Shown here: positions 1 through 64,000 of the stretch, one piece after another
Position numbering within the stretch: the first letter of the stretch is position 1
Layout: each line of letters begins with the position of its first letter
DNA from: Bacillota bacterium
GTDB lineage: Bacteria > Bacillota > Sulfobacillia > Fermentithermobacillales > Fermentithermobacillaceae
Assembly: GCA_040880305.1 (NCBI GenBank)
Contig: JBBDIP010000044.1
Location: 15,914 to 79,913, forward strand
DNA: 64,000 nucleotides
Reading direction: 5' to 3'
Notes under the pieces: model-generated
The model's database searches: none
What the model was told of the DNA's origin: nothing
The model's input: the letters and a program-made list of their open reading frames with translations, nothing else
Made by a program: the position numbers and the translations under genes

Positions 1-489
1 AGCCTACAAGTGGTGGGGGCGCCCAAGTTTGACGAGAAAGACCTTCAGTTCGCCAAGAAACTGGCCGAGAGCTTCGATGCGGCCAATATGGAGCAGATGG
101 CTCGCAACCCGGATTTCAAGGATCTGAAGGGACAGGTCCTCAACACGACCCTTGTGCCTCCGGCGGGCAAAGGCAGGGCTGGAGGCGGTTCCACAGACGT
201 TGGCGACGTGTCATGGATCGTTCCGACGGTGCAGATGTCGGCGGCAACAGTGCCGCTCGGCTGCCCGGGCCACTCGTGGCAGAATTGCGCTTCCTCGGGC
301 AGTTCGATCGGGAACAAGGCCATGCTGGTGGCCGCCAAGACCATGGCTCTGTGCGGCCTCGACCTCGTCACGCACCCCGAGGAGATCAAGAAGGCCAAGG
401 CCGAGTTCGATGAGAAGACCAAGGATCAGCCCTATGAATGTCCCTTCCCCAAGGGGAGAGAACTGCCACTGAACGAGTTCTTCAAGTAG
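1..489 (+). CDS. C-terminal fragment of an M20-family amidohydrolase/peptidase (AbgB/hippurate hydrolase-like); the 5' end lies outside the window
   Basis: The ORF is open from position 1 in frame 1. The C-terminal sequence resembles M20 metallohydrolases (GCPGHSWQNCASSG...). The stop is at 487-489 and a hairpin terminator follows. Confidence 0.55.
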   Translation, partial: SLQVVGAPKFDEKDLQFAKKLAESFDAANMEQMARNPDFKDLKGQVLNTTLVPPAGKGRAGGGSTDVGDVSWIVPTVQMSAATVPLGCPGHSWQNCASSGSSIGNKAMLVAAKTMALCGLDLVTHPEEIKKAKAEFDEKTKDQPYECPFPKGRELPLNEFFK

Positions 490-510
490 ATCGCTGGACT
501 CTCGGATATA

Positions 511-545
511 GGGGCGGCCGGCTTTGGCTGGCCGCCCTTCTCAAT
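511..545 (+). terminator. Rho-independent terminator candidate
   Basis: GC-rich inverted repeat GGGCGGCCGGC/GCTGGCCGCCC followed by a U-rich stretch (TTCTCAATTCTTCT). Confidence 0.4.
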
Positions 546-592
546 TCTTCTGTGGCCTTTTGGGGAAAGACAACGGTAGGAGGCTTTGCCCA

Positions 593-2677
593 ATGACCAC
601 GCCGATACGCACGTCAAACCACCTGGCGGGCCAAAAGAGCCCGTACCTTTTGCAGCACGCCCAAAACCCGGTGGACTGGTATCCCTGGGGTGATGAGGCG
701 TTTTTGAAGGCCAGGTCAGAGGACAAACCCGTCTTCCTTAGCATTGGCTACAGCACTTGCCACTGGTGCCACGTGATGGCGCGCGAGTCCTTCATGGATG
801 AGAAGGTGGCTGACCTGCTTAACCGGGCATTTGTCGCCGTGAAGGTCGACAGGGAGGAGCGCCCCGACGTCGACCACGTCTACATGAACGTGTGTCAGAT
901 GCTCACCGGCAGCGGCGGGTGGCCCCTGACGGTGCTCCTGACCCCGGATAAGAAGCCCTTCTTCACCGGCACCTACTTTCCCAAGGACAGCCGTTTCGGC
1001 CTGCCGGGCCTCTACGATATCCTGGACGTCATCGCGTCAACCTGGTCTTCGGACCGCAGCGCTTTGGAGGAGCAAGCGGACAGGGTATACGCAGCGCTGA
1101 AATCGGCGGGAGAGTCCTTGACGTCGCAGGGACTGCATGACCTGCCCAAGCCCGCTCCCGGCGGTACGCCGTTTGAGGCGGTCATCGACAAAGCGTACCG
1201 GGACCTCTCCCAGTCCTTCGACCAGGACAACGGAGGTTTCGGAAGCGCCCCCAAGTTCCCTAGCGTCCACACGCTCACATTCCTTCTCCGGTATTGGAAG
1301 CGGACAGGGCAGAAGCGCGCCCTCCAGATGGTCGAAGAGACGTTGCGCCATGCGTATGCAGGCGGGATCTACGACCACGTGGGCTTCGGGTTCTTCAGGT
1401 ATGCGACCGATACAAAATGGCTCGTCCCCCACTTTGAGAAGATGCTCTACGACCAGGCCATGATGATGATTGCGTTTACCGACCTGGGGCTTGCGACCAA
1501 GAAGGACGCATACCGAGACGTTGTGTATGAGATAGCCACTTTTCTGGAGAACGAGATGAAGTCGCCTGAGGGTGCCTTCTGGTCGGCGGTTGACGCGGAA
1601 TCGGAGGGCGAGGAAGGCAAGTTCTACGTCTGGACGCCCGATGAGGTGGCAGAGGTTCTGGGTCCTAAGGAGGGCAAGGCCTACTGCCAGGTTTACGGCA
1701 TAACCGCGGAGGGTAACTTTCACGGCAAGTCGATCCCCAACCTTGTGCCGGCAGGCGGCAGGCCAGACGCGCCAGCGCGGACCGAGGTGGACATCGGGCG
1801 CGGCGGCGCCGTGTCGGACAAGAACCGGCGAAAGCTATACGCGGCGCGCTCACTTCGCGTCCACCCGGGGGTCGACGATAAGGTGCTTACTTCGTGGAAC
1901 GCCCTGGCCATAGCCGCTCTTGCCAGGGCGGGACGCGCGTTCAACGACCCCGCGTTCACCGATACAGCGAGCGAATGCCTATCGTTTCTGGAGAGGAATC
2001 TGGTCAAAGACGGCGAGGTCTATGCCCGCTTCAGGGATGATGAGGTCGCCTACCGCGGCTACCTGGACGACTACGCATTCCTGATCTGGGCCTACCTGGA
2101 GATGCGTGAGGCCACCTTGGATACCCGATACCTTACGCGGGCTCTGGAATTGTCGCTGCGCATGGTGGAGCTGTTCTGGGACGACGAGGCTCATGGCTTC
2201 TTCGTGACCGCAAAGGACGCCGAGGAACTCCTGGTGCGTCCCAAAGAGTTTTGGGACGGAGCGATACCGTCGGGCAACTCGGTGGCTGTCACGGACTTGC
2301 TCCGAGTCGGGCATCTCCTGGAGAGGGATGACCTTGTTGAGATCGCCTACGCCGCCATGGAGGCGCTTATCCCTGCGATGCGAAGGGAAGCCGTTGGCCT
2401 ATGCCACCTCATATCCGCCGTCCTTTATGCGGAGGGCGGGGCGCAGGACGTGGTGGCTACCGGGCGCAAGGATGACCCAAACATGCAGGCGATGATCTCT
2501 TACATCAACAGCGTGTTCCTGCCTCACGCGCAGGTGGTGTTCGCGGAGGGACTGTCAGCGCCCGAGCGACCGACGCTAAGGATCTGTCAGCGTAAGACGT
2601 GCGGGCCGCCGCTGACTTCTGTGGACGCTCTGCAGAAGGCACTGCTGGTGCCGCCGAAGCCGCAGCTCCGGTCGTGA
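593..2677 (+). CDS. Thioredoxin-domain protein of the DUF255/YyaL family (thioredoxin-like N-terminus plus six-hairpin glycosidase-like C-terminus)
   Basis: N-terminal motif [46 protein letters not shown] is typical of DUF255. A GGAGG RBS lies 8 nt upstream of the ATG at 593. The ORF track extends to 524, but that part is probably untranslated. Confidence 0.8.
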
Positions 2678-2685
2678 CGCCGGTC

Positions 2686-3642
2686 TCACGACCGCCTGTC
2701 TACGACCCCCCGAGCGATCGCCGCCAACGCGGATTTGGCGAGGGAAGGCAGGAGGGCGTTCAGACGGGACTCGGCGGATAGGGCGAGGACCCGGGCGTTT
2801 TCCCGGGCGCGGTCGATGCAGTCGCTTTGCTCGCAGAGAGCTCTGATTTCGGTCACGGTATCGCCTTCGACGCTCCTTTGGCCGAAGGCGCGCTCCAACA
2901 TCCCGCCCGCCGGGCCGGCCATCGCCATGATAAGCGGCAGTGTGAGTATCCCCCTGCGGATGTCGTTGCAGGACGGCTTGCCTGAAGTCGCGGAGTCCGA
3001 CGTGAGGTCTATCACGTCGTCGACAATCTGAAAGGCGCACCCCAGTTCAATGCCGAAACGCAGCATGGCCTCCTCGACTTCCCTGGTCGCCCCTCCCAGG
3101 ATGGCTCCTGCCTGGCAGGCTGCCCCGATGAGGGCGGCGGTCTTGCGGCAGATGTGCGACAGGTATTCACGCTCGGAGACTGTGCAGTCGAAGAGGCGGC
3201 TGTCCTGGGCGACTTCGCCCTCGCAGGTGAGTTCTATCGCCTGATTCACCAAAGAGGCTATGCCCAATCCCGAGTACTTGAGGGCGATCTTGTTGGCCCT
3301 GGTGAAGAGGTAGTCGCCTGCCAGCACCGCTGAGTGGATCCCCCAGATCAGGTGGACTGTGGGCAGAGCGCGGCGCTCGGTCGCGCCGTCGATAATGTCG
3401 TCGTGGACCAACGAAGCCATGTGTACCAGTTCGAAGGCGGCTGCCACGTTGAGCACGTCGTCGTCAGCAGGTTCGGCCCCCGAGGCGCGAGAGCAAGCCT
3501 CGGACGTCCACATCACAAGATGCGGACGGAGCCTTTTGCCGCGGGTTGAAGCCAGATAATCCACCAGTGGCTGCAGTGGACCGGCGTCCTCCAGGAGTTC
3601 GCGCATCTTGCCTTCAATGGCTGCGTTCCAATCTGAGGGCAA
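2686..3642 (-). CDS. Trans-polyprenyl diphosphate synthase (heptaprenyl/octaprenyl-diphosphate synthase family)
   Basis: Two aspartate-rich motifs are present: LVHDDIIDGATERR (first DDxxD) and FQIVDDVIDLTSDS (second). Confidence 0.8.
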   Translation of the reverse strand: MPSDWNAAIEGKMRELLEDAGPLQPLVDYLASTRGKRLRPHLVMWTSEACSRASGAEPADDDVLNVAAAFELVHMASLVHDDIIDGATERRALPTVHLIWGIHSAVLAGDYLFTRANKIALKYSGLGIASLVNQAIELTCEGEVAQDSRLFDCTVSEREYLSHICRKTAALIGAACQAGAILGGATREVEEAMLRFGIELGCAFQIVDDVIDLTSDSATSGKPSCNDIRRGILTLPLIMAMAGPAGGMLERAFGQRSVEGDTVTEIRALCEQSDCIDRARENARVLALSAESRLNALLPSLAKSALAAIARGVVDRRS

Positions 3643-3748
3643 CGGCCTTCCGGTCTGCGGTTGCGTCTTCGTTCCAACCCACCCCGTTCGTAGGGAAACT
3701 CCGGCTTAGTATCCCTTTGGGCGGATGGGGTGATTCGCGGGCGCTACC

Positions 3749-4234
3749 TCAGTAGGCGGACGGCAGCGCGTAGCCTTCGTGCCGGAGGAGCAGTCTCTTG
3801 GCGGGGAGGCCGCCGCCGAAGCCGCCAAGGCCGTTTTGGGCCAGCACCCTGTGGCACGGCACGATGATCACCACGGGATTGCGGGCACACGCGTTCCCCA
3901 CGGCTCTGGCGGCCTTGGGGGAGCCCAGCCGCTCCGCTATCTGCGCGTAAGTCATGGTATGGCCAAAGGGGATAGATAGGAGGACATCCCAGACCTTCTT
4001 GTGGAAGATTGGCCCCACAAGGCCCACCGGCACCGTGAATTCCCTGAGATCCCCGGCGAAGTAGCGCTCCAGTTCGCCGGCTACCCGGAGCAGTACGGCA
4101 AGATCGCCGGCTTCCTCCTCCGTAAGCGACTCGGGACCGCGCCTGAACTCGATGGCGCCGATTTTGCCGTTCTTCGCCGAGAGGTACAGCGGGCCGACAG
4201 GAGAGCCTATAGTTATGCAGGCTATTGTCATCAC
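3749..4234 (-). CDS. ogt: Methylated-DNA-[protein]-cysteine S-methyltransferase
   Basis: Active-site PCHRV motif (IIVPCHRVLAQNG) and the HTH-like YAQIAERLGSPKAARAVGNA segment. The length of 161 aa fits. Confidence 0.85.
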   Translation of the reverse strand: MMTIACITIGSPVGPLYLSAKNGKIGAIEFRRGPESLTEEEAGDLAVLLRVAGELERYFAGDLREFTVPVGLVGPIFHKKVWDVLLSIPFGHTMTYAQIAERLGSPKAARAVGNACARNPVVIIVPCHRVLAQNGLGGFGGGLPAKRLLLRHEGYALPSAY

Positions 4235-4848
4235 CCCCGTTAGAATGTCGCGCAGGTTCTGTGGGTTAGGATTCTAGAAGAACGTGCAAAAAACCTGTTG
4301 CGTACATTCAGGTGTTCTGCTAATATACGTGCAATATCCAGAGCAAGCAGGTTTGTCCTGCTTCAAGGAAGTGTACCTAGGGTTCCGCGTCCCAGTATTC
4401 GAAAGATGCTTATTGGGGCGGACAGGACCGAGCGGTACAAGCTTTGCCAGGCAAAGCACACCGTGGGGATAAAAAACCCGTGCGGAAAGTTCCTTGTACC
4501 GGCAACGGCGCAAGGCTTGCTGCGCGGGTTTATCTTTATGCACCGATTGCCGGGCAGAAGGGGGGTGATAGGATTGGGGATTACCGTGATTTCGAAGAGT
4601 CCCGAGGGTCTCGTGGGCTTTGCGTCCCTGGTGAAGTGCGGGAGAGGCCGGGGCACCAGGTCCCATGGAGCGATAACGCCCATGTAGATCTCGCCCCCAC
4701 GAACCCTAGCGCCGATGCCCGATGCGACCTCCCAAAGGAGGCTATGCTCGGCGGCAATGCGGGTACCTCTTCCATCTTCGCTCTAACCCATTCCATTGGC
4801 TGAGCTTTGCTTTACCAGGAATTCCAAACAAACAGGGGGTTAGACAGA
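4235..4848 (+). promoter_or_regulatory. Long (~610 nt) non-coding leader with lower GC and multiple stem-loops upstream of the membrane-module operon; candidate promoter plus cis-regulatory RNA
   Basis: There is no convincing ORF. The region is AT-richer than its surroundings. Long-range complementarity exists (AAACCTGTTGC...GCAAGCAGGTTT, AGCAGGtttgtCCTGCT, AACCCGTGCGG...CCGCGCGGGTT followed by TTTATCTTT). An AGGGGG RBS precedes the ATG at 4849. Confidence 0.3.
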
Positions 4849-5597
4849 TGGATAAGAACCTTGCTCTCGCTTTCCTTGTGATCTTCGCTGTCGCCAGTTA
4901 CTACGGGATGGTGAGGACCAACAAAGGAATGCACATCCCTATCCGCCGCGTGCCTGGGCTTGACGCGATAGAAGAAGCCATTGGTCGCGCGACGGAGATG
5001 GGGAGGTCATCACTCTTCGTTATCCCTTCCGGCGCCTTTGACGCCCAGGCGTTTGCTGCCTTCGACATTTTGGGCTACGTCGCCAAGCAGTCCGCCAAGT
5101 ATGATACCCGGCTAATCGTGGTCAACGGCCTTCCCGAGGCCCACGCAATATCCCAAGAAGTGGTCCACCAGGCTTATGTCTCGGAGGGTAAGGAGAGCAA
5201 GTACGACTCAAACGACATGCTCTTCCTCTCCAGCGGCTTCAACGCCGGGGTCCTCGGCATCTACGAGCGCGAAAAACTCGGCGCCAACTTCATGTTCGGC
5301 TCATTCTTCTTTGAAAGCCTCACGCTGGCCGAGGCCGGCTCCCGCACCGGCGCCATCCAGGTCTCGGGCACCGCCAACACCCATCAGCTCCCGTTCCTTG
5401 TCGCAACCTGCGATTACACCCTCATCGGCGAGGAGATATACGCGGCGGGCACTTACCTCTCACGCAACGGAGCTCAGATAGGCAGCCTGGTCGCTCAGGA
5501 ACTCGGCAAGTACGCGAGCATCGGCGTGATGCTCTTCGGTAGCCTTTACTTGACTCTGACTTCACCGGCCGTGCGACGTCTGGCCGGGAAGTTCTAA
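4849..5597 (+). CDS. Hypothetical bitopic membrane protein (N- and C-terminal TM helices flanking an ~180 aa domain); module A1
   Basis: Starts MDKNLALAFLVIFAVASYY (TM) with an AGGGGG RBS. It resembles ORF 6231-7073 in architecture and weakly in sequence. Confidence 0.6.
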
Positions 5598-5610
5598 GGG
5601 GGTGGCTTAA

Positions 5611-6231
5611 GTGAAACGCACAGTCCCGCTTCTCATAGGTTTCATGTCCGGCGCGATCGTACTCGCCAAGTACTTCATCGCCAACAAGGCGCTCGGCACC
5701 TGGGGGGCCACTATGGTCTCCTGGCGCACCATCGTAGCGGCGTTTGCCCTCGGCGTCGGAACAGTCAACCTGGTACAGATGCACCTGCGGAAAGTCACAC
5801 GCAGGCAAAAGGGTTGGGACTCCAGCGTCTTGCTGGTCATTTCCCTCGTCGGGTTCACGGCTATCGGCTTAACCAAAGGCACGACGAATCCTGTCTACAA
5901 GTGGGGGTTTGACTACCTCTACCAGCCAATCTACTCGGCCATCTCCTCACTTCTGGCTTTCATGATCACATCGGCGTCGTACAGGGCCTTCAAGGTCAAG
6001 GATTGGCAAGCAGGCGTGCTAATGGTGACTGCGGTGATTGTGATGCTGGGGCAGGTAGGAGTCGGGAGCCTCATCTACAAGGGGATCCCCTCTTGGTCCC
6101 AGTGGATCATGAGCGTGGTCAACCTCGCCGGCATGCGGGGGATCACAATCGGCGGAGCGCTTGGCGCCGTGGCCCTGAGCCTGCGGGTACTCCTGGGGCT
6201 CGAGCGCGGTTATCTTGGAGGTGACCGCTAA
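5611..6231 (+). CDS. Hypothetical polytopic membrane protein (about 5-6 TM); module A2
   Basis: Hydrophobic segments are spread throughout. The gene is tightly packed, 13 nt after the previous gene. Confidence 0.6.
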   Translation: MKRTVPLLIGFMSGAIVLAKYFIANKALGTWGATMVSWRTIVAAFALGVGTVNLVQMHLRKVTRRQKGWDSSVLLVISLVGFTAIGLTKGTTNPVYKWGFDYLYQPIYSAISSLLAFMITSASYRAFKVKDWQAGVLMVTAVIVMLGQVGVGSLIYKGIPSWSQWIMSVVNLAGMRGITIGGALGAVALSLRVLLGLERGYLGGDR

Positions 6232-7073
6232 TGGCCTGGTACATGCGTATCCAAAGCATCAGCAAGACGGCCATATGGGTGGCGCTGGTCGTCGCTTTTG
6301 TCGTCCCGTTGCTCCACCCACTGGGGCTGCCGCTCAACATCACGCCGGCGACCACCGCGGCGTACAACCTGGTAGACAGCCTTGAGACGGGTAGCATAGT
6401 CTTCCAGTCAATCGGGTTCAACCCGGCCGTCGATGCGGAGACGTGGCCGCAACTGGTGGCCCTCTCACGCCACTATATGTCCAAGGGCCTGCGGGTCATC
6501 TACTTCCCGACCATGCAGGAGGGCGGCATGTACGCGGAGAGGATAAAGGCTACCGTGGCGCCGGACTACAACTACACGTACGGCGCTGACTTTGCGATCC
6601 TTCCCTTCAAGGCGGGCGGCGAGACCACGATCGCCGCGCTACAGGACTTCTACTCCCTCATGACGGTCGACACTTACGGGACCGCCCTCACGAGTCTCCC
6701 TCTCTTCGGTGGCTTTGCAGGTATGCAGGACGTGGATGTCCTCGTCGCAGTGACCGGCGGGGAGGACCCGGTGCACTTCGTCAAGTACATCGAGCCCGTT
6801 TTTCACACCTCGATCATAGCCTGCGGGACGGCGCCCCTGCTGCCGGTGATCGGCCCGTACGTTGCAGCCAAGCAGATAAAGGCGACGGTGATCGGCCTAT
6901 CCGGCGCGGCCGAGTACGAAGCGCTGGCAAAGGTGCCGGGCACTGCCACCGGCGCCATGGACGCGCAGGCGGTCGGCCACATCCTGATAGTGTCGCTGAT
7001 CCTGCTGGGCAACGTGGGCTTCTTCTTCCAAAAACGGTACGGCAAGGTCGCGGAGGTGGCGCAAAATGGCTGA
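6231..7073 (+). CDS. Hypothetical bitopic membrane protein; module B1 (paralogue-like of 4849-5597)
   Basis: The start overlaps the preceding stop (ATGG). There is an N-terminal TM (AIWVALVVAFVVPLL), a central soluble domain and a C-terminal TM (ILIVSLILLGNVGFFF). Confidence 0.6.
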   Translation: MAWYMRIQSISKTAIWVALVVAFVVPLLHPLGLPLNITPATTAAYNLVDSLETGSIVFQSIGFNPAVDAETWPQLVALSRHYMSKGLRVIYFPTMQEGGMYAERIKATVAPDYNYTYGADFAILPFKAGGETTIAALQDFYSLMTVDTYGTALTSLPLFGGFAGMQDVDVLVAVTGGEDPVHFVKYIEPVFHTSIIACGTAPLLPVIGPYVAAKQIKATVIGLSGAAEYEALAKVPGTATGAMDAQAVGHILIVSLILLGNVGFFFQKRYGKVAEVAQNG

Positions 7074-7698
7074 CAAAATCGGGATCCTCCTGTCGGGACT
7101 CTTGATCCTCGCGGTCTACAGCTACCTTTTTCGGGATAGCAGAGCCTACTCGTACGTAGAACACATCTACGTAGGCTTTGTGGCGGCGCAGGCGATCGTG
7201 CTGGGTTGGCAGAATATCCGTGACGGAGCGCTGAGGCCGCTCCAGAAGGGACAATGGACCTTCCTTATCCCTGTGGCGCTAGGATTGCTAATGTACGCAA
7301 GGTTCTGGAAGCGGATCGGCTACCTGACGCGCCTTCCCGTGGCTTTCATGATGGGGGTGGCCGCCGGGGTGACCATCACCGGAGCCATCGTGGCGCAGTT
7401 CGTGACGCAGGTGCGCGCGACCATGCTCCCCCTGGTTAACGTGAACAACGTGATCATCGTGGTCGGGACAGCTTGCACGCTTTCGTTCTTCCTGTTCATC
7501 CCCCTGGGTAAGCACCTCGGGAACGGCAGCGGGGCGGGGCGTTTCTCGCCCATGAATGTGATGAGCAACATCGGCCGTGCGACTATGATGGCCGCATTCG
7601 GGTCCTCGTACGGGTTCATCGTGATGTCCAGGCTGTCCTACCTGGTCGCGCGACTGCAGTTCCTCTTGGGGACCTGGACTCAGGCTTTGACAAGATGA
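7066..7698 (+). CDS. Hypothetical polytopic membrane protein; module B2 (paralogue-like of 5611-6231)
   Basis: It overlaps the previous gene by 8 nt. It is ~210 aa with 5-6 hydrophobic helices. Confidence 0.6.
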   Translation: MADKIGILLSGLLILAVYSYLFRDSRAYSYVEHIYVGFVAAQAIVLGWQNIRDGALRPLQKGQWTFLIPVALGLLMYARFWKRIGYLTRLPVAFMMGVAAGVTITGAIVAQFVTQVRATMLPLVNVNNVIIVVGTACTLSFFLFIPLGKHLGNGSGAGRFSPMNVMSNIGRATMMAAFGSSYGFIVMSRLSYLVARLQFLLGTWTQALTR

Positions 7699-9443
7699 AG
7701 AGAGGAGAGTTACGAATGGTAGAAGGATTCGCCTGGGATAAGTACCTGAAGCACGGAGAACTGACCGCTTTCCTCAAGGAGCTTTGCGAAAAGTATCCCG
7801 ACTTGGCGGCCATGTACTCCATAGGGAAGACCTGGCAGGGAAGGGACATCTGGTGCATCGAGGTCACCAACAAGAAGACCGGGGCGGCGCAGGATAAGCC
7901 GGGCGTCTACGTCGACGGCAATACCCACGCGGGCGAGGTCACCGGCTGCATGATTTCCCTGTACACGGCCTGGCAGTTGCTTTCTCAATACACCACTGAC
8001 AGCAAGATCACGGAGTTGGTCGACACCCGGACCTTCTACATCATACCGAGGCTGTCGGCGGACGGCGCGGAGCTCTATCTGACCGAGCCCTATATCCCCA
8101 GGTCAAGCATCCGTCCGTGGCCCTACCAGGAGGAGCAGGACGGTCTGTACCCGTACGACGTCGACGGCGACGGCATAATCGCTCAGATGAGGGTCGCCGA
8201 CGAGAATGGGGACTGGCGGGTCTCGGAAAAGGACCCCAGGGTCATGGTGCGCCGCAAGCCCAACGAAGTGGGCGGCAAGTACTACGCGCTGTTCGGCGAG
8301 GGTTTGGTCAAGAGCTGGAACGGCGTCGAGATCAAGAGCGCCCCGTCCAAATGGGGACTGGACGTAAACCGCAACTACGGGGCTAATTGGCAGCAGGACT
8401 ACGTCCAGCCCGGCGCCGGCCCGTACCCGTTCTCTGAGCCCGAGTCACGGTCTGTGGCCGAGTTCTTTGAATCCCACAAGAACATAACCATCGCTCAGTC
8501 CTGGCACACGTTCAGCGGCGCTGTCCTGCGTCCGCCGGCCTCCAAAGCCGACAAGGACATCTCGCCCAAGGATCTGAAAGCGCTGAAGGAGATCGGCGCC
8601 GTGGGCACCGAGGCGACAGGATATCCCTGCGTGGGAGTCTATGAGGACTTCGCTCTGTCGAAGGACATCGTAGGCAAGCGCCCCCTTTGGGGCTCGGCGC
8701 TTGAGTGGATGATGGAGCACGCCGGCGTCATCGCCTACTCGACCGAGGTTTGGGATATGCCTAACCGGGCAATCGGCAGGCTCGACACGTATAAGACCCT
8801 CATGGACTGGACCGAAGACGAGCAGATCACGATGCAGAAGTGGAACGACGAGAACCTGGGCGGCGAGGGGTTCATCAACTGGCGCCCGTTCGACCACCCG
8901 CAGATTGGCCAGGTTGAACTGGGAGGCTGGAAGCACAAGTTCGTAATCCAGAATCCCCCTCCTAAGTTCCTTGAGCAGGAGTGTCAGAAGAACGCCAAGT
9001 CGGTCATCGAGATGGCGCTGACGACCCCACTTGTCAGGATCACCAAGCTCACCGCCGAGAAGGTGCAGGAGGGCGTCTACAGTGTGAAGGCCGTTGTCCG
9101 CAATATGGGCTACCTGCCCACCAACGTGACAGACCAGGCCGTCAAGAACAGGAAGGCCGCCAAGGTCAAAGCCGAGGTCAAGTTACCCGCTGGCTGCGGG
9201 GTAGTTGCAGGCAAGGCGGAGGTCGAACTGGGTCACCTGGAAGGGCGGCTCGCCTTGGGCAGGGCCTTCGGCGGCGCAAGCCAGGCCGGAACCCTGGTCC
9301 AGTGGGCGGTGAAGGTCGAGGCGGCGGCGCAGGCTGGGCAGTCTGCTCAGACCGGGCAGGCCGGTAAGGCTGCTGTGACCGTCACGGTCAGGGCAGGCAA
9401 CGAGCGCGGCGGTTTCGATAGCAGGACGGTGGAACTAGCGTAA
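7695..9443 (+). CDS. M14-family zinc carboxypeptidase homologue with no signal peptide and a ~200 aa low-complexity C-terminal extension
   Basis: M14 signatures are present: an N-terminal propeptide-like region (KTWQGRDIWCIEV), the zinc ligands HxxE (VDGNTHAGE), a later His (SWHTFSG), and a catalytic Glu region (YSTEVWD). The start overlaps the previous gene. The C-terminus is Ala/Gln/Gly-rich. Confidence 0.75.
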   Translation: MKRGELRMVEGFAWDKYLKHGELTAFLKELCEKYPDLAAMYSIGKTWQGRDIWCIEVTNKKTGAAQDKPGVYVDGNTHAGEVTGCMISLYTAWQLLSQYTTDSKITELVDTRTFYIIPRLSADGAELYLTEPYIPRSSIRPWPYQEEQDGLYPYDVDGDGIIAQMRVADENGDWRVSEKDPRVMVRRKPNEVGGKYYALFGEGLVKSWNGVEIKSAPSKWGLDVNRNYGANWQQDYVQPGAGPYPFSEPESRSVAEFFESHKNITIAQSWHTFSGAVLRPPASKADKDISPKDLKALKEIGAVGTEATGYPCVGVYEDFALSKDIVGKRPLWGSALEWMMEHAGVIAYSTEVWDMPNRAIGRLDTYKTLMDWTEDEQITMQKWNDENLGGEGFINWRPFDHPQIGQVELGGWKHKFVIQNPPPKFLEQECQKNAKSVIEMALTTPLVRITKLTAEKVQEGVYSVKAVVRNMGYLPTNVTDQAVKNRKAAKVKAEVKLPAGCGVVAGKAEVELGHLEGRLALGRAFGGASQAGTLVQWAVKVEAAAQAGQSAQTGQAGKAAVTVTVRAGNERGGFDSRTVELA

Positions 9444-9568
9444 CAGGGAGCCGGTGCCAGCTGCCTCATGCGTCGGATCGGCACGAGGCAGACGCTGCTC
9501 GTGCGCAGCAGATCGCTTCGAGTCGGCCGCGGTGCATAAACCTGTTCCGTCCGTCGCAGTATAGTCAC

Positions 9569-9628
9569 GGGGCGTAACCCGAGCTCAACGCATGCAACAG
9601 CCCTCGGGTCTACGCCCCACCGTTTTTG
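9569..9628 (+). terminator. Strong hairpin plus T-tract terminator downstream of the M14 operon
   Basis: GGGGCGTAACCCGAG ...19 nt... CTCGGGTCTACGCCCC, followed by ACCGTTTTTGA. Confidence 0.5.
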
Positions 9629-9725
9629 AGCGCCCTCGAAGTTTGCATAATGGGCAAGGAACCTTCGACTGATCGACCTACCGGGCGACCCACTGTCTCG
9701 CCGGCCTGTCGACCTGTCGGCCAGA

Positions 9726-10901
9726 CTACATTCCGTATACCTTCTTGCCCTCGATGAACACCTGCTCCACCTTGGACCTCACCCTGAACGGGTGGCCCGA
9801 CCACACCACGAAGTCCGCGTCCTTGCCCGCGTCCAAGCTGCCGACCCTGTCCTGCACGCCGAGGGTTTCGGCGGGAGTTAGGGTGACGGCGCGAAGGGCG
9901 TCCTCCTCACGCATCCCGTTAGCCCAGGCCAGTCCGGCCGCAGTGGAAAGGAACTGGATTGGGTGGAAGGGGTGGTCGCTGATGATGCTGACGCGGCACC
10001 CTGCTTTGGCCAGCACGCCGGGGGTCTCCACCGTGATGTTCAGCGTCTCGATCTTTGCCCTGTGCCACATGCTGGGGCCGACGTTTACCTTGGCCTTCCG
10101 CTTGCCCAGGAACTCGGCGACGGTGATGCCGTCGGTGCAGTGCTCGATGGAGAAGTCGATGTCGAACTCCTCGGCTATCCGCACTGCGGTCACGATGTCG
10201 TCGGCGCGGTGGGCGTGGACGCGGAGCGGGATCTCCCGATGCAGGACCTTCAAGAGGCCCAGCATGCCGAGGTCGGTGTCGGGGATCTTGGTGGCGTCCT
10301 TCTCTCCGGCCGCGACCTTGCGCTCGTAGTCTCGCGCCTTGAGGAAAGCGGCGCGGAGCACTGACGCGTTACCCATGCGCGTGGCCGGCATTTTGTTCTG
10401 GCGGCCGTAGGCGCCCTTGGGGTTTTCGCCGAGGGCGGCCTTCATGCCGCTGGGGTTTCGTACTATCATCTCGTCGACCAGGCATCCCGCGGTCTTCACC
10501 ACGACCTGCTCGCCGCCAATAATGTTGCCCGAGCCGGGCGTAATCTGGATTGTCGTGAGCCCGCCCGACCTGGCGTCGGCGAAAGCCGTGTGGTCGGGCC
10601 AAATGGAGTCGATGACTCGGACTTCCGGCGTGACGGGGTTGGTGGATTCATTGCCGTCGTGCTCTGGCTGACCGTACCACTCGCCCCAGATGCCGACGTG
10701 GGTGTGCTCGTCGATGAGCCCGGGGAGCAGGACCTTACCGGTGAGGTCAATCACTTGGGCCTCGCTCGGGATGGGGACGGCGTCTCCTGCTGCCACTATC
10801 TTGCCGCCGCTAACCAGGAGGACGCCCTTCTCGAGGGGCGGCCTGGATACCGGGTACATCTTGGCGTTGACGTAGGCGATCATCTTGCCTTCGTTGCTCA
10901 A
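9726..10901 (-). CDS. Metal-dependent amidohydrolase family protein (paralogue 1)
   Basis: It has the amidohydrolase HxH metal motif (LIDEHTHVGIWGE) and an overall TIM-barrel amidohydrolase pattern. Confidence 0.8.
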   Translation of the reverse strand: MSNEGKMIAYVNAKMYPVSRPPLEKGVLLVSGGKIVAAGDAVPIPSEAQVIDLTGKVLLPGLIDEHTHVGIWGEWYGQPEHDGNESTNPVTPEVRVIDSIWPDHTAFADARSGGLTTIQITPGSGNIIGGEQVVVKTAGCLVDEMIVRNPSGMKAALGENPKGAYGRQNKMPATRMGNASVLRAAFLKARDYERKVAAGEKDATKIPDTDLGMLGLLKVLHREIPLRVHAHRADDIVTAVRIAEEFDIDFSIEHCTDGITVAEFLGKRKAKVNVGPSMWHRAKIETLNITVETPGVLAKAGCRVSIISDHPFHPIQFLSTAAGLAWANGMREEDALRAVTLTPAETLGVQDRVGSLDAGKDADFVVWSGHPFRVRSKVEQVFIEGKKVYGM

Positions 10902-12214
10902 AGCAGGTCACCGCCTTTCGCAGGCCCGAGATCGACTTGCTTTCCATCTATGAAAGTGAACTCGGCCTTAGCGTCGTACTCGAATGGGTCCTTTGACCAG
11001 ACGACCAAGTCGGCGTCTTTTCCTACTTCGATGGAGCCCACGCGGTCAGCCACCCCGGCGATTTCTGCCGCATACCGGGTGATGGCCAGGAGGGCACGCT
11101 CTTCGTCCATGCCTTCGCGGATCGCCAAGCCGGCGCAGATGCGCAGGTACTGGATGGGGAGGACCGGGTGGTCGGTGATGATGGCCATTTTGATGCCCGC
11201 CTTGGAGACTGCAACGGGGGCGGCGAACCCGATATCCCTGACCTCAAGTTTGCTCTTGTCAGTCAAGGACGGGCCCATAGTCACGGGGATGCCGGTCGGC
11301 AGCACCTGGTCGACCACCTTGTCGCCCTCCGTGAAGTGCTCGAGGGATATGTTGATGTCGAACTCCTTTGCGATACGCAGGGCGGTCATAATGTCGTCAG
11401 CCCTGTGTACGTGGACGCGAAGCGGGATCTCCTTTCGCAGCACCCGAACGACCGACTCGTGGCGCAGGTTCATCTCGGGCACTTTGTCGGGGTCCGTGGC
11501 CTGCTCCTTCTTGCGTATGTAGTCCCTGGCCGCAAGGAGTGCCTTTCTCATCACCGCGGCGTTCCCCATGCGGGTCGCGGGGGTCTTATGCTGTGATCCA
11601 TAAGACCTCTTGGGGTTCTCGCCCAGGGCCGCCTTGAGTCCGCTGGGGCGCTTCACTATCAGGTCTTCTACCACGGAGCTGCCCCACGTCTTCATCACCA
11701 GCGTTTCGCCGCCGATGATGTTGGCGCTGCCGGGATCCACCTGCACGCAAGTGATCCCCGCGGCTACGGCGTCCTTGTAGGCGATGTCTTTGGGGTTGAT
11801 GCCGTCCAGCGCCCTGACCTCGGCGGTGACCGGGTCGGTGGTCTCGTTTCCGTCGGAGCCGGCCCAGCCGGCGCCGTCCTCTTCGATGCCGATATGGCAG
11901 TGAGCGTCGATGAACCCCGGAGTGACGATCTTGCCCTCGGCGTCAATGACGCGGTAGCCGGCGGGCACGGGGACGTCCCGGCCTACCGCTGTGATCTTAC
12001 CGTCACGGAAAAGGACAGTCCCACCCTCAATAACGGCAGGAATCGTGCGGCCGTCGCTGGCGGTGAGGATGCGCGCGTTCTTTATGGCAACGGGTGTCAA
12101 ATGGGTCTTCCCTCCTCTTTCATAGGGATTCAGTATAACGGCGGTCATATCCTTCCCGGCCCTAGGCACCCCAAACCCGCTCTGAAGGTGTAGTCCTGTC
12201 CTGTAGCGAACCAC
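10898..12214 (-). CDS. Metal-dependent amidohydrolase family protein (paralogue 2, with N-terminal extension)
   Basis: Motif GFIDAHCHIGIEE. It is clearly homologous to the downstream paralogue, and the two genes overlap by 4 nt. Confidence 0.8.
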   Translation of the reverse strand: MVRYRTGLHLQSGFGVPRAGKDMTAVILNPYERGGKTHLTPVAIKNARILTASDGRTIPAVIEGGTVLFRDGKITAVGRDVPVPAGYRVIDAEGKIVTPGFIDAHCHIGIEEDGAGWAGSDGNETTDPVTAEVRALDGINPKDIAYKDAVAAGITCVQVDPGSANIIGGETLVMKTWGSSVVEDLIVKRPSGLKAALGENPKRSYGSQHKTPATRMGNAAVMRKALLAARDYIRKKEQATDPDKVPEMNLRHESVVRVLRKEIPLRVHVHRADDIMTALRIAKEFDINISLEHFTEGDKVVDQVLPTGIPVTMGPSLTDKSKLEVRDIGFAAPVAVSKAGIKMAIITDHPVLPIQYLRICAGLAIREGMDEERALLAITRYAAEIAGVADRVGSIEVGKDADLVVWSKDPFEYDAKAEFTFIDGKQVDLGPAKGGDLL

Positions 12215-12297
12215 TTGGGAGCAGGCCGGGGTAAGCTCCGGTTTACGAGCGACCTGGAGGGGGGAACGGGTCCGGCGCCGCGCGCCGACTCTCTATT

Positions 12298-12924
12298 ATG
12301 GTAACCTTCTACGTGATACGCCACGGTGAAACCGAGGCCAACCGGGGCGGCATCTTCCAGGGTCATATGGACGTGCCCCTTTCCGATAAGGGCCGGAAAC
12401 AGGCCGAACTGGTCGCCAAGGCGCTCCAGGACATCCACTTCGACGCAGTCTACACCAGCGATCTGTCGCGGGCCGCCGAGACCGCCCGGGCGATCATGAA
12501 ATATCACGACTGCAGCCTGATTGCTGATCGAAGGCTGCGGGAGCTCCACGGCGGCGAGCTCCAAGGCCTCACCCAGAAGCAGGTATCGCTGAACTACCCC
12601 GAATTCGACCGGGCGTTTTCGGCGGATCGCTACAATACCCGCCGCCCTGGGGGCGAATCCTTCGCCGACCTCGACCAACGAGTGGCGAGGGCCATGGAGG
12701 ATATCCAGCACTGGCACGCCGATCGCCCCGGCGGAGCGACCGTCGCAGTGGTGAGTCACGGTGGGGCCATCCGCAGCATGCTGAAGACGACCGATCCTGA
12801 TCCCCTGCTAATAGGGCGGGTCGTGGGCAACTGCACGATCTCGGTCTTGGAGTGCGATGGAAGCACCTGGCAGACTGTGAAAGTTGGCGAGGGAGACCAC
12901 CTCCTGTGCCAGGGGGAGGAGTGA
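12298..12924 (+). CDS. Histidine phosphatase family protein (phosphoglycerate mutase-like)
   Basis: Motif VIRHGETEANRGGIFQGHMDVPLSDKGRKQA (the RHG catalytic motif). Confidence 0.8.
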   Translation: MVTFYVIRHGETEANRGGIFQGHMDVPLSDKGRKQAELVAKALQDIHFDAVYTSDLSRAAETARAIMKYHDCSLIADRRLRELHGGELQGLTQKQVSLNYPEFDRAFSADRYNTRRPGGESFADLDQRVARAMEDIQHWHADRPGGATVAVVSHGGAIRSMLKTTDPDPLLIGRVVGNCTISVLECDGSTWQTVKVGEGDHLLCQGEE

Positions 12925-12927
12925 CGC

Positions 12928-14260
12928 ATGGCTGGCAGTCGCGAGTGGATTGACCGGGGCGACCGCCTCATATCGCCTGCGGCGCGAATCCCTTACTATC
13001 CTCTTGTCGTGAAATCGGGGCACGGCGCGACCATTGAGGACTCGGATGGCCATACCTATCTGGACTTCCTCTCGGCGGCCTGCATCTGCAACACGGGGCA
13101 CAGCCATCCCAAGGTAGTTGAGGCCGTAAAGAAGCAGGCAGACAAGCTTTTGCACTACAACTTGGCCTACGCGTACACCGAGGAAGCGGTCGAACTGGCC
13201 GAGGAACTCTGCCGCATATCCCCCGGCTCATACCGGAAGAGAATTGCTTTCGGGCAGTGACGCCAATGACTGCGCCATCAAACTGGTCAGGCAAGCCACA
13301 CGGCGTCCTCTGGTCATCTCTTACCTGCGCTCCTACCACGGCGTGACGTACGGCGCGCTCTCTTTGTCGGCGGTGAGCCTGCCTATGAGGCAGTACATGG
13401 GCCCCACGCTCCCGGGCGTGTTCCACGCCCCCTACCCTGACTGCTACAGGTGCCAGTTTGGCGGCAAACCCGAGACTTGCGCTCTGGGGTGTCTGGCCGC
13501 GCTAACTAACCTATTCGAGACAACCTGCCCGCCGCAGGAAGTGGCGGGGATAATCATTGAGCCAATCCAAGGCGATTCCGGCATCATCGTGCCGCCGGAC
13601 AGGTACATGGTCGGCCTTCGCAGTCTTTGCGACTCCCACGGCATCCTCCTGGTATCCGAGGAGGTCCAGAGCGGGTTCGGGAGGACAGGGCGCTGGTTTG
13701 CCATACAGAAGTGGCCGCTTGAACCTGACGTCACCGTGATGGGGAAGGCCATTGCGTCGGGCATGCCGCTATCCGCGGTAGTCGGACGCGCGGAGCTATT
13801 TGAGGGCTGGGAGGCTCCAGGCCACGCCCTATCCACCAGCGCTAACCCCGTCTCGTGCGCCGCGTCCCTGGCGACCATCCGGGTTGTCGAGGAAGAAGGC
13901 CTGCTGCAGCGGGCGCGAGAGAGCGGAGAGTACCTCAAATCCGGTTTCGCCCACCTTGCGGAGCGTCACCGCCTGATCGGCGACGTCCGTGGAGAGGGGC
14001 TCATGCTCGGCGTAGACTTGGTCCTGGACAGGGATACCAGGCAGAGGGCCGCAAACGAGACCGCCAAGGTGGCGTTCGCCGCCTGGCAGCGTGGGCTCTT
14101 CATTACCTTCTTTTCCAGGTCGGTCCTGCGCATCGCGCCTCCGCTCGTGGTAACGAGATCCGAGATGGACAAGGCGCTGGAGATCCTCGACGAATCGCTG
14201 GCGGCAGTTGAAGAGGGTAAGGTCGATGACAGCGTGCTCAGCACAGTGAAAGGATGGTAG
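12928..14260 (+). pseudogene. Class-III (PLP-dependent) aminotransferase interrupted by a +1 frameshift near 13244-13260
   Basis: The 5' ORF (12928-13260, frame 1) ends ...SYRKRIAFGQ*. The 3' ORF (13244-14260, frame 2) resumes LLSGSDANDCAIKL..., which is the conserved SGS(E/D)AN motif. Together they form one aminotransferase (including IIEPIQGDSGIIVPP). Confidence 0.6.
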
Positions 14261-14299
14261 GGGTGCCGAAAGGGTTCAAGGCAGTCCTCTTCGATCTTC

Positions 14300-16234
14300 C
14301 TACACAGTTCTCTCTCTTGTCCTCGGCGTCTTGACCCAGTTCTTGGGCTCCTTGCCCAGCGCCTTGAGCACCAGCGCTGAGGTGAAAGGCACTGGGAACA
14401 GGAATGCGGCCAGAGGCAGGATCAAAAGGCCCACCAGGACTCCTGCTTGTCCCAGAAGCGTATCGGGCTCGTGGGACCTGTCGAAGTACGGCCGGTAGCG
14501 GGCGAAGGCGTAGAACGTGAACGAGAAGTAGATGACCGAGAAGAACATGAGGAGCCAGCGCGCCGGAGCGGGGACCGCCGTCTCGTCCAGCATCTGCGAG
14601 TACTGGAGCACAAGCGCGATGGGGGGCACGAAGGTCGCCATCTGGTAGACGACCCACTCGAACTGCCCCTTCAGGATAAGGTGGAAAAGCAGCTCGCGGC
14701 GCCGGTCCTCAGGGACGAACCTTGTATTAGCAACTTTGTCTACCACCTGGAGGTGGCCGGTCGCCCATCGTAGCCTCTGCCTGAAGAACGCCTTGTAGTT
14801 GGGCGGTGTCTGCTCGCTCGAAGGATAGGGGAGGTACTGCGGCCAGGCCCCTGTCTGGAGGTAGGCCCTGGTGCCGAACTCGAGGTCCTCAGTGAGACCG
14901 CCGTAGTCCCAGCCTCCAAGGCTCTCGAGCAGGCGCCGGTCCACGAAAAGATTGGTGCCGCCGACGAAAGGAAGGGTCCTGAACAGCCAGGGCAAGTACC
15001 AGTCGTGGGCCACGGCCTGGTATAGGCTGGCTATCCTGCAGAATAGCCCCATCTGGTAGAAGTTGCGGACCTGAAACACCGGGCCCTGGAAGATGCGCGC
15101 GTTCCCGGGGTCAAGCAACCGGCGGTAGGCGACGTAGGCTATGGCGTCCTGGTGCGGCCTGGACTCGGCGTCGTAGAACCCGCACGCCTCGGACCTGGGA
15201 TCCAGATAACGGAGGACCCAGTTGAGGGCACGTCCCTTGGTCGAGGGCACTGTATGCCCGGTCCTGCTGCCGTTCCACTTCCCGTCGTAGTCGTTGGGGA
15301 CAATGATGTGCTTGACCTGGGGCTTGTCCTCATCGGGCTCCGCCAGGATCCTATCCAGGACCTCCTGGGTGGTGGGATGCAGCCTCACCAGGGCGTCCAT
15401 CATCTCGCCGTTGAAACGCTCCTTGCCCACTATCCGCAACTTGCCTGCGGCCTCCAGGCGGATGGCCTCAATGGCGTCAAGAGAGAAGTCGGGCAGGAGC
15501 GCCGCCCGTAGCCAATCTCGACCCTTTTGGCCGGCGGGCTCCTCCCAATGTATCAGCGTCTGGTACAGAGCGAACACGTTGTTGACCAGCGAACCCAGGT
15601 CGGGCGCCGACGACAGGATCTCCGCAGCCAATCTGGGGTCTTCCTCTGCTGTCCTGCAAAGCTCGAAGACGCGGTTCGCGTCGGAGACGGGCGAGCACAG
15701 GTAGGCGAGGGCGTAGAGCAGGATTGAGCGGTACTGCTCATCCTCATCGGCTTCAGCAGGACCTGCCTCAGGCGACGTCCTGCCCGCGATAGCCCGTCGA
15801 AGCCTGGATATGACCTTCTTCCTCACGGTCCTGGCCCTAATCACTTCTTTCTCGTCGGTGACGACCAGGACCTCGAAACGGTCTTTCGGGTACTGCAGTC
15901 CGGATATGTGCCGGACGGTGTTCTCGATGACGTCAGATTCATCCCTTGCAGGGATAATGATACTGACGAAGGGGACTTCCCGGCCCATGACCGTGCACAG
16001 GTCTTCAATCACTGGAGTGGAGAGGACGGGGCGCTTCTGCCAGAAGTTTTTCTGCGTGTATCTTCTCCAAACGTAGAAACGCAGGAAAAGGATGAAGAAG
16101 ACGATGTAGACGGAATAGACGAACAAGTAAAGCGCGCGTGGTACACTCAAGCCGAACCCCTCCCCTAAAGACCAATCAAATATAACCTCAGTTGCCGAGA
16201 TGTCAAGTTGTGTCCTAATCCTAAGGGGCGCCAC
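14300..16234 (-). CDS. Integral-membrane processive family-2 glycosyltransferase (cellulose/chitin/hyaluronan synthase-like) with a ~220 aa insertion in the catalytic domain
   Basis: The GT2 motifs appear in order: IIIPARDES / VVTDEKE, then STKGRALNWVL, then YDAESRP, then GGTNLFVDRR / TEDLEFG, then QRLRWATG (the QxxRW processivity motif). N-terminal and C-terminal TM helices are present. Confidence 0.8.
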   Translation of the reverse strand: MAPLRIRTQLDISATEVIFDWSLGEGFGLSVPRALYLFVYSVYIVFFILFLRFYVWRRYTQKNFWQKRPVLSTPVIEDLCTVMGREVPFVSIIIPARDESDVIENTVRHISGLQYPKDRFEVLVVTDEKEVIRARTVRKKVISRLRRAIAGRTSPEAGPAEADEDEQYRSILLYALAYLCSPVSDANRVFELCRTAEEDPRLAAEILSSAPDLGSLVNNVFALYQTLIHWEEPAGQKGRDWLRAALLPDFSLDAIEAIRLEAAGKLRIVGKERFNGEMMDALVRLHPTTQEVLDRILAEPDEDKPQVKHIIVPNDYDGKWNGSRTGHTVPSTKGRALNWVLRYLDPRSEACGFYDAESRPHQDAIAYVAYRRLLDPGNARIFQGPVFQVRNFYQMGLFCRIASLYQAVAHDWYLPWLFRTLPFVGGTNLFVDRRLLESLGGWDYGGLTEDLEFGTRAYLQTGAWPQYLPYPSSEQTPPNYKAFFRQRLRWATGHLQVVDKVANTRFVPEDRRRELLFHLILKGQFEWVVYQMATFVPPIALVLQYSQMLDETAVPAPARWLLMFFSVIYFSFTFYAFARYRPYFDRSHEPDTLLGQAGVLVGLLILPLAAFLFPVPFTSALVLKALGKEPKNWVKTPRTRERTV

Positions 16235-16273
16235 GCAGGCGCCCCTTCCTTCCGGTCCCGGTAAAGGATGTCC

Positions 16274-16789
16274 CTAGTGCTGTCTCATAGTAATCGAACC
16301 ATGCAAGCATTCTCCGGAAACGGTCGATACGGTGCAAAGGCCTGCGCAAGCCGTGAAATTCCTCCGGATACCGCACCATGACAGCGGTCTTGCCCAGCCG
16401 TCGAGTTCCTGCCCGTCCCGCGCCGTGTAGCTGAACTTCTCGGCCGCGCCCGTCGCCAGTGTTTCCATGAACTCGTCGTTTGTCGAGGTCAGCCTCTTCT
16501 CCACGCCATCCTTAAGGACGAACACATCCTCACGCGCAGCTGGGGTTGATGACCGGTACGCCAACACGCCGTCCATCACATCATAGCCCGAGATCGGGCG
16601 TCCGTGTCGCCGTCCCAGTTCAGGGAGGGTCCAGAGCCGCCGTACCTGGGCTCGGCCCCGGCCGGCCTGCCTGTCGAGGTGGGCGGTCAGGTTGACTGAG
16701 TCCTTCACTGTGAAGGGGACAGGAGAACCCGCGTCCCCAGAACATTTGAGGTTGAAAACGTCTTCGGCAGTAAAAGGACGTCTGGTCAA
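16274..16789 (-). CDS. Hypothetical protein, possibly a truncated N-terminal fragment of a peptidase S9 beta-propeller protein
   Basis: RPFTAEDVFNLK...DVFVLKDGVEKRLTS resembles the N-terminal repeats of acylaminoacyl/dipeptidyl peptidases. The ORF stops after 171 aa, 40 nt before the GT2 start. Confidence 0.35.
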   Translation of the reverse strand: MTRRPFTAEDVFNLKCSGDAGSPVPFTVKDSVNLTAHLDRQAGRGRAQVRRLWTLPELGRRHGRPISGYDVMDGVLAYRSSTPAAREDVFVLKDGVEKRLTSTNDEFMETLATGAAEKFSYTARDGQELDGWARPLSWCGIRRNFTACAGLCTVSTVSGECLHGSITMRQH

Positions 16790-16974
16790 ACCCTTTCCTC
16801 CTCGATATGCTAGACTCGGGTTCTACGGGCTGCGAAAACTTCGATAGCCGTGGTGGACACACATTCAGGCGTCGCGGCGCGGATGCAGGAAATCCCCGCT
16901 CGCATCGCCAATGAACTTGAATTGGGATCACGCCGGCTGGTTTAGGTCCAGGCGGCCCTGGGGGTAGACCTTTA

Positions 16975-18615
16975 ATGAAGGAACTTATCTTCGGCCTTAT
17001 CGGCGGCACGGCTCTACTCATGTACGGTGTGAACAAGATGGGCGAGGGCCTGGAGAAGGCCTCGGGCGAGATGATGCGCAAGATCCTCACAGTGCTTACG
17101 GGAAGGGTCTGGAGCGCGTTCCTCGTGGGCACTTTCCTCACCGCACTGGTGCAGAGCAGCACGGCCATCACCGTATTGACCGTGGGCTTCGTGAACGCTG
17201 GGCTCATGAAGCTGCCGCAAGCGATCGGCATCATATACGGCGCAAACATCGGAACAACCATCACCGCCCAACTAATGGCGTTCAGCTTCCATTTCAAGCT
17301 GACCGACATCGCTCTCCCGGTCCTTGGGATAGGCTTCGCCATCAGTTTCCTGCCAAAAAACAGGACGCTCCGCAACGTCGGAGACGCCATCATGGGATTC
17401 GGCATGATGTTCCTGGGTCTCAAGATACTAAACTCGGGCGTGCCCTTCATGCAGAGCGACCCCACCCTCCGCAGTTTCTTCCTCAAATACGCGTCCGTCC
17501 CGGTGGTGGCCATCCTACTGGGAATCGTGGCCACGGCGGCGGTCCACAGCAGCGCCGCGACGGTTGGCCTGGTTATGGTGCTTGGGCAGGCCGGACTCAT
17601 CGACCTCAGGGCCGCCATCTGCATCATGTTCGGTGACAACATTGGCACGTGCATCACTGCCCAGCTGGCCAGCGTCCAGGGCAACATACACGCGAGGCGC
17701 ACCGCCTGGGCCCATACCCTCTACAACATCATAGGCGTGGTGATCGCCTGGTTCGCCCTGCCGTGGTTCGTGGATCTGATCGCGGTCGCCACCGACTACC
17801 TGCAGCCCAGCGGAGGGATCGCCGCGCAGATCGCAAACTCCCACACTCTGTTTAACGTCCTGTCGGCGGTCGTGTTTCTGCCGATAACCGGACACTACGT
17901 GAGATTCCTGGAGACAGTCATCCACGGCAAAGAGGAGGACCAGGAGGTCACCCCGGTCTTCACAGACAAGCTGCTGTTGGACACGCCTGTTGCGGCCATG
18001 AAGGCGACCGTGCTGGAGGTTGCCAGGACTGCCGGCATCGCCAGGCGAATGCTCGATGGGGTCATGCAGGGGTTTTACAATAACGACGTCGACAGGCTCG
18101 AGAAGGCTGAGCGGAACGAGCAGACTCTCAACGACATCCAGAAGCAGGTAACGCAGTATATCGTGGAGATCTCCAGAAGACCCCTCAACCATTTCGAGTC
18201 GGCCGCGGTGCCGCTTCTGATCTCGGGCATCAACAACGTGGAACGCATAGGCGACCACTCTCTCAGCCTCTCTTTGCTGGCCCACGAGAAGATGGACAAA
18301 AACCTTGTCTTCAGCAAAGTAGCTTTGGATGACCTAAGGGGATTGCAGAGCATTATCTTCGAGATGTTTGACCGCACTATCAGTATCCTGGAGACGCGAG
18401 AGGGCTCGGGAGTCGCTGAAGTCAGCGCCATGGAGACGAAGATCGACGAGCTCTCCAGGCGGATACAGGCGGGACACGCCAGGAGGTTGGAGGAGGGAAA
18501 GTGCACGGTGGAGTCGGGCCTTATCTTCCTCGACGTCGTCAACTACCTGGAGAGGATCGCCGACCACATCTACAAGGTCTGCTCGCTGCTGGGTGACATA
18601 GCGAACGTGGTCTAG
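16975..18615 (+). CDS. Na+/phosphate cotransporter family protein (NptA/YjbB-like) with a C-terminal PhoU-like domain
   Basis: The N-terminus LIGGTALLMYGVNKMGEGLEKASGEMMRKIL...LVQSSTAIT is typical of the Na/Pi-II family. The C-terminal half is soluble. Confidence 0.85.
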   Translation: MKELIFGLIGGTALLMYGVNKMGEGLEKASGEMMRKILTVLTGRVWSAFLVGTFLTALVQSSTAITVLTVGFVNAGLMKLPQAIGIIYGANIGTTITAQLMAFSFHFKLTDIALPVLGIGFAISFLPKNRTLRNVGDAIMGFGMMFLGLKILNSGVPFMQSDPTLRSFFLKYASVPVVAILLGIVATAAVHSSAATVGLVMVLGQAGLIDLRAAICIMFGDNIGTCITAQLASVQGNIHARRTAWAHTLYNIIGVVIAWFALPWFVDLIAVATDYLQPSGGIAAQIANSHTLFNVLSAVVFLPITGHYVRFLETVIHGKEEDQEVTPVFTDKLLLDTPVAAMKATVLEVARTAGIARRMLDGVMQGFYNNDVDRLEKAERNEQTLNDIQKQVTQYIVEISRRPLNHFESAAVPLLISGINNVERIGDHSLSLSLLAHEKMDKNLVFSKVALDDLRGLQSIIFEMFDRTISILETREGSGVAEVSAMETKIDELSRRIQAGHARRLEEGKCTVESGLIFLDVVNYLERIADHIYKVCSLLGDIANVV

Positions 18616-18643
18616 CCACGCATATCCCAGCCAAGCGAATCAT

Positions 18644-18671
18644 GGGCCCTCCCGATGCGGGAGGGCTTTTT
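18644..18671 (+). terminator. Rho-independent terminator after the Na/Pi transporter gene
   Basis: GGGCCCTCCCGatgCGGGAGGGC followed by TTTTT. Confidence 0.55.
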
Positions 18672-18790
18672 AGCGGGAGGAATCTAGCCTGGCTTGCAGA
18701 ATAGCATATTAGTTGAACGAGTGCTCAAGTGTTTAAACGACACCCTGATAGGCAGTCTGGCCGAGGGAGAGGCGGAGGGGGCAGGAGACG

Positions 18791-19087
18791 GTGGACGAAT
18801 GGCGTGAACCCAGCGGGATTGACTACGTTGTTTCGCTTTTCAAGGCAATGGCCGACCGGACCAGGCTGTCGCTGCTCTACACGATCTCGCAAAATGAGTG
18901 GTGCGTCCACGACTTGGCATCCCTTCTCGGGACCTCGGTATCCAACGTCAGCCATCACCTTCGCCTTCTTCGCGCCATGCGGCTGGTCAAGTGCCGCCGT
19001 GACGGGAAGCGGGCGCTGTACTCACTGGACGACGAGCACGTCCAAAGTCTCCTTACTGAGGCGTTCAAGCACGCGAGCCACAACTAG
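18791..19087 (+). CDS. ArsR/SmtB-family metalloregulator
   Basis: A winged HTH is present (ADRTRLSLLYTISQNEWCVHDLASLLGTSVSNVSHHLRLLRAMRLV). The GTG start has a GGAGG-like RBS. It sits immediately upstream of the metal ATPase. Confidence 0.8.
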   Translation: MDEWREPSGIDYVVSLFKAMADRTRLSLLYTISQNEWCVHDLASLLGTSVSNVSHHLRLLRAMRLVKCRRDGKRALYSLDDEHVQSLLTEAFKHASHN

Positions 19088-19106
19088 AGAGAGCGGGGCG
19101 GCCATC

Positions 19107-21092
19107 TTGGAGAAGCATGCGGGGCAAGAGCACCATGAGCATGAACATGATGAGCACGACCACGACGAACACCAACATGAGGGGCACGATCATCACGGCC
19201 ACGTCCACGACAAGGTGGAGCTGACCGAAGAACACGAGCACGGTGGCTCGGTTGCGCCTGTGCTGGTGGGAGCGGCCGGGATCGCTCTGGGGTTCTCGCT
19301 TCAACGTATGGGCGTCTCGTGGTTCTGGGTCAGTTACCTAGTTGGGGCACTAATCGCGGGATATCCTGTGGCCAAGGAGGGCCTCCAGGCCCTCATAGCA
19401 GGCGCGGGAGCCGATATCAATCTGCTCACCTCGGTCGCCGGGGTAGGGGCGCTTGCTCTAGGGGAGTGGGCTGAGGCTGCGGCGGTGCTCACCCTGTTTT
19501 CGGTAGGCGAATACCTGGAAGAGCGGGCATCCGTCAGGGCAAGGAAGTCCATTGGCGAGTTGATGGATCTCTCGCCCAGGACGGCGCGGGTGAAGCGCGG
19601 AGATGAACTGGTCGAAATAGCGGCTGAGGAAGTCGAGCCCGGCGAAGTGGTGGTCGTGTTCCCGGGCGACCGGATACCTGTGGACGGCAGTGTCCAGAAG
19701 GGCGAATCCGCCGTTAACCAGGCACCGATAACCGGCGAATCCGTTCCGGTCGACAAGGGTCCGGACGACCAGGTGTACGCCGGCAGTATCAACGGCGAAG
19801 GCGCCCTGGAAGTGCTATCTACCAGGACTGCCGAGGATACCACCATCGCGAGGATAGTGTCGATGGTTGAGGACGCCCAGTCCAAGAAGGCAAAGTCCCA
19901 GCGGCTGGTGGACTCGTTCGCCCGCTATTGGACCCCTGCCATGATAGGTCTCTCAGTCTTGGTTGGAGTTGGAGCGCCGTTGCTCCTGAGGGTCCCGTTC
20001 CGCCCCTGGGTGTACCGCGCTCTTACTGTGCTGATCGTGTCCTGCCCGTGCTCACTTGTGATCTCCACTCCCGTCACGGTCGTGGCGGCTATCGCGCGCG
20101 CAGCCAGGAACGGGGTGCTGGTGAAGGGCGGCATCCACCTGGAGGACCTGGGACGCGTCCGGGCAGTCGCATTTGACAAGACCGGCACCCTGACCCAGGG
20201 GCGGATCGTGGTCCAACAGGTCGTCCCGGCACCCGGCGTCTCCGAGGACGAGGTAATCCGGCTGGCGGCGTCGGTCGAGGCAAGATCGGAGCACCCGCTG
20301 GCCAAGGCTGTCCTCAACCTGGCCAGTCAGAGGGGCGTCTCCTTTACGGCGGGCGAGCATTTTGCGTCTATCAAGGGCAAAGGCGCCAAGGCAAGAGTAG
20401 TCGACCGCAATGTCTATGTCGGCAACCCGCTCTTGTTCAGCGAGATCGATGTGGACATCCCGGCGGCCATGAAGGACCGGGCGGCGTCGTTGCGCCAGGA
20501 GGGGCAAACGGTTGTCTTCGTGGGCAGCGGTAATTCGCTCTCAGGCTTTATCGGGCTTACGGACGCGATCCGCGAGGAGTCTGTGGCCGCGCTGGGTCGC
20601 TTGCAGGAAATGGGGGTCAGCGTCACCATGCTGACTGGGGACGAGGAGGCTACCGCTCGCGCCGTCGCGGCGCGGACCGGCGTCCGCTCATTTCGCGCGG
20701 GCCTGCTTCCTGGCGACAAGCAGGCAGCGATAGCCGGCATGCGAGAAGAATTCGGGACTGTCGCCATGGTGGGTGACGGCATCAACGACGCGCCATCCTT
20801 GGCAGCGGCGGACGTGGGCATAGCGATGGGGCACGGCGCCGATGTGGCGCTGGAGACGGCCGACGTTGCCCTTCTCACTAATGACCTGGAGAAAGTGGCG
20901 TGGTCGATCAGTTTGGGGCGCAGATCCCGGGGGCTCATACTTCAGAACGTCGCGTTCTCTGTCGCTCTCAAGATGGCGGCGCTGATCGCGGTGCTAGGCG
21001 GCGTGCTCCCGCTCTGGCTTGCGGTCTTGGCGGATTCGGGCGCTGCAGTGCTGGTTACGCTCAACGGCCTTCGAGTGCTGGCGCACAAGTAG
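19107..21092 (+). CDS. Heavy-metal-translocating P1B-type ATPase (Zn/Cd/Co-type) with a His-rich N-terminus instead of an HMA CxxC domain
   Basis: The start is uncertain (TTG near 19107, 19 nt after the arsR stop). The track ORF extends to 18729 only because the frame stays open. The N-terminal tract is EHHEHEHDEHDHDEHQHEGHDHHGHVHD. The CPC transmembrane metal site is present (VSCPCSLVISTP), together with DKTGTLT and GDGINDAP. Confidence 0.85.
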   Translation: MEKHAGQEHHEHEHDEHDHDEHQHEGHDHHGHVHDKVELTEEHEHGGSVAPVLVGAAGIALGFSLQRMGVSWFWVSYLVGALIAGYPVAKEGLQALIAGAGADINLLTSVAGVGALALGEWAEAAAVLTLFSVGEYLEERASVRARKSIGELMDLSPRTARVKRGDELVEIAAEEVEPGEVVVVFPGDRIPVDGSVQKGESAVNQAPITGESVPVDKGPDDQVYAGSINGEGALEVLSTRTAEDTTIARIVSMVEDAQSKKAKSQRLVDSFARYWTPAMIGLSVLVGVGAPLLLRVPFRPWVYRALTVLIVSCPCSLVISTPVTVVAAIARAARNGVLVKGGIHLEDLGRVRAVAFDKTGTLTQGRIVVQQVVPAPGVSEDEVIRLAASVEARSEHPLAKAVLNLASQRGVSFTAGEHFASIKGKGAKARVVDRNVYVGNPLLFSEIDVDIPAAMKDRAASLRQEGQTVVFVGSGNSLSGFIGLTDAIREESVAALGRLQEMGVSVTMLTGDEEATARAVAARTGVRSFRAGLLPGDKQAAIAGMREEFGTVAMVGDGINDAPSLAAADVGIAMGHGADVALETADVALLTNDLEKVAWSISLGRRSRGLILQNVAFSVALKMAALIAVLGGVLPLWLAVLADSGAAVLVTLNGLRVLAHK

Positions 21093-21152
21093 AGAGAAAC
21101 CCCGAGTAGTGTTCGCTGCGACCTTGAGCGGTATTCCCCTCTCCAATACTTC

Positions 21153-23846
21153 TTGCCTCGGAAGTCCTCTCATAAGAATTGCAGAGTGACTCTTGGGTTG
21201 GAGGTCGATCGACGGTTGGCTCCAGAATGGCATACACAGGCATCTTCTTACACTGCGCACGCCCTTGCTTCGGACGAGAGGAAAGGACTGGGACGCAGGG
21301 AAGCCGCGAGAAGACTCAAGGTTGCAGGGCCAAATCGTCTCACGATGCGGAAGCGTCCGGGGATAATCTCTATTTTTGCCTCCCAGTTCAAGGACCCGAT
21401 GGTGCTTACATTGCTGGCTGCGACCGTAGTGTCGGCGGCGATGCGGGAGACGCTGGATGCAGCGGTGATAGCCGCCATCGTGGTGGTGAACGCTGTGCTG
21501 GGGACGGTCCAGGAGCACCGGGCGGAAAGCTCCTTGGAGGCTTTGGAGAACTACGCTCCGCCCAGCGCCCGGGTTATCCGCGACGGCGAGGTCGTCGAGA
21601 TCGCCCGAGAGAGCGTGGTCCCTGGAGACCTCATCACGCTTTGGCCGGGCACCCGCGTGCCGGCTGATGGACGGCTGGTCAGTTCCAGATCGCTTCAGGC
21701 GGAAGAAGCCGCTCTGACCGGGGAATCTCTCCCCTCGAGCAAGGACGCCCACTTGGTCCTCCAACCCCGGGTCACCCTGCCGGAGAGAAAGAACATGGTC
21801 TACGGCGGAACCCTGGTGACTCGTGGAGAAGGCGTCGCGTTAGTGGTCGCGACGGGGATGGACACCGAGATGGGGAAGATCGCGGGCATGGTCGGCTCGG
21901 CCACAACGCAGACCACTCCCTTGGAGCAGCGCCTGCAGTCGCTGGGGAAGGTCATCCTCATCTCCTGCGTGGGCATCTGCGTGGTGCTGGTCGCCCTGGG
22001 GCTCCTTCGAGGGCTGCCCTTCCACGACATGTTCCTCACGGGAGTCAGCCTTGCGGTAGCTGCCGTGCCTGAGGGGCTCCCGGCTGTGGTCACTCTGTCC
22101 TTCGCCTTCGGGGTCCAGCGGATGGTCAAGAACGGCGCCATCGTCCGCAGGCTCGAAGCAATTGAGACTCTGGGCTCCATCACCGTGATCTGCGCTGATA
22201 AGACGGGAACCCTTACAAAGAACCGCATGGAGGTAGTGGGAGTCGCGGGTCCCGAAGACCTCCTTAGCGCGGCGGGAGCCATTTCGCGTGACGTCCACAG
22301 AGAACGTTTGTGGGCGGACATACTACGCGTGGCACTTCTCGCGTCCGACGCTAGGCACATGCCGGGCGGCAGCGAGACCACGGGGGAGGATCCCACTGAG
22401 CAAGCCATCGTCGCCGGCGCCCATGGCGCAGGGCTCGATGTTCTCTCCTTGGATGAACGTTGCCCGCGAGTCTTCGAACGCTCCTTCACGCCTGAGAGAC
22501 GGATGATGAGCGTCAAGGTGCAGACCGAAGAGGGGGCGCTGGTTTGCGTAAAGGGAGCTTCAGACACGGTAATTCCGGTGTGCAGGAGCCAGATGGTGAA
22601 TGGCAGGGTCGTGGCCTTGGGGGATACGGACAGGCAGGCCTGGGTCAGGTGGGTGGAGGCCCGGGCGGCCCAAGGGATGAGGGTCCTGGCCGTGGCCGAA
22701 CGGCGGGAGGGCGTCTCCTCGCGAAGCGTAAAGGATTACGAGGAGGACGACCTGTGCCTTCGCGGGTGCCTTTCCATGGCGGATCCACTGCGTCCGGAAG
22801 CAGGTCCGGGAGTGGAGCGGTGCAAGAAAGCCGGTATCAGGCCGGTGCTCATAACCGGAGACCACTTGTTGACCGCGGAGAGCGTCGCCCGCCAGGCGGG
22901 AATCCTTTCCCCGGAAGGGCGGGGGATGACGGGGGAGATGCTGGAGAGGATCCCGCCGGGTCGCCTCAAGCAGGCCATCGATGAGTGCCGGGTCTTCGCT
23001 CGGGTATCGCCTGCGCACAAGCTGAAGATTGTCAGGAACCTCAAGGCCTTGGGACATGTTGTGGCCATGACCGGGGACGGGGTGAACGACGCTCCGGCCC
23101 TCAAGGAAGCCGCCGTCGGCGTGGCCATGGGACTGACCGGCACCGACGTGGCGCGCCAGGCCAGCTCGATGGTGCTCCTTGACGACAACTTCTCGACAAT
23201 CGTGAAGGCGGTGGAGGAAGGCCGGTCCATCTACGACAACGTGAGGAAGTTCATCCGCTACCTCTTCTCATGCAATCTGGGCGAGGTCATCACGATGCTG
23301 GTCGCGACAGCATTTGGCCTCCCGCTCCCGCTTTCGGCGGCGGAGCTTCTGTGGATCAACCTGGTGACCGACGGGCTGCCGGCCCTAGCTCTATCCAGGG
23401 ACCCGCCCGACAAGGACATCATGAGCCGGCCTCCCAGGGACCCTGCTGAGAGCCTGTTCGCCCGCGGATTGTGGCGACGGATAGTGACCAGGGGCGTTTA
23501 CGTCGGCGGGGTCACCTTGCTGGTATTTATCTGGAGCCTTTCCACCGCCGGCCTTGAGGTCGCCTCGACAATGGCCTATGCCACCCTGGTCACGGTGCAG
23601 CTGATAGCGGCGTTCGACTGCAGGTCGGAGGAGAAGTCCATAGCCGAGATGGGCCTCTTCTCAAACATGTACCTGGCCCTCGCCTGCGCTCTGTCCTGGC
23701 TCATGCTGCTGGTCACGATCCAGTGGAAGCCGCTCTCCTCGCTGTTCCGTACCGTCCCCCTCAGCGTAGCCCAATGGGCGGTGGTGTTCTTGTGCTCTGT
23801 GTTCCCAGACTTGTTCGGCGCCGCCTTCTCAGGTCGCAAAGAGTGA
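21153..23846 (+). CDS. P2-type cation-transporting ATPase (Ca2+-ATPase-like, YloB-type)
   Basis: ICADKTGTLTKNRM, VAMTGDGVNDAPALK, and a 10-TM P2A architecture at ~880 aa. The start is uncertain: TTG 21153, GTG 21186 and TTG 21198 are all candidates, none with a strong RBS. Confidence 0.85.
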   Translation: MPRKSSHKNCRVTLGLEVDRRLAPEWHTQASSYTAHALASDERKGLGRREAARRLKVAGPNRLTMRKRPGIISIFASQFKDPMVLTLLAATVVSAAMRETLDAAVIAAIVVVNAVLGTVQEHRAESSLEALENYAPPSARVIRDGEVVEIARESVVPGDLITLWPGTRVPADGRLVSSRSLQAEEAALTGESLPSSKDAHLVLQPRVTLPERKNMVYGGTLVTRGEGVALVVATGMDTEMGKIAGMVGSATTQTTPLEQRLQSLGKVILISCVGICVVLVALGLLRGLPFHDMFLTGVSLAVAAVPEGLPAVVTLSFAFGVQRMVKNGAIVRRLEAIETLGSITVICADKTGTLTKNRMEVVGVAGPEDLLSAAGAISRDVHRERLWADILRVALLASDARHMPGGSETTGEDPTEQAIVAGAHGAGLDVLSLDERCPRVFERSFTPERRMMSVKVQTEEGALVCVKGASDTVIPVCRSQMVNGRVVALGDTDRQAWVRWVEARAAQGMRVLAVAERREGVSSRSVKDYEEDDLCLRGCLSMADPLRPEAGPGVERCKKAGIRPVLITGDHLLTAESVARQAGILSPEGRGMTGEMLERIPPGRLKQAIDECRVFARVSPAHKLKIVRNLKALGHVVAMTGDGVNDAPALKEAAVGVAMGLTGTDVARQASSMVLLDDNFSTIVKAVEEGRSIYDNVRKFIRYLFSCNLGEVITMLVATAFGLPLPLSAAELLWINLVTDGLPALALSRDPPDKDIMSRPPRDPAESLFARGLWRRIVTRGVYVGGVTLLVFIWSLSTAGLEVASTMAYATLVTVQLIAAFDCRSEEKSIAEMGLFSNMYLALACALSWLMLLVTIQWKPLSSLFRTVPLSVAQWAVVFLCSVFPDLFGAAFSGRKE

Positions 23847-25127
23847 TTCGGCCCTGGCCTCGCGGACCCGCTTCTTGATCTCCTCCGGGTCCTCCTGGTA
23901 GAGTCCCAAGTCCTTCATTCTGGTGAAGAACACGGATCCGGCGAACGTGTATGACGCGCCCAGGCCTTGTGACCCGGCGGCGGCCGGTCCGCCACCGGCG
24001 TCTACCGCGCACTGGGCGATGTAGTCGCCCGTCGCGAGGGATGGCGATATGGTGCACTCACGCTTCCCTTGGGCCTGTAGGCCGGCATTTCTGCCCGCCA
24101 AGGCCCCGGTCACGATGGCCTCGGTGTGGCCGACGCATATCCCTGCCCGCTCGCCTCCTACGTAAAGGTTCACCGCACCTTGGACCTTCATAGTCCTCTC
24201 TCTGGGCGACACCGCGGTGAGACGCACCGAGTTTCCCCTGCTGCCGCCCAGTGGGTCGGCGTATCTGGCGTCCTCCAGCCCGGGAAGGGTGCGCAGGTCC
24301 TCAACAGGGAAGTAGGGCGACATGAGTTTGGCGTGCCCGGTGTCCAAAAGCACGACCGAGTCCGCGTACTCAGGGAGCGCGTACTGCTGGCACACTTTGG
24401 TCTCGAGTTTCTTGGTGTTCACGAGCTTCTTGGGGAGGGGGATTACCACGACGCCCTTGGCCTCGAGTTCTTCCCTCACCGGCGCCGAGAGAGTCTCCTT
24501 GTAGATCTTGCACGACCCCGACATGGCGCCGTAGGAGCCCTTCCTCCTGGTGCACATGAACTCGGGCAGGGACAAGAGCGAGGTCAAGCTGACCCGTGGA
24601 CCAAAGGATGGGCAGCGCTGTATGCAGCAGGCGCACCCGTTTCCAAGCCTCTGGCACAGGCCGGGCGGGCCTGAGGACCCCGTGGTGTCCACGAAGGCGG
24701 CGGCCGAGTAGCTGTCGCCGTCCTCGGCCACGACCGCGGTAATGGCGCCAGAAGAGCTGCGCAACCCTGTGACCCGCTTGCCGAAGTAGAGCGCGATCCC
24801 CTTCTGTTGAAGCAGTCTCCTCACTTCGGGCTCTATCTTGAGCACGTCATAGAGGCTCGCGTGGATGTGGCCGGGGAAAGTGATCCCAGTGTGGCGCGAG
24901 AGCCGGTCCGTCAGCTGAAAGAGGTCACCGAACCCCATGGCGATGGCCTCTTCGGCGGCGGTGAACCGGCCGTTATTGCGCATGATCCCTCCGACCAGGC
25001 CTGCTCCCAGGAGCATATCGGTCCGCTCGCAGATCCCCACGTCAGAGCCGGCCGCGCGTGCGGCGAGAGCCGCGGAGACCCCGGCCCAGCCGCCGCCGAC
25101 CACCAGTACCTCATGATGTTTCTTCAA
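23829..25127 (-). CDS. FAD-dependent oxidoreductase with a Cys-rich insert
   Basis: N-terminal dinucleotide-binding motif VLVVGGGWAGVSAALAARAAG. The cysteine cluster is GNGCACCIQRCPSFG. The gene overlaps the 3' end of the ATPase by 18 nt on the opposite strand. Confidence 0.65.
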   Translation of the reverse strand: MKKHHEVLVVGGGWAGVSAALAARAAGSDVGICERTDMLLGAGLVGGIMRNNGRFTAAEEAIAMGFGDLFQLTDRLSRHTGITFPGHIHASLYDVLKIEPEVRRLLQQKGIALYFGKRVTGLRSSSGAITAVVAEDGDSYSAAAFVDTTGSSGPPGLCQRLGNGCACCIQRCPSFGPRVSLTSLLSLPEFMCTRRKGSYGAMSGSCKIYKETLSAPVREELEAKGVVVIPLPKKLVNTKKLETKVCQQYALPEYADSVVLLDTGHAKLMSPYFPVEDLRTLPGLEDARYADPLGGSRGNSVRLTAVSPRERTMKVQGAVNLYVGGERAGICVGHTEAIVTGALAGRNAGLQAQGKRECTISPSLATGDYIAQCAVDAGGGPAAAGSQGLGASYTFAGSVFFTRMKDLGLYQEDPEEIKKRVREARAESLFAT

Positions 25128-25156
25128 ATGAAATTCCTCCCAAGGGAGCGTAATGG

Positions 25157-26230
25157 CTATAAACTTAGGGCCTGCTCAGCGGCCAGGTTTGCCTTGCAGC
25201 CCCGCAGACCGCTGTGAAGGCACGACCCGCAGATCCCTTCCGCGCAGGTCATCGTGAGGTTTGACGACCATGCGAACGCAGGAGGGCTATCCATCGAGGC
25301 AAGTAGGCCCAGGAGAGCGCGGTGCTGCTGGTCGGAGCCCTCGCTGATTAGGAGGTCGTATCCCCCGGAGCAAAGCTCACTGTAGAACCGGGCCAGGTTG
25401 TGGTCCTTGCTCCTTGGCAGGACCTCGACCGCCGCGCCCTCACTGCGGAGCAGGTCGTCCACAAAGACCTCGCCTATCAACCCGGATCCCAAGAGGGCCT
25501 TGAGATAGCCGCCGTGGCTCAAGACGTAGAAGGCGGCGTTGAGCGCTGGGGCTTGGCCGATGCCCTTGGCGATCACCAGCACTCTGCCCCCAGAATAGCG
25601 CCTAAGGCTGGCCGACCCCTGGAGTCCCGACCAGTAGGGCGCTATCACCGTGACGCGGTCTCCCGTTTTGGATGCCCTGCTCAAGGCGATGGTCTTCGGC
25701 CCACGTACTTCCACGGCAACCGTAACCGATTCGTCGCGGACCTGCATGACCGAGATCGGGACGTTGAACCGGTCTGGAGACTTAGGCGGACGTAGCATTA
25801 CGAATGAACCTGGGAAGACACACCACGAGGCGGTCCGACGCGGCACCGCAAGCCCGAGGACGAAGGCACCTTCCTGACCCGGGGGCGCTGGCAAGTCAGT
25901 GCGGCTAAGGACGTGGGCGAGGAGCTCCCGCCGGGCGGGGACCGCGTGCTTGCGACGGGTAAACTCCTGGTAAACGCAAAGGCCGCTCCACCCGCAGCGG
26001 CACACTTCTTCGCCGCGGATGAGGGAGCAGGCAACGCACTGTCCCAAGAAAGCGAGATCGCAGGGGCAGTACTGGGACCCGGCGTCGAAGCAGGGCGCTG
26101 ATGTTCCGCGCGGGGGCGAATAGGCAATACTCATGTGACTCCCCCTTTCTCCCTCAGGGTATGTGGTCCGTAGTCCCTTGGTCCCGCATACCCGGCAGCG
26201 GAGGGGGGCAAAAGGATCCCATGCGTACAA
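25157..26230 (-). CDS. PyrK/ferredoxin-NADP-reductase-like FAD/NAD(P)-binding electron-transfer subunit with a Cys-rich N-terminal extension and a C-terminal 2Fe-2S motif
   Basis: The C-terminal MTCAEGICGSCL motif is the PyrK-type CxGxCxxC cluster motif. The N-terminal ~90 aa contain about 10 Cys (CRVCGTKG...CPCDLAFLGQCVACS...CRCGWSGLC). Confidence 0.6.
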   Translation of the reverse strand: MYAWDPFAPLRCRVCGTKGLRTTYPEGERGSHMSIAYSPPRGTSAPCFDAGSQYCPCDLAFLGQCVACSLIRGEEVCRCGWSGLCVYQEFTRRKHAVPARRELLAHVLSRTDLPAPPGQEGAFVLGLAVPRRTASWCVFPGSFVMLRPPKSPDRFNVPISVMQVRDESVTVAVEVRGPKTIALSRASKTGDRVTVIAPYWSGLQGSASLRRYSGGRVLVIAKGIGQAPALNAAFYVLSHGGYLKALLGSGLIGEVFVDDLLRSEGAAVEVLPRSKDHNLARFYSELCSGGYDLLISEGSDQQHRALLGLLASMDSPPAFAWSSNLTMTCAEGICGSCLHSGLRGCKANLAAEQALSL

Positions 26231-28263
26231 CCGAAAAGCGGCCTTCCCCCTCGCCAGGGTTCACTTATGTGGCTCCGTCGCTCCAGGAGTGGCTGGAGAC
26301 CGACGGCCTGGGGGGGTTCGCCTCATCTACCACGGCCGGGATAAACACCAGGCGCTACCACGGGTGGCTGTTTCTTGCGGCCAGAGAAGGCGGCGAGCGC
26401 TTTTTGGCGCTCTCAAAGATCCACGATTCGGCCGTAACCCCTTGGGGGGAGTTCGACCTGTCCACCAGCTACTATCCCGGCGGCAGGCACCCCCAAGGCG
26501 TCACCAACCTTTGGTTTTTCAAAAAGGACCCGCTCCCGTCGTTTACCTTCAACCTGGCGGGGAGGTTCCTCACCCGGGAGATCTTCATGGAAAAAGGGTC
26601 GCCGGGGGTCTTTTGCCGCTACCTTCCCGAGACGCGGCCCGGGGGTATGGTGATCACGCTGTCCGCCCGGCCAATGTGCAATTACAGGTCCTACCACCAC
26701 ACCGCCAAAGCCGGGTCCTGGGACCCCCGCGTGCGCGCGGCCGGCTCCGGCGCCGTTATCGAAGGGCACCCGGCCTGCGGGGAACTGCTGCTCCTTTTCC
26801 ACAATGCGTCTTTTCAAAGCGACCCAAAGTGGTACTACAACATGATCTATCCCCGCGAGACCTCCCGTGGGCTCGACGATACGGAAGACCATTTCAGCCC
26901 CGGCACTTTCACGCTGGAGGTCTCGCCCGGCGCGCCCGGGTACTTCTGGGCGGGGCCTCTTCCGTCCGGGAGATCTGTCGAGGAACTTGCGCAAGACTTG
27001 CCGCGCCGGTACGAAGAAGCCCGGCAGCGGGAAGTGCGGCGAAGGACTGAGATCCTGGGAATCTCGCCGCCTGCGACCAAAAGGTTGTGGTCGCTGCCCG
27101 GGAGACTTGATTTGGCGGGAGACCAGTTCGTAGTGAACGCCAAGAGTGGCACCGCCATAATCGCCGGGTACCACTGGTTTGGCGAGTGGGGCAGAGACGC
27201 GTTCATCGCTTTGCCCGGTCTGCTTCTCTGTACCGGCCGCTTCGCCGAAGCAAGGCAGGTGTTCGCGCGGTTCTGCGCGGCAATGAGGGAGGGGCTGGTC
27301 CCCAACCTGTTCGGGGAGGGGGGCGGGGCCCTCTACAACTCGGTGGACGCGTCGTTGTGGATGATTCGCTCTCTAGCACGGTACGAGGCCTATTCCGGCG
27401 ACAACGCGTTCCCCATATCGCTCCTGCCGCACCTGCAGGAAATCGTGCGGGCATATGTCTTCGGCACCATGTACGGTATCCGCGCCGGCCCGGAGGGGCT
27501 TCTGCAAGCAGGTGGGGGCGACACCCAGGTCACCTGGATGGACGCCTGCGCGGATGGGTCTCCTGTGACCCCGCGTCAGGGGCATCCCGTCGAGGTCAAC
27601 GGGCTTTGGATATCCGCTCTGGAGGCGGTCGGGAGGTGGACCGCGGCAGCCGGCGGGAACGACGCCTCCAAGTATCTGAACCTCGCGCGCTCGGCCCTAT
27701 CCGAGTTCAAGCGGTCATTTACCTGGCCTGGGGTGGGGCTCTACGACAGGCTGGACGCGGACGGGCCGGTCAAGGAGGTCAGGCCAAACCAGGTGATCGC
27801 GGCATCTCTTCCCGCCGTTCGCTTGCCACTCTCGACCCTACGGGACGTATGGGAGACAGCCGTCGCGCGTCTTTTGACCCCTCGCGGCCTGCGGACGCTG
27901 GATCCGGGGGATCCAGCGTATCGTGGCTCCTACAAAGGGAATCCTGCCGAAAGGGACGCCGCATACCACCAAGGGACCGCGTGGCCGTGGCTGGTAGGCC
28001 CCCTGTATGACCTCGCCGCCAAACTTGACCGCGCCTGTGGGTACGTTTCGGGGCACGGGCCTTACGGAGGCCTGGTCGTGAACCGGGCCCTTCCCGGCGT
28101 GGTCCACCTGGATCGCAACCCGTGCATGGGATCGATATTTGAGGTCGCTTCGGGGGACTGGCCGTTTGAGCCGGGCGGGGCCATAGCCCAGGCGTGGAGT
28201 GTGGGAGAGGCCCGAAGGGTGATTGACCGGGCACTATATGAGAAAAGGGGCGGACGCCGTTGA
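26221..28263 (+). CDS. Glycogen-debranching-enzyme-family protein (GDE N-terminal plus amylo-alpha-1,6-glucosidase C-terminal domains)
   Basis: The N-terminus EWLETDGLGGFASSTTAGINTRRYHGWL is the GDE_N signature. The C-terminal HQGTAWPWL region fits the six-hairpin domain. An AGGA RBS precedes the ATG at 26221. The track ORF starting at 26101 is an upstream extension. Confidence 0.8.
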   Translation: MRTTEKRPSPSPGFTYVAPSLQEWLETDGLGGFASSTTAGINTRRYHGWLFLAAREGGERFLALSKIHDSAVTPWGEFDLSTSYYPGGRHPQGVTNLWFFKKDPLPSFTFNLAGRFLTREIFMEKGSPGVFCRYLPETRPGGMVITLSARPMCNYRSYHHTAKAGSWDPRVRAAGSGAVIEGHPACGELLLLFHNASFQSDPKWYYNMIYPRETSRGLDDTEDHFSPGTFTLEVSPGAPGYFWAGPLPSGRSVEELAQDLPRRYEEARQREVRRRTEILGISPPATKRLWSLPGRLDLAGDQFVVNAKSGTAIIAGYHWFGEWGRDAFIALPGLLLCTGRFAEARQVFARFCAAMREGLVPNLFGEGGGALYNSVDASLWMIRSLARYEAYSGDNAFPISLLPHLQEIVRAYVFGTMYGIRAGPEGLLQAGGGDTQVTWMDACADGSPVTPRQGHPVEVNGLWISALEAVGRWTAAAGGNDASKYLNLARSALSEFKRSFTWPGVGLYDRLDADGPVKEVRPNQVIAASLPAVRLPLSTLRDVWETAVARLLTPRGLRTLDPGDPAYRGSYKGNPAERDAAYHQGTAWPWLVGPLYDLAAKLDRACGYVSGHGPYGGLVVNRALPGVVHLDRNPCMGSIFEVASGDWPFEPGGAIAQAWSVGEARRVIDRALYEKRGGRR

Positions 28264-29477
28264 AACGTCGAGTTCTGATGCTATCTTGGGAGTACCCGCC
28301 GAACCACGTAGGCGGGCTGGGCCGCCATGTGTACCACCTCGGGCGCGCGCTCGCGAGGCTCGGCGTGCACGTGACGGTTGTGACAAGATCGCCCGACGGG
28401 AGAGGCGCCGTGTGGAACGACGAAGGCGTGACGGTGGTGACCGCACCGGCTTACAGCCTGCACCCGCCCGACTTCGTGACCTGGGCGGCCCAGTTCAACG
28501 TGAGCGTAATGGAGGCTGTCGTGGGAAACCTTTCGGCCGGGGATTTCGACCTGATCCACGCTCATGACTGGATCGTCGCTTACGCTGCGAGGGCTCTTAA
28601 GTACTCCTGGGGAGTGCCTTTGGTGGGGACGATCCACGCCACCGAGCACGGGAGGCAGAACGGACTCCACAATCCGATGCAGCAGCACATCTCGGAGACG
28701 GAGTGGTGGCTCTGCTACCAGGCCTGTCGCGTGGTGACCTGCAGTGAGTACATGAAAGACGAGGTGGGGCGCGTCTTTGGGGTCCCCGGCGACAAGGTCA
28801 GAGTCATTCCTAACGGCATCTCGCCATCCTGGTTCGATCTCCCGCGAGAGATAGCCCCGAAACCCCTGATCCTCTTCGTCGGCAGGCTGGTCCCGGAGAA
28901 AGGCCCCCACATCCTGGTTGAGGCGATGCCTATGGTGCTTTCCGAGTTCCCGGAGGCGCATCTGGTCCTGGCAGGGGACGGCCCTTTGGAGGGCGATATC
29001 CGCCGGCGCATCTACCAGGGAGGGCTCGGGAAGGCTGTCCGTCTTGCGGGGAGGCAGGATGATGAGGGTCTCCGAGATCTTTACAGGAAGGCCTGGGTAG
29101 CGGCGTTCCCCAGCTCGTATGAGCCTTTCGGTATAGTGGCGCTAGAGGCCATGGCGACCGGGGTGCCCTGCATCACCGGCGACGCGGGGGGGCTCAAGGA
29201 GATAATCCAGGACGGTTCGACAGGCCTTCGGGTGCAGCCGGACAACCCGCAGGCCCTGGCGGACGCCGTGAGAGCCCTCTTGCGCGACAGGAATTGGGCC
29301 GAGGGTCTTGCCAAGAAGGCCAAGGCCGTGGCGTCAACCGAGTACTCGTGGGATGACATTGCGCGCAAAACGTTGGCAGTCTACGAAGAGACGCTGGATT
29401 CGACGCGAGTGACCGCCCGCGAGGCGGCCGCAGCCGGTTCGGACATGGGTATACTGCACTCCCTCAGCATGCTATAG
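28260..29477 (+). CDS. Family-4 glycosyltransferase (glycogen-synthase-like GT-B)
   Basis: N-terminal MLSWEYPPNHVGGLGRHV and a C-terminal E-x7-E region (FPSSYEPFGIVALEAMA). The TTG start overlaps the GDE stop. Confidence 0.8.
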   Translation: MKRRVLMLSWEYPPNHVGGLGRHVYHLGRALARLGVHVTVVTRSPDGRGAVWNDEGVTVVTAPAYSLHPPDFVTWAAQFNVSVMEAVVGNLSAGDFDLIHAHDWIVAYAARALKYSWGVPLVGTIHATEHGRQNGLHNPMQQHISETEWWLCYQACRVVTCSEYMKDEVGRVFGVPGDKVRVIPNGISPSWFDLPREIAPKPLILFVGRLVPEKGPHILVEAMPMVLSEFPEAHLVLAGDGPLEGDIRRRIYQGGLGKAVRLAGRQDDEGLRDLYRKAWVAAFPSSYEPFGIVALEAMATGVPCITGDAGGLKEIIQDGSTGLRVQPDNPQALADAVRALLRDRNWAEGLAKKAKAVASTEYSWDDIARKTLAVYEETLDSTRVTAREAAAAGSDMGILHSLSML

Positions 29478-29500
29478 TTCTGCCGTGGGAGGGAGCTGCA

Positions 29501-30283
29501 CTGATCAAGGCTACTAATCTTACCAAGAAATACGGTGGGCTCACGGCGGTCGACCACCTTGATCTCACGGTCAATCCGGGGGAGATATTCGGTTTTCTGG
29601 GCCCCAATGGGGCAGGCAAGACTACCACCATCAAGATGCTCGTCGGACTCCTGGCTCCTACGTCGGGCACCGCCGAGGTCTGCGGGGTGAATGTGGCGGT
29701 CGACCCTATGAGGGCAAAGGCCCAACTTGGGTTCGTGCCTGACACACCCGACATTTATGAAAAACTCAGCGCCAGGGAGCTCCTGGAGTTCGTGGCCGAT
29801 CTCCGAAGGATTGACCGCCGCAAGGCCGCGCTTAAGATACAGGAGCTTCTCGCGCTCTTCGAACTCGTAGATAGGCAGGACGAGCCGTTGGGAGGATATT
29901 CCCACGGCATGAAGCAGAAGATCTGCATCGCGTGCGGCCTTTTGGGTGAGCCCAAGGTGCTATTCCTTGACGAGCCCACAGTTGGGCTCGACCCCAGAAG
30001 CGCCAGGCTGACCAAGGACATCTTGCGCAAGGTCGCCGATGGAGGCGGGACGGTCTTCCTGTCGACTCACGTGCTTGAGATCGCAGAGCGCATGTGCGAC
30101 CGCGTCGGCATTATCCAAAAGGGCAGGCTCATAGCCCAGGGGACAGTCGAGGAACTTCGTCAAAAGGCGGCTATGGGCCGCGAAGGTCAGGACGCGTCGT
30201 TGGAGGATCTGTTCCTGAAACTGACCGGGGGCGAGGAGTACAGAGAGCTTATCCGCCACCTGTCGGGTAGCGAGCGATCCTAG
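29501..30283 (+). CDS. ABC transporter ATP-binding protein
   Basis: Walker A GPNGAGKTT, the signature YSHGMKQK (LSGGxxQR-like), and Walker B LFLDEPTVGLD. The start is uncertain (a non-ATG start after the GGGAGGGAG RBS near 29490; the track ORF begins at an internal ATG, 29636). Confidence 0.75.
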   Translation: MIKATNLTKKYGGLTAVDHLDLTVNPGEIFGFLGPNGAGKTTTIKMLVGLLAPTSGTAEVCGVNVAVDPMRAKAQLGFVPDTPDIYEKLSARELLEFVADLRRIDRRKAALKIQELLALFELVDRQDEPLGGYSHGMKQKICIACGLLGEPKVLFLDEPTVGLDPRSARLTKDILRKVADGGGTVFLSTHVLEIAERMCDRVGIIQKGRLIAQGTVEELRQKAAMGREGQDASLEDLFLKLTGGEEYRELIRHLSGSERS

Positions 30284-30307
30284 CCGCGAAAGACAGGGGG
30301 TGCTGAC

Positions 30308-32017
30308 GTGGAATATGTCTTCATGATCTTGAAGAGGGACCTTCGGTCTCTCTTGGTTCCTAGCGGGAAGAAAGGGCTTAAGTCGCGGCTCACGTTCTAC
30401 CTTGGGGTCGTCTTGTTCCTGGCTCTGGGGGTGGCCGTTGGCTACGGCTCGTACAAGCTCTTCGCCTACCTTGAGGCGACGTTGTCTGTCGTACCCGCCA
30501 TCAAGACCGCGATCGAGATCAACGTGCTGAACGGGATCTCATTGTTCATGTTGATCATGGTGTTCCTTACGGGCATTCAGACGACCTACAAGACCATCTA
30601 CGAGTCAGACGACATCGGCTTCCTCATGGCCCAGCCCGTGCCCGTGCAGTCAATCTTCATCGCGAAATTCCTGACGGCTTACGCGACGCTGGCGGCCACG
30701 GTGCTGGTGATCGGATTGCCTGCGTGGTTGGGCTACGGGGTATCGGTCAAGGCCGGCCCGCTTTTCTACCTGCTTGCCCTGCTTTTGCTTGCGCTGCTCC
30801 TCCTCGTGGCCCACTCGCTGGTCTCGTTCCTGTTGCTGGTGGCCATGAAGTACCTTCCCGGGCGAAAGATGAAGCAGCTCTTTATCGCTTCATCAGCGAT
30901 CTTCGGAGTGCTGCTAGTGCTGCTTAGCCAGATGGCCAGCGCCCAGCTCCAGCGCACCGAGGATCCTTCCAAGATGCTGGAGATGATCGGCAGGGGGCAG
31001 CTGGAACGGACCTGGTACCTGCCAAGCACGTGGATGGTGAACGCGGTCCTGGGCACCATTCGCGAATTTGACCTGAACCCAATCCCATATGCCCTGGCGC
31101 TGGTAGTCTCTTCAGTGGGACTGTCGACGCTGGCTGTCCGCGTGTCCCGCGGGTGGTTCCTCGCCGGCTGGGCGGGCAGAACCGAGGAGACCGCGGTCGG
31201 CGTTGTGAAGAAGCGGTCGCGTGGAAGAGGCTCCTCTTTGGCCGTTCACAGCGCGTTGCCGTCCGGGACGTATTGGACCGTGCTCCGGAAGGATCTCCGG
31301 CTCCTATTTAGGGATCCCCTTGTCTGGTACAACTTGGTCATAGGCGTGATCGTGGTCGGGTTCTTCATCTTCAACATGAAGAGCCAGTCTTCATCCCCCG
31401 GGTTTGGCGGGCAGGACTCCGTCGTGCTTGGGAGCGTGGTTACTATGATGTCAGTTATGATGGGGTCGGTCGCCGGGGCTCAGACGGGCGGGATATCTGT
31501 GTCGAGAGAAGGCGCCAGCTTCTGGCTGGTGCGCGGCAATCCCGTCGACGCCCGCGGCTTTTTCGGCGCCAAGATCACCTACGCGCTACTTCCGCCGGCT
31601 GTCCTGTTCGCTTTGTCGGTGGTGGCGATATCGCTGTCGGGACTCCCTCACGGATCCATGGGCATGGTGATCCTCATGGGCGCTTCAATGGTGGTTACCG
31701 TGGCGTCGGTGCAGATACTCCTTGACGTGTTCTTCCCCGACTTCACGCTTAAGGTCGAATTTGGCTCGTCCAAAAGCGGCCGCGGGACAGGCAAACTAAT
31801 CACGACAATGCTTGGCTCAATGGTGATGGTCTTCGCGTTGTCGTTCCTCATGCTACTCCCGACGACCCCACTTCCCGGGCGGTGGTTTCCGGGTATCACA
31901 ATGAGGACGGCGACGCTCGCAACCCAAGCTGCTGTCGTCGCTATCGCGGTGCTGGCCGGGGGATCGGCTGCCGTCTTCGGCGTTAGGCGAGTGAAACGAA
32001 TCCTGACCGACATGTAG
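30308..32017 (+). CDS. ABC exporter permease-like polytopic membrane protein
   Basis: The GTG start has an AGGGGG RBS. It is 569 aa with roughly 12 hydrophobic helices and is translationally coupled to the ATPase. Confidence 0.65.
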   Translation: MEYVFMILKRDLRSLLVPSGKKGLKSRLTFYLGVVLFLALGVAVGYGSYKLFAYLEATLSVVPAIKTAIEINVLNGISLFMLIMVFLTGIQTTYKTIYESDDIGFLMAQPVPVQSIFIAKFLTAYATLAATVLVIGLPAWLGYGVSVKAGPLFYLLALLLLALLLLVAHSLVSFLLLVAMKYLPGRKMKQLFIASSAIFGVLLVLLSQMASAQLQRTEDPSKMLEMIGRGQLERTWYLPSTWMVNAVLGTIREFDLNPIPYALALVVSSVGLSTLAVRVSRGWFLAGWAGRTEETAVGVVKKRSRGRGSSLAVHSALPSGTYWTVLRKDLRLLFRDPLVWYNLVIGVIVVGFFIFNMKSQSSSPGFGGQDSVVLGSVVTMMSVMMGSVAGAQTGGISVSREGASFWLVRGNPVDARGFFGAKITYALLPPAVLFALSVVAISLSGLPHGSMGMVILMGASMVVTVASVQILLDVFFPDFTLKVEFGSSKSGRGTGKLITTMLGSMVMVFALSFLMLLPTTPLPGRWFPGITMRTATLATQAAVVAIAVLAGGSAAVFGVRRVKRILTDM

Positions 32018-32076
32018 GTTTTTGGGAAAGGGTGGGTGACCACGCCATGAACATTGCCGAGGCGGTGATCAGCTAG

Positions 32077-32916
32077 TTGAACGCTTTGCAGGCTGCGTGT
32101 CTGGGCCTCTTGCAGGGCCTCTCCGAGTTCCTTCCGGTCTCCAGTTCAGGCCACCTAATACTCGGGTCTGCCGTGCTGGGGTTGCCTGCCCCGGGGCTTT
32201 CCTTCAGCATCATGGTCCACCTGGGCACTGCCCTCGCGACAGTCGTCATGCTTTGGCGTGAGATTGGCTGGCTGCTCAAGGGAGTTCTGGCGCCGGAAAG
32301 CCGCGGTGATCGGGGACGAGCGCTCGGCGTCATTTGGATGCTTGTGGTCGCCTCGGTGCCAGGAGCGCTGGTTGGCGTGCTAGGCGGGGATTTTGTGGAG
32401 CGGGCATTTTCATCCCCCGTTGTTGCATCTGCCGGACTCATAATCACCGGCTTCGTCCTCTCGCTGTCTGGGCTGGGCGGAAGGCCGGTACGCCGTTTGC
32501 GGACCACCTCTGGCGTCAGGCAGGAGACACTCAGCACCGTCACTCTAGGCCGGGCCGTGGGCATAGGGGTCGCCCAGGCGGTGGCCATTACGCCGGGGAT
32601 ATCTCGCTCCGGCATGACCATGGTGACTGGCCTGATGACGGGCTTATCCCGCGAGGACGCCGCCCGCTTCTCGTTTCTCCTGGCGTTACCAGCCGTGTTT
32701 GGGGGGGCCTTCCTTGATTACCGCAAGGCGGCGGAAGCAGGCGCTTCCATGTACAGCTCCACTGGTTTGGTAGGCGCGGCCGTGGCATTTGTGGCGGGGA
32801 TCTTCGCCCTTGCGGTCGTCTTCCGCGTGGTCAGGAGGGGCGAACTCTCGAAGTTCGCCTACTACTGCTGGGCCGTGGGTGGGGTCTCGCTGGCCTGGTT
32901 CCTCACCAGAGGCTAG
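32077..32916 (+). CDS. uppP: Undecaprenyl-diphosphate phosphatase
   Basis: GLLQGLSEFLPVSSSGHLIL and later GISRSGMTMVTGL are the two conserved BacA motifs. The start is TTG. Confidence 0.85.
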   Translation: MNALQAACLGLLQGLSEFLPVSSSGHLILGSAVLGLPAPGLSFSIMVHLGTALATVVMLWREIGWLLKGVLAPESRGDRGRALGVIWMLVVASVPGALVGVLGGDFVERAFSSPVVASAGLIITGFVLSLSGLGGRPVRRLRTTSGVRQETLSTVTLGRAVGIGVAQAVAITPGISRSGMTMVTGLMTGLSREDAARFSFLLALPAVFGGAFLDYRKAAEAGASMYSSTGLVGAAVAFVAGIFALAVVFRVVRRGELSKFAYYCWAVGGVSLAWFLTRG

Positions 32917-32976
32917 ACCCGAGTCCACTGGAACCCGTAGTATCCACTCACTCATAGACTAGGCCGGGGGATCTAT

Positions 32977-33432
32977 TTGTACCGTCCAAAAACATGGTCC
33001 TACGCTGCGAACTTGGCTCATATCGTCATCGACGTCTCCACTCGCCAGCTCACCTTTTACTATTCGGGCCGCGCGTTCGGCCCTTATCCCGTTGGGGTGG
33101 GCAAGTACTCCACGCCAACCCCGGTTGGCAACTGGCACGTCGCCCTGCTCGACCCTAGTCCTTGGTGGGAAGTACTTGGTAGCCGGTGGATGGGGCTGGA
33201 TGTCCCCACCGGTAACTACGGCGTCCACGGCACCAACATGGACTGGAGCATCGGCGGATACGTCTCCAACGGCTGCATCCGAATGCACAACTGGGATGTT
33301 GAGACTATCTACCCTTACGTCGTGCCCGGGACACCCGTGACCATTCAGGGCTACTACCCGGCGCAGTACCAGGGCGAATACTGGTGGCAGGCGGTGGCGC
33401 GCCGCAGGCAGGAGCGCAGGTCCCGCCGTTAG
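32977..33432 (+). CDS. L,D-transpeptidase catalytic-domain protein (YkuD family)
   Basis: GVHGTN...SIGGYVSNGCIRMHNWD contains the conserved His and the catalytic Cys. No obvious signal peptide is present. Confidence 0.8.
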   Translation: MYRPKTWSYAANLAHIVIDVSTRQLTFYYSGRAFGPYPVGVGKYSTPTPVGNWHVALLDPSPWWEVLGSRWMGLDVPTGNYGVHGTNMDWSIGGYVSNGCIRMHNWDVETIYPYVVPGTPVTIQGYYPAQYQGEYWWQAVARRRQERRSRR

Positions 33433-33520
33433 GAGCAAAGGTTCCCGCCGGTAGACGCGTCGCGGCCGACAGTAGGACGTAGGGTTGCCGCGATCACCCG
33501 CTCGGTGGCATGATTGGGGC

Positions 33521-34240
33521 ATGGGGAAGCTGTACTTGGTCCGGCACGGCCGGACCGCTTGGAACAAGGGCGAGGTTTTTCGCGGCACGACCGATGTGCC
33601 GCTAGATGAGGTTGGGCGCGAACAGGCTAAGCTACTCGGTCGCGCTCTGTACGAGCAGGCACCGAACCCGATCACCGTCTTTTGCAGTCCTCTGTCGCGC
33701 GCAGCTGAGACTGCCAGGATTGTGTCGGATGCGTTTGGGCGCTACGAGACCTCCAAGACCTCCGATACCTCCGATACCTGCTCCATCCCTCGCCTCATCC
33801 CTCGGCCTATCCCTCTCCCTGACCTGCGGTTCACGGACATCGACGTCGGCGAGTGGAGCGGCATGGCTCTCACAGACGTTGAGACAAAGTATCCCGGACA
33901 GTACGACGCTTGGGTCAGGACCCCGCACCTCGTCAGGTTTCCGGGAGGACAAACCCTGCAGGAAGTCCAGGACCAGGCCTGGAATGGGGTGGAGTCCCTC
34001 GTCACTCTGGCTCGCGAAAACGACGTCATCCTGGTTTCGCACCGTCTCACTCTGAAGACGATTATCCTCAAAGCTGTTGGCGCGGGACTTGAGGACTTCT
34101 GGAGCATTCGCCTGGATACGGCGTCAATCAGCATCCTTGAGATGACAAGCAATGGCGGGGGACAAAGGTTGACCCTGTCAAGACTGAACGATGTGAGTCA
34201 TCTTGCCCAGATGAGACTGCCCGACAGGATCGACTTCTAG
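33521..34240 (+). CDS. Histidine phosphatase family protein carrying a low-complexity insertion encoded by DNA tandem repeats
   Basis: LYLVRHGRTAWNKGEVFRGTTDVPLDEVGREQA. The insertion TSKTSDTSDTCSIPRLIPRPIPLPDL is encoded by direct repeats (acctccgat x2, atccctcg x3). Confidence 0.75.
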   Translation: MGKLYLVRHGRTAWNKGEVFRGTTDVPLDEVGREQAKLLGRALYEQAPNPITVFCSPLSRAAETARIVSDAFGRYETSKTSDTSDTCSIPRLIPRPIPLPDLRFTDIDVGEWSGMALTDVETKYPGQYDAWVRTPHLVRFPGGQTLQEVQDQAWNGVESLVTLARENDVILVSHRLTLKTIILKAVGAGLEDFWSIRLDTASISILEMTSNGGGQRLTLSRLNDVSHLAQMRLPDRIDF

Positions 34241-34283
34241 CCTTCGACCGACTGCAACTATCGGGTGCGACCTCCTCGAGGGG

Positions 34284-34600
34284 TGCTAGTGCCCACGTGG
34301 TGGGCACTGGGGGCAGGATTCTGGTTCGCGAGAGGTATCAGTGCGAACGATATTTGCGCTGAGCGTCAGGTTCGGGCCTTTCTGAGGCTTCAGTGCCAAT
34401 CAGATAGGCACTGACTGCCGATTTCGAGCCTTTGAGAGACTTCAGTGCAAACCAGATTGGCACTGACCGTGCGTTTCAGGCCTTCGAGGAGTCTCAGTGC
34501 CAACCAGATTGGCACTGGCTTCCGATTTCGGGCTTTCGAGAGACTTCAGTGCCAACGAGATTGGCACTGACTGCCGATTCAGAGCCTTCGAGAGATTTCC
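34284..34600. repeat. Array of 6 tandem ~52-53 bp repeats (the 4 central copies well conserved), each containing an 8-9 bp perfect palindrome
   Basis: Units start near 34284, 34336, 34389, 34441, 34494 and 34546. The consensus is TTCAGTGCCAAnCAGATTGGCACTGACTGCCGATTTCGAGCCTTTGAGAGAC, with the hairpin AGTGCCAA-n5-TTGGCACT in each. The first two copies are degenerate (AGTGCCCACgtgGTGGGCACT, AGTGCGAAcgatatTTGCGCT). Confidence 0.7.
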
Positions 34601-34722
34601 GTGACGTAGTCACCGGGCACGGTGGACGCTCTCGCTATTCCTGTCAGCCGCTTCGCTGGCTGAGCGGAATCGCTTGCGCTTGCGGCAAGTCACCCTCCGG
34701 TTGACTTGCCCGGCTGACATGC

Positions 34723-36063
34723 CTAGCACGACACCCTTCTATCCAACGGGCATGCCCCGCCGCAAAGGGCCAGGTCCTCACAGGCCTTACACTTGTCGGG
34801 CAGCACCGGGAGGTCCGGGTGGTCCAGTGAGCCTACCTGACGGCGCTTGCGCAACGCCACTGCCAAAGGGTGCTGCCACATCTTTGGGAAGTCGTCGTTC
34901 ATCGCATTGCCCAAAGACTTGTAGTAGGACTGGCACGGCATGACGTTGCCGTCAGGCTCAACCGCGAGCACTGTGCTGGCGGCTGAACAGGTCTTGACTC
35001 CTAAACCCAGCGAGACAGGGTTGACGTCTTTGTAGCATGCGGGGGTGTACCAGATGAAGGGGAAGGCCAGGTCAGAACTGGTTTTCGTCACCTTATCCAG
35101 TAACAGCCGCAGCTCTGATGGCTCCACACCTGCGGCATCGGTGCCGCGCCCCGATCTGATCAGGGCGTTGATGCCGAACTTCTTGACGCCCAGAGACTGC
35201 GAAAACGGGATGGTCGGCAGGATGGTGCCCTTGTTGTCCTGTGTCACCGTGGTATTGGTCGTGGTATAGATGCGCTGTACGGCGTTCTTGATGCCGTCCA
35301 CCGTCTCTTGCCACGCTCCCAAAGAGCCGACCATGCGGTCGTGAACGTCCTTGTCGGAGGACTCTAGCGTTACCTGGGCGAAGTCCAGCCCAGCGTCGGC
35401 CAGGCTCGCAACTCGCTTCTCGGTGAGAAGCCTGCCGTTGGTGATGAGCCCGGTGATGCAGCCCAGGTCTTGGGCTTCCCGTAAGATTTCCTCAAGGTCT
35501 AATCGCAAAAGGGGCTCGCCGCCTGTGAACACCAAGGTGGGCACCCCCCAAGCCGCGAGTCTGCGGACGATGGATTTCCAGGATGAAGCGGGCAGTTGCG
35601 CTGACTCGTGGGGACCGCCCGCGTAGCAGTGGCCGCAGTTGTTTTGGCAGCGGTAGGTCAGGATCAGGTCGGTCCTGTACGGCGCAGTGAGTTCGACGGA
35701 CAGTGGGTCAATGCGCTTGACCTCGAAATCTGAGAACGGACAGGCTCCGCCGCTGGCCACGGAGATCACGGAGCTCCAAAGGCGCGTCCAGTCGGCTGAC
35801 GCGACCTCGCTTTGGACCTTGAACTTGCGTCTGACCCGTTTGACGATCCCAGGCGAGAGCGCGGGACCTGCGGCGAAGGGGTCGCCCAGGGCGGAGAAGC
35901 CCGTCTTGGCGGCGGCCTCCAGTTCAGCCATGAAGGAGTCGAAGTAGACCCTCGCCACCCGGTCCAAGAACAGCGCAGCCGAGGCGTTGACCACCAGGAC
36001 TCCGGTGCCGTCGGTTTCGCCTCGCAAGTGCAGTTTCAGGTCGCCTATCCGTGCTCTGTCCAA
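34723..36063 (-). CDS. Radical SAM / SPASM-domain protein (Cmo-like cofactor-modifying or peptide-maturase-type) with a ~115 aa N-terminal extension
   Basis: CQNNCGHCY is the CX3CX2C radical SAM motif. The C-terminal cysteines (CYKD...MPCQSYY...CKACEDLALCGGACP) fit a SPASM/twitch auxiliary cluster domain. It is divergent from the AOR operon. Confidence 0.8.
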   Translation of the reverse strand: MDRARIGDLKLHLRGETDGTGVLVVNASAALFLDRVARVYFDSFMAELEAAAKTGFSALGDPFAAGPALSPGIVKRVRRKFKVQSEVASADWTRLWSSVISVASGGACPFSDFEVKRIDPLSVELTAPYRTDLILTYRCQNNCGHCYAGGPHESAQLPASSWKSIVRRLAAWGVPTLVFTGGEPLLRLDLEEILREAQDLGCITGLITNGRLLTEKRVASLADAGLDFAQVTLESSDKDVHDRMVGSLGAWQETVDGIKNAVQRIYTTTNTTVTQDNKGTILPTIPFSQSLGVKKFGINALIRSGRGTDAAGVEPSELRLLLDKVTKTSSDLAFPFIWYTPACYKDVNPVSLGLGVKTCSAASTVLAVEPDGNVMPCQSYYKSLGNAMNDDFPKMWQHPLAVALRKRRQVGSLDHPDLPVLPDKCKACEDLALCGGACPLDRRVSC

Positions 36064-36178
36064 CAGGGGTCGCCTCCCACCGGCATTATATCAGAGGGAG
36101 CCGCCATACCCGGTTGCAGGGCGAGGGGCATGCCGCGTCGAATTTGCCAAGAGATATTCTCGATTGGAGGAGGAGCCA

Positions 36179-36319
36179 ATGAAGCTTTCCGCTCGCTCCG
36201 ACAGGTGCTCAGGCTGCAAGGTGTGCCTGCTCACTTGCGCGCTCACCAATTTTGGCTTGAACAACCCCAGATACGGAGCACTGGGCATAAGCGAGGTTCC
36301 CAGTGCCGGGAAAGTATGA
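36179..36319 (+). CDS. Small 4Fe-4S ferredoxin-motif peptide (46 aa), probably the 5' part of a polyferredoxin gene split by a frameshift
   Basis: A GGAGGAGG RBS lies 5 nt upstream. It contains one CxxCxxCxxxC motif (CSGCKVCLLTC). It overlaps the next ORF by 17 nt in a different frame. Confidence 0.5.
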   Translation: MKLSARSDRCSGCKVCLLTCALTNFGLNNPRYGALGISEVPSAGKV

Positions 36320-36581
36320 GGTCTTGGTTTGTACCAAGTGCGGCGCATGCCGGGACGTCTGCTCTGTCGGCGCCATAAAGGAGCAGGCCGATGGCTCGTT
36401 CAGGGTGGAGAGCGCGGAGTGCGTTGGGTGCGGTGTCTGCGTGGATGCATGCCCGCAGGAAGTGATTCGTTTCATCACCGAGAAGAATGTGGCGTTCGTC
36501 TGCCTCCACTGCGGCGAGTGCATCAAGTACTGCCCGCGGGAAGCGATCGTGGACGAGGATGGAGAGGTGAGGAGGGCATGA
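36303..36581 (+). CDS. 4Fe-4S ferredoxin (three CxxCxxCxxxC motifs)
   Basis: CTKCGACRDVC, CVGCGVCVDAC and CLHCGECIKYC. The stop overlaps the AOR start codon (ATGA). Confidence 0.7.
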   Translation: MPGKYEVLVCTKCGACRDVCSVGAIKEQADGSFRVESAECVGCGVCVDACPQEVIRFITEKNVAFVCLHCGECIKYCPREAIVDEDGEVRRA

Positions 36582-38437
36582 CGCGCTTTGGGTACGCGGG
36601 CAAGATCCTTGAGGTTGACCTCAGCTCCCGAAAAGCCGAAGCCAGGCCGACTCCCGATGATCTCATAAGGGATTTTGTCGGAGGACGCGGTTTCGTAGCC
36701 AAGCTTCTGTGGGACATGGTGCCCGAGGGCACGGACCCATTCTCCCCCGACAACGTGGTCGTCATCGCGCCGGGACCGCTCACAGGCGTGTTTCTTCCCG
36801 GCTCCGGCAAGGTGCACATGGGGACCAAGTCGCCCGCAAGTGGCGGGTACGGCGACTCCAACATGGGCGGTCACCTGTCGCCCGAGATAAAATACGCAGG
36901 CTACGACGCCATCGTCCTCACGGGCAAGGCCAACGAGCCAACCATCCTTGTGGTGAACGACGACGCCATCTCGTTCGAGGACGCCGGCGACACGTGGGGT
37001 AAAGGCGCCATATCGTCCGAGGCCATCTTGAAGAAACGGCTGGGCGAGGATTTTCAGATTGCCACAATAGGTCCCGCCGGTGAGAACCTCGTGAAGTTCG
37101 CCTGCATCTCCCATGACTTTGGCCGGCAGGCGGGGCGGACGGGCGTCGGCGCTGTCTGGGGTTCCAAGAACCTCAAGTCCATTGCGGTCCGAGGGACAAA
37201 GTCCATCCCAATAGCCCAGCCCGAGAAGGCTTTTCAGAAGGGCAAGGAGATGTACGCCGGCTGTTTCCACAAACCCGGCTTCGAGACCTGGACCCCCTAC
37301 GGCACCGCCGAGGTAGTGGACTGGGTCAACAAGGTGGGGGCGTTCCCTACCCGCAACTTCAGCGAGACGTACTTTGAGGGCCACAAAGGCATCAATGGCC
37401 AGGCCTTGAAGGAAAGGATCAAGATAACCGACAAGGGCTGCTTCGGGTGTCCCACGCCCTGCGGCAAGTACTCGAAGGCCAGCACGTCGCTGGGCGAGGT
37501 CCTGGTAGAAGGCCCTGAGTATGAGACAATCGCCCTTCTGGGCGGCAACGTTGCCATAGACAAAATTGAGGAAGTCGCCTACGCCAACGCGGTGGCCGAC
37601 GAACTCGGGCTCGACACGATTTCGGGCGGGAATGTGGCCGGGTTCGCTATTGAGTGCTTTCTGAAAGGCCTGCTTACGGAGGAGCAGGTTGGGCGCAAGC
37701 TCGCTTGGGGAGACCTGGGGGGCGTGGTGTACCTACTGGAGAAGATGGCCAGGAGGGAAGGCATCGGCGATCTCTTGGCCGAGGGGGTCAGGACTGCCTC
37801 CAGGAAGATAGGCGGCGGGTCTGAAAAGTTCGCGATCCAGGTGAAAGGCGTTGAGTGGTCAGGCTATGAGGCGCGTTGGGCTCCGGCCATGATGGTCTCG
37901 TACATGACGTGTGACATCGGCGCACACCACAGCAGGTCTTGGGCCATAACCCACGACGTGGCCAAAGGACGAGACAGCCTTTTGGGCAAGGCCGAGAAGA
38001 CCATTGAGCTTCAGCACATCCGGCCCACGTTTGACGCGCTGGGATTGTGCAGGCTTCAGTGGGTGGAGATAGGCTTTGAACTGGAGAACTATGCCGACAT
38101 GTTCCCGCTGGTCACAGGCCTTGACATGACCTGGGATGACCTGCTGCGGTCGTCTGAGCGGACCTGGAACCTGACCCGGGCATTCACCGCCCGGGAGATA
38201 AGCGGGTTTGGCAGGGCACACGACTACCCGCCGGATAGGTTCATGGAGGAGAAGGTGCCGTCGGGGCCAGCGGCGGGCAAAGTCATCTCCAGGCAGGACG
38301 CTGACACTCTCTTGGACAACTACTACGCGGCCAGGGGTTGGACTCCGCAGGGGTTACCTGGGATGGCTAAGCTCACAGAACTGGGTTTGGGGTATGTTGC
38401 CAAGACGCTGTTGAAGTTAGGTTACAGCCTGGGATAG
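36578..38437 (+). CDS. Tungsten-type aldehyde:ferredoxin oxidoreductase (AOR family)
   Basis: The N-terminus MTRFGYAGKILEVDLSSRK...FVGGRGF and the length (~620 aa) are typical of the AOR family. A GGAGGG RBS precedes the start. The track ORF 36329-38437 includes a non-coding upstream extension. Confidence 0.9.
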   Translation: MTRFGYAGKILEVDLSSRKAEARPTPDDLIRDFVGGRGFVAKLLWDMVPEGTDPFSPDNVVVIAPGPLTGVFLPGSGKVHMGTKSPASGGYGDSNMGGHLSPEIKYAGYDAIVLTGKANEPTILVVNDDAISFEDAGDTWGKGAISSEAILKKRLGEDFQIATIGPAGENLVKFACISHDFGRQAGRTGVGAVWGSKNLKSIAVRGTKSIPIAQPEKAFQKGKEMYAGCFHKPGFETWTPYGTAEVVDWVNKVGAFPTRNFSETYFEGHKGINGQALKERIKITDKGCFGCPTPCGKYSKASTSLGEVLVEGPEYETIALLGGNVAIDKIEEVAYANAVADELGLDTISGGNVAGFAIECFLKGLLTEEQVGRKLAWGDLGGVVYLLEKMARREGIGDLLAEGVRTASRKIGGGSEKFAIQVKGVEWSGYEARWAPAMMVSYMTCDIGAHHSRSWAITHDVAKGRDSLLGKAEKTIELQHIRPTFDALGLCRLQWVEIGFELENYADMFPLVTGLDMTWDDLLRSSERTWNLTRAFTAREISGFGRAHDYPPDRFMEEKVPSGPAAGKVISRQDADTLLDNYYAARGWTPQGLPGMAKLTELGLGYVAKTLLKLGYSLG

Positions 38438-38477
38438 CAGGTGGTGGACGTCCTGGGACGGCGAGGGTGGGACCGGT

Positions 38478-38711
38478 GTGAAGATAACTCTCTCCTGCGT
38501 GGGAGGTTCCGCCCAGTACATGCCGGGCGGGGGACAGAAGATCGTGGTGGACGCCGAGGACGGAAGCACCGTTCTGGATGTGCTTGCGAGCCTGGGGATC
38601 CACCAGGACCTGTTTATGTTCGCTTTAATCAACGGTGAGAAGGCGGATCTATCTCGGAAAATCGGCGAGGGCGACGACGTTGTCCTGGTGTCAGCCCTTT
38701 CGGGCGGCTGA
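38478..38711 (+). CDS. MoaD/ThiS-family sulfur-carrier protein (C-terminal Gly-Gly)
   Basis: 77 aa ending ...LVSALSGG. The beta-grasp-sized protein sits directly after the AOR gene, a common position for MoaD. Confidence 0.7.
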   Translation: MKITLSCVGGSAQYMPGGGQKIVVDAEDGSTVLDVLASLGIHQDLFMFALINGEKADLSRKIGEGDDVVLVSALSGG

Positions 38712-38733
38712 GCAAGTCGCGCCCTCGCTTACG

Positions 38734-38937
38734 TTACCTGAAGATCCCGCCTATGGCGGCGAAGATGCCTCCTATGACGGAGAATACCGCGTGAAGCATC
38801 CCTCCGACGATCCCGAAGCCTATGCCCAGGACACCGCCGATAAGGCCGAACAGAAGGAACAGTCCACCGACCGCCAGAAGGATGATCCCAAGGCATCCCA
38901 GCCTCATAGCGCTCGCCCTCCAGTGAATAAGCTCCAT
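38734..38937 (-). CDS. Small Gly-rich hydrophobic membrane protein (67 aa)
   Basis: GxxxG-rich hydrophobic sequence (ILLAVGGLFLLFGLIGGVLGIGFGIVGGMLHAVFSVIGGIFAAIGGIF). It is on the same strand as the ClpP-like operon. Confidence 0.4.
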   Translation of the reverse strand: MELIHWRASAMRLGCLGIILLAVGGLFLLFGLIGGVLGIGFGIVGGMLHAVFSVIGGIFAAIGGIFR

Positions 38938-38988
38938 TACGTGATCCTATTACGAAAGGGCGCCTTTGAGGTTTGCCGTGCGTCGCCG

Positions 38989-39216
38989 CTACTTTCCGGT
39001 CCCTGGCACAGTGAAGCCGAACTTGGTGCCGGGCTGCCACGACGGGTTCAGGTAGTCGCGGGGATTGGGCGAGACCAGCCGCACGATCTGCGCTTGGCCG
39101 TTTACCATCTCCAAGACGAAGGTCTTGCCCTCGAAGTCGACTGAGAAGAAGTTGCGGTTTTCCACTTGGGTTGACTGCAGCACAATCTCTAGCGGGTATA
39201 TGGTGTAGAGCACCAT
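38989..39216 (-). CDS. Small hypothetical protein (75 aa)
   Basis: A good RBS (AAGGGGGG 9 nt upstream of the ATG). It lies immediately after the ClpP-like gene on the same strand. Confidence 0.5.
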   Translation of the reverse strand: MVLYTIYPLEIVLQSTQVENRNFFSVDFEGKTFVLEMVNGQAQIVRLVSPNPRDYLNPSWQPGTKFGFTVPGTGK

Positions 39217-39230
39217 GCAAAAGAGCCCCC

Positions 39231-39908
39231 TTACTGTACTTCGTCTTTGGCCTTCTTGGTCATCTCTTTCAGTTTCGCCACCGCCTGGGCCAACCCGCCA
39301 ACCTCGTCGATCAAGCCTGAGGTCACGGCCTCCTTGCCGACCAGGACGGTGCCGATGTCCAGTTCCCCTGTGCGGAACATAAGGTCTCGGAACTTGGCCT
39401 CGGTGACTCCCGAATTCTCGACGACGAACTTTATCACCCGGTCCTGCATCTTTTCCAGATACTCATAGGTTTGGGGCACTCCCAGGACGGTACCGGCCAG
39501 TCGAATGGGGTGGATAGTCATCGTGGCCGAGTCTGTGATGAACGAGTGACGGGCTGCGACCGCGATTGGCACGCCGATGCTGTGCCCACCTCCAAGCACC
39601 AGCGAGACAGTCGGCTTGGAGACGCTCTTTATCAGCTCGGCGATGGCCAGCCCTGCCTCAACGTCTCCGCCGACCGTGTTGAGCAGGATTAGTAGGGCGG
39701 ACACCTCGGGGTTCTCCTCCACCGCTACCAGTTGGGGGATGACGTGCTCATACTTGGTAGTCTTGTTCTGCGACGGTAGCACTATGTGACCTTCTATCTG
39801 GCCAATTATGGGCAAGCAGAAGATCTCGCTCTTGTGGTCCGGGACCCTCTGGACTCCCAGTTCTTTAAGGTTTTGCGCTCTTTCCTGTCCTGTCTCATGC
39901 TCCGGCAC
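39231..39908 (-). CDS. ClpP-family serine protease homologue (TepA-like, short form)
   Basis: ClpP/crotonase-fold regions: [20 protein letters not shown], and [14 protein letters not shown] in place of the canonical GxASSMG. The gene is 225 aa. Confidence 0.7.
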
Positions 39909-39923
39909 TAAGACCAGCCCTTC

Positions 39924-41522
39924 CTAGACAACGTCTGCCTCCCGCCATGATGACGCGAGGTCCAGATCGGGGAATATCCCGTCCGTCTCTTCCAACTGCC
40001 CCAGAAAAACGGGGTCAACCGCGCCCTCCTCCACTTGGTCCAAGAGGCTTCTGAACCTTCCGATATGAGAAACGAACCGCCGCCGGGCGTACTCCGGCAC
40101 GCTCCCGGTCTTCATTATGAACGGCCAGTCAGATGCCTGAGCCAAGAGGATCTCTCTGGTAGCCTGATTGAGGGCCCTTTGGGAGAGGCCGGTCGCGTCG
40201 GAATGCCTGCCCACTGCCTCGGTCATCCGGTCTTGGCAGACGTGCAGGTGTCGATAGATCCAGTCATTAGACCCCTCGAGCCACACCTCGTTATAGCCCT
40301 TGTACCCCCAACTGGACCGGGCCGGCTCCGCGACCTGGTTGACGGGGTAGAACGAGAGATAGTCGGTCGGAGTCACCGCGACCACACGATCCTGCGCGGC
40401 CATTTGCCGGAAGAGTTGCTCCAGGAAGATCGGCCCCTCATACCACCAGTGCCCGAAGAGCTCGGCGTCGTACGGCGCAACCATTATCGGGGTGCGGCCG
40501 CAAAGGCCTTTGTAGTGCTCCGCTTCCTTGGTCCGCCAGTAGAGGAAGTTCTCAGCGTGCTCGGCCGCCTTTCTCTCTGCCACCTGGGGGTCGTAAGGCT
40601 CCTTGTACTGAAGGCGCCTGTCTGTCACCCTGTAATATTTGAACCCGGTGGGCACCCTCTCGTCAGGCGGAAGGGCTTTGCCGAGATAAGAGACTGGCAG
40701 GTCATAGCCGGCATCCCGGTAGAAATCACGGTAGGCGCCGTCGCCGGGGTAGCCTTCATCGGCGCTCCAGACCTGTTTGGAGCAGTCTGGATCGCGCCCG
40801 AAAGCCGCAAGGCGACGTGGGGTCACCAAGGGGGCGTGAAACCCGAACCTGGGCCTGGGCGTTGCCAGGAGCACGCCGTGAGTTTCCAGGATGAAGTACG
40901 TGACGTTTCCTTCACGCAAGAACGGTTCAACCTCAGGGGAATAGGCGCATTCGGGCAGCCAGAAGCCCTGCGCGCCAACCCCGAAATGGCGGCGGAACGC
41001 CGCGAGCCCCGTGCGCACCTGGGCTCCTATAGCTGACGGATTCAGGAGCAATGGGAGGTACCCGTGGGTCGCCGCGGAAGTGATGAGTTCCACCGCGCCC
41101 GCGCGCGACAGGGCGTCCCAGGCGCCGATCAGATCCTCGTGGTAGTCTTCGCGAAATATCCGTAAGACTTCCGCGAAGCGGTCCTTGTACATCCTGGCCA
41201 GGCGGTTCATCACATGGTCCGTGGACGTGCGGTCGATCTCCTTCTCGCCTAGCTCCACCAAAGACATGAGGTAGCGCTTATACCTCTTCGTGAGGAGAGG
41301 GTCCGCCAGCATCTCCAGGAGCGGCGGCGACAACGACACGGTCACCCGGAAAGGGATATGGTCTGCGACGAGGCGGCCGAAGACTCCCAGAAGCGGAATG
41401 TAGCACTCCGTCAGCGCCTGGAAGAGCCATCGTTCCGCTAGCGAGTCCTCGACCTCCGGGTGCTTCACATAGGGCAGGTGTGCGTGGAGGATTAGGGATA
41501 GGAACCCGCTGGCGTTCCTCAA
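39924..41522 (-). CDS. GH57-family alpha-glucan branching enzyme / 4-alpha-glucanotransferase
   Basis: N-terminal SLILHAHLPYVKHPE is the GH57 signature. The likely TTG start lies immediately after the DUF4912 stop with a GGGGGAAG RBS. The track ORF 39924-41735 includes a 5' extension that overlaps the upstream gene. Confidence 0.8.
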   Translation of the reverse strand: MRNASGFLSLILHAHLPYVKHPEVEDSLAERWLFQALTECYIPLLGVFGRLVADHIPFRVTVSLSPPLLEMLADPLLTKRYKRYLMSLVELGEKEIDRTSTDHVMNRLARMYKDRFAEVLRIFREDYHEDLIGAWDALSRAGAVELITSAATHGYLPLLLNPSAIGAQVRTGLAAFRRHFGVGAQGFWLPECAYSPEVEPFLREGNVTYFILETHGVLLATPRPRFGFHAPLVTPRRLAAFGRDPDCSKQVWSADEGYPGDGAYRDFYRDAGYDLPVSYLGKALPPDERVPTGFKYYRVTDRRLQYKEPYDPQVAERKAAEHAENFLYWRTKEAEHYKGLCGRTPIMVAPYDAELFGHWWYEGPIFLEQLFRQMAAQDRVVAVTPTDYLSFYPVNQVAEPARSSWGYKGYNEVWLEGSNDWIYRHLHVCQDRMTEAVGRHSDATGLSQRALNQATREILLAQASDWPFIMKTGSVPEYARRRFVSHIGRFRSLLDQVEEGAVDPVFLGQLEETDGIFPDLDLASSWREADVV

Positions 41523-41523
41523 T

Positions 41524-42393
41524 CTACTTCCCCCACGTGAGGGGCGAACTGGTCCCGACTTTGGCGATGAACCGTCCGTAGCTCGCGTCCCAGTCCAGAG
41601 GAGCCCATTCCTCCGACACCTCCATCGACGCCGCCTCGGGGGGCAGGCATACCTCGTTGGAACGCACCAGGGCCACGAATCCGTCCGGGAAAACCCGACC
41701 GAGCTCCGCCACGAAGTTGTGCCGAGGGCGGTCAACTCTCACATACCAGTCCTCGGCTTCGTCCGCGAGGTCGACGTCGAAGTGTCTGGACCAAGGAGAG
41801 GGCTCCGTGAGGTCGTACATCCTGAGGACCGGCCTGGACAGGCCCCACTCAGAGAGACGCCTTTCGCGCAGTTCCTGGTACCGGTCCCGGGCCACCTCCC
41901 AGTACGCGTAGATCCATCGGGGGTCTCTGGCCATTAGGACCAGCCGTTCCTTGCCGTACTTGTCGGGAAGGACGTAGTCCTTGTCGCGAAAATCCCTGGG
42001 ATAGGCATAAGCTCCCGGCTGGACCTCGATTAGTTCGGCGGCTTCCCAGTCCAATTCTACTTCCTTCGAAAGGTTGTCTTTGCGTATAGGGCGCTCCTTC
42101 AAAGAACCATGGTCAGGCCGCCGCTGTGATGATTCGTCCTTGACGGTACGCGCGGCACGGGGGTCCGACACCAAGGGTCTGGAGACGCCCGCCCTCCTGT
42201 CGGACAAGAGCGCCTTGTCGGGGTCGATGGCCTCGGGAGGAGCGCCTATCTCGTCCGACGCCTCGGTCAGGGTGCGCTCGCGACCGCCGGCTCCCCGGCG
42301 GGTCCGTCGCCCGGTCCGGTAAAACCAGAGCGCAAGAGACACTGCTACAACGACGAGCACGTAGAACCAGAGCACGAATAGGATTCCTCCCAC
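41524..42393 (-). CDS. DUF4912-domain protein (the usual partner of GH57 branching enzymes) with an N-terminal TM helix
   Basis: LVLMARDPRWIYAYWEV matches the DUF4912 core. The N-terminus ILFVLWFYVLVVVAVSLALWFY is a TM anchor. The start is GTG. Confidence 0.75.
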   Translation of the reverse strand: MGGILFVLWFYVLVVVAVSLALWFYRTGRRTRRGAGGRERTLTEASDEIGAPPEAIDPDKALLSDRRAGVSRPLVSDPRAARTVKDESSQRRPDHGSLKERPIRKDNLSKEVELDWEAAELIEVQPGAYAYPRDFRDKDYVLPDKYGKERLVLMARDPRWIYAYWEVARDRYQELRERRLSEWGLSRPVLRMYDLTEPSPWSRHFDVDLADEAEDWYVRVDRPRHNFVAELGRVFPDGFVALVRSNEVCLPPEAASMEVSEEWAPLDWDASYGRFIAKVGTSSPLTWGK

Positions 42394-42443
42394 AGATGCA
42401 TTAATTATGAGGATTACCTCGTGTCTTATTCTGTTTACAGGCG

Positions 42444-44429
42444 GTGCGGGCTATGCGGGCGGCGACACTGGGAAACGGGCGGCTATCATTGGGCCTGGAC
42501 AAGGACCTTCGCCTTCGCGAGATGTTCTGGCCCAGCGTCGGCCTATTGAATCACCTTCAGGAAAACGGCGACAACAACCTTCTGCTTTGGAGGTCCGGGT
42601 CTTTCGACTCCGTGGGAGGCGCCGGATGGGAGACCAGGGGGGCGTACGGCTCCGGCATGTCCTTCCGGTGGGAGACCCAAAGGAGGGACGGGAGTCTTAA
42701 CGCCGTAGTGACCGACTGCGTCGACCCGTATCTGCCTGTGTGGGCCAGGACAGTGGAAGTGTTGACGGGACCTGGAAACGCCCCCCCAGAAGAGGCCCTG
42801 GCCCTATACTCGATGCAGGCCTACGCGCTCGGCGAGACCACGATTGGGGAGGGGGCTGCGTGGGACCCGGTCAAAAGGAGGCTTTACCACTTCAAGGGCG
42901 CGTTTTGGGTCGCAATCCAGTTGAGCGGCACTGCGGAGCAAGCCGCCCTCGACGGAGAGAACCGGGTCGCCGTGGCCAAGGTGAGGGACGGCGGCGTGCG
43001 CTTTTTGCAGGATTCAGGTGAGGTAGAGGGTCCTTTGGTGGACCACGGCTTCATACAGAGTGCGCTCGGCTTACGCTGGGCGTCTACGCGTCGCGTCCGC
43101 GCCGAATACCTGCTGGCTTTCGGAGCGGATCGTTTTGGGGCCGACAGCAATCTGGACATGGCCTGCAACGCGTCTTTGGTCCTGTCACGCTCGGAGCGCT
43201 ACTGGAGCGGCGTTGAAAGTGAGGCGCGGTTGTCGGTCGCGGTCCTTGCTTCCCACGCAGACTATGGCGGGGGAATCGTCGCTGCCTGCGATACCGACAT
43301 CCAGGGGGACTACCGGGACCATTACCGGTACGTGTGGCCCCGAGATGCCGCCATGTGCGTCTCGGCGCTGCTGCGTACCGGTTTGCCCGCCTACGCTCGG
43401 CGGTACCTGGGGTTTTGTTCCAGGGCGATCTCCAAGGCCGGTTTTTTCTGGCAGCGCTACAGGGTGGACGGCACGCAGGCATCCGGGTGGCACCCGTGGA
43501 CACTTGGAGGCGGCGACCTGCCCATCCAGGAGGACGAGACCGCGCTGTCGCTCATGACAGCCGGCGACTACCTTAGAATCGCGGGTGACCTGGACTCTCT
43601 TAACGATGCGTACCTGCCCTTTGTGAAGAGAGCGGCATCATTCATATTGGACTACACCCAGGCGGACGGCACGCTTGTGAGGCCCTCCTACGACCTCTGG
43701 GAAGAGCGGAGGGGCGTCTTTGCGTTTACCCAGGCAGCGTGCGCGGGAGGACTCCTGGCTGCTGCCGAAGTGGCGTCAGCCCTGGGCTACGAGGCCGACT
43801 CCCGGGGCTTTGAGCGCGGGGTCGCCCTGCTTCTCTCAGGTTTGCAGCAGTACCTATCCAACGAGGACAGGGGCTTCTGCCGGGGGATCGCGGGTTTCTC
43901 ACGTGCGCGCTCCGATATCGAAATGGACTGGACCGATGACGCGTCTCTGTTCATGATCCCCTTGGTCATCCCGCCTCCAGGCGGAGCCGCGCTTTCATTC
44001 GGCCCGTCAAACGCGGCTCTCCTGGAGACCATCCGGCGCAGGAGCAAGATCACCTGGACCCGCCTCAAGCGCTCTCTGGCTGTCGTCCTGCCAGGGACTG
44101 ATACGGCTGGATACGCCCGGTACAGAGGCGACTGGTATTGGAGGCCAGACGGCGCGCGCGACCTTCCCGGCAACCCGTGGCCTGTCACAACTGCCTGGTA
44201 TGTGTTGGCAGGGCTGAGGCTGGGCGAACTGGGCGCCAAAGACCTCGAATTGTACGTGAAGTGGTTTTGCGGCGTCGCGACCGATAGTGGCCTTCTGCCG
44301 GAGCAGCTGGACTGCATCCGAGGCGAGCCCAGGTCGGTGTCGCCGTTGGCATGGTCGCACGCCATGTACCTGGATCTACTATCCTCTGCTCGGACCGCTA
44401 ATACCCCAGGTGCGGCCGGGAAAGAATAG
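42444..44429 (+). CDS. GH15-family glucoamylase/glucodextranase-like protein
   Basis: YRYVWPRDAAMCVSALLRTGLP is the GH15 catalytic-domain signature. It has the N-terminal beta-sandwich plus (alpha/alpha)6 architecture at 661 aa. Confidence 0.8.
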   Translation: MRAMRAATLGNGRLSLGLDKDLRLREMFWPSVGLLNHLQENGDNNLLLWRSGSFDSVGGAGWETRGAYGSGMSFRWETQRRDGSLNAVVTDCVDPYLPVWARTVEVLTGPGNAPPEEALALYSMQAYALGETTIGEGAAWDPVKRRLYHFKGAFWVAIQLSGTAEQAALDGENRVAVAKVRDGGVRFLQDSGEVEGPLVDHGFIQSALGLRWASTRRVRAEYLLAFGADRFGADSNLDMACNASLVLSRSERYWSGVESEARLSVAVLASHADYGGGIVAACDTDIQGDYRDHYRYVWPRDAAMCVSALLRTGLPAYARRYLGFCSRAISKAGFFWQRYRVDGTQASGWHPWTLGGGDLPIQEDETALSLMTAGDYLRIAGDLDSLNDAYLPFVKRAASFILDYTQADGTLVRPSYDLWEERRGVFAFTQAACAGGLLAAAEVASALGYEADSRGFERGVALLLSGLQQYLSNEDRGFCRGIAGFSRARSDIEMDWTDDASLFMIPLVIPPPGGAALSFGPSNAALLETIRRRSKITWTRLKRSLAVVLPGTDTAGYARYRGDWYWRPDGARDLPGNPWPVTTAWYVLAGLRLGELGAKDLELYVKWFCGVATDSGLLPEQLDCIRGEPRSVSPLAWSHAMYLDLLSSARTANTPGAAGKE

Positions 44430-44451
44430 GTGTGACACTCCTGGAGGTGAT

Positions 44452-44751
44452 TTGGTGCTAGACGAAAGGATATGGAACAGCCCGGCGCCCGCGCAGAAGG
44501 GTTCGGTGGAGGAGATCGGGTACAGGGGACTATTGGTCCGCCACGGCGCTGACAAGGTGTATCTTCACTACGGGGTGGATGGATGGAAGGCGCCGAAGAC
44601 CGTCCCCATGAACAGGAAGACCGACGGGACATTCTCTTGCCAGATAACTTGCGATGGCGAGCGCTGCCTCGACTTCTGCTTCAAAGACTCGGCCGACCAC
44701 TGGGACAACAACAGCGGGCACAACTGGAACGTGCCCGTGCTCCGAAAATAG
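44452..44751 (+). CDS. Stand-alone starch-binding-module-like protein (CBM25/26-like)
   Basis: HYGVDGWKAPKTVPM...FKDSADHWDNNSGHNWNV (the W-DNN-G-N motif of CBM25/26). A GGAGGTGA RBS precedes the TTG/GTG start, directly after GH15. Confidence 0.55.
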   Translation: MVLDERIWNSPAPAQKGSVEEIGYRGLLVRHGADKVYLHYGVDGWKAPKTVPMNRKTDGTFSCQITCDGERCLDFCFKDSADHWDNNSGHNWNVPVLRK

Positions 44752-44954
44752 GCTCTCATCGAGGCTCTTGAGCACGGATTTTGTCTGCTGGGGCGGCCAG
44801 ATTTGGCCGCCACCAGCATTTTTATGAGTTTAGTGGGCATGGGCTGGCATGAAAAAGAGGAATTTTGCCAAATGGAGCGAATAACGCCCTTCGTGGGCTT
44901 AGACAGAGAGAGCAGCATACTGCCGAATGGCAAAGTCTGTGAGGAGGGAGAAAC

Positions 44955-45269
44955 ATGGCGCTTCCTAGTTTGACCCCGGCGGAGAAGAAGAAGGCGCTGG
45001 AAAAGGCGCAGACAATGAGGAGGGCCCGGGCGGAGCTCAGGTCCAAACTCAAGAAGGGTAACGTCAAGTTCTCGGACATCATCTCAGGCCGTAAGGATCC
45101 CGTTATACAGCGCATGAAGGTTTCCTACCTTCTGAAGTCCCTGCCGAGAGTGGGCAAGGTGAAGGCGGAGAAGATTATGGAGGAAGTCGGCATCGACGAG
45201 TCCCGCAGGGTCCAGGGCCTCGGCAAGAGACAGAAAGAGGCCTTGCTGGCCAGGTTCCTCGAGAAGTAG
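44955..45269 (+). CDS. mihF: Actinobacterial-type integration host factor (mIHF/sIHF family)
   Basis: MALPSLTPAEKKKALEKAQTMRRARAELRSKLKKG...LLKSLPRVGKVKAEKIMEEVGIDESRRVQGLG closely parallels mycobacterial/streptomycete IHF. A GGAGGGAG RBS is present. Confidence 0.8.
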   Translation: MALPSLTPAEKKKALEKAQTMRRARAELRSKLKKGNVKFSDIISGRKDPVIQRMKVSYLLKSLPRVGKVKAEKIMEEVGIDESRRVQGLGKRQKEALLARFLEK

Positions 45270-45284
45270 TCGGAGGGTTGCCAA

Positions 45285-45527
45285 TTGAGCATCCGGATGG
45301 TCAGCGTGGGTTTCGGCAATATCGTTTCGGCGGCCAGGATAATCGCAATGGTTTCGCCGGAAAGCGCGCCTATCCGAAGGGTAGTCTCTGAAGCCCGCGA
45401 TAAAGGGATGCTCATAGATGCGACTCACGGCCGGCGCACTCGCGCGGTTATTGTGACCGATTCAGGGCACGTTGTTTTGAGCGCAGTGAACCCCGAGACC
45501 GTGGTATCACGTCTGGACGAGAAATAG
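45285..45527 (+). CDS. remA: RemA (DUF370) extracellular-matrix/biofilm regulatory protein
   Basis: [68 protein letters not shown] is essentially the RemA family consensus. It lies upstream of gmk, as in Bacillus. Confidence 0.85.
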
Positions 45528-45534
45528 ATAAGAT

Positions 45535-46107
45535 ATGCCAAGAGGAATCCTATTCATTATTACTGCTCCGTCAGGGTGCGGCAAAGGGACCCTGCGCAAG
45601 GCGCTTCTGGCGGACAATACAGGCGTAAGGTTTTGTCCCTCCGTCACTACCCGGGCGCGTCGTCCCGGGGAGACCGACGGAGTGGATTATTTCTTTGTGT
45701 CAAGGGAAGAATTTACTCGCATGAAAGACGGCGGCGAACTCGCGGAGTGGGCCGAAGTCTATGGGAATATGTACGGGACGCCGGCCAAGAGCATTGAGGA
45801 AACCCTGTCAACGGGCTTTGACGTTATCCTGGAGAAGGACGTCCAAGGCGCGAAGACCCTCCGGGAGGTATACCCAAGAGGGGTTTTCGTTTTTATCCTG
45901 CCGCCTTCTATGGATGAACTCCGGCGACGGATAGGGTGCAGAGGGACGGAGTCCGACCGCGACCAGGAGATTCGCCTCATGAGCGCGGAGAGGGAAATGG
46001 CGGATCTCTCAGCCTTTGATTATGTTATTATCAATGCTGACATTGGAAGGGCTCTGTCAAGACTGTCCGCCGTTGTGGCGGGAGAAAGGGCCCGTTCTGG
46101 AAGATAG
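45535..46107 (+). CDS. gmk: Guanylate kinase
   Basis: P-loop ITAPSGCGKGT and the guanylate kinase fold motifs. Confidence 0.9.
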   Translation: MPRGILFIITAPSGCGKGTLRKALLADNTGVRFCPSVTTRARRPGETDGVDYFFVSREEFTRMKDGGELAEWAEVYGNMYGTPAKSIEETLSTGFDVILEKDVQGAKTLREVYPRGVFVFILPPSMDELRRRIGCRGTESDRDQEIRLMSAEREMADLSAFDYVIINADIGRALSRLSAVVAGERARSGR

Positions 46108-46142
46108 CTCGGTTTTCGCCCGAAGGCTTAGGAGGGCACCAC

Positions 46143-46418
46143 ATGATCAATCGGCCACCGGAGAGAGAGTTGACGATCCTCGATTCAAAATACAGCCTCG
46201 TGGTTGCGGTAGCGAAGAGGGCCAGGCAGCTAATCAATAGGAGAGATCCTGGAGTCGTATTCGCTCACAAACCCGTTATCACTGCCCTGCAGGAAATAAC
46301 TGAGGGCAGGATTCGTGTGGTTAGCAGGCCAGAGGTTAAGCCCGAGACCCCTGGCAAGTCTGTAACCGAAGCGCCTCCGGCCCCCGTCGCCGGTGAGGCC
46401 GAGCAAAAGTCCCAATAA
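46143..46418 (+). CDS. rpoZ: DNA-directed RNA polymerase subunit omega
   Basis: LDSKYSLVVAVAKRARQL is the omega-subunit core. It follows gmk. Confidence 0.9.
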   Translation: MINRPPERELTILDSKYSLVVAVAKRARQLINRRDPGVVFAHKPVITALQEITEGRIRVVSRPEVKPETPGKSVTEAPPAPVAGEAEQKSQ

Positions 46419-46429
46419 CAAGCGGTCTT

Positions 46430-48328
46430 TTGATGCCCGGACGATTCGTTAATCTCATAATGGACGTTCCCGCCCTAATGGACCGGCAGTTCACTTACGA
46501 ACTGCCGGGTTTGGTCATTCTCCCAAAGGGCGCCAAGGTCAGAGTGCCGTTTGGACGGGGCGAGGCCGACGGTTTTGTGGTAGGGGAGAGCCCCCCGCCG
46601 CCCGGCATCGCGATCAAGAGCGTCAAGGCGGTATATGACCTGGAGTTCCTGCCTGGACCTCACCTACAGCGACTCGCCGCGCGTCTCAGCGACTACTACT
46701 GCGCCCCGCTTTCGGCCGCGCTATCTTGCCTATGGCCGCCGGTGGTCCCCAAACGCAAACCGGAGGAGGCCCTCCCGGCGCCTGTGGGCGCTGACTTGGG
46801 AACGCCGCAGCAGCGCGGCGAAGCGATTCTGGTTAGCGGAGACCGGGAATATCGGTGGACTCAGTACCTGGAGCGGTTGCGTCAGGTCAGGGCGCAGGGC
46901 CGGGGCGCCATATTCCTTGTCCCGGAGATCAAGGGGGTCGGAGAAGCCTTCGGCCGGCTGGATGCAGCGCTTCCGGGGGAAGTCTCGTGCCTCCACTCCG
47001 AACTCACGGGCGTCACCAGGAGGGGCGCGTACCTCTCCCTCTGCAGGGATGAGAAGACTGTCGCGCTTGGGACCAGGGCGGCGATCTTCGCGCCGGTGAA
47101 CCGCCTCGGCGTCATCGTTGTGGACGACGAGGCCTCCGAATCCTACAAGTCCCCCGACCTTCCTTTCTACGATTCGCGCACCGTCGCTCTCCTGCGGAGT
47201 CGCATTGACGGGTGCGACGTCATGCTTGGGTCATCGCACCCGACCGTGGAGTCCGTGTGGCGCGCGTCAAGCGGCGATCTGAGATCGCGCAAGCAGGAGT
47301 CGACAGAGTTCGGCCCGCCTTCAACTTTGGTAAACCTAAGGGAGACCAGGCGGGGCAAGGACATCATGGCCCCCGCCCTGATCTGCAGTCTCCAAGAGAC
47401 GTTCGCTGCGGGAAACAGGGCCATCCTGTTCCTTAACAGGCGCGGCGAGTCAACCCAGGTGACCTGTCGGGACTGCGGCAGCACCCTTACGTGCAAACGA
47501 TGCGGGGTCCCGCTGGCCTACCATGCCAAGGAGCTAGCGCTGGTATGTCACACTTGCGGGAGGCGGCAAGAGGCTCCCGAAACATGTCCGAACTGCGGTG
47601 GACGTTCCTGGCGTTTCGCGCGGTTCGGCATCGAGCGCGCCTACTCCGAGTTCACGCGCCTCTTTCCAGGCGTCCCTTTGTTTCGGATGGACAAGGACGC
47701 GGCCAAAGAGGAAAGCGCAGTGAAAGTCTTGGCCGGCTTCTCCGCCGGCGCGCCTGCATGCCTCCTGGCCACCCGCATGGTCCTGGGCTTCACGGGGATC
47801 CCCCGGGTGGGCGCAGTAGGGGTGCTGTCGTGCGACACTCTTTTGAACCTGCCTGACTACAGGGCGGCGGAAAAGGTCTTCCACCTGCTTTGGTCGCTTA
47901 GGGAATTGGTGGACCCCCATCTGCCTTCGGCGGCTTTCGTGGCTCAGACCTATAACCCTGAGAACCACGGGGTGAGGGGGGTTCTGGATCCGGAGGCGTT
48001 CTACCACACCGAGTTGGAGAACCGGCGCCTCCTAGGGTACCCTCCATTCAAGCGGTTCTTCAAAGTCCACCTGCACGGCAGGAACCCTGATAGAGTGCGC
48101 GAGGCGGCCGCCGCTTTCGCCGCCGCTGCCTTGGAGGGGGCCGGTGACATTGACGTCCTGGGGCCGAGTCCGGCTCCAAAGCCGAAAGTGCGCTTGGAAT
48201 ACCGGTGGCAGGTAGGGCTGCGCGGCGCCGACGCCTCTGCCATGGCTTCTCTCCAAAGGCGCGCTGCGGCTTCTGTGGGCGGCGGCGTCAAGGTGTCGGT
48301 CGACGTGGACCCGGTTGACATGGCTTAA
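46430..48328 (+). CDS. priA: Primosomal protein N' (PriA) homologue with degenerate helicase ATPase motifs
   Basis: It has a 3'-DNA-binding-domain-like N-terminus and a Cys4 zinc region (CRDCGSTLTCKRCGVPLAYHAKELALVCHTCG...CPNCGG). Walker A GxGKT is absent (ILVSGDREYRW) and motif II is DDEA (VVDDEASESYK) instead of DEEH. Confidence 0.8.
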   Translation: MMPGRFVNLIMDVPALMDRQFTYELPGLVILPKGAKVRVPFGRGEADGFVVGESPPPPGIAIKSVKAVYDLEFLPGPHLQRLAARLSDYYCAPLSAALSCLWPPVVPKRKPEEALPAPVGADLGTPQQRGEAILVSGDREYRWTQYLERLRQVRAQGRGAIFLVPEIKGVGEAFGRLDAALPGEVSCLHSELTGVTRRGAYLSLCRDEKTVALGTRAAIFAPVNRLGVIVVDDEASESYKSPDLPFYDSRTVALLRSRIDGCDVMLGSSHPTVESVWRASSGDLRSRKQESTEFGPPSTLVNLRETRRGKDIMAPALICSLQETFAAGNRAILFLNRRGESTQVTCRDCGSTLTCKRCGVPLAYHAKELALVCHTCGRRQEAPETCPNCGGRSWRFARFGIERAYSEFTRLFPGVPLFRMDKDAAKEESAVKVLAGFSAGAPACLLATRMVLGFTGIPRVGAVGVLSCDTLLNLPDYRAAEKVFHLLWSLRELVDPHLPSAAFVAQTYNPENHGVRGVLDPEAFYHTELENRRLLGYPPFKRFFKVHLHGRNPDRVREAAAAFAAAALEGAGDIDVLGPSPAPKPKVRLEYRWQVGLRGADASAMASLQRRAAASVGGGVKVSVDVDPVDMA

Positions 48329-48357
48329 GCCTACAAGTACCGTACCCATGAAGGGTG

Positions 48358-49803
48358 ATGCCATTGGCCGTTCTCGACATCCTGACTTTCGAAGACCCGG
48401 TGCTTAGAAAAAAGGCCAAGCCGGTGCCTCGCGTCAACGCGACAGTCCGGAAGACCTTGGACGATATGCTCATGACCATGCGATCGGCCTCGGGCGTTGG
48501 CTTGGCTGCTCCGCAGATAGGCGTGTCCAAGCGTATGGTGGTCGTCGACGTGGGCGAGGGCCCGCATTTTTTGGTGAATCCCGAGATTGTGTCGCGGTCC
48601 GACGAGACCGAGGCCACGTGGGAAGGCTGTCTCAGCTGGCCGGGGTACATCGGGGAAGTGACCCGGCCGCTCCGCGTCACCGTCAAGGCGCTGGATAGAG
48701 ACGGGCACGACGTGTGGGTCGAGGGAGAGGAGTTCTTCGCGAGAGCGCTTTGCCACGAAATTGACCACCTGGACGGCGTGTTATTCATAGACCGAGCAGG
48801 CACCATAGCCGAGGTCCCCAAGGATGAAGAGCCATCCGAGGTGGCGTCGTTGGAGGAGCCGCAGGTCAGCGCCGTGTTCATGGGTAGCCCGGCTTTCGCG
48901 GTGCCCAGTCTTGACGAGATGGTACATGCGGGGATCAAGGTCAAGCTTGTCATTACGCAGCCAGACAGGCCTTCTGGCCGTAGGCAGGTGAAATCACCGA
49001 CGAGTGTGAGAGAACGCGCCGAGAGCCTTGGGCTGCCGGTGCTGGCTTGCGAAGACGTCGCCGCGCCCGAGGTCGTTCAGGCCGTCCTCGACGTGGACCC
49101 CGATTTCGTCGTTGTGGCGGCGTTCGGACAACGGCTGCCGCAGGAGATACTAAGGGCCCCCAAGCAGGCGTGCCTCAATGTGCACCCGTCGTTGCTTCCG
49201 CTGTACCGGGGCGGGAATCCGGTACAACGCGCGGTCATGAATGGGGATTCGACGAGCGGCGTATCAATCATCTACATGAGCCATAGAATGGACGCCGGAG
49301 ACATCGCGGTCCAAAAGGCCCTGGAAGTAGGTCCCCACGAGACGTACGGGACCCTGGAGAGCCGGCTAGCCAGTCTCGGCGCCCATGCGCTGGTCGAGAC
49401 CATCATGCTTGTGAGGGCTGGGGCGGCCGGCAGGACGTCCCAGGATGAGTCGCGGGCGACCAGAGCTCCTCACCTGCGACCGGGTGAGGAAGTGATCGAC
49501 TGGACAGGCCCAGCGCGGACGATCCACAACTTGGTGAGAGGGCTTTCCCCAAGGCCTGGAGCGGTGACCTGGTTTGACGGGCAACGTATTAAGGTGTGGG
49601 AAACAAGGCTTTTGCCAGGGGAAAACGCCTTCGGGACCAAGAGCGGTGTCGTTCTTCGGACGGAAGGGGACATGGTAGTCGTCGCCACTGGCGACGGAGC
49701 CATAGGAGTCCTCGAAGTCCAACCCGACGGCAGGAAGCCGATGACGGCTCTGTCCTTCCTCGCGGGAAGGCAGGAGGCTCCAAGACAGTTCGGGCGGATC
49801 TAA
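48358..49803 (+). CDS. Fused peptide deformylase - methionyl-tRNA formyltransferase (Def-Fmt) single polypeptide
   Basis: Residues 1-~165 carry the Def motifs (GVGLAAPQIG, EGCLSWPG, HEIDHLDGVLF). An acidic linker (AEVPKDEEPSEVASLEEPQVS) follows. Residues ~185-482 are Fmt (VFMGSPAFAVPSL..., with the C-terminal domain). No stop separates them. An AAGGG RBS precedes the ATG. Confidence 0.8.
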   Translation: MPLAVLDILTFEDPVLRKKAKPVPRVNATVRKTLDDMLMTMRSASGVGLAAPQIGVSKRMVVVDVGEGPHFLVNPEIVSRSDETEATWEGCLSWPGYIGEVTRPLRVTVKALDRDGHDVWVEGEEFFARALCHEIDHLDGVLFIDRAGTIAEVPKDEEPSEVASLEEPQVSAVFMGSPAFAVPSLDEMVHAGIKVKLVITQPDRPSGRRQVKSPTSVRERAESLGLPVLACEDVAAPEVVQAVLDVDPDFVVVAAFGQRLPQEILRAPKQACLNVHPSLLPLYRGGNPVQRAVMNGDSTSGVSIIYMSHRMDAGDIAVQKALEVGPHETYGTLESRLASLGAHALVETIMLVRAGAAGRTSQDESRATRAPHLRPGEEVIDWTGPARTIHNLVRGLSPRPGAVTWFDGQRIKVWETRLLPGENAFGTKSGVVLRTEGDMVVVATGDGAIGVLEVQPDGRKPMTALSFLAGRQEAPRQFGRI

Positions 49804-49817
49804 GGGAGGGAAGAGTG

Positions 49818-50501
49818 ATGTTCCTTTTCGACAGCGGTTACTTCCTCTTCGTGTTCCCGGCTCTCATTTTTGCCATGTGGGCTCAGGGAAGGGTAAGGTC
49901 AGCATACCAGACTTATTCGAGGCTCCAGGCGCAGAGCGGCAAGGCGGCCTACGAGGTAGCCGCCAGCCTGCTCAGGGATGCCGGATTGGGCGATGTGCGC
50001 ATTGAGAAGGTCGAGGGCCAGCTTAGCGACCACTATGACCCTCGCAACAGGACTTTGTCGTTGTCACAAGCGACCTATGGCAGCCCGTCGGTTGCGGCGG
50101 TGGCGGTGGCGGCCCACGAGGTCGGTCACGCGGTGCAGCACTCTGTGGGATACGCGCCCCTGGCGATTCGGAACGGCCTGGTTCCGGTGGCCAATATCGG
50201 GTCCAACATGGCCATCCCTCTGTTCTTCATGGGGCTCATCTTCTCTTCGGGTTTCCTCATGGACCTTGGACTGCTCTTCTTCCTGGCTGCGGTCATCTTC
50301 CAGGTGGTTACGCTGCCTGTCGAGTACAACGCCTCCAAGCGCGCCATGGATATGCTGGAAGTCTCGGGCTTCGTTGCCCCTAATGAGATGGTTCCTGTGG
50401 GCAACATGCTAAACGCCGCCGCGCTGACCTACGTCGCGGCGACCGCTGTGGCTCTTGCCCAGTTCCTGCGACTCCTAGCGCTTCGCGGGAGGCGCCGCTA
50501 G
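49818..50501 (+). CDS. Putative neutral zinc metallopeptidase (YpfJ/Zn_peptidase_2 family), membrane-anchored
   Basis: HEVGHAVQH is the HExxH motif. It has N-terminal and C-terminal TM helices. An AGGGAGGGAAG RBS is present. Confidence 0.75.
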   Translation: MFLFDSGYFLFVFPALIFAMWAQGRVRSAYQTYSRLQAQSGKAAYEVAASLLRDAGLGDVRIEKVEGQLSDHYDPRNRTLSLSQATYGSPSVAAVAVAAHEVGHAVQHSVGYAPLAIRNGLVPVANIGSNMAIPLFFMGLIFSSGFLMDLGLLFFLAAVIFQVVTLPVEYNASKRAMDMLEVSGFVAPNEMVPVGNMLNAAALTYVAATAVALAQFLRLLALRGRRR

Positions 50502-51833
50502 TTGCATTCGGGACCCCGGGAGGTAGCCATCCGCATCCTTTGTGAGACGGGCGACACCTCCCGGGCTTCGTATTTTGAGGGGTTGGACGATCCTCGCGAC
50601 CGGGCCCTGGCCAAGGAACTGGCCAGCGGCACGCTGCAATGGCGGGGTCTTGTCGACTACCACCTGGCCCGCTTTTCCGATCGGACGCTTGGGTCTCTTC
50701 GGCCGCGCCTCCTAAGCGCTCTGCGTGTGGGCGTATTTCAACTGCTGTTCACGGGAGTGCCTCAGTACGCTGCGGTGAACTCGGTGGTGGAATCCCTGCG
50801 GCACGGCGGCGAGCGGTCGTTCGCAAACGGTGTGCTCCGCTCTGTCGCGCGTAGCGCCGGGCACCTGGATCTGCCGTCAGTTGACGCTGAGCCACTCAAG
50901 TACATAGCAACCCGATTCTCGCATCCTGAGTGGATCGCGAAAGCGTACCTGCGTCGATTCGGGCTTTCGGATTCCTTGCGCCTCGCGTCACACAACAACC
51001 GTCCTCCGCCGCTGGTCCTGCGCGTAAATCTGCTCAGGGCCACGCGCGAGGACTACCTGCGGCTCCTTCGCGCCAAGGGGTACCGCGCCGAGGAATCTCT
51101 CACCCCCGCGGGCGTCCGGGTGATGGACGGCGCCGACGTCACCTCTCTGCCCGGTTTTCGGGACGGCCTGTTTGTAGTGCAAGACGAGGGGGCCGGGGCG
51201 ATCTCGGCTGCAGTGGGAGTTCAGGCGGGCGAGAGGGTGTGGGACGTCTGCGCGGCACCGGGCGGGAAGACCACGCATATGGCCGAAATGATGGGCGGCA
51301 CCGGGGAAGTGCTGGCGACTGACATCGACCCGGCGCGAGTGGACATGGTCCGGGAGACGGCGAGCAGGCTGGGTCTTCGGAACGTCACTGCCGCGGTCAT
51401 GGACGCGACCGGCGACGGACCCAAGGAGCCAGGGACTTTGTTCGACCGGATACTGCTTGACGCGCCCTGCTCCGGCCTGGGGGTTTTGCGCCGGCGCGCC
51501 GATCTTCGTTGGAATCGCAGGGAGTCGGACGTAGAGAAGATGGCTGCCCGGCAATCCGCTATGCTGGACTCCGTCGCGCCCCGCCTTCGTCCAGGCGGCA
51601 CGCTGGTCTACAGCACATGTACCCTCACCTCGGAAGAGAACGAGTGCGTGTGGAAAGACTTCCTGCGAAAGCACCCCGAGTTCTTGGTTCTTGACCCAAG
51701 GGAGGGAGCCGCCTGCGAGTATCGCCGCCTCTACGCCGGCGAGCGGTTCGCGGGGCCGGGGTATCGTTACATTTTGCCACAAGACTGGGACACAGACGGC
51801 TTTTTTGTAGCGCGCGCCGTCAAAAGGGGTTGA
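50502..51833 (+). CDS. rsmB: 16S rRNA (cytosine967-C5)-methyltransferase with N-terminal NusB-like domain
   Basis: SAM motif VWDVCAAPGGKT and the catalytic DAPCSGLGV region. It is in the conserved position after fmt. Confidence 0.85.
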   Translation: MHSGPREVAIRILCETGDTSRASYFEGLDDPRDRALAKELASGTLQWRGLVDYHLARFSDRTLGSLRPRLLSALRVGVFQLLFTGVPQYAAVNSVVESLRHGGERSFANGVLRSVARSAGHLDLPSVDAEPLKYIATRFSHPEWIAKAYLRRFGLSDSLRLASHNNRPPPLVLRVNLLRATREDYLRLLRAKGYRAEESLTPAGVRVMDGADVTSLPGFRDGLFVVQDEGAGAISAAVGVQAGERVWDVCAAPGGKTTHMAEMMGGTGEVLATDIDPARVDMVRETASRLGLRNVTAAVMDATGDGPKEPGTLFDRILLDAPCSGLGVLRRRADLRWNRRESDVEKMAARQSAMLDSVAPRLRPGGTLVYSTCTLTSEENECVWKDFLRKHPEFLVLDPREGAACEYRRLYAGERFAGPGYRYILPQDWDTDGFFVARAVKRG

Positions 51834-51834
51834 G

Positions 51835-52860
51835 TTGATGCCGAGCGTGTTTGATCTGGATCAAGGGCAGCTGGAGGATCTGCTGGCTAAGGCCGGCGAG
51901 AAACCGTACAGGACCAAGCAGATCTTGGGCTGGATATACCAAAAGTTCGCTTCGTCGTGGGACGAGATGTCGGATCTCCCCGCACGGCTGCGGCAGTATT
52001 TGGTGGAAACCGTCAAGGTTAGCCAATTGGAGCTTCTCCGAATGCAGGAAGGGCAGGAGGAATGGGCGAAGAGATTCCTCTGGGGTCAGGAAGGAAAGCC
52101 GCTCTGCGAGTCCGTGCTTCTTTCGTACAAGTACGGGCTGACAGGTTGCGTATCGACCCAGGTAGGGTGCCCGGTAGGTTGCGCGTTTTGCGCGTCGGCG
52201 CTGCTTGGCTTCGAGCGCAACCTCTCCAAGGGCGAGATCCTGGAAGAGTTCATCGGGATGTGCCGGTCTAAGGGGGAGCGCCTGGGACACTTGGTCTTCA
52301 TGGGGACCGGCGAGCCGTTCCTGAACTACGACAACGTGATGGCGGCGATAGACACCTTGTGCGACCCGGCTTACTACGGACTGTCGCGCAGGAAGGTGAC
52401 CGTATCCACCGTGGGCATTCCGTCTGTGATGAGACGATACGTCGGGGACTGCAGGGGCGCCAGACTGGCTCTTTCGCTTCACGCCCCGGACGATGAAACA
52501 AGGAACCAGATTATACCTATGAACCATCGCTACCCTGTGGCCAGCGTCGTAGGCGAGCTGAGGGAGTTTGCGACTTTGACAGGACAAAGAGTCACCATTG
52601 AGTATATGCTGCTCAAAGGCCTTAACGATTCGGTGGCTGCCGCAGAGAAACTTGGGAAGCTCGTGAACGGGATCGACTGTTTGGTGAACCTCATCCCGTG
52701 GAACGAGGTCCCGGGTTTCCGGTGGCGGGCTCCGGACCCGGCGAGGGTGAAAGAGTTTCAGACTACCCTCGAAAGGAACCGCGTGAAGGTTACGGTACGT
52801 CGTAGATTGGGAGTGAACATCGAAGCGGCTTGCGGGCAGCTCCGCCGAAAGATGTCATAG
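51835..52860 (+). CDS. rlmN: 23S rRNA (adenine2503-C2)-methyltransferase, radical SAM
   Basis: GCPVGCAFCAS (CX3CX2C) and the C-terminal catalytic Cys region. Confidence 0.9.
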   Translation: MMPSVFDLDQGQLEDLLAKAGEKPYRTKQILGWIYQKFASSWDEMSDLPARLRQYLVETVKVSQLELLRMQEGQEEWAKRFLWGQEGKPLCESVLLSYKYGLTGCVSTQVGCPVGCAFCASALLGFERNLSKGEILEEFIGMCRSKGERLGHLVFMGTGEPFLNYDNVMAAIDTLCDPAYYGLSRRKVTVSTVGIPSVMRRYVGDCRGARLALSLHAPDDETRNQIIPMNHRYPVASVVGELREFATLTGQRVTIEYMLLKGLNDSVAAAEKLGKLVNGIDCLVNLIPWNEVPGFRWRAPDPARVKEFQTTLERNRVKVTVRRRLGVNIEAACGQLRRKMS

Positions 52861-52893
52861 AGGCAGAGGGCGCGTTGTTGGGAGGGACCGGGG

Positions 52894-53652
52894 TTGGAGT
52901 GGAGCGCGAAGACGTCGCGAGGTATGGTCCGTCCGGGGAATGAAGATTCCTGGACGGTACAATCGCTCCCCGATGGCTGGTGGCTCGCCATTGTGGCCGA
53001 TGGGATGGGCGGAAACGACGGCGGAGAGATTGCGTCGTCGCTTGCCGTTAAGTATTGCACCGAGTACGTGGTCCAAAACCGCGGAAAGGAGAGTCCCGAG
53101 GAGCTCCTGAATAACGCTCTTGGGTATGGGAACCGCAAGGTGTTCGAGGCCGCCGCCGGGGAGGAAGGCTTTCAGGGGATGGGCACCACCCTCACCGGGA
53201 CCCTCGTGAGCGAGGAGGAGGGCCTGCTCTATGTGGGACATGTCGGAGACAGTCGTGCCTACGTAGCGTCTTCGAGCGGTATCAAACAGATCACCGACGA
53301 CCACTCGATCACGGGCGAACTCCTGCGCAACGGCACTATCACTGAGGAGGACGCAATGCGTCATCCTAGCAAGAACATCCTCACGGCCGCCCTCGGAACC
53401 CAGCACTCCCTTCGCGCCGCCGGCTACCGGGTGGATCTTGGTAAGGGCGACGTCGTGGTATTATGTACTGATGGGCTCACTGGTTTGGTGAGTTCGAAAG
53501 AGATCGAGAAGCTCCTTAGGGAGAGGTCAAGGGATGAGGTCGCCAAGGACCTCGTGGACGTCGCAAATGATCGCGGCGGCTACGATAATGTGACTGTGGT
53601 ACTGCTATGGCCCGAAGTCACCGTGGCCCAAGGCGCCAAGAAGAGGTGGTGA
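52894..53652 (+). CDS. PP2C-family Ser/Thr protein phosphatase (Stp/PrpC-like)
   Basis: GMVRPGNEDS, AIVADGMGG and LCTDGL are PP2C metal-binding motifs. It is paired with the kinase. Confidence 0.85.
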   Translation: MEWSAKTSRGMVRPGNEDSWTVQSLPDGWWLAIVADGMGGNDGGEIASSLAVKYCTEYVVQNRGKESPEELLNNALGYGNRKVFEAAAGEEGFQGMGTTLTGTLVSEEEGLLYVGHVGDSRAYVASSSGIKQITDDHSITGELLRNGTITEEDAMRHPSKNILTAALGTQHSLRAAGYRVDLGKGDVVVLCTDGLTGLVSSKEIEKLLRERSRDEVAKDLVDVANDRGGYDNVTVVLLWPEVTVAQGAKKRW

Positions 53653-53659
53653 CCCTCTG

Positions 53660-55546
53660 ATGCCGCAGGATATCGCGGGAAGGAAAGTCCTAAACCGCTA
53701 CAAGATAATCGAGAAGATCGGTGGAGGCGGGATGAGCGTAGTCTGGAAAGCCTACGACCTTGTCCTCGACCGCAACGTCGCGCTCAAAATCCTGAGACCG
53801 GAGATGAGCGAGGACGAAGACTTCATAAAACGTTTTCGCCGCGAGGCCCAGTCTGTCGCCTCCCTATCGCATCCCAACATCGTCAATATTTACGATGTGG
53901 GAGAGGACCAAGGCCTCTACTTCATCGTCATGGAGCTGATTGGTAAAGGCGAGACCCTTCGGGACTACCTGAAGTCCAAGGGGCGCCTCGGCGTGCAGGA
54001 GTCCCTTGAGATCGCATCCCAAATTTGCGAGGCGCTGTCGCACGCCCATGCCAAGAGGATCATACACAGGGATATCAAACCCCAAAACATCCTGCTTGCA
54101 GGGCACTTAAGCGTCAGAGTGGCCGATTTTGGCATCGCCAGGGCGCTTGGAGCGATGTCGACCACGACCCGGGACATGGTCATAGGGTCTGCTCCATACA
54201 TCTCGCCTGAACAGGCTAAGAACGGACTGGTGTCGACCAAGTCCGACCTTTATTCCCTGGGTGTAGTGCTGTACGAGATGCTGGCAGGCAAGCAGCCGTT
54301 CGCGGGCGACAGCCCGGTGGCTGTGGCCCTGCAGCACGTTGAGGCCAACGCCCCGTCTCTTCGGGAGAACGCGCCTTCGATACCCCAGGCAGTGGACGAG
54401 CTCGTGCAAAAGGCGATGGCCAAAGACCCCCAGCAGCGGTTCCAATCCGCCGACGAAATGCTGGCCGCCATCCGGGCGCTAGAGGCCGGGGCGCCGCAGC
54501 CGGCCGCGCGGGAGGCTACGGGGGAGGCGACGGCGGCCGTGGATCGAGGAGATGCTGATTTGGCCAGGGGACACAATAAACGCAAGCCGCTCTCGCTAGC
54601 AGTAAAGATATTCTTGGGGATCGCGGCGGTCACCCTTCTGACGGTGGCTTACGCACTGTTCGCCTTCAACAGCTGGATCTCGGTGCCAGAGATCGAAGTG
54701 CCCGACGTCGTTGGCAAGTCGCAGGTAGAGGCCCAGGCCATCCTCAAGGAGGCCGGTTTCGTCCTGTCCATTTCTGGCGACCGCTACGACAGCACGGTGC
54801 CCGCAGGCACCGTGCTCTCCCAGAGCCCACTTGGCGGCGAGAAAGCCAAGAAGGGTAGAGACGTCTGGTGCTTCCTTTCCAAGGGTCCGGATTTCGCTAC
54901 TGTGCCCGACGTAGTCGGCAAGGTTTATCCCAGAGAAGTGGAAGTCCTGTTCCGGAACGCGGGCGTGCAGGTGGGCGACGTCGCCTTTTCGGTCCATCCG
55001 ACCATCGCCAAGGGTCAAGTCATCAGCCAGAAGATTCCCCCAGGCCTGGACGTTTCGAAGGACACCCCGGTGGGGCTGGTGGTTTCGTCCGGACCTGAGC
55101 CAACAGTGACCAAGGTACCGCCGCTCACCGGCATGAAAGTCGCGGATGTCCAGGGCGTCCTGGGCGAAGCCTTGTTGGACCTCGGCGTCGTCATGTACCA
55201 GCCATCTGCAACCGCGGCTGCCGGTACAGTGATTAGCCAGGACCCTGTGGCAGGGTCAGAGGTGCTTCTGCGCACAAAGGTCAACGTGTTCGCGGCCGGA
55301 GAGGCGCCCACGCTCAAGCACCCCTATACCAAGAAGTTCGATCCCAAGCTCATGGTCGTCGATGGCAAGCCCACCAGGGTGATCATCTCGGTAAAGGACT
55401 CAACTGGTCAGGATACCGTGGTGTACGATAGGATAGTGCTCCCGACTGATCAAGAGCAGACGGTGGACTTCCAGTGGCAAGGGTCGCAGGCGACCGTCAC
55501 GACGAACCGCGGGGGAAAGATCTCTTTTGAGATAATAAGGCCATAA
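53660..55546 (+). CDS. Ser/Thr protein kinase with C-terminal PASTA repeats (PrkC/PknB-like)
   Basis: Kinase motifs are present: the Lys VALK, HRDIKPQN, DFGIA and APE. A single TM follows, then three PASTA-like repeats (VPDVVGKS..., VPDVVGKV..., VPPLTGMK...). Confidence 0.9.
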   Translation: MPQDIAGRKVLNRYKIIEKIGGGGMSVVWKAYDLVLDRNVALKILRPEMSEDEDFIKRFRREAQSVASLSHPNIVNIYDVGEDQGLYFIVMELIGKGETLRDYLKSKGRLGVQESLEIASQICEALSHAHAKRIIHRDIKPQNILLAGHLSVRVADFGIARALGAMSTTTRDMVIGSAPYISPEQAKNGLVSTKSDLYSLGVVLYEMLAGKQPFAGDSPVAVALQHVEANAPSLRENAPSIPQAVDELVQKAMAKDPQQRFQSADEMLAAIRALEAGAPQPAAREATGEATAAVDRGDADLARGHNKRKPLSLAVKIFLGIAAVTLLTVAYALFAFNSWISVPEIEVPDVVGKSQVEAQAILKEAGFVLSISGDRYDSTVPAGTVLSQSPLGGEKAKKGRDVWCFLSKGPDFATVPDVVGKVYPREVEVLFRNAGVQVGDVAFSVHPTIAKGQVISQKIPPGLDVSKDTPVGLVVSSGPEPTVTKVPPLTGMKVADVQGVLGEALLDLGVVMYQPSATAAAGTVISQDPVAGSEVLLRTKVNVFAAGEAPTLKHPYTKKFDPKLMVVDGKPTRVIISVKDSTGQDTVVYDRIVLPTDQEQTVDFQWQGSQATVTTNRGGKISFEIIRP

Positions 55547-55556
55547 GCGAGGTGCT

Positions 55557-56435
55557 GTGGGGTTATTGGAGGCGCGCATACTATCGGTCCACTCGGCTTT
55601 TTGCGAGGCGGCATCCGGGGCTAAGACTGTAAGGTGTTCCTTCCGGGGGAGACTTAGGCGCGAAAAAACCGAAGTCTACGCGGGAGATCTGGTGGAGCTC
55701 CAGGAAAAGGGCAAAGACCTGGCTATCGAGCGCGTCATGGAGAGGAAAAACCTCATGATCCGGCCGGCCGTTGCCAACGTCGATCAAGCTGTGATCGTGG
55801 TCACCATCACTCAGCCGCCTCTTGACCTCAAATATGTCGACCGCCTCCTGGTGCACCTGGAATCCCAGGACATCGAGGCGGTTGTGTGCGTCAACAAGGT
55901 CGACATTGAAGACAGGGCGAGGGTGGCTTGGGTGCAGGCCATCTACGAGCGCGCGGGATATCCATCGGTGGTGACCTCGGCGGTGACCGGCGAAGGGCTC
56001 TCTTCGCTGGTCTCGGCAATGCAGGGCAAGGCAGTGGTCCTCGCGGGCGCGAGCGGCGTGGGCAAGTCCAAACTGATCTCAGCGTTGCTTACGATGGATC
56101 TGCAGACAGCCACTTTGTCTCGCATTTCACGCGGGAGGCACACAACCAAAGGAGTCACCCTGTACCGGGTGGGCGAGTCGGGCTACCTCGTCGATACGCC
56201 CGGGTTCTCAAAACTGGACGTCATCGAATGTGAACCGGAGGACCTTGGCTACTATTACCGAGAGATGACCAACCTCGTGCCGCTTTGCCACTACCCGCGG
56301 TGTCTTCACAAGACCGAGGAGCATTGCGAGGTGAGGAAGGCGGTGTCGGACGGCAGCATCGGGGAGGAGAGGTACAGAACATACCTTAGCCTTCTTGAGG
56401 AATGCCAGACGAAGGAGAGGCGCAAGTATGAGTGA
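55557..56435 (+). CDS. rsgA: Ribosome small-subunit-dependent GTPase A
   Basis: Circularly permuted GTPase: VNKVD (G4) precedes GASGVGKS (G1). The C-terminal zinc finger is CHYPRCLHKTEEHC. Confidence 0.9.
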   Translation: MGLLEARILSVHSAFCEAASGAKTVRCSFRGRLRREKTEVYAGDLVELQEKGKDLAIERVMERKNLMIRPAVANVDQAVIVVTITQPPLDLKYVDRLLVHLESQDIEAVVCVNKVDIEDRARVAWVQAIYERAGYPSVVTSAVTGEGLSSLVSAMQGKAVVLAGASGVGKSKLISALLTMDLQTATLSRISRGRHTTKGVTLYRVGESGYLVDTPGFSKLDVIECEPEDLGYYYREMTNLVPLCHYPRCLHKTEEHCEVRKAVSDGSIGEERYRTYLSLLEECQTKERRKYE

Positions 56436-57096
56436 AGCAAGGCCGTTGGTTATCTCCGCCTCGCTACTTTCCGCAGACCCTTCGAGGTTGCGTGAGGAAG
56501 CCGAATCGGTGTCACGTGCCGGAGCCGGCCTTCTCCACCTTGACGTCATGGACGGCCACTTCGTGCCGCCCCTAACGTATGGTCCCGCGGTGGCACAATC
56601 GCTCTGTGGAGTTGGCTCGCCGCTGGACGTGCACCTCATGGTCGAGTGCCTCGACTACGCCATACCTGCCTTTGCGCCCAGTTCGGCCTACATCACTGTC
56701 CACGTCGAAGCCACCCGCCACCTCCACCGCGCGCTCTTTGACATAAGGGAGCGGGGGTGTAAGGCAGGGGTAGCCATGAACCCTGGGACTTCGCCCGATT
56801 TCCTTCCGTACGTGCTAGACATGGTGGACATGGTGCTGGTTATGACCGTGAACCCCGGCTGGGGAGGCCAAGAGTGCATCCCCGGGATGGTCCAGAAGGT
56901 GGCGACGGTCAGGCAGCTGGCCGAGCGCCGCGGCGTGCCGTTGGACATCGAGGTAGACGGCGGAATCACCGGCGGCAACGCGTCCACGTTCATCGCGGCC
57001 GGCGCCAACATCCTGGTCTCGGGCAGCTACCTCTTCCGAGCTACGGATCGGGGCAAGGCTGTCTCGCTGCTCTTGGGCTCCACCAACCTCACGTAA
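56428..57096 (+). CDS. rpe: Ribulose-phosphate 3-epimerase
   Basis: ISASLLSAD...LHLDVMDGHFVPPLTYGP and MTVNPGWGGQ. An AAGGAGAGG RBS is present. The start overlaps the rsgA end. Confidence 0.9.
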   Translation: MSEARPLVISASLLSADPSRLREEAESVSRAGAGLLHLDVMDGHFVPPLTYGPAVAQSLCGVGSPLDVHLMVECLDYAIPAFAPSSAYITVHVEATRHLHRALFDIRERGCKAGVAMNPGTSPDFLPYVLDMVDMVLVMTVNPGWGGQECIPGMVQKVATVRQLAERRGVPLDIEVDGGITGGNASTFIAAGANILVSGSYLFRATDRGKAVSLLLGSTNLT

Positions 57097-57169
57097 GCAC
57101 CGGCTCCCGTCGCCGAATATACTGTATTCGTGTGAAGGGAGTTTTTGTTCATAACGGGCGGGGATTGCC

Positions 57170-57337
57170 GTGAGGATGCGGTCTCAGAAAGTTTCCCAGC
57201 GTATCATCGTTTCGACTGCCATGGCAGTGGCAGGGGGGATCATTTTGATCGTCTCCCTGCCTTCGTGGCTCCTGTTCTCGTTCTTAGGGGCGGGACTCGT
57301 GGCGGGAGCCTACGTGGTCTATCTCAAAGGCCTTTAA
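57170..57337 (+). CDS. Small two-helix membrane protein (~55 aa), not in the ORF track
   Basis: Hand translation gives VRMRSQKVSQRIIVSTAMAVAGGIILIVSLPSWLLFSFLGAGLVAGAYVVYLKGL*. The start is GTG/ATG, about 75 nt after rpe. Confidence 0.3.
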   Translation: MRMRSQKVSQRIIVSTAMAVAGGIILIVSLPSWLLFSFLGAGLVAGAYVVYLKGL

Positions 57338-57461
57338 GCACTGGAGGGACCTAAGAAGATGAAGGTACGGGTGCTCCGAGTCCCCAAGTTCCTGTCGGGA
57401 GTGGTTAGGGCGGTCTTATCGGTCTTCGGGTACCGCTCCTAGCAAGCAAAGGCTACCCAAC

Positions 57462-57516
57462 CAAAACAAGACACCTCTCGCGGGGGACTGCTTCCCGACG
57501 AGAGGTGCCCTTTTGG
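57462..57516. terminator. Bidirectional Rho-independent terminator between convergent rpe-side and rpmB transcripts
   Basis: CACCTCTCG-n17-CGAGAGGTG, flanked by T/A tracts on both strands (on the minus strand it is followed by TCTTGTTTTGG). Confidence 0.55.
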
Positions 57517-57524
57517 CTTGATCG

Positions 57525-57716
57525 CTACCTTGTGACGCGGCGGACCCTGCCGGTCCGAAGGCACTGGGTGCAGGCGTAGATGTGGCGAGGAACGCCGTCT
57601 ACCAGGGCACGTACTCTTTGGATATTAGGAGACCAGGTCCTTTTGGTCTTTATGTTAGAGTGGCTGACGCTGTGACCGACCGATTTGGCTTTGCCGCAAA
57701 CTTCGCACCTGGGCAC
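57525..57716 (-). CDS. rpmB: 50S ribosomal protein L28
   Basis: MPRCEVCGKAKSVGHSVSHSNIKTKRTWSPNIQRV... is the L28 family sequence. The size of 63 aa fits. Confidence 0.9.
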   Translation of the reverse strand: MPRCEVCGKAKSVGHSVSHSNIKTKRTWSPNIQRVRALVDGVPRHIYACTQCLRTGRVRRVTR

Positions 57717-57866
57717 GTAGGTAACCTCCTCACTCCGTATGACTCGCCTATTCTAGCATAAGAGAATAGGGAGGAAAAGGAGAGATTCGTCTCGAAGTAG
57801 CAAGAACCCCAGCAGGGGGGGCGGATCCTGCTAACCCTTTGGGTATTGAGGAAAGAAGGAACTTTA

Positions 57867-58247
57867 GTGCCGCAACTTACGGGTAAGGAGAGCGAGACTG
57901 GCCTGGGCAGGCTGGTCCTCTCCGAAGAAGCTATCGCCACCATCGCTGGCGCTGCGGCAACCGAATGCTACGGCGTGGTAGGCATGGCGGGCAGAAAGAT
58001 GACCGATGGGATTTCAGAACTCCTGGGCAAAGAGAACCTGTCGCGAGGCGTCTCGGTCTCCATCGAAGGCGAGGACGTGTACGTTGACCTGGTCATCGTT
58101 GTAGGCTACGGCGTTAGGATAAGCGAGGTTGCTCGGATGGTTGTGGACAAGGTCAGGTACACGCTCGAGAATGCTACGGGCCTCAAGGTAAGGAAAGTGA
58201 CGGTCAACGTTCAAGGAGTAAGGGTACAAGGGAGTTCGGGGAGCTAA
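57867..58247 (+). CDS. Asp23/Gls24-family alkaline shock protein (YloU-like)
   Basis: GRLVLSEEAIATIAGAAATECYGVVGM. The GTG start has a GAAGGAA RBS. The track ORF starts 21 nt upstream at 57846. Confidence 0.85.
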   Translation: MPQLTGKESETGLGRLVLSEEAIATIAGAAATECYGVVGMAGRKMTDGISELLGKENLSRGVSVSIEGEDVYVDLVIVVGYGVRISEVARMVVDKVRYTLENATGLKVRKVTVNVQGVRVQGSSGS

Positions 58248-58249
58248 AA

Positions 58250-59962
58250 ATGGCATACCGGGTGCTGGACGGATCTACATTTAGAGACATTATCCTTTCA
58301 TCTCAGAAGTACCTGAACGCGCGCAAGAAGGAAGTTGACTTGCTAAACGTCTTCCCGGTCCCCGACGGGGACACCGGGACCAACATGTCACTCACGTTGT
58401 CGTCCGCCGCCGAGTACCTTGCGGGCAAAGAGGATCTGCCCCTGCATCAGGCGGCTGAGATGGCCAGCCATGGCGCTCTCATGGGTGCCAGGGGCAACTC
58501 GGGGGTAATACTCTCTCAGATATTTAGGGGGATATCCAAGCACTTCTCGGGCAAAGACACCGCTCCCGCAAAGGAGTTTGCATCTGCGCTTGATGAGGCG
58601 GTGTCCACGGCCTACAAGGCGGTCATGAAGCCTGTTGAGGGCACCATCCTGACGGTCCTGCGCGCCATGCGCGACGGGGCTGCGGCCGTGGCAACCGATG
58701 ACGCAACCCTGATTGAGGTATTGGAGGCGGGGCTGCAGTGGGGCAAGGAGGCGCTTTCCAGGACTCCCGAGATGCTGCCTGTCCTGAAGCAGGCCGGGGT
58801 GGTGGACGCCGGCGGAAAAGGCCTGGTGTACATGATCGAGGGGGCGCTGGAAGCTCTGACCGGAGAAAGACCCGCAACGACGACAGTTGAGGCTACTTCC
58901 AAAGACGAGGGACGACTAAAGTCCTCTTCCGTCAGGGTTGAGGAGCTGGAGACGGCGGACTGGAGGTTTCCTTACGACACGCAGCTCTTGGTTTCGGGCG
59001 AGAACATTTCTTTGAACGGGTTGCGTTCCGCCCTATCGCCGTATGGGGACTCTCTCCTGGTAGTGGGCTCAGAGACTCTCGCCAGGGTGCACGTCCACAC
59101 AGACCGGCCGGGCGTCGTCCTGTCGGTGTGCATGGAGTACGGCTCGCTGTCGCAGGTGACCGTGGACAACATGATCGAGCAAAGCCGTCAGGCTTCTGAG
59201 TCCTATCTTCTCTCGTCAAACGTGGTCGGGGGCGAGGTATCCTCTCGGTCGCCGGTGGTTCCGCTGTCCTTTCAGGCGGGCAGTGTAGCGACCCCTTTGG
59301 TCAAGGAGACCGGGATCGTGGGGGTCGCCACTGGAGACGGCATGAAGGAGATCATGACCAGCTTGGGCTGCGACCTGGTTCTCGACGGCGGCTCTACAAT
59401 GAACCCTTCCACAGCTGAGCTTGCCGAGGCGGTCAAGAACGTGCGCGCCAAGAAGATCATATTCCTGCCCAACAACGGCAATATCTTTCTGGCCGCCAAG
59501 CAGGCCAAGAAACTTGTGGGCCGCAACATGTACATCATTCCATCCAAGACTATCCCGCAAGGGATTTCCGCCCTGCTCTCCCTGAACCTCTCAGAGGATA
59601 TGAGCCACAATTTGAAGCGGGCAGCCAAAGCCATTAAGCGCGTCAAGACGGGTGAAGTCACGTTCGCCGCGCGCAACGGGCGCTTCGGCAGACACACCAT
59701 GAAGCAGGGAGACATCCTCGGGCTCATCGACGGCAAAGTCGAGGCCGTAGGAGGCGATCCCGCGTCGGTCCTCCTGGGCATCGTGAAGCGTATAGTCAGG
59801 CCAGACGATGAGATCTTGACCATATACTGCGGCCAGGACGTCAGCGCGGAGTCCGGCCAAACCGCTTTGGAGGCGACGAAACTGGTGGTAGGCGATAAAG
59901 TGGAGGTCGAGGTCCATCAGGGAGGCCAGCCACTCTACTACTTCATCGTCTCGGTGGAATGA
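58250..59962 (+). CDS. DAK2-domain protein (YloV-like, fatty-acid-kinase-related)
   Basis: The N-terminus MAYRVLDGSTFRDIILSSQKYLNARKKEVDLLNVFPVPDGDTGTNM is the DAK2 signature. It has the conserved partner position after asp23. Confidence 0.85.
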   Translation: MAYRVLDGSTFRDIILSSQKYLNARKKEVDLLNVFPVPDGDTGTNMSLTLSSAAEYLAGKEDLPLHQAAEMASHGALMGARGNSGVILSQIFRGISKHFSGKDTAPAKEFASALDEAVSTAYKAVMKPVEGTILTVLRAMRDGAAAVATDDATLIEVLEAGLQWGKEALSRTPEMLPVLKQAGVVDAGGKGLVYMIEGALEALTGERPATTTVEATSKDEGRLKSSSVRVEELETADWRFPYDTQLLVSGENISLNGLRSALSPYGDSLLVVGSETLARVHVHTDRPGVVLSVCMEYGSLSQVTVDNMIEQSRQASESYLLSSNVVGGEVSSRSPVVPLSFQAGSVATPLVKETGIVGVATGDGMKEIMTSLGCDLVLDGGSTMNPSTAELAEAVKNVRAKKIIFLPNNGNIFLAAKQAKKLVGRNMYIIPSKTIPQGISALLSLNLSEDMSHNLKRAAKAIKRVKTGEVTFAARNGRFGRHTMKQGDILGLIDGKVEAVGGDPASVLLGIVKRIVRPDDEILTIYCGQDVSAESGQTALEATKLVVGDKVEVEVHQGGQPLYYFIVSVE

Positions 59963-62040
59963 GGCGGGAAGCCGGCGCGACCCTCCAGGACTCGGCCCGG
60001 TACATTAAGGGAGTGGGGCTCAAGAAGGCGGAGCTCCTGCGGGAACTGGGCGTCCACACTGCCTGGGACCTTCTCAATCACTTTCCCTTTCGCATAGACG
60101 ACTTCTCCCGGTTTATGGCAATAGACTTGGTGCGGCCGGGGGACGACGTCACGGTCCAGGGCCGGGTTATGTCGTCCTCCATCGTTGGAAGCCAAAGGGG
60201 GCAGGCGCTTCGCGTCGTCATCTCGGACGGCCGTGGAGTCCTGAAATTGGTCTGGTACAACATGCCCTACATGTACCGCAACTTCGCGCCGGGAGGGCAC
60301 CTCTTGGCCTCGGGGACTGCCGAGTGGCGCCGAGGCGGCCTCGAAATGGCCCACCCGGTGTGGCAGGTTTTGCTGCCCCAGGGTCGTGAGGGAGAGGTCC
60401 GCGGCCCGGTGATCCCCGTGTACCACAGCACCGCGGGACTTACATCCCAGTCTATCAGCAAGATCATCAAAGAGGCCCTCCCCAAGTACCTGCCGCTCAT
60501 CCGCCCGTCGCTACCGGAAGAGATGCTCCAAAAGCACAACTGCGCCGGCGAGGGACAAGCCTACAAGGACATTCACGACCCCCCCTCAGCGGAAGCTTGG
60601 CACGCGGCCCGGCGGGCGATGGCTTTCCGCGAAATGTTGTACCTCCAGATCGCTCTGCTATCCATGCGCGATGAGGCGCTAAAGGCGCCAGGTCCGCCCG
60701 CTTTCACGGACCTCGGCTTGCCGGAGACGTTCCGCCTCTCGCTGCCTTTCTCTTTGACCTCAGCTCAGGAGAAGGCAGTGGCTGACGTCCGTTCGGACCT
60801 GCGCGGGGGACGCGCGATGAACCGTTTGCTCCAGGGGGACGTAGGCAGCGGCAAGACAGTGGTGGCGGTGTACGCTCTTTTGGCCGGCGTCGCCAACGGG
60901 TTTCAGGGCGCCTTCCTGGCTCCAACCGAGATCCTTGCGGAACAGCACCGGGAGACGTTCCGAAATCTATGCCAAAACATGGTCCGCGTGGGGTTTCTAT
61001 CCGGATCGACCGGCGCCGCCGAGAAGCGGCGCATATTGGATGATCTGGCGTCCGGCGGCATAGACGTCCTAATCGGCACTCACGCCATTTTGGAGGCCGA
61101 CGTCCAATGGAGACGCCTCGGAGTGGTAGTTACCGACGAGCAGCACAGGTTCGGCGTTAAGCAGCGTCTCGCCCTGACCGGATGCGCCGGCGTCACGCCC
61201 CACGTCCTGGTCATGAGCGCTACTCCTATTCCGAGGTCACTGGCGCTGACTCTCTACGGCGACCTCGACGTCTCCGTCATCGATGTGATGCCCCCGGGGC
61301 GCATCCCGGCGAGGACCTTAGTGCTTGATGGTCGCGGGCGGCAAACAGCGTACCGGAAGGTGCGAGAGGAAGTGGCGGCCGGGAGGCAGGCCTATGTCGT
61401 CTGCCCTCTCATTAGGGAGGGTGTGACCGGGCGAAAGGCGGCCGAGATTGTCAGGAAGGAACTGCAGGAAGGTTACCTCCGTGGGATCGCGGTGGGCTTG
61501 ATTCACGGCGACCTGCCCCGCAAGGAGGTGCTCGCCAGCATGGAGGCTTTTTCGCGCCAGGAGATACAGGTCCTTGTCAGCACGACTGTCATCGAAGTCG
61601 GCATTGACGTTCCGAACGCCAGCGTTATGGTGATTGAAGATGCCGACTCGTTCGGACTTGCCACCCTTCATCAATTGCGAGGCCGCATTGGTCGTGGAAA
61701 AGACCAGTCCTACTGCTATTTGATTGCCTCGGAGGGGACAGAGTCCGGGAAGGAAAGGCTCAAAGTCATGGAGGCTCTTTCTGACGGGTTCGCTATCGCC
61801 GAGGCCGACCTCGAGCAGCGGGGACCGGGCCAGTTCTTCGGTACTCAACAGCACGGGCTGCCCGAAGTCAGAGTCTCGGATCTGCAACTGACGCTTCAGG
61901 TGGTGTCTTCAGCCCGCGAGGAAGCCAAGTCAGTTCTGGCGGAGGTGTCATCGCCTGACCCGGACCCGGCACTCATAAACCTGGTTTCTTTGGTCAAAGC
62001 TCGGTTTGGCGACTTATTCTCGCACGGGCGTTCAAGATAG
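59959..62040 (+). CDS. recG: ATP-dependent DNA helicase RecG
   Basis: N-terminal wedge domain, Walker A GDVGSGKT and DEQHRFG. The start overlaps the yloV stop. Confidence 0.9.
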   Translation: MRREAGATLQDSARYIKGVGLKKAELLRELGVHTAWDLLNHFPFRIDDFSRFMAIDLVRPGDDVTVQGRVMSSSIVGSQRGQALRVVISDGRGVLKLVWYNMPYMYRNFAPGGHLLASGTAEWRRGGLEMAHPVWQVLLPQGREGEVRGPVIPVYHSTAGLTSQSISKIIKEALPKYLPLIRPSLPEEMLQKHNCAGEGQAYKDIHDPPSAEAWHAARRAMAFREMLYLQIALLSMRDEALKAPGPPAFTDLGLPETFRLSLPFSLTSAQEKAVADVRSDLRGGRAMNRLLQGDVGSGKTVVAVYALLAGVANGFQGAFLAPTEILAEQHRETFRNLCQNMVRVGFLSGSTGAAEKRRILDDLASGGIDVLIGTHAILEADVQWRRLGVVVTDEQHRFGVKQRLALTGCAGVTPHVLVMSATPIPRSLALTLYGDLDVSVIDVMPPGRIPARTLVLDGRGRQTAYRKVREEVAAGRQAYVVCPLIREGVTGRKAAEIVRKELQEGYLRGIAVGLIHGDLPRKEVLASMEAFSRQEIQVLVSTTVIEVGIDVPNASVMVIEDADSFGLATLHQLRGRIGRGKDQSYCYLIASEGTESGKERLKVMEALSDGFAIAEADLEQRGPGQFFGTQQHGLPEVRVSDLQLTLQVVSSAREEAKSVLAEVSSPDPDPALINLVSLVKARFGDLFSHGRSR

Positions 62041-62102
62041 TGATTTTTGATTTTCAATAATTTTACAAGGGCTCATTGACATAACGCGACCACAAAGTCC
62101 CA

Positions 62103-62131
62103 GCATACGGCCACCTACTGTGAACATAATA
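62103..62131 (+). promoter_or_regulatory. Forespore sigmaG/sigmaF-type promoter candidate for the SASP gene
   Basis: GCATA (matches -35 G[ACT]AT[AG]), a 17-nt spacer, then CATAATA (matches -10 CATnnTA). It is embedded in an AT-rich island, with AGGAGG 9 nt before the ATG. Confidence 0.45.
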
Positions 62132-62163
62132 ACGTCAGAAGTCACGAACAGGAGGTGAGTTTA

Positions 62164-62403
62164 ATGGGACAGGGGCAGCGTAGCAACACTGCGGTAGTGC
62201 CTCAGGCTCGTCCGGCTCTCGACCAGTTCAGGAACGAGATCGCGAACGAGATGGGCGTCCAGCCCCCGGGGGGCTATTGGGGCGACATCCCCTCCCGGAC
62301 CTGCGGGGCGGTCGGTGGCCACATGGTCAGGCGGATGATCGAACTAGCCGAGCAGAGCCTCGGTGGCAAGTTCAGCACCGGATCTGGGAGCCAGAAGCTC
62401 TAG
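62164..62403 (+). CDS. Alpha/beta-type small acid-soluble spore protein
   Basis: ALDQFRNEIANEMGV and GAVGGHMVRRMIELAEQSLGG match the two conserved alpha/beta SASP blocks, and the germination-protease cleavage-site region is present. The protein is 79 aa. Confidence 0.85.
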   Translation: MGQGQRSNTAVVPQARPALDQFRNEIANEMGVQPPGGYWGDIPSRTCGAVGGHMVRRMIELAEQSLGGKFSTGSGSQKL

Positions 62404-62419
62404 GCGCATAGGTTGAACA

Positions 62420-62447
62420 GGGGGCGGCTGCGGCCGCCCCTTTTTGA
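62420..62447 (+). terminator. Rho-independent terminator after the SASP gene
   Basis: GGGGGCGGCTGCGGCCGCCCC followed by TTTTTGA. Confidence 0.6.
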
Positions 62448-62500
62448 TCGCAAGAGGTGATCTGCGGCCCGGCACCGAATGCCTACCCTGAGGTGGGCAT

Positions 62501-63424
62501 ATGCCGCTTGAGTACGTTGATCTCACTCTGCGGGACCTCCCGTCCCTGGATAGAGACAAGACCGTTTTCTTCATGTCAGTGAGCCCGATCGAGGTCCACG
62601 GTCCTCACCTGCCGCTCGGCACAGACGTGATGGTGGCCGAGGAAGTGAGGAAGAGGGTGCAGAATGAGCTTGGCCAGAGCCGGCCGGATCTGACTTTGGT
62701 CAACATGCCGCCCCTCTACTGTGGGTCCGACGCCTTGCCGGTCCTTGGATCGATCTCAGTTCAGGCAGGCGGGCTGTCGTCGGTCCTTTACGACTACGCG
62801 AGGGCGCTTTCGCGCCAGGGCTTCAAGTATCTCGTGATCCTCGACAACCACGGTGGTCCCAGACATCATATGGGTATCGACGCGGCTGCGCGCAGGGCCT
62901 GGAGTAAACACCGTTTTCACCTTATCGACCCGTTCATTGAGACCTACAAACGCATGATTAGACACGACCCGGCGCTTTTGTCGATGACAGGTCTTAAGGA
63001 CGGCGCTTGCGGAGACGATGCTGACAACCATGCAGGCACCAACGAGACCTCCTTGATGCTTGCCATTTATGGCGAGGGGCGGGAGATCCCGGGACTCGAC
63101 CAGATCCCCGCGTCGCTGCCTTCCCAGCTCCGGGGCGTGCCCCGGTTGGTCGATTCCGTGGGCGCCGCTCTACATTCACTTGGGGCGACGCACGCCGGGA
63201 CGGACCTTAAGCACCTGGCACAGGTATTGGCGTGGACCGGCAAGAAGGGATTCCTGCCCTACATGGGCGCTCCGTCTGCCGCTACGCGCGAGGCCGGAGA
63301 GGCGATGTTCCGCGCGCACGTGAAGATCACCATCTACCTTTTGGAGCGCGCGCTGGCGGGGGAGTCAGGGCTCCCCACGCCAGTGCTGTCATCGCTCTCT
63401 TTCTTAAGGCGATTGCCGGAGTAG
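62501..63424 (+). CDS. Creatininase-family amidohydrolase
   Basis: VSPIEVHGPHLPLGTDVMVAEE and DNHGGP fit creatinine-amidohydrolase-family metal-binding motifs. Confidence 0.75.
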   Translation: MPLEYVDLTLRDLPSLDRDKTVFFMSVSPIEVHGPHLPLGTDVMVAEEVRKRVQNELGQSRPDLTLVNMPPLYCGSDALPVLGSISVQAGGLSSVLYDYARALSRQGFKYLVILDNHGGPRHHMGIDAAARRAWSKHRFHLIDPFIETYKRMIRHDPALLSMTGLKDGACGDDADNHAGTNETSLMLAIYGEGREIPGLDQIPASLPSQLRGVPRLVDSVGAALHSLGATHAGTDLKHLAQVLAWTGKKGFLPYMGAPSAATREAGEAMFRAHVKITIYLLERALAGESGLPTPVLSSLSFLRRLPE

Positions 63425-63427
63425 CGA

Positions 63428-64000
63428 TTACTGCAGGTAATCCAGCATTTCGTCTTCGCTTATGGCCGGCTGGGTGGCTCTGTTGATGGCGCCGGCGAGA
63501 AGTTTCGACATCTCAAGGATCTGCACGTCTATGTCTTTGTTGGTGACCATGAGGTCCTTGATGTCCTCTCCCAGGAAGTCCTGGACTGAGTCCAAAGTCG
63601 CTCTTCCGTGGGGGTTAAATCGGTGGAAGTAGGCGTCCAGCACGTCGCTGGCGATTGAGGCGCCTGACACCACGGTGGGCACGCCGAGTGCGATGACCGG
63701 TATGCCGAGGGTCTCATGATTGATCCCCGGTCGCTTGTTGCCGACGCCGGAACCGGGCTGGATGCCGGTATCCGCTATCTGGATGGTGGTGAGAAGACGG
63801 CTAGGCGAGCGGGCAGCCAGAGCGTCGACTGTGATGACCAGCTCCGGGCGTATCTCTCGCACCAGGCCCTTTACGATGTCGATGGTCTCCATGCCCGTGA
63901 TTCCCAGTACGCCGGGTGAAATCGCGGCCACGGGGTTGAGTCGTCCGCCCAGTTCCTGGGGCAGGTACTCCCTGATATGCCGGGTCACCATCAGTTGAGA
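63428..64000 (-). CDS. gpr: Germination protease (spore endopeptidase GPR), C-terminal part; the 5' end lies beyond the window
   Basis: GIPVIALGVPTVV and a GPR-like C-terminus. The gene runs off the window end on the minus strand. Confidence 0.75.
   Translation of the reverse strand, partial: SQLMVTRHIREYLPQELGGRLNPVAAISPGVLGITGMETIDIVKGLVREIRPELVITVDALAARSPSRLLTTIQIADTGIQPGSGVGNKRPGINHETLGIPVIALGVPTVVSGASIASDVLDAYFHRFNPHGRATLDSVQDFLGEDIKDLMVTNKDIDVQILEMSKLLAGAINRATQPAISEDEMLDYLQ

Follow-up and report, generated by a model that had tools for sequence, protein, structure and literature searches.

A (p)ppGpp-type riboswitch aptamer precedes a conserved four-gene membrane cassette and an M14 carboxypeptidase gene in an uncultured Bacillota: a candidate starvation-induced acquisition module

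An operon for four membrane proteins and a zinc carboxypeptidase, preceded by a long leader, lies in the genome of an uncultured Bacillota bacterium, and raises the question of which signal switches it on and what its membrane proteins do. We analyzed it within a stretch of 64,000 nucleotides (the window). The leader, which the earlier note left uninterpreted, is the most informative part of the locus: it carries a ykkC riboswitch of subtype 2a with a terminator, followed by a conserved small open reading frame. The order of elements on the plus strand, presumably one transcription unit, is possible promoter, riboswitch, sORF1, g1-g4 and g5 (Table 1). We consider it somewhat probable (roughly 55%) that the operon encodes a membrane module which is induced in starvation and acquires amino acids or peptides, together with a cytosolic carboxypeptidase, under a (p)ppGpp-type riboswitch.

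The earlier description of five tightly coupled genes behind a long AT-shifted leader agrees with our data. The five co-directional genes are joined by overlaps and one gap, i.e., a 13-nt gap with the Shine-Dalgarno sequence GGGGGTGG for g1/g2, TAATG for g2/g3, an 8-nt overlap for g3/g4 and ATGA for g4/g5. The true start of g1 is the ATG at 4848, preceded by AGGGGG, and not position 4722. The start of g5 is more likely the ATG at 7716 behind GAGGGG than the one in Table 1, in agreement with the calls in relatives. A region of 613 nt separates g1 from a divergent ogt-like gene (3749-4234, minus strand), and its GC content drops to 0.50-0.57, from about 0.62-0.65 on either side. A possible promoter, read by eye, is located about 35 nt upstream of the aptamer; it is missing from the list of a consensus scan, and its -35 hexamer fits the consensus at three of six positions. 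Amidohydrolase genes adjoin the operon in convergent orientation and are conserved in the nearest relatives only.

Table 1. Positions in the window of the leader elements and genes of the operon.
Feature	Position	Strand	Description	Basis
Possible promoter	4298..4326	+	sigma-A type; TTGCGT, 17 nt, TAATAT	by-eye reading, inferred only
Aptamer	4363..4497	+	ykkC fold, subtype 2a ((p)ppGpp type)	Rfam match, MFE fold, covariation, literature comparison
P0	4363-4370 with 4490-4497		helix; unpaired G4371 next	
P1, P1a, P1b	4372-4439			
Marker C	4433		within GAGC (4430-4433)	
P2	4441-4457			
ACAC	4458-4461			
P3	4461-4485			
P3-P0 linker	4486-4489		AAAG	
Intrinsic terminator	4472..4540	+	expression platform	folding energy, competition with P3/P0, conservation
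sORF1	4574..4687	+	37 codons, TTG start, Shine-Dalgarno AAGGGGGGTGATA; coding status putative	
g1	4848..5597	+	DUF6754 protein: N-terminal TM helix, Rossmann-like alpha/beta domain, long C-terminal hydrophobic helix	
g2	5611..6231	+	polytopic membrane protein, about six helices, no named family	
g3	6231..7073	+	bitopic, acidic domain of about 220 aa (probably extracytoplasmic), no named family	
g4	7066..7698	+	polytopic membrane protein, about six hydrophobic segments, no named family	
g5	7695..9443	+	M14 zinc carboxypeptidase without signal peptide, plus C-terminal domain of about 200 aa	

With regard to the leader, an Rfam search matched a single family, Guanidine-I, at 54.1 bits (E=8e-9), without reaching the gathering score of 63. 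The MFE fold of the matched region is a four-way junction, and the ykkC core (P1/P1a/P1b, P2 and P3) is present with the conserved series CUAGGGUUCCG...CCGAG...ACAC...GGG-A-rich loop-CCC. In an alignment of six homologous aptamers, pairing holds for 92.4% of the cells, and double changes occur in 14 pairs, three of them in P0, a level that none of 500 shuffles reached. The aptamer also precedes the same cassette in L081-L089, L093 and L095 and in the distant L003.

Subtypes of ykkC are separated by one or a few nucleotides. We set the diagnostic nucleotides against feature lists in the literature and an alignment of PRPP aptamers, the subtypes 2a, 2c and 2d being compared by description only. 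The position of A46 in guanidine-I (C49 in PRPP numbering) separates subtype 2 from guanidine-I (PMC6031431); here it is a pyrimidine, C at 4433, invariant in the six homologues. A conserved A is followed by an unpaired G after P0 (...GGAA-G-UGUACC), and the single-stranded linker, with a consensus (A)NARG of 4-5 nt, is AAAG in the window, where relatives have UAAG or CAAG. The P0 helix, the A-G that follows it, ACAC and the NAAG linker of 4 nt agree with the features listed for ppGpp aptamers (PMC9881157). Moreover, the position equivalent to G96 of PRPP and G89 of guanidine-I aptamers is U (4481; CCC-G-U-G) in all six homologues, and G in 20 of 20 PRPP aptamers aligned by eye. In the ppGpp class this position is A, C, U or absent, and the G96A mutation turns PRPP specificity into ppGpp specificity. 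In the T. oceani aptamer, a C-to-U change at the first C of ACAC (C4459 here) shifted the base preference from G to A. On these sequence features, the assignment of the aptamer to the (p)ppGpp type and not to guanidine is well supported, as is the predicted riboregulation, and we infer ppGpp as the ligand.

Two other assignments deserve attention. If the leader were a guanidine-I riboswitch, the operon would handle guanidine or guanidino compounds by a transporter and a hydrolase, which suits the only matching Rfam family and the adjoining amidohydrolase genes. We rejected this membership and regard it as highly improbable, because the score stays under the threshold, the defining A46 of the guanidine pocket is replaced by C in all six homologues, P0, which guanidine aptamers lack, exists here and covaries, U takes the place of G in the long-range C-G pair, and the amidohydrolase genes are convergent and kept in the nearest relatives only. 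The Guanidine-I riboswitch (RF00442) resembles the aptamer of the window in its general ykkC fold and in the majority of conserved nucleotides, but differs by its pocket A, the lack of P0 and the S-turn G. On the other hand, another class of subtype 2 (PRPP, nucleoside diphosphate or orphan 2d) or a new specificity, with a signal other than the alarmone, is unlikely, though a little less so: subtypes are so close in sequence, the gene association is new, and 2a, 2c and 2d were compared by their descriptions. The consensus of the PRPP riboswitch (2b) is nearly identical, with P0, the marker C and ACACC in common, but PRPP aptamers require G96, which pairs with the first C of ACAC and is U in six of six homologues; PRPP membership was rejected on this ground. 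The window also has a NAAG linker instead of (N)UAGG/GAAG, and neither a purine-biosynthesis context nor a tandem guanine aptamer. The discoverers of subtypes 2c and 2d describe more marked changes in the pocket and other gene contexts (NUDIX/HAD hydrolases; EamA/TauE transporters), whereas all contact residues listed for ppGpp aptamers are present here, and the control of sister cassettes by uncharged tRNA (see below) fits a starvation signal.

As for (p)ppGpp riboswitches (2a; T. oceani, D. hafniense ilvE; the S. acidophilus aptamer, PDB 6DMC), they form the same P0/P1/P2/P3 four-way junction as the aptamer of the window. Also shared are the A-G that comes after P0, a G-C within the P1 bulge, ACAC, the NAAG linker, the absence of G at the G96 equivalent and a terminator in competition with P3/P0, which makes an ON switch (predicted for the window). 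The leader of the window differs from them in a P1a loop longer by 19 nt, in a small open reading frame that separates the switch from the first large gene, and in its downstream genes, the DUF6754 membrane cassette and M14; its ligand is predicted. The known gene associations (BCAA, glutamate synthase, natA, selB and rex) do not include this operon, and the typical ones (BCAA, glutamate synthase and natA) represent an association, not a structural criterion.

How the aptamer may act is suggested by the terminator. One arm (4472-4485), identical with the 3' strand of P3, pairs with 4520-4531; the 3' strand of P0 takes part in an inner hairpin, and a T-rich tail (TTTATCTTTAT) follows. It folds with -37.9 kcal/mol (z=-5.1) and is kept in relatives. 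In the MFE fold of the whole leader, this hairpin displaces P0 and P3, and P1 and P2 stay. Since the terminator competes with P0 and P3, an ON switch with ligand-dependent antitermination is predicted. The same P3-antiterminator logic is found in D. hafniense ppGpp riboswitches, and ON behavior has been shown experimentally for other members of the class. Without ligand, the terminator would capture the 3' strands of P3 and P0, and transcription would end at about 4540. Upon amino-acid starvation, accumulated (p)ppGpp would bind the four-way junction, which would then hold P0 and P3, prevent terminator formation and allow transcription of the operon.

What does the switch control? The earlier note recognized no named family among the four membrane proteins. 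This is right for g2-g4, which had no match in Pfam, NCBIfam or PDB families, but g1 belongs to Pfam DUF6754 (PF20539; 4e-73, 246 bits against a threshold of 27) and matches the model over its full length (positions 10-249 of 257). The Pfam entry has no assigned function, we found no mention of DUF6754 in the searchable literature, and the entry apparently omits the fixed partnership of g1 with three unnamed families and its riboregulation. Comparison of g2-g4 with known transporter or defense families gave no sequence or fold match, a low-confidence model of g2 matched nothing in structure comparison, and no subunit of g1-g4 resembles a known transporter. The membrane architectures described earlier were recovered: N- and C-terminal hydrophobic helices flank a domain of about 200-220 aa in g1 and g3, and g2 and g4 have about six hydrophobic segments each. 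The g1 domain is a generic Rossmann fold whose best structural neighbors include transhydrogenase dIII, sirtuin and KTN/RCK; it has invariant Cys-Asp-Tyr and Glu residues, and could equally be enzymatic or regulatory. The g3 family has 2465 representative relatives at E<=1e-3, and its positive-inside counts give an N-in/C-in orientation.

About 75 of 80 GTDB loci, from many phyla, preserve the order g1-g2-g3-g4, often in two or three tandem copies and always with g4 as the fourth gene. The family is spread over Bacillota, Nitrospirota, Cloacimonadota, WOR-3, Poribacteria, Zixibacteria and others. A natural g3-g4 fusion also exists (P0329; E=2e-18 for g4). The four genes are thus one conserved unit, and the conserved order, the start/stop overlaps and this fusion suggest that their products form one membrane complex. 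The fifth gene is Peptidase_M14 of Pfam (E=7e-46), with the HxxE...H zinc ligands, the NR substrate-anchoring pair and the catalytic Glu seen in HAGE (78), NRN (225), WHT (270) and TEVW (350), and its N-terminus is not hydrophobic, as the earlier note had it (an M14 domain with HAGE and no signal peptide). The reported Ala/Gln/Gly-rich tail of about 200 aa is a C-terminal domain of that length, A/G/Q-rich over its last 70 residues or so. The nearest solved relatives are carboxypeptidases T, A and B. The best, carboxypeptidase T of Thermoactinomyces vulgaris (MEROPS M14A; 4e-18), conserves the zinc ligands and the catalytic Glu motif, whereas g5 lacks a signal or pro-peptide, has an insertion of about 70 aa (about residues 130-200) and the extra C-terminal domain, and is translationally linked to membrane proteins. 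Co-conservation of all five genes does not hold: M14 accompanies the cassette only in the nearest, aptamer-bearing clade and is absent from most cassettes; it is a clade-specific addition.

T-box leaders control aminoacyl-tRNA synthetases, amino-acid biosynthesis and transport. Such leaders are located directly upstream of g1 in a sister clade (L090, L091/L092 and L096, plus a truncated copy in L036), with 98-117 bits against a gathering score of 93. All of them read GAA-A-UAC-A, a tyrosine (UAC) specifier, and as a control the T-box of an AsnRS-like gene in L096, read in the same frame, shows AAC. These cassettes lack M14. The T-box and aptamer types form sister clades, and one genome holds both (L091 with T-box; L095 with aptamer and M14). 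A search for T-box (RF00230) in the leader of the window (4235-4860) found none even at E<=10, and neither a T-box nor the aptamer precedes the cassette outside this Bacillota clade and L003. The sister cassettes thus resemble T-box-controlled amino-acid transporter operons of Bacillota in their canonical leaders with the UAC specifier; the copy in the window differs by having no T-box, and none of the regulated proteins falls into a known transporter family.

Because the closest paralogues are switched on by uncharged tRNA-Tyr via T-boxes, the cassette probably represents a novel type of system for the uptake of amino acids or peptides. The g1-g4 complex would import amino acids (tyrosine or aromatic ones in the T-box clade) or short peptides, and g5 would release C-terminal residues from imported or endogenous peptides; transport, substrate and the role of M14 are our inferences. 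More tentatively, g1-g4, possibly with the sORF1 product, may constitute an unrecognized family of secondary transporters that are built from several subunits and carry amino acids or peptides. Two of the membrane subunits would have six helices each, a third an anchored domain that faces outward, and the fourth a cytoplasmic Rossmann-like domain; in Bacillota the family would be wired directly to the stringent response by the ppGpp riboswitch and to tRNA-Tyr charging by T-boxes.

Two further views of the cassette have to be considered against uptake. It is possible, but rather doubtful, that g1-g4 are a membrane-bound enzyme or a redox/ion-translocating or envelope-stress module induced in starvation for another reason. 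The Rossmann-like g1 domain with its neighbors and invariant residues would suit this, no transporter fold emerged, natA-type systems, which are linked to membrane stress, are also under ppGpp riboswitches, and in Nitrospirota and other phyla outside this clade the neighbors (Memo-like, PF13941 'MutL' and a barrel-sandwich protein) have no relation to amino acids. Against it, tyrosine supply is the simplest explanation of a Tyr T-box before four membrane proteins without biosynthetic homology, and two or three tandem paralogous cassettes are typical of substrate-diversified transport systems. The earlier note instead proposed a tandem duplication of a [bitopic + polytopic] pair serving gamma-glutamyl or murein-peptide processing. 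The pairs are alike in size and hydropathy architecture, L088 and L090 carry GGT genes at a distance of a few genes upstream, and family-profile comparison of g1 and g3 gave a faint colinear signal (score 28, P=0.005, probability 7%; 0 of 30 block-shuffles reach it). However, BLASTP of g1 against g3 and g2 against g4 found no match, the g2/g4 profile score of 23 is at noise level (24.4 for the reversed control; 2 of 30 shuffles reach 23), and positive-inside counts of the families suggest that the domain of g1 and that of g3 lie on opposite membrane sides. Paralogy is thus not demonstrated, any duplication would predate the spread of the cassette across phyla, and nothing points to gamma-glutamyl chemistry: g5 falls with carboxypeptidase T/A/B, and its PDB matches include no MpaA-type gamma-D-Glu-DAP amidase. 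We consider this proposal unlikely. From the earlier idea of a membrane complex coupled to an intracellular peptidase, the four-gene unit survives and its pairing with the peptidase is plausible; the gamma-glutamyl role, the duplication and the five-gene co-conservation do not.

The operon would be a new regulon member in the small set of genes under direct control by ppGpp-binding RNA, its ligand being predicted, and a predicted ppGpp riboswitch and a Tyr T-box would do the same job on sister operons in one genome. A widespread cassette with thousands of members and no assigned function, in which g2-g4 have not even a Pfam model, becomes testable for a role in taking up tyrosine, other amino acids or peptides during starvation. 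Should this be confirmed, uncultured lineages of environmental importance, Nitrospira among them, would have a transporter of new architecture.

Finally, the product of sORF1 has a hydrophobic stretch followed by a basic tail. Its substitutions by codon position (8/7/7) show no bias, and an open reading frame with the same Shine-Dalgarno context and an M-G-[ILM] start is found at the equivalent place in L086, L088, L093, L094 and L095. sORF1 is a candidate for a small membrane protein or a leader peptide.

The five genes from g1 to the M14 carboxypeptidase gene g5 are co-directional and tightly coupled, as the earlier note described: a 13-nt gap containing the Shine-Dalgarno (SD) sequence GGGGGTGG lies between g1 and g2, g2 and g3 share TAATG, g3 and g4 overlap by 8 nt, and g4 and g5 meet at ATGA. 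The long AT-shifted leader is also real, with 613 nt between the divergent ogt-like gene and g1 and a GC content down to 0.50-0.57 against about 0.62-0.65 in the surroundings, and its reading is improved by the riboswitch found there. A longer g1 ORF starting at 4722 has no support among relatives. For g5, a start at ATG 7716, which has the SD GAGGGG, lies 18 nt past the g4 stop and is so called in relatives, is probably to be favoured over the overlapping ATG. A protein identical to g2 is on record from an uncultured Bacillota MAG.

Features of the window and of loci bearing related cassettes
Sequence	Feature	Position	Strand	Length	Remark
Window	ogt-like gene	3749-4234	-		upstream neighbour, divergent
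Window	Rfam Guanidine-I (ykkC) match	4366-4486			
Window	P0 helix	4363-4370 with 4490-4497		8 bp	
Window	terminator stem	4472-4485 with 4520-4531			first strand is the 3' strand of P3
Window	sORF1	4574-4687	+	37 codons	TTG start
Window	second mini-ORF	4744-4803	+	19 codons	AAGGAGG upstream
Window	g1	4848-5597	+	249 aa	ATG 4848 preceded by AGGGGG
Window	g2	5611-6231	+	206 aa	
Window	g3	6231-7073	+	280 aa	
Window	g4	7066-7698	+	210 aa	
Window	g5	7695-9443	+	582 aa	overlapping ATG 7695
Window	two amidohydrolase-superfamily genes	9726-12214	-	391 and 438 aa	tandem, convergent with operon
L036	T-box, g1 and g4 fragment	5412-6817			g4 query residues 126-200
L090	cassette	808-3668	-		
L090	cassette	10001-12883	+		
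L090	cassette	12967-15845	-		
L090	further T-box	17655-17898	+		
L095	TPP riboswitch	10679-10777			
L051	TPP riboswitch	3785-3897			

The match of the leader to the Guanidine-I (ykkC) model of Rfam (54.1 bits, E=8e-9) does not reach the gathering score of 63, a shortfall due in part to an insertion of 19 nt in the P1a loop. The aptamer also precedes the cassette in loci L081-L089, L093 and L095, and in L003 of Candidatus Fermentithermobacillus, whose g1 is only 47% identical. Among six distinct sequences 92.4% of the cells pair and 14 of the 41 pairs are changed on both sides, a covariation reached by none of 500 shuffles, and slid controls collapse. A guanidine riboswitch, first considered from the Rfam name, was set aside because of the diagnostic nucleotides. 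The position splitting subtype 2 from subtype 1, which is A in guanidine-I (PMC6031431), is C in the window (GAG-C). Three pairs of P0 covary, and this helix, a usual feature of ppGpp and PRPP aptamers, does not occur in guanidine aptamers (PMC6031431, PMC9881157). Moreover, A-G follows P0, ACAC is present, and the linker between P3 and P0 is AAAG, UAAG or CAAG; ppGpp aptamers have the consensus (A)NARG there, with CAAG in the S. acidophilus aptamer of known crystal structure (PMC9881157). With regard to PRPP, the equivalent of G96 is U in the window and G in all 20 PRPP sequences compared from the published alignment; exchange of G96 for A in a PRPP aptamer moves its specificity to ppGpp by about 40,000-fold (PMC6031431). 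The marker C, P0, A-G, ACAC, the linker and the U in place of G96 therefore point to subtype 2a, and by every sequence criterion tested the leader RNA appears to be a (p)ppGpp-type aptamer. We consider a subtype-2a-like ykkC switch likely; the riboswitch would add a member, and a regulon not seen before, to a known class. Between 4540 and 4848, Rfam showed neither another riboswitch nor a T-box above noise at E<=10.

The terminator (-37.9 kcal/mol, z=-5.1), which is followed by a T-rich tract, recruits the 3' strand of P3, and its inner hairpin takes up the 3' strand of P0. In the minimum free energy fold of the whole leader, P1 and P2 are retained and P0 and P3 are displaced by the terminator. 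D. hafniense has a ppGpp riboswitch of this architecture, for which ppGpp-dependent read-through was demonstrated by experiment. The riboswitch upstream of g1 is predicted to be an ON switch.

The small ORF sORF1 lies directly after this terminator and keeps its position in all M14-type operons, including the aptamer-less L094. In the relatives its block opens with a nearly invariant SD, (A/G)GGG(A/G)GGTG(A/G)TA, then a start codon and GGG; the ORF has 27-42 codons, and in its peptide a hydrophobic stretch is followed by a basic tail. Since substitutions in sORF1 showed no codon-position bias, and the consensus RNA fold of the block had negligible covariation energy and no covariation support, it either encodes a small membrane or leader peptide that evolves rapidly, or is something else. 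The second mini-ORF, despite its strong AAGGAGG, is not kept as an ORF in relatives, but the DNA sequence of the pyrimidine-rich block CCTCTTCCATCTTCGC inside it is conserved.

The membrane cassette g1-g4 is far more widespread than its leader. With one genome scanned per species, more than 536 relatives of g1 were found, and g3 has 2465 representative relatives. According to tblastn, the order g1-g2-g3-g4 is kept in about 75 of the 80 best loci, the exceptions being mostly contig ends; the phyla with the cassette include Bacillota, Nitrospirota, WOR-3, Poribacteria, Cloacimonadota, Zixibacteria, Ignavibacteria and Planctomycetota. P0329, a 579-aa relative of g3, is a natural fusion whose g3 part spans residues 8-266 and whose g4 part spans 369-576. 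To judge from the sequences, g1-g4 is a single functional unit. Co-conservation holds for g1-g4 but not for the M14 gene, whose place downstream of g4 is confined to the closest relatives (L081-L089, L093, L094 and L095; g1 72-100% identical); in L080 it lies upstream of the cassette. No consistent partner gene was found on either side among about 65 loci per side; the neighbours are Memo-like proteins in 18 of 64 and PF13941 'MutL' in 6, and M14 was counted no more than 3 times. The cassette frequently occurs in two or three copies, tandem or inverted, as in L090 (three copies, one of them adjoining a Peptidase_M20 gene), L010, L011 and L060. A metagenome scan yielded mostly distant relatives and no additional close ones.

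In Nitrospira-type genomes (Nitrospirota loci L018, L024, L028, L031, L034 and others, at about 6250-7400 and 11100-12500), the upstream neighbour of the cassette is a protein of about 375 aa with weak Biotin_lipoyl/RnfC barrel-sandwich matches, and the downstream neighbour is Memo-like. Symbiobacterium-type loci have a PF13941 'MutL' ASKHA protein after the cassette. The amidohydrolase-superfamily pair, whose best matches are weak (imidazolonepropionase, Xaa-Pro dipeptidase), adjoins the operon in none but the closest relatives (L081, L082 and L094).

The statement that the four membrane proteins belong to no named family applies to g2, g3 and g4, which gave no matches in Pfam, NCBIfam or PADLOC, but g1 is a member of Pfam DUF6754 (4e-73), of which a literature search found no mention. 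NCBIfam and PADLOC were empty for all five proteins, and profile searches against the PDB gave nothing for g1 or g2. The M14 assignment of g5 was confirmed (Peptidase_M14, 7e-46; HAGE, NRN, WHT and TEVW retained), as was the missing signal peptide, no hydrophobic segment being present at the N-terminus. Its closest solved structures are carboxypeptidase T and then O, B and A, and the simplest reading is an active cytosolic carboxypeptidase. On the other hand, the proposed duplication of a two-gene module is unproven. BLASTP found nothing for g1 against g3 or g2 against g4. In HH-suite comparisons of profiles built from 43-85 sequences each, g1 and g3 align colinearly over 112 columns with a score of 28 (P=0.005, HH probability 7%), which none of 30 block-shuffles reaches, and g2 and g4 score 23, below their reversed control (24.4) and reached by 2 of 30 shuffles. 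Family averages of Lys/Arg counts place both terminal helices of g3 N-in and C-in with the domain outside the cell, and the start of the g1 domain inside. Owing to the empty BLASTP, the weak profile scores and these Lys/Arg counts, duplication is not demonstrated, and g1 and g3 at most share a Rossmann-like fold. In sum, the observations of the earlier note are largely real, and it is their interpretation that the riboswitch improves.

To get insights into function, the sister clade is informative. The cassettes of L090, L091/L092 and L096 (g1 68-71% identical) lack both M14 and the small ORF, and carry an Rfam T-box of 98-117 bits, above the gathering score, ending about 90 nt before g1. The same leader precedes a fourth, truncated copy in L036, with a g1 73% identical followed directly by only a g4 fragment; this truncated or rearranged cassette adjoins an intact inverted one. 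In L090 only one copy has the T-box. The specifier loop of all four is GAA-A-UAC-A and leads into the Stem I strand, and UAC, read in this register, is a tyrosine codon; as a register control, the T-box of the gene for a 434-aa class-IIb synthetase in L096 reads AAC. In a g1+g2+g4 tree, the T-box type and the aptamer/M14 type are each other's sister clade, and L003, which has the aptamer alone, branches outside them both; L091 and L095, one of each type, come from one assembly. Therefore, two different RNA sensors of amino-acid shortage probably control close paralogues of one membrane module. A search of about 170 loci for more regulated cassettes (search model R1, Rfam, T-box motif scan) gave none beyond one Bacillota clade and L003.

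T-box leaders regulate genes for aminoacyl-tRNA synthetases and for the biosynthesis and transport of amino acids. Where a tyrosine T-box precedes four membrane proteins that show no homology to biosynthetic ones, the simplest reading is a tyrosine supply system, namely an importer. The window copy would answer to a general alarmone instead of tRNA-Tyr, and has acquired a cytosolic T/A/B-type carboxypeptidase, which is in keeping with import of peptides or amino acids and trimming inside the cell. Tentatively, g2 and g4 (about 6+6 helices) would form the translocation path, g3 an anchored domain facing outward and g1 a cytoplasmic Rossmann-like domain for regulation or coupling; transport would be ion-coupled, as the cassette has no ATPase. 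Against an importer, no fold or sequence link of g1-g4 to any transporter was found, and beyond this Bacillota clade the cassette lacks these leaders, and its neighbours have no connection with amino acids. We give the whole explanation, a riboswitch-controlled uptake module with a carboxypeptidase, a probability of roughly 0.55, and hold a genuinely new transporter family to be conceivable but somewhat doubtful. For the membrane cassette, a large and conserved system that is as yet uncharacterised, riboregulation offers the first functional handle.

Other riboregulators also lie near the cassette. The TPP riboswitches of L095 and L051 are upstream of thiamine genes and unrelated. The further T-box of L090 precedes a Peripla_BP_6/branched-chain-type ABC transporter, and its ambiguous specifier is UGG or GGU depending on the register.

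Follow-up and report, generated by a model that had tools for sequence, protein, structure and literature searches.

The gap between the stop codons of two convergent genes in the 64,000-nucleotide stretch analysed here (hereafter, the window) measures 482 bp (34241-34722) and contains a row of palindromes. This raises the question of what kind of element the row represents and of how it came to lie where two genes end. A first-pass annotation of the same DNA had described six tandem hairpin units in a convergent intergenic region. TRF, a scan for the hairpin pattern and Pfam assignments of the flanking genes all bear this description out. The two genes that border the gap are the following.

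33521..34240 (+): gene of a histidine phosphatase (His_Phos_1; Pfam, E=1e-47)
34723..36063 (-): gene of a radical-SAM enzyme (Radical_SAM and SPASM; Pfam and homologues), convergent with the phosphatase gene

The phosphatase has the C-terminus LPDRIDF, and its TAG stop codon (34238-34240) borders the array. According to Pfam, the immediate neighbours encode BacA, YkuD, the phosphatase, the radical-SAM protein, a ferredoxin and AFOR.

The array runs from 34287 to 34598 and consists of six head-to-tail units, all in one orientation, each of exactly 52 bp without any indel. The limits first proposed (34284-34600) and the period of 52-53 bp are corrected accordingly. TRF reports a period of 52 over 34371-34603 (4.5 copies, 79% matches, score 280). 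When the pattern CAGTGCCAA-N5-TTGGCACTG was scanned against the 64-kb window with up to 3 mismatches allowed, a search for which 0.02 matches are expected by chance, six matches were found, at 34287, 34339, 34391, 34443, 34495 and 34547, and nothing in the window outside the array. Repeat finding led to the identical 52-bp register. In each unit a stem-loop of 23 nt precedes a spacer of 29 nt, the hairpins continuing into ACTGCCGA or GGGGCAGG. The units and the sequence that follows them can be described as follows.

34287..34338 (+): unit 1, hairpin TAGTGCCCAC-GTG-GTGGGCACTG, 10-bp stem, -15.8 kcal/mol; diverged spacer, 48% identical to the consensus
34339..34390 (+): unit 2, hairpin CAGTGCGAA-CGATA-TTTGCGCTG; spacer identity to the consensus 0.62
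34391..34442 (+): unit 3, A:A mismatch at pair 8:16; spacer 97% identical to the consensus
34443..34494 (+): unit 4, A:G mismatch at pair 7:17; spacer 59% identical to the consensus
34495..34546 (+): unit 5, hairpin CAGTGCCAA-CCAGA-TTGGCACTG, perfect 9-bp stem, -12.6 kcal/mol
34547..34598 (+): unit 6, the final unit, perfect 9-bp stem; the end of a related contig (L022, see below) falls inside it
34599..34722: right flank, unique sequence, common to an allele without the array (L080, see below)

The predicted stability of the hairpins varies across units from -6.7 to -17.4 kcal/mol. Perfect stems of 9-10 bp are found only in units 1, 5 and 6, and for these the initial description of a perfect palindrome in every unit holds. 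It does not extend to units 3 and 4, which carry one mismatch each, nor to unit 2, in which 9/9 pairs are formed only if two G:U are allowed, on the + strand (-9.5 kcal/mol, as compared with -3.2 on the - strand). Two further palindromes are present in the right flank: GTGACGTAGTCAC at 34601-34613 and a hairpin with 12-bp arms at 34684-34710, directly after the stop codon of the radical-SAM gene.

Regularly spaced short palindromic repeats are reminiscent of a CRISPR array. However, as the first-pass annotation had already recognised, the 29-nt segments between the hairpins share homology with one another (mean pairwise identity 58%; as much as 97% with the consensus). Moreover, units 1-4 have degenerate repeats, 52 bp is a short period, and the spacers also resemble the end of the adjacent gene. 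A CRISPR array was therefore rejected.

Information on the evolution of the array comes from orthologous loci, which were reached via homologues of both flanking proteins, the exact radical-SAM and phosphatase proteins of the window being without a database record. Four of these loci belong to the same species as the window, and the host of these alleles is an uncultured Bacillota, which is also represented in the ENA analyses ERZ27297438, ERZ27297441 and ERZ27297473 and in run ERR6862850.

L022: conspecific, 98.3% nucleotide identity to the window; contig ends within the last unit
L078: conspecific, 8 units
L079: conspecific, 6 units, as in the window
L080: conspecific, no array, 179-bp gap between the two genes

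The array is found in the independent assemblies L078, L079 and L022, which excludes an assembly artefact. The comparison of copy number across strains, which had been recommended at the outset, gives 0 units (L080), 6 units (L079 and the window) or 8 units (L078) within the species. Unit length is exactly 52 in 20/20 units of three alleles. Between L078 and L079, about 2.3 kb of flank are 99-100% identical, and the arrays differ by two units and by SNPs in the hairpins. Copy number thus changes while the flanks do not, which is the behaviour of a VNTR or minisatellite. The two extra units of L078 are identical to each other and, read by eye, seem to be chimeras of neighbouring unit types, as would result from unequal exchange or slippage.

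The allele without the array deserves closer description. The outer flanks of L080 are 97.8-98.5% identical to those of the window, whereas the region corresponding to 31.9-34.3 kb of the window is only 80-94% identical, and this divergent allele block stops at the array site. Both immediate flanks of the array are present in L080, with about 22 unrelated nucleotides where the array sits. The best match of this filler to the unit, 11/13 at the junction of the 3' arm and the spacer, is not significant. Judging from the alignment, L080 could represent either the ancestral empty site or a deletion. More distant lineages were also compared at the same locus.

L023: 70-bp gap, no array
L024: gap of -4 bp (the genes overlap), no array
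L076: gap of -4 bp (the genes overlap), no array
L088: 19-bp gap, no array
L025-L027: phosphatase gene missing; 19 bp from the radical-SAM gene to the YkuD gene, no array
L077: 331-bp gap holding a different palindrome array (15-nt quasi-palindromes)

Among all the loci compared, only one allele lineage, within a single species, has the array. A local duplication that is not conserved in relatives, which the first-pass annotation had named as the outcome that would speak against it, is essentially what this comparison of loci shows. No homology was found between the gap of the window and the 331-bp gap of L077. The presence of another palindrome array at the same site in L077 could mean that the site favours or needs such arrays, an observation that weighs against a plain minisatellite.

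Overall, the locus has 52-bp head-to-tail units, within the 10-100 bp that characterise minisatellites, occurs with 0, 6 or 8 copies, and has flanks that are colinear with the array-less L080 and show no mobile-element ends. It can be proposed, with a probability of about 70%, that the array is a young, fast-evolving VNTR minisatellite that originated on site, in the 3' flank of the phosphatase gene. By analogy, its closest counterparts are bacterial intergenic minisatellites, such as ETR-F and the MIRUs. VNTR3239/ETR-F of M. tuberculosis consists of 55/79-bp repeats in the rnc-fpg1 gap, is found only in the M. tuberculosis complex and varies in copy number between strains; the gap measures 279-358 bp in the tuberculosis complex, as compared with 6-54 bp in other mycobacteria (PMC2734929). 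MIRUs, as summarised in the same source after the original descriptions, are units of 40-100 bp present at 41 loci per genome, inside operons between co-directional genes (PMC2734929, citing Supply et al. 1997, 2000). The array shares with these systems head-to-tail units of about 50 bp, a gap of a few bp in related species and copies that vary between isolates. It also begins, as they do, near the upstream stop codon and has spurious ORFs annotated across it. Unlike the MIRUs, the array is known from one locus only, as far as the 64-kb window and the related loci are concerned, and it belongs to a member of the Bacillota rather than to a mycobacterium. Its genes are convergent, and where MIRUs overlap stop and start codons, here it is just a spacer-like segment that extends over the upstream stop codon. 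Finally, in contrast to both ETR-F and MIRUs, each unit of the array has a strong palindrome with a 9-bp stem, which is kept better than the rest of the unit.

The spacer-like segment at the stop codon raises the possibility that the unit was derived from the end of the phosphatase gene.

34231..34256 (+): 'unit 0', CGACTTCTAGCCTTCGACCGACTGCA, comprising the last three codons of the phosphatase gene, TAG and the first 16 nt 3' of the gene

This segment is identical to the consensus spacer CGATTTCGAGCCTTCGAGAGACTTCA at 21/26 positions. Its local alignment score of 27 exceeds the maximum obtained with 500 shuffles (22) and with 462 other segments of the window (21). In addition, it is the sole match to the consensus spacer outside the array with up to 7 mismatches in 64 kb (expected number 0.025). 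The homology is strong in the window allele only. In the other alleles, a 14/16 core of the gene-end match is borderline in L080 (reached in 1/300 shuffles) and not significant in L078 (20/300), and the match of the gene end to the unit is marginal by nhmmer. Relatives have the C-terminus LPDRIDF without variation, whether or not they carry the array. From its invariance in array-less relatives it follows that the gene end is the ancestral sequence, of which the spacer would be a derived copy. On these alignments, an origin of the array in situ from the phosphatase gene end is probable, not proven. The spacers show a gradient of decay, those of the gene-proximal units 1 and 2 being the most diverged from the consensus (0.48 and 0.62) and those of the distal units the most uniform (0.86 and 0.90).

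The phosphatase gene itself holds an in-frame tandem-repeat insertion at about 33745-33815 (TRF periods 9 and 12), some 500 bp from the array and in the same allele lineage. This insertion encodes 22-26 residues, is polymorphic in length and is found neither in L080 nor in distant relatives. A second repeat insertion of this kind, inside the phosphatase gene, suggests a local history of slippage.

Within the minisatellite reading, the following scenario can be proposed. The last codons of the phosphatase gene, its stop codon and its 3' flank, together with a GC-rich palindrome, would have undergone head-to-tail duplication and been shortened to 52 bp. Units would later have been gained and lost by replication slippage or by unequal exchange between units, slippage being presumably favoured by palindromes able to form hairpins. 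The arms could have stayed paired through neutral processes, in which units with good hairpins amplify and undergo intrastrand template-switch repair, or through weak selection. As regards age, units 1, 2 and 4 have spacers that seem too diverged for the array to be younger than the 98%-identical conspecific. The array may be as old as the adjoining divergent allele block (80-94% identical to L080).

The hairpin is the part of the unit that is kept best, with a mean pairwise identity of 0.86 in the arms as compared with 0.58 in the spacers; that of the loops is 0.61. Variable columns amount to 7/18 in the arms and 25/29 in the spacers (Fisher p=0.0012), and in each arm the six outer base pairs hardly vary. 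Paired cells make up 94.4% of the stems, as compared with 18-33% in slid registers, and two pairs show a compensatory change, from A:U to C:G in unit 1 and from C:G to G:U in unit 2. The full pairing of unit 2 through two G:U, possible only in RNA of the + strand, is the same in all three alleles. Moreover, both strands of the complete intergenic region give better folds than shuffled sequences do (z = -5.6 and -4.8). Together with the different palindrome array that L077 has in the same convergent gap, these features speak for a newly evolved functional RNA element, formed by stem-loops in the 3' UTR of the phosphatase gene or by a small RNA derived from this 3' UTR, and selected as a transcript stabiliser or as an insulator of the convergent genes. 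REP/BIME stem-loops are thought to stabilise transcripts or to insulate in a similar way.

Several observations nevertheless make such an RNA element rather unlikely. The array is missing in the conspecific L080 and in five other lineages, in two of which the genes overlap; where present, it has either 6 or 8 copies, and the loops are poorly kept. At least four variants that break the stem are tolerated (A:A, A:G, A:C). The strands are in conflict, since unit 2 favours the + strand, whereas the variant CCAGACTGG of L078 and L022 favours the - strand, giving an A:C mismatch on the former and a G:U pair on the latter. Good folding z-scores on both strands are, for their part, expected of any palindrome-containing sequence.

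Searches for RNA signals point in the same direction. The Rfam check that had been recommended returned nothing meaningful: at gathering thresholds the entire window had no match, and a search of 34000-34900 with permissive settings gave only eukaryotic families (miRNA, snoRNA, lncRNA region) with E=0.24-3.3. No sigma-70-like promoter was found in 34241-34722. Neither was an intrinsic terminator, with a hairpin followed by a U-tract, found in this interval, in a scan that says little about the terminators of this organism, terminator-like sites being at chance level across 20 kb. With no Rfam match, no promoter- or terminator-like site, variable loops and conservation in a single species, the structured small RNA proposed in the first-pass annotation loses its support. 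Since the array has no promoter- or terminator-like site of its own, any transcript of it would have to be the 3' tail of the phosphatase mRNA or a product of read-through from the radical-SAM gene. Such a transcript would fold into successive stem-loops of -7 to -17 kcal/mol, and these could, as a side effect, delay 3' exonucleases or act as a buffer in convergent transcription.

The conservation of the arms, the compensatory pairs and the constant 52 bp can be accounted for equally well by selection on structure or phase and by neutral processes. One neutral route has been documented, namely template switching, by which perfect stems are created and maintained and by which apparently compensatory changes arise (PMC8794818, PMC7202029). 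Such quasipalindrome, or template-switch, mutagenesis produces double changes in one event and matches the finding of arms that stay paired in a decaying array. It is a mutational process and not an element family, and we only infer its action at this array. A selective counterpart can also be formulated. The array could be a newborn row of functional stem-loops, selected both for pairing and for exact 52-nt phasing and serving to insulate or stabilise the two convergent transcript ends, the L077 array then being an independent solution; in our estimate this is decidedly unlikely.

Constant spacing is also what phased sites for a dimeric DNA-binding protein would display. In the arrays of plasmid centromeres and iterons, binding sites lie on one face of the helix, and 23-bp palindromes repeated every 52 bp, about 5 helical turns, would be placed likewise. 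The exactness of the 52-bp spacing in every unit despite the divergence of the spacers, as well as the near invariance of the outer six bp of the arms, would fit such an arrangement. However, the half-sites of units 1 and 2 change by compensatory substitutions, which keep the pairing and not the sequence that a protein would read. The array lies between two 3' ends, with nothing to regulate; it is missing in the conspecific L080, varies in copy number and is without a second site of this kind in the 64 kb. The immediate neighbours included no gene seen to serve partition, replication or regulation. The phased protein-binding array suggested in the first-pass annotation is thus very improbable. 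More specifically, an iteron or centromere array was rejected for want of a cognate rep or par gene among the neighbours, because the half-sites covary and because no plasmid similarity was found, and a replication origin or terminus was rejected since the GC skew is uniformly positive along the window. The TTGGCAC of the 3' arm resembles the -24 box of sigma-54 promoters, but the spacing is wrong for TGGCAC-N5-TTGC. Among the units, this motif is matched only by unit 4, with 1 mismatch, and the window contains 6 matches where 4.2 are expected.

A coding function was considered as well. A coding repeat, or a RiPP precursor for the SPASM enzyme, was rejected, 52 not being a multiple of 3 and one stop occurring per 156 nt on both strands. 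The ORFs of the array have 41 codons and overlap in three frames, without an SD motif upstream of their starts and without a Pfam match. The two-unit difference in length between alleles (104 nt) would shift the ORF frame.

The remaining question is whether the array belongs to a dispersed family, of the REP/BIME or MITE type, with other copies beyond the window. REP/BIME elements of Enterobacteria and Pseudomonas are GC-rich imperfect palindromes found in 3' intergenic positions, often between convergent genes, and can act in RNA as a barrier to 3' exonucleases. REPs occur in tens to hundreds of dispersed copies, alternate in orientation within BIMEs and are linked to RAYT transposases. The GC-rich imperfect palindromes of the array, located in a gap between convergent genes as is typical of REPs, would be in keeping with such a family. 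Unlike REP/BIME elements, the array is present at a single locus in the sequence searched, has one orientation instead of the alternating ones of BIMEs, and has homologous 29-nt spacers. A MITE would not be without precedent either, minisatellites inside MITEs having been documented (PMC4596501). BrickBuilt, a MITE of Porphyromonas gingivalis, is made of 23-nt units without spacers, has a leader and a tail ended by inverted repeats, occurs in 19 copies per genome and has promoter activity (PMC4596501). It resembles the array as a species-specific, intergenic, short tandem unit with predicted secondary structure, but its other traits were not seen in the array.

Searches for further copies were negative. 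Apart from the array, an HMM of the unit, run without filters, found nothing in either the 64-kb window or 11 related loci, and the 12.6 kb of L080 likewise yielded no copy. A scan for the hairpin in 185,579 species genomes (GTDB, one per species) gave 21 singletons from unrelated taxa, which can be read as about chance level; BLAST of these singletons revealed no similarity beyond the 23-mer. The same scan gave only 47 singletons in JGI metagenomes and only 7 in IMG/VR. No match was obtained by blastn against plasmid and phage collections. When 5.8 billion predicted proteins, a set that reaches ENA/Logan assemblies, were searched with the spurious ORF of the L078 array, only the self match was recovered. 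It should be noted that the window's own array was not returned by the scans of genomes and of JGI metagenomes, so that these exclude a widespread family and do not cover dispersal within this genome, in which the search for copies extends over 64 kb. No TIR or TSD was seen at the junctions by comparison with L080, the flanks are colinear with those of this allele, and the spacer resembles the adjacent gene end. A MITE was rejected on these grounds and on the absence of further copies in the collections searched. The REP- or MITE-like family put forward initially, for which no further copy appeared in the window, the related loci or the genome, metagenome, viral, plasmid and phage collections, must therefore be regarded as an improbable explanation.

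The minisatellite reading has practical consequences. The array lends itself well to strain typing in this uncultured Bacillota population. It also calls for caution, as at least one short-read contig (L022) breaks off in it and a spurious 103-aa 'gene' was produced by it in L078; more generally, arrays of this type can pass for CRISPRs or for genes of small RNAs. The alleles with 0, 6 and 8 units document an array of strong hairpins arising from local sequence, probably including the region of a stop codon. The persistence of paired arms while the rest of the unit decays bears on the question of whether compensatory-looking changes are proof of selection or can reflect template-switch repair. 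If a function were established, the locus would provide an example of the de novo birth of a structured 3' element. Should the array indeed be such a newborn element, its 0-, 6- and 8-unit alleles would constitute a natural experiment on how non-coding structure emerges from the 3' end of a gene.

Comparison with L080, a conspecific contig that lacks the array, shows that the six head-to-tail 52-bp repeats (window 34287-34598) stand at the end of a block that diverges between the two sequences. On both outer sides, L080 and the window share 97.8-98.5% identity, but only 80-94% across window 31.9-34.28 kb, which holds BacA, YkuD and the phosphatase gene. This pattern suggests that window 31.9-34.28 kb is a recombined allele block, the boundary of which coincides with the array. 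The relationship of the window to L078 and L079, conspecific contigs with arrays of eight and six units, is a mosaic as well, with 91-100% identity per 200 bp.

The phosphatase gene (33521-34240) itself carries in-frame tandem repeats with periods of 9 and 12, at window 33745-33815, the product of which is the low-complexity insert TSKTSDTSDTCSIPRLIPRPIPLP. The encoded protein has 239 aa in the window and 235 aa in L078 and L079; L080 encodes a version of 213 aa, and distant relatives encode versions of 217-219 aa. The insert is restricted to the allele lineage bearing the 52-bp array. It is a second tandem-repeat locus with length polymorphism, about 500 bp from the array.

Two inverted-repeat features lie on the radical-SAM side of the array:

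Window 34601-34613: palindrome GTGACGTAGTCAC, adjoining the 3' side of the last 52-bp unit.
Window 34684-34710: hairpin with 12-bp arms, GGCAAGTCACCC-tcc-GGTTGACTTGCC, adjoining the radical-SAM stop codon.

The hairpin behind the radical-SAM stop codon lacks a U-tract. In L080, the 3' arm of this hairpin is tandemly duplicated (ggttgacttgcccggttgacttgcccgg). On the other side of the array, just past the phosphatase stop codon (34247-34256), the window reads GACCGACTG where L078, L079 and L080 read GGGCGGCGG. The 29-nt segment between the hairpins of successive units (GAGAGACTT) is more like the former than the latter. The window variant may reflect conversion, with the array having overwritten a short tract of the adjoining flank.

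Between window positions 24001 and 44000, terminator-like sites (canonical hairpin followed by a T-tract) numbered 17 for 15.1 expected, and sigma-70-like promoters 3 for 2.9 expected. Both counts are at chance level, so scanning with simple consensus patterns is uninformative in this Bacillota lineage of about 61% GC. In the public assembly of L078, a 103-aa gene (P0149) is annotated over the array (2473-2784). Because its sole homologue among 5.8 billion proteins is itself, P0149 is a spurious ORF generated by the repeat.

Further along the window, at about 36290, two base pairs (CA) are deleted relative to the conspecific contigs L080 and L022. The deletion shifts the frame of a 134-aa 4Fe-4S ferredoxin gene (36177-36581) located upstream of the aldehyde:ferredoxin oxidoreductase gene, leaving only a 92-codon ORF from 36303. 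Either the gene is a pseudogene in the strain of the window, or the deletion is an assembly error.

In L077, a contig from a more distant lineage (81% radical-SAM identity), the orthologous gap, where 331 bp separate the radical-SAM gene from the phosphatase gene, carries another, degenerate array (1119-1350). Its unit is a 15-nt quasi-palindrome, GTCAC-N3-ATGACCA, present in at least six direct copies, together with inverted copies, at a spacing of 29-33 bp. No sequence similarity was found between this gap and that of the window. It looks as if palindrome arrays had emerged independently in one and the same convergent gap.

Follow-up and report, generated by a model that had tools for sequence, protein, structure and literature searches.

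The def-fmt locus

The window (the whole 64-kb stretch of DNA that was analysed) carries on its plus strand a single open reading frame encoding peptide deformylase (Def) followed by methionyl-tRNA formyltransferase (Fmt). The earlier note had described a 482-aa ORF from 48358; the ORF itself stands, but in the ORF listing (48355..49803) the 482 residues are counted from GTG 48355, and ATG 48358 is the second codon. Both codons are in-frame alternatives to TTG 48364, the probable translation start, which was chosen by gene callers in three other assemblies (L086-L088; 479 aa) and agrees with the SD-like GAAGGG and its 8-nt spacing. The mass computed for the 479-aa form matches the product of ~52 kDa that had been predicted. 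The genes are arranged in the classic order priA-def-fmt-rsmB. A tblastn search found no second def or fmt within the 64-kb window, and an Rfam scan of the window gave zero matches.

Table 1. Features of the def-fmt locus, in window coordinates.
Feature	Position (nt)	Strand	Remarks
priA, upstream gene	46430..48328	+	same operon-like cluster
SD-like GAAGGG	48350..48355	+	8 nt upstream of TTG 48364; read from sequence
def-fmt fused coding sequence	48364..49803	+	probable start TTG 48364; 479 aa; 51.8 kDa
Peptide deformylase domain (aa 4-153)	48364..48813	+	Pfam, NCBIfam, AF2 model
PDF motif I GVGLAAPQ (aa 47-54)	48493..48516	+	G47, G49, L50, A51, Q54 invariant (54 fused proteins)
PDF motif II EGCLS (aa 90-94)	48622..48636	+	metal ligand Cys92; E90, C92, L93, S94 invariant (54 fused proteins)
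PDF motif III C-HEIDH (aa 133-138)	48751..48768	+	H134, E135, D137, H138 invariant (54 fused proteins)
Acidic disordered connector VPKDEEPSEVASLEEPQV (aa 154-171)	48814..48867	+	net charge -5; AF2 model
Fmt N-terminal formyltransferase (Rossmann-type) domain (aa 172-353)	48868..49413	+	PF00551, 1fmt mapping
tRNA-recognition loop TQPDRPSGRRQV (aa 201-212), in Fmt N-terminal domain			R209 = E. coli R42
N275-V-H277-PSLLPLYRG, in Fmt N-terminal domain	49177-49212
D313, in Fmt N-terminal domain	49291-49293
Fmt C-terminal tRNA-binding domain (aa 375-472)	49477..49770	+	PF02911 1.2e-24; model pLDDT about 95
Stop codon TAA of def-fmt ORF	49801-49803	+
Zn_peptidase_2, downstream of def-fmt	49818-50501	+
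rsmB, downstream of Zn_peptidase_2	50502-51833	+

The two halves and the connector

The N-terminal half is recognised as a peptide deformylase (PDF) by PF01327 (aa 7-148, 5.5e-50, 169.4 bits against a cutoff of 22.8) and passes the TIGR00079 pept_deformyl equivalog (147 bits; cutoff 103.95). All three metal-binding motifs are present, as had been claimed, with GVGLAAPQ at 47, EGCLS at 90 and HEIDH at 134; in the last, H134 and H138 are metal ligands and E135 is the catalytic residue. Cys133 stands in for the usual Gln before HExxH, and Cys occupies this position in 34 of 108 fused homologues. The Def core shares 43% identity with E. coli PDF (BLASTP), the alignment stopping at D146/D144. In the AF2 model the Def half has pLDDT values of 94-98; its last elements are a short helix (144-147) and a β-strand (150-153), followed by disorder.

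In the E. coli-type PDF, a basic α-helix at the C-terminus mediates docking on uL22/uL32 and 23S rRNA. This helix of the type 1B enzymes is absent from the Def half, both by BLASTP and in the AF2 model, and the tail is acidic instead. The residues by which E. coli PDF contacts the ribosome, K150, R153, K157, K160 and R163 (PMC12690207), correspond here, in register from HExxH, to A, P, E, E and S.

The C-terminal half was matched in its N-terminal domain by PF00551 (Formyl_trans_N, aa 174-350, 7.4e-38) and in its C-terminal domain by PF02911, and passes the TIGR00460 fmt equivalog (262.7 bits; cutoff 201.5), in agreement with the earlier description of a complete Fmt. Mapping onto 1fmt aligns N275, H277, D313 and R209 with Asn108, His110, Asp146 and Arg42 of E. 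coli Fmt; neither these four residues nor SLLPxxRG vary among 54 diverse fused proteins. Foldseek placed the Fmt half on solved Fmt structures with TM scores of 0.94 (4iqf) and 0.92 (2fmt). The AF2 model of the whole fusion shows both halves well folded (mean pLDDT 94.3); since its pTM is only 0.70 and residues 154-171 are unstructured, it defines neither how the two halves are oriented to each other nor an inter-domain interface.

The acidic linker of 20 aa noted previously was accurately described: the alignment gives a connector of 26 aa (148-173, net charge -6), the model one of 18 aa (154-171, net -5). It is devoid of secondary structure in the model, with pLDDT <50 at residues 158-165. 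It also contains the DNA motif GGAGGAG (48851-48857), which arises from its Leu-Glu-Glu (GAG-GAG) codons. Connectors of the window's clade are consistently acidic (mean net charge -6.2) and poorly conserved in sequence; within the clade, Def is 73% identical, the two Fmt domains are 63% and 53% identical, and the connector 35%. Taking all fused lineages together, connector length varies between 6 and 75 aa, and the connectors of different lineages are unrelated to one another. The free Def of unfused relatives already has an acidic C-terminal tail without the docking helix, as in L006, the closest unfused relative, where Def ends in AERIYEVTPEASEEE, resembling AGTIAEVPKDEEPSEV of the window protein.

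Reality of the junction

Three assemblies obtained independently from the same species (two from ENA, one from Logan) are identical at 1442 of 1449 nt, with zero indels and the same junction. The stop codon or frameshift that, according to the earlier note, would restore two separate genes occurs in none of them, and its central observation, def and fmt complete and in one frame, is borne out by the Pfam and NCBIfam matches on either side of an uninterrupted junction. A database search for Def-Fmt fusions in related taxa, also proposed there, returned fused proteins of at least 400 aa for 107 of the best 120 matches (clusters at 90% identity), and these 107 clusters span 99% to 40% identity. 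Coincidence is therefore not a concern. The 107 clusters include the finished genome of Thermaerobacter marianensis DSM 12885 and an independent read assembly of the same. Fused genes are almost always annotated solely as 'methionyl-tRNA formyltransferase', which can cause the deformylase to be overlooked in genome surveys; some fused copies are labelled 'Multifunctional fusion protein' in UniRef.

Recurrence and origin of the fusion

At least 29 of the 150 best-scoring cluster representatives at 50% identity are fused. A contig scan with a single protein as query yielded 5 loci only, which leaves the taxonomic census thin. The arrangement had been called unusual. This holds in that it is rare across bacteria overall, yet it is recurrent, present in public databases and already published for Exiguobacterium.

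In the Fmt neighbour-joining (NJ) tree, the window's clade, consisting of uncultured Bacillota near Ca. Fermentithermobacillaceae, has 100% bootstrap. The fused clade of Exiguobacterium also has 100% and is nested with nine unfused Fmt of Bacilli at 97%. Bootstraps indicate that Exiguobacterium, P0135 and P0148 each have an origin of their own, and the Def tree agrees with a separate origin of the window's clade and the Exiguobacterium fusion; the node relating the window's clade to the Thermaerobacter types has <50% in the NJ trees. Judged by the trees shown here, the window's fusion arose apart from that of Exiguobacterium, and at least three further fused lineages appear besides these two. 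The bootstrapped trees support a recurrent, polyphyletic Def-Fmt fusion with at least four to five separate origins. One origin for all fused proteins was not supported, unfused Fmt being interleaved with deep fused groups in the first NJ tree.

The spacing of the separate genes bears on how such fusions form. Across 43 unfused loci, def and fmt overlap in 12 and are separated by 0-10 nt in another 17, with junctions such as TAG-GTG, TAA-ATG and ATGA, in which the def stop abuts or overlaps the fmt start. Since the two codons touch or overlap in about two thirds of the sampled unfused loci, one mutation suffices to fuse the pair, a statement that applies to the gap-0 and overlap loci. The tight packing of def and fmt accounts for the occurrence of the fusion. 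L006 was considered as a one-substitution precursor and rejected, as its spacer DNA carries a second in-frame stop.

A probable bifunctional protein on a flexible tether

We consider it very probable that the locus encodes a bifunctional protein, with an active Def and an active Fmt joined by a flexible acidic connector, as an independent instance of a known fusion type. The product would be one polypeptide and, judging from the invariant active sites, both activities would be exerted in vivo, most likely by two halves that behave as independent enzymes on a flexible tether. In an ancestor of this uncultured Bacillota clade, def and fmt may have been tightly packed and co-transcribed; upon loss of the stop codon or spacer between them, the acidic C-terminal tail of Def would have read into the N-terminus of Fmt. 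The Fmt half would then formylate Met-tRNAfMet in the cytosol and the Def half would strip the formyl group off nascent chains. The chief consequence of the fusion would be obligatory 1:1 co-expression and genetic linkage, and we infer that its benefit lies there. A truncating def mutation would take out fmt as well, and the double loss is the combination that is tolerated. The fusion could also be selectively neutral.

The earlier note had seen in the fusion implications for cotranslational processing, and it is conceivable, though unlikely, that the tether was selected to co-locate Fmt and Def at the ribosome or to recruit Def anew. The basic helix with which E. coli PDF docks is missing from the Def half, so that some other mode of recruitment must exist, and the connector of the window's clade has stayed acidic despite its poor sequence conservation. 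Against this, the free Def of unfused relatives shares the acidic, helix-less tail, which makes that feature older than the fusion and independent of it. Connectors that are unrelated across fused lineages, and a model that gives no inter-domain interface and a disordered linker, also speak against coupling. Moreover, the substrates of the two enzymes are apart in time and space: Fmt acts on Met-tRNAfMet before initiation and Def on the nascent chain at the exit tunnel; formylation and deformylation are parted by initiation and by elongation over about 40-50 residues. The proposed coupling finds no support, given a connector that is disordered, 35% identical and variable in length (6-75 aa), a fusion that arose several times from pairs one mutation away, and a Def half without the docking helix.

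A related and similarly improbable proposal is that, with a helix-less Def that is the housekeeping and possibly the only one, and that is permanently joined to Fmt by the consistently acidic disordered linker, the fusion is more than a neutral read-through. Alternative ribosome recruitment, for example via the RNA-binding C-terminal domain of Fmt, and a selected genetic fail-safe that keeps Fmt from being made in the absence of Def, are two possible forms of it. On this reading, Def-Fmt fusions seem to be confined in origin to lineages with a free Def that is without the basic helix, a pattern that would then point to a second and uncharacterised way for PDF to interact with the ribosome.

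That the ORF yields two proteins, with free Fmt produced from an internal start (an ancestral relic) or by proteolytic cleavage in the linker, is distinctly unlikely. GGAGGAG is followed by an in-frame GTG (48873) and ATG (48879) near the Fmt N-terminus, and 6 nt past GGAGGAG comes the codon that is homologous to the start of the ancestral fmt. Some other fused lineages retain Met codons there (P0135: ...AKMMKIVFMGTP), and some Exiguobacterium records annotate just a 306-aa Fmt (P0132). In the window, however, this homologous position is taken by GTC, not a start codon, and in Thermaerobacter by CTG; the nearest real start, GTG 48873, sits 15 nt from the SD-like motif. The motif itself is absent or shifted in L001, L002, L003 and L089 and is explained by the glutamate codons, and with its wrong spacing to real starts it was rejected as a conserved internal ribosome-binding site.

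Degeneration of one half, for instance an accessory or inactive Def beside a separate housekeeping PDF, we regard as very unlikely. The second PDF encoded by all fusion-bearing Exiguobacterium genomes (PMC12690207) and the Cys in place of Gln in motif III could be read in this way. Cys, Leu or Ala is, however, common at position 133 in the family, the metal-binding and catalytic residues are invariant throughout, and Def is the most conserved segment of the protein. The gene also occupies the canonical housekeeping slot priA-def-fmt-rsmB, and the Exiguobacterium fusion provides deformylase activity in E. coli (PMC12690207).

A sequencing or assembly artefact, in which a lost stop or a frameshift error joined two genes, has next to no probability; nothing was found in its favour, and it is effectively refuted by the identical junction in three independent assemblies, by more than 100 fused homologue clusters that include finished isolate genomes, and by the reading frame and motifs conserved on either side of the junction.

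The Def-Fmt fusion is confirmed as genuine and as an independent example of an arrangement already known as a kind, but its importance is limited. How a helix-less fused PDF reaches nascent chains is relevant to models of how factors compete at the ribosome exit, and to PDF inhibitors.

Comparison with known systems

Relative to separate def and fmt genes (the E. coli operon and the unfused loci L005, L006, L013 and L045), the window has the same enzymes, gene order and neighbours; it differs in the absence of the intergenic stop and in a Def half without the type 1B basic helix. The arrangement resembles a 'Rosetta-stone' fusion, in which operon-adjacent, translationally coupled proteins of one pathway have, in some lineages, merged into a single polypeptide. 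Such fusions are usually rationalised by substrate channelling, which does not apply here because the reactions of Def and Fmt are not successive steps acting on a diffusible intermediate, and we infer that none takes place between the two halves.

Thermaerobacter-type fusions, represented by P0086 (T. marianensis DSM 12885) and P0095 (T. subterraneus) and carrying the UniRef name 'Multifunctional fusion protein', share with the window the protein architecture and the synteny gmk-rpoZ-priA-def/fmt-Zn_peptidase_2-rsmB-rlmN-PP2C-PASTA kinase, and their connector begins in the same way, with A-x-x-[IV]-x-E-[VIL]-P. They are nevertheless only 40-48% identical to the window protein, and their near-neutral connector (ARKVVELPPESDLRV) is reduced to a minimal 15 aa. 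In the fused protein of T. marianensis DSM 12885 the stretch spanning the connector includes RKVVELPPESDLRVVFMGTP. A literature search combining Thermaerobacter, deformylase and formyltransferase found no paper. Cultured Thermaerobacter strains offer a natural system for studying how a PDF without the uL22-docking helix, bearing a 34-kDa C-terminal passenger, reaches nascent chains.

Exiguobacterium's fused def-fmt gene, represented here by the metagenome locus L021 and by P0121-P0131, was reported in 2025 in Mol Biol Evol (PMC12690207). There the fusion of Exiguobacterium alkaliphilum fully rescues E. coli delta-def-fmt, and every Exiguobacterium genome with the fusion also encodes a second PDF (PMC12690207). 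As in the window, Def precedes Fmt in one ORF with both motif sets intact, in the housekeeping def-fmt position. The two proteins are 39% identical over their full length, and their connectors are unrelated, being 8-16 aa and near neutral (KLVEQEKPR) in Exiguobacterium but 18-26 aa and strongly acidic in the window protein. The window's clade comprises 58 clusters, reaching down to about 54% identity, and is far larger and older than the fused clade of Exiguobacterium.

A fused def-fmt gene with intact active sites

The window holds an uninterrupted reading frame joining peptide deformylase (Def, PDF) to methionyl-tRNA formyltransferase (Fmt). The ATG at 48358, taken as the start in the earlier note, is its second codon, and gene callers in three other assemblies of the same species begin at TTG 48364, giving a product of 479 aa and 51.8 kDa. 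The protein scores above the curated cutoffs of both NCBIfam equivalog models (fmt and peptide deformylase) and contains all three PDF motifs, GVGLAAPQ, EGCLS and HEIDH. Alignment to 1fmt places N275, H277 and D313 at the catalytic N108, H110 and D146 of E. coli Fmt, and R209 at the tRNA-recognition residue R42. The intact ORF, the Pfam and NCBIfam matches and these motifs bear out the in-frame fusion of two complete halves described from the sequence alone. PDF motif III reads C-HEIDH (Cys133, 48751-48753) versus the usual Q-HExDH; at the equivalent position 108 fused homologues have Gln (59), Cys (34), Leu (10) or Ala (3), and the frequency of Cys shows this to be real lineage variation rather than error.

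Coordinates of the fused gene, its domains and associated genes
Feature	Position	Strand	Details
def-fmt ORF	48355..49803	+	uninterrupted; 482 aa from GTG 48355
SD-like GAAGGG	48350-48355	+	8-nt spacing to TTG 48364, fits that start
Pep_deformylase	aa 7-148 of fused protein		Pfam, 5.5e-50
Formyl_trans_N	aa 174-350 of fused protein		Pfam, 7.4e-38
Formyl_trans_C	aa 375-472 of fused protein		Pfam, 1.2e-24
priA	46430-48328		just upstream of def-fmt; PriA 632 aa, short
Zn_peptidase_2 (PF04298)	49818-50501		immediately after fmt
Zn_peptidase_2 (PF04298), locus L089	6814-7497
Zn_peptidase_2 (PF04298), locus L005	8017-8871
Fused gene, locus L040	663-2003		GC 37%

P0001, a protein 99% identical to that of the window, is found in three independent assemblies (two of ENA metagenomes, the third from Logan for a separate run), in which the gene matches at 1442 of 1449 bases with zero indels and the junction differs by one Ala/Thr substitution. 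The database search for fusions in relatives, proposed earlier as a check, returned many: fused proteins of at least 400 aa make up 107 of the 120 best matches (90%-identity clusters), and the three Pfam domains were found in fused homologues from 99% down to about 40% identity. The closest named relatives (58-63% identity) are MAGs labelled 'Bacillota bacterium' and Ca. Fermentithermobacillaceae. The finished genome of cultured Thermaerobacter marianensis DSM 12885 has the fused ORF, and an independent read assembly of this strain gave the same result. The shared junction, the predominance of fused clusters and the finished genome together reject an assembly artefact.

An alignment of 54 diverse fused proteins shows no variation at any catalytic or metal-binding residue of either enzyme. 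Within the window's clade (58 clusters) mean pairwise identity is highest in Def (73%), with 63% and 53% in the Fmt domains and 35% in the connector. Judged from these alignments, strong purifying selection acts on both active sites.

The gene lies in the usual def-fmt housekeeping neighbourhood, with priA upstream and a Zn_peptidase_2 gene and rsmB downstream. No helicase-core Pfam match was found in the window PriA. Where Thermaerobacter, Exiguobacterium and the unfused Chloroflexia locus L005 have the Walker A motif GVTGSGKTE, the window reads SG-DREYRW and the PriA encoded ahead of def-fmt in L001-L003 reads G-S-x-S-[YF]-RW; the DEEH box is DDEA in the window and DEEE in L001-L003. Since the Walker A replacement is conserved across the clade, this looks like a conserved ATPase-dead PriA, which is more likely than a pseudogene. 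Zn_peptidase_2, a putative membrane-type neutral zinc metallopeptidase, directly follows fmt in the window, in Thermaerobacter and in the Chloroflexia locus, and occupies the fmt-rsmB interval wherever rsmB was identified; its linkage to N-terminal processing genes is conserved. Across the whole window (1-64000; GC 61.3%) Rfam returned zero families at the gathering threshold, with no detectable rRNA, riboswitches or other curated RNAs.

Structure of the fused protein

An AlphaFold2 model built on the alignment of 54 fused proteins has a mean pLDDT of 94.3, with both halves at 95-98 and connector residues 154-171 unstructured (pLDDT <50 at 158-165). With a pTM of only 0.70, the model does not fix how the two halves are oriented to each other. 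Superposition of the Fmt half gives TM 0.94 (1.7 Å) with B. anthracis Fmt and TM 0.92 with the E. coli Fmt-tRNA complex 2fmt; sequence and fold searches alike found no PDB chain covering both enzymes. The acidic linker of about 20 aa noted previously was recovered as 18 aa of net charge -5 in the structural model, or 26 aa of net charge -6 by alignment. Connectors of the clade have a median length of 25 aa, are consistently acidic (mean net charge -6.2) and have sometimes grown to 64-75 aa. Low-complexity connectors of 46-75 aa, rich in acidic residues, Pro, Gly and Ala, were seen in the clade members P0051, P0053, P0056 and P0057 and in P0101 and P0241, indicating that large insertions are tolerated at the junction.

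In the model the Def half terminates in a short helix (144-147) and a beta-strand (150-153). BLASTP gives 43% identity to E. coli PDF through the core, the alignment ending at D146/D144, the exact start of the E. coli C-terminal helix. That helix docks on the ribosome via L149, K150, R153, K157, K160 and R163 (PMC12690207), positions at which the window protein has I, A, P, E, E and S in a simple register from HExxH. The alignment stop and these substitutions show that, in contrast to E. coli PDF, the window Def lacks this docking element. The correlation of fusion with a missing docking helix suggests that the PDF of these Bacillota interacts with the ribosome in an uncharacterised way, a possibility open to test in cultured Thermaerobacter.

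Consequences of the fusion

Two autonomous enzymes on a flexible tether is the best-supported reading, since both active sites are strongly conserved, the connector is disordered and freely evolving, and a shorter connector is compatible with both activities of the Exiguobacterium fusion. The substrate of Fmt is Met-tRNAfMet, before initiation; that of Def is the nascent chain once it has emerged from the exit tunnel. At such different stages the reactions cannot be channelled. We found no supporting evidence for functional coupling at the ribosome, where the earlier note saw implications for cotranslational processing.

A plausible consequence is that fusion would make co-expression and genetic linkage of Def and Fmt obligatory. 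A mutant lacking both genes, delta-def-fmt, is viable, and resistance to PDF inhibitors arises most often through fmt inactivation (PMC12690207). Loss of def is tolerated only if formylation is lost too, and because of this dependence the linkage may matter: a mutation truncating the Def half would take Fmt out with it. We infer a benefit on this basis; the fusion may also be neutral, conferring none. No second PDF lies within the 64-kb window.

That a separate Fmt is also made from an internal start is unlikely. The connector does contain an SD-like GGAGGAG (48851-48857), but this is the product of Leu-Glu-Glu codons, GTC occupies the position homologous to the ancestral fmt start, and SD-like motifs are missing or displaced in L001-L003 and Thermaerobacter; comparison of the window with these revealed no conserved internal start.

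Origin and recurrence of def-fmt fusions

Among 43 unfused def-fmt loci, scored with heuristic start calls, the stop of def and the start of fmt overlap in 12 and lie 0-10 nt apart in 17, and fmt is in frame with def in about half. Raw junctions read CTC TAG GTG (L013) and TAA ATG (L039 and L048), with an ATGA overlap in L045; the Chloroflexia locus has a 1-nt overlap and the same priA-def-fmt-Zn-peptidase synteny as the window. Such abutting or overlapping junctions are the precursor state itself, from which a single substitution or 1-nt indel is enough to put def and fmt into one frame. Free Def tails fall into two classes, an E. coli-type basic helix (net +4 to +9) and a short acidic tail (net -5 to -13), and every fused lineage seen comes from the non-basic class. 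Among unfused loci in the metagenome sample L006 matches best (45% identity), and its Def ends in AERIYEVTPEASEEE before the stop, like the window connector start AGTIAEVPKDEEPSEV. The acidic linker thus consists largely of the Def tail of the ancestor, continued by read-through into the N-terminus of Fmt.

An NJ tree built from 299 columns of the Fmt domain (100 bootstrap replicates, few unfused sequences sampled) recovers the window's clade as monophyletic with 100% support. The fused Exiguobacterium proteins also form a clade at 100%, which nests with nine unfused Fmt of Bacillaceae, Brevibacillus and Turicibacter at 97%, and fused P0135 and P0148 each nest among unfused sequences (75-86%). 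The NJ tree of the Def domain, likewise with few unfused sequences, agrees, placing the window's clade (78%) and Exiguobacterium (100%) far apart. Further fused groups with their own connectors are P0136-139/P0143, P0220 and the low-GC locus L040. Exhaustive profile searching across 1.84 billion cluster representatives gave at least 29 fused clusters among the best 150 (50% identity), with connectors of 6-63 aa. The separate tree positions, distinct connectors and number of fused clusters indicate that Def-Fmt fusion is recurrent and polyphyletic, and by sequence comparison the window's clade is an independent lineage, one of the larger ones. A common fusion event with the Thermaerobacter types, whose 15-aa connector is ARKVVELPPESDLRV, has bootstrap support <50% in the Fmt-domain tree.

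The additional fused lineages (L040, P0135, P0136-P0139, P0143, P0148, P0220 and P0253-P0274) have unrelated connectors, among them LEEIK, VIRYLDQEELKGGEAKMMK, VEEYITFEELNQLQIKDTR and VEPFSV. P0135 retains two Met codons at the former fmt start, and one group of 440-466-aa proteins has only a partial profile match in the C-terminal Fmt domain.

Public annotation is inconsistent. UniRef names some fused proteins 'Multifunctional fusion protein'; NCBI and JGI give just 'methionyl-tRNA formyltransferase', nearly always the only name, and product-name surveys would miss the deformylase or the fusion. Some Exiguobacterium records (P0132, P0134, P0140-P0142) are 306-aa Fmt proteins sharing 98% identity with the Fmt half of the fused family P0121-P0131, which suggests an annotated internal start.

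Comparison with the Exiguobacterium fusion

A 2025 paper in Mol Biol Evol (PMC12690207), covering 5,042 reference genomes, found def and fmt co-localised in only 58% of species and reported fusion only from Exiguobacterium, 'an unusual case' in its four reference genomes, all with a second PDF. The metagenome locus L021 (GC 49%), which is Exiguobacterium (98% identity to E. acetylicum), led to the Exiguobacterium family P0121-P0131. The arrangement, which had been called unusual, is thus published in Exiguobacterium, recurrent in databases and polyphyletic; the architecture is already known and experimentally validated as a kind, and the window fusion is not novel in kind. The window and Exiguobacterium fused proteins share 39% identity, and their connectors are unrelated, AGTIAEVPKDEEPSEVASLEEPQVSA in the window as against KLVEQEKPR, 8-16 aa and near neutral, in Exiguobacterium; the published experiment on the Exiguobacterium fusion, done in E. 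coli delta-def-fmt, showed a connector shorter than the window's to be compatible with both activities.
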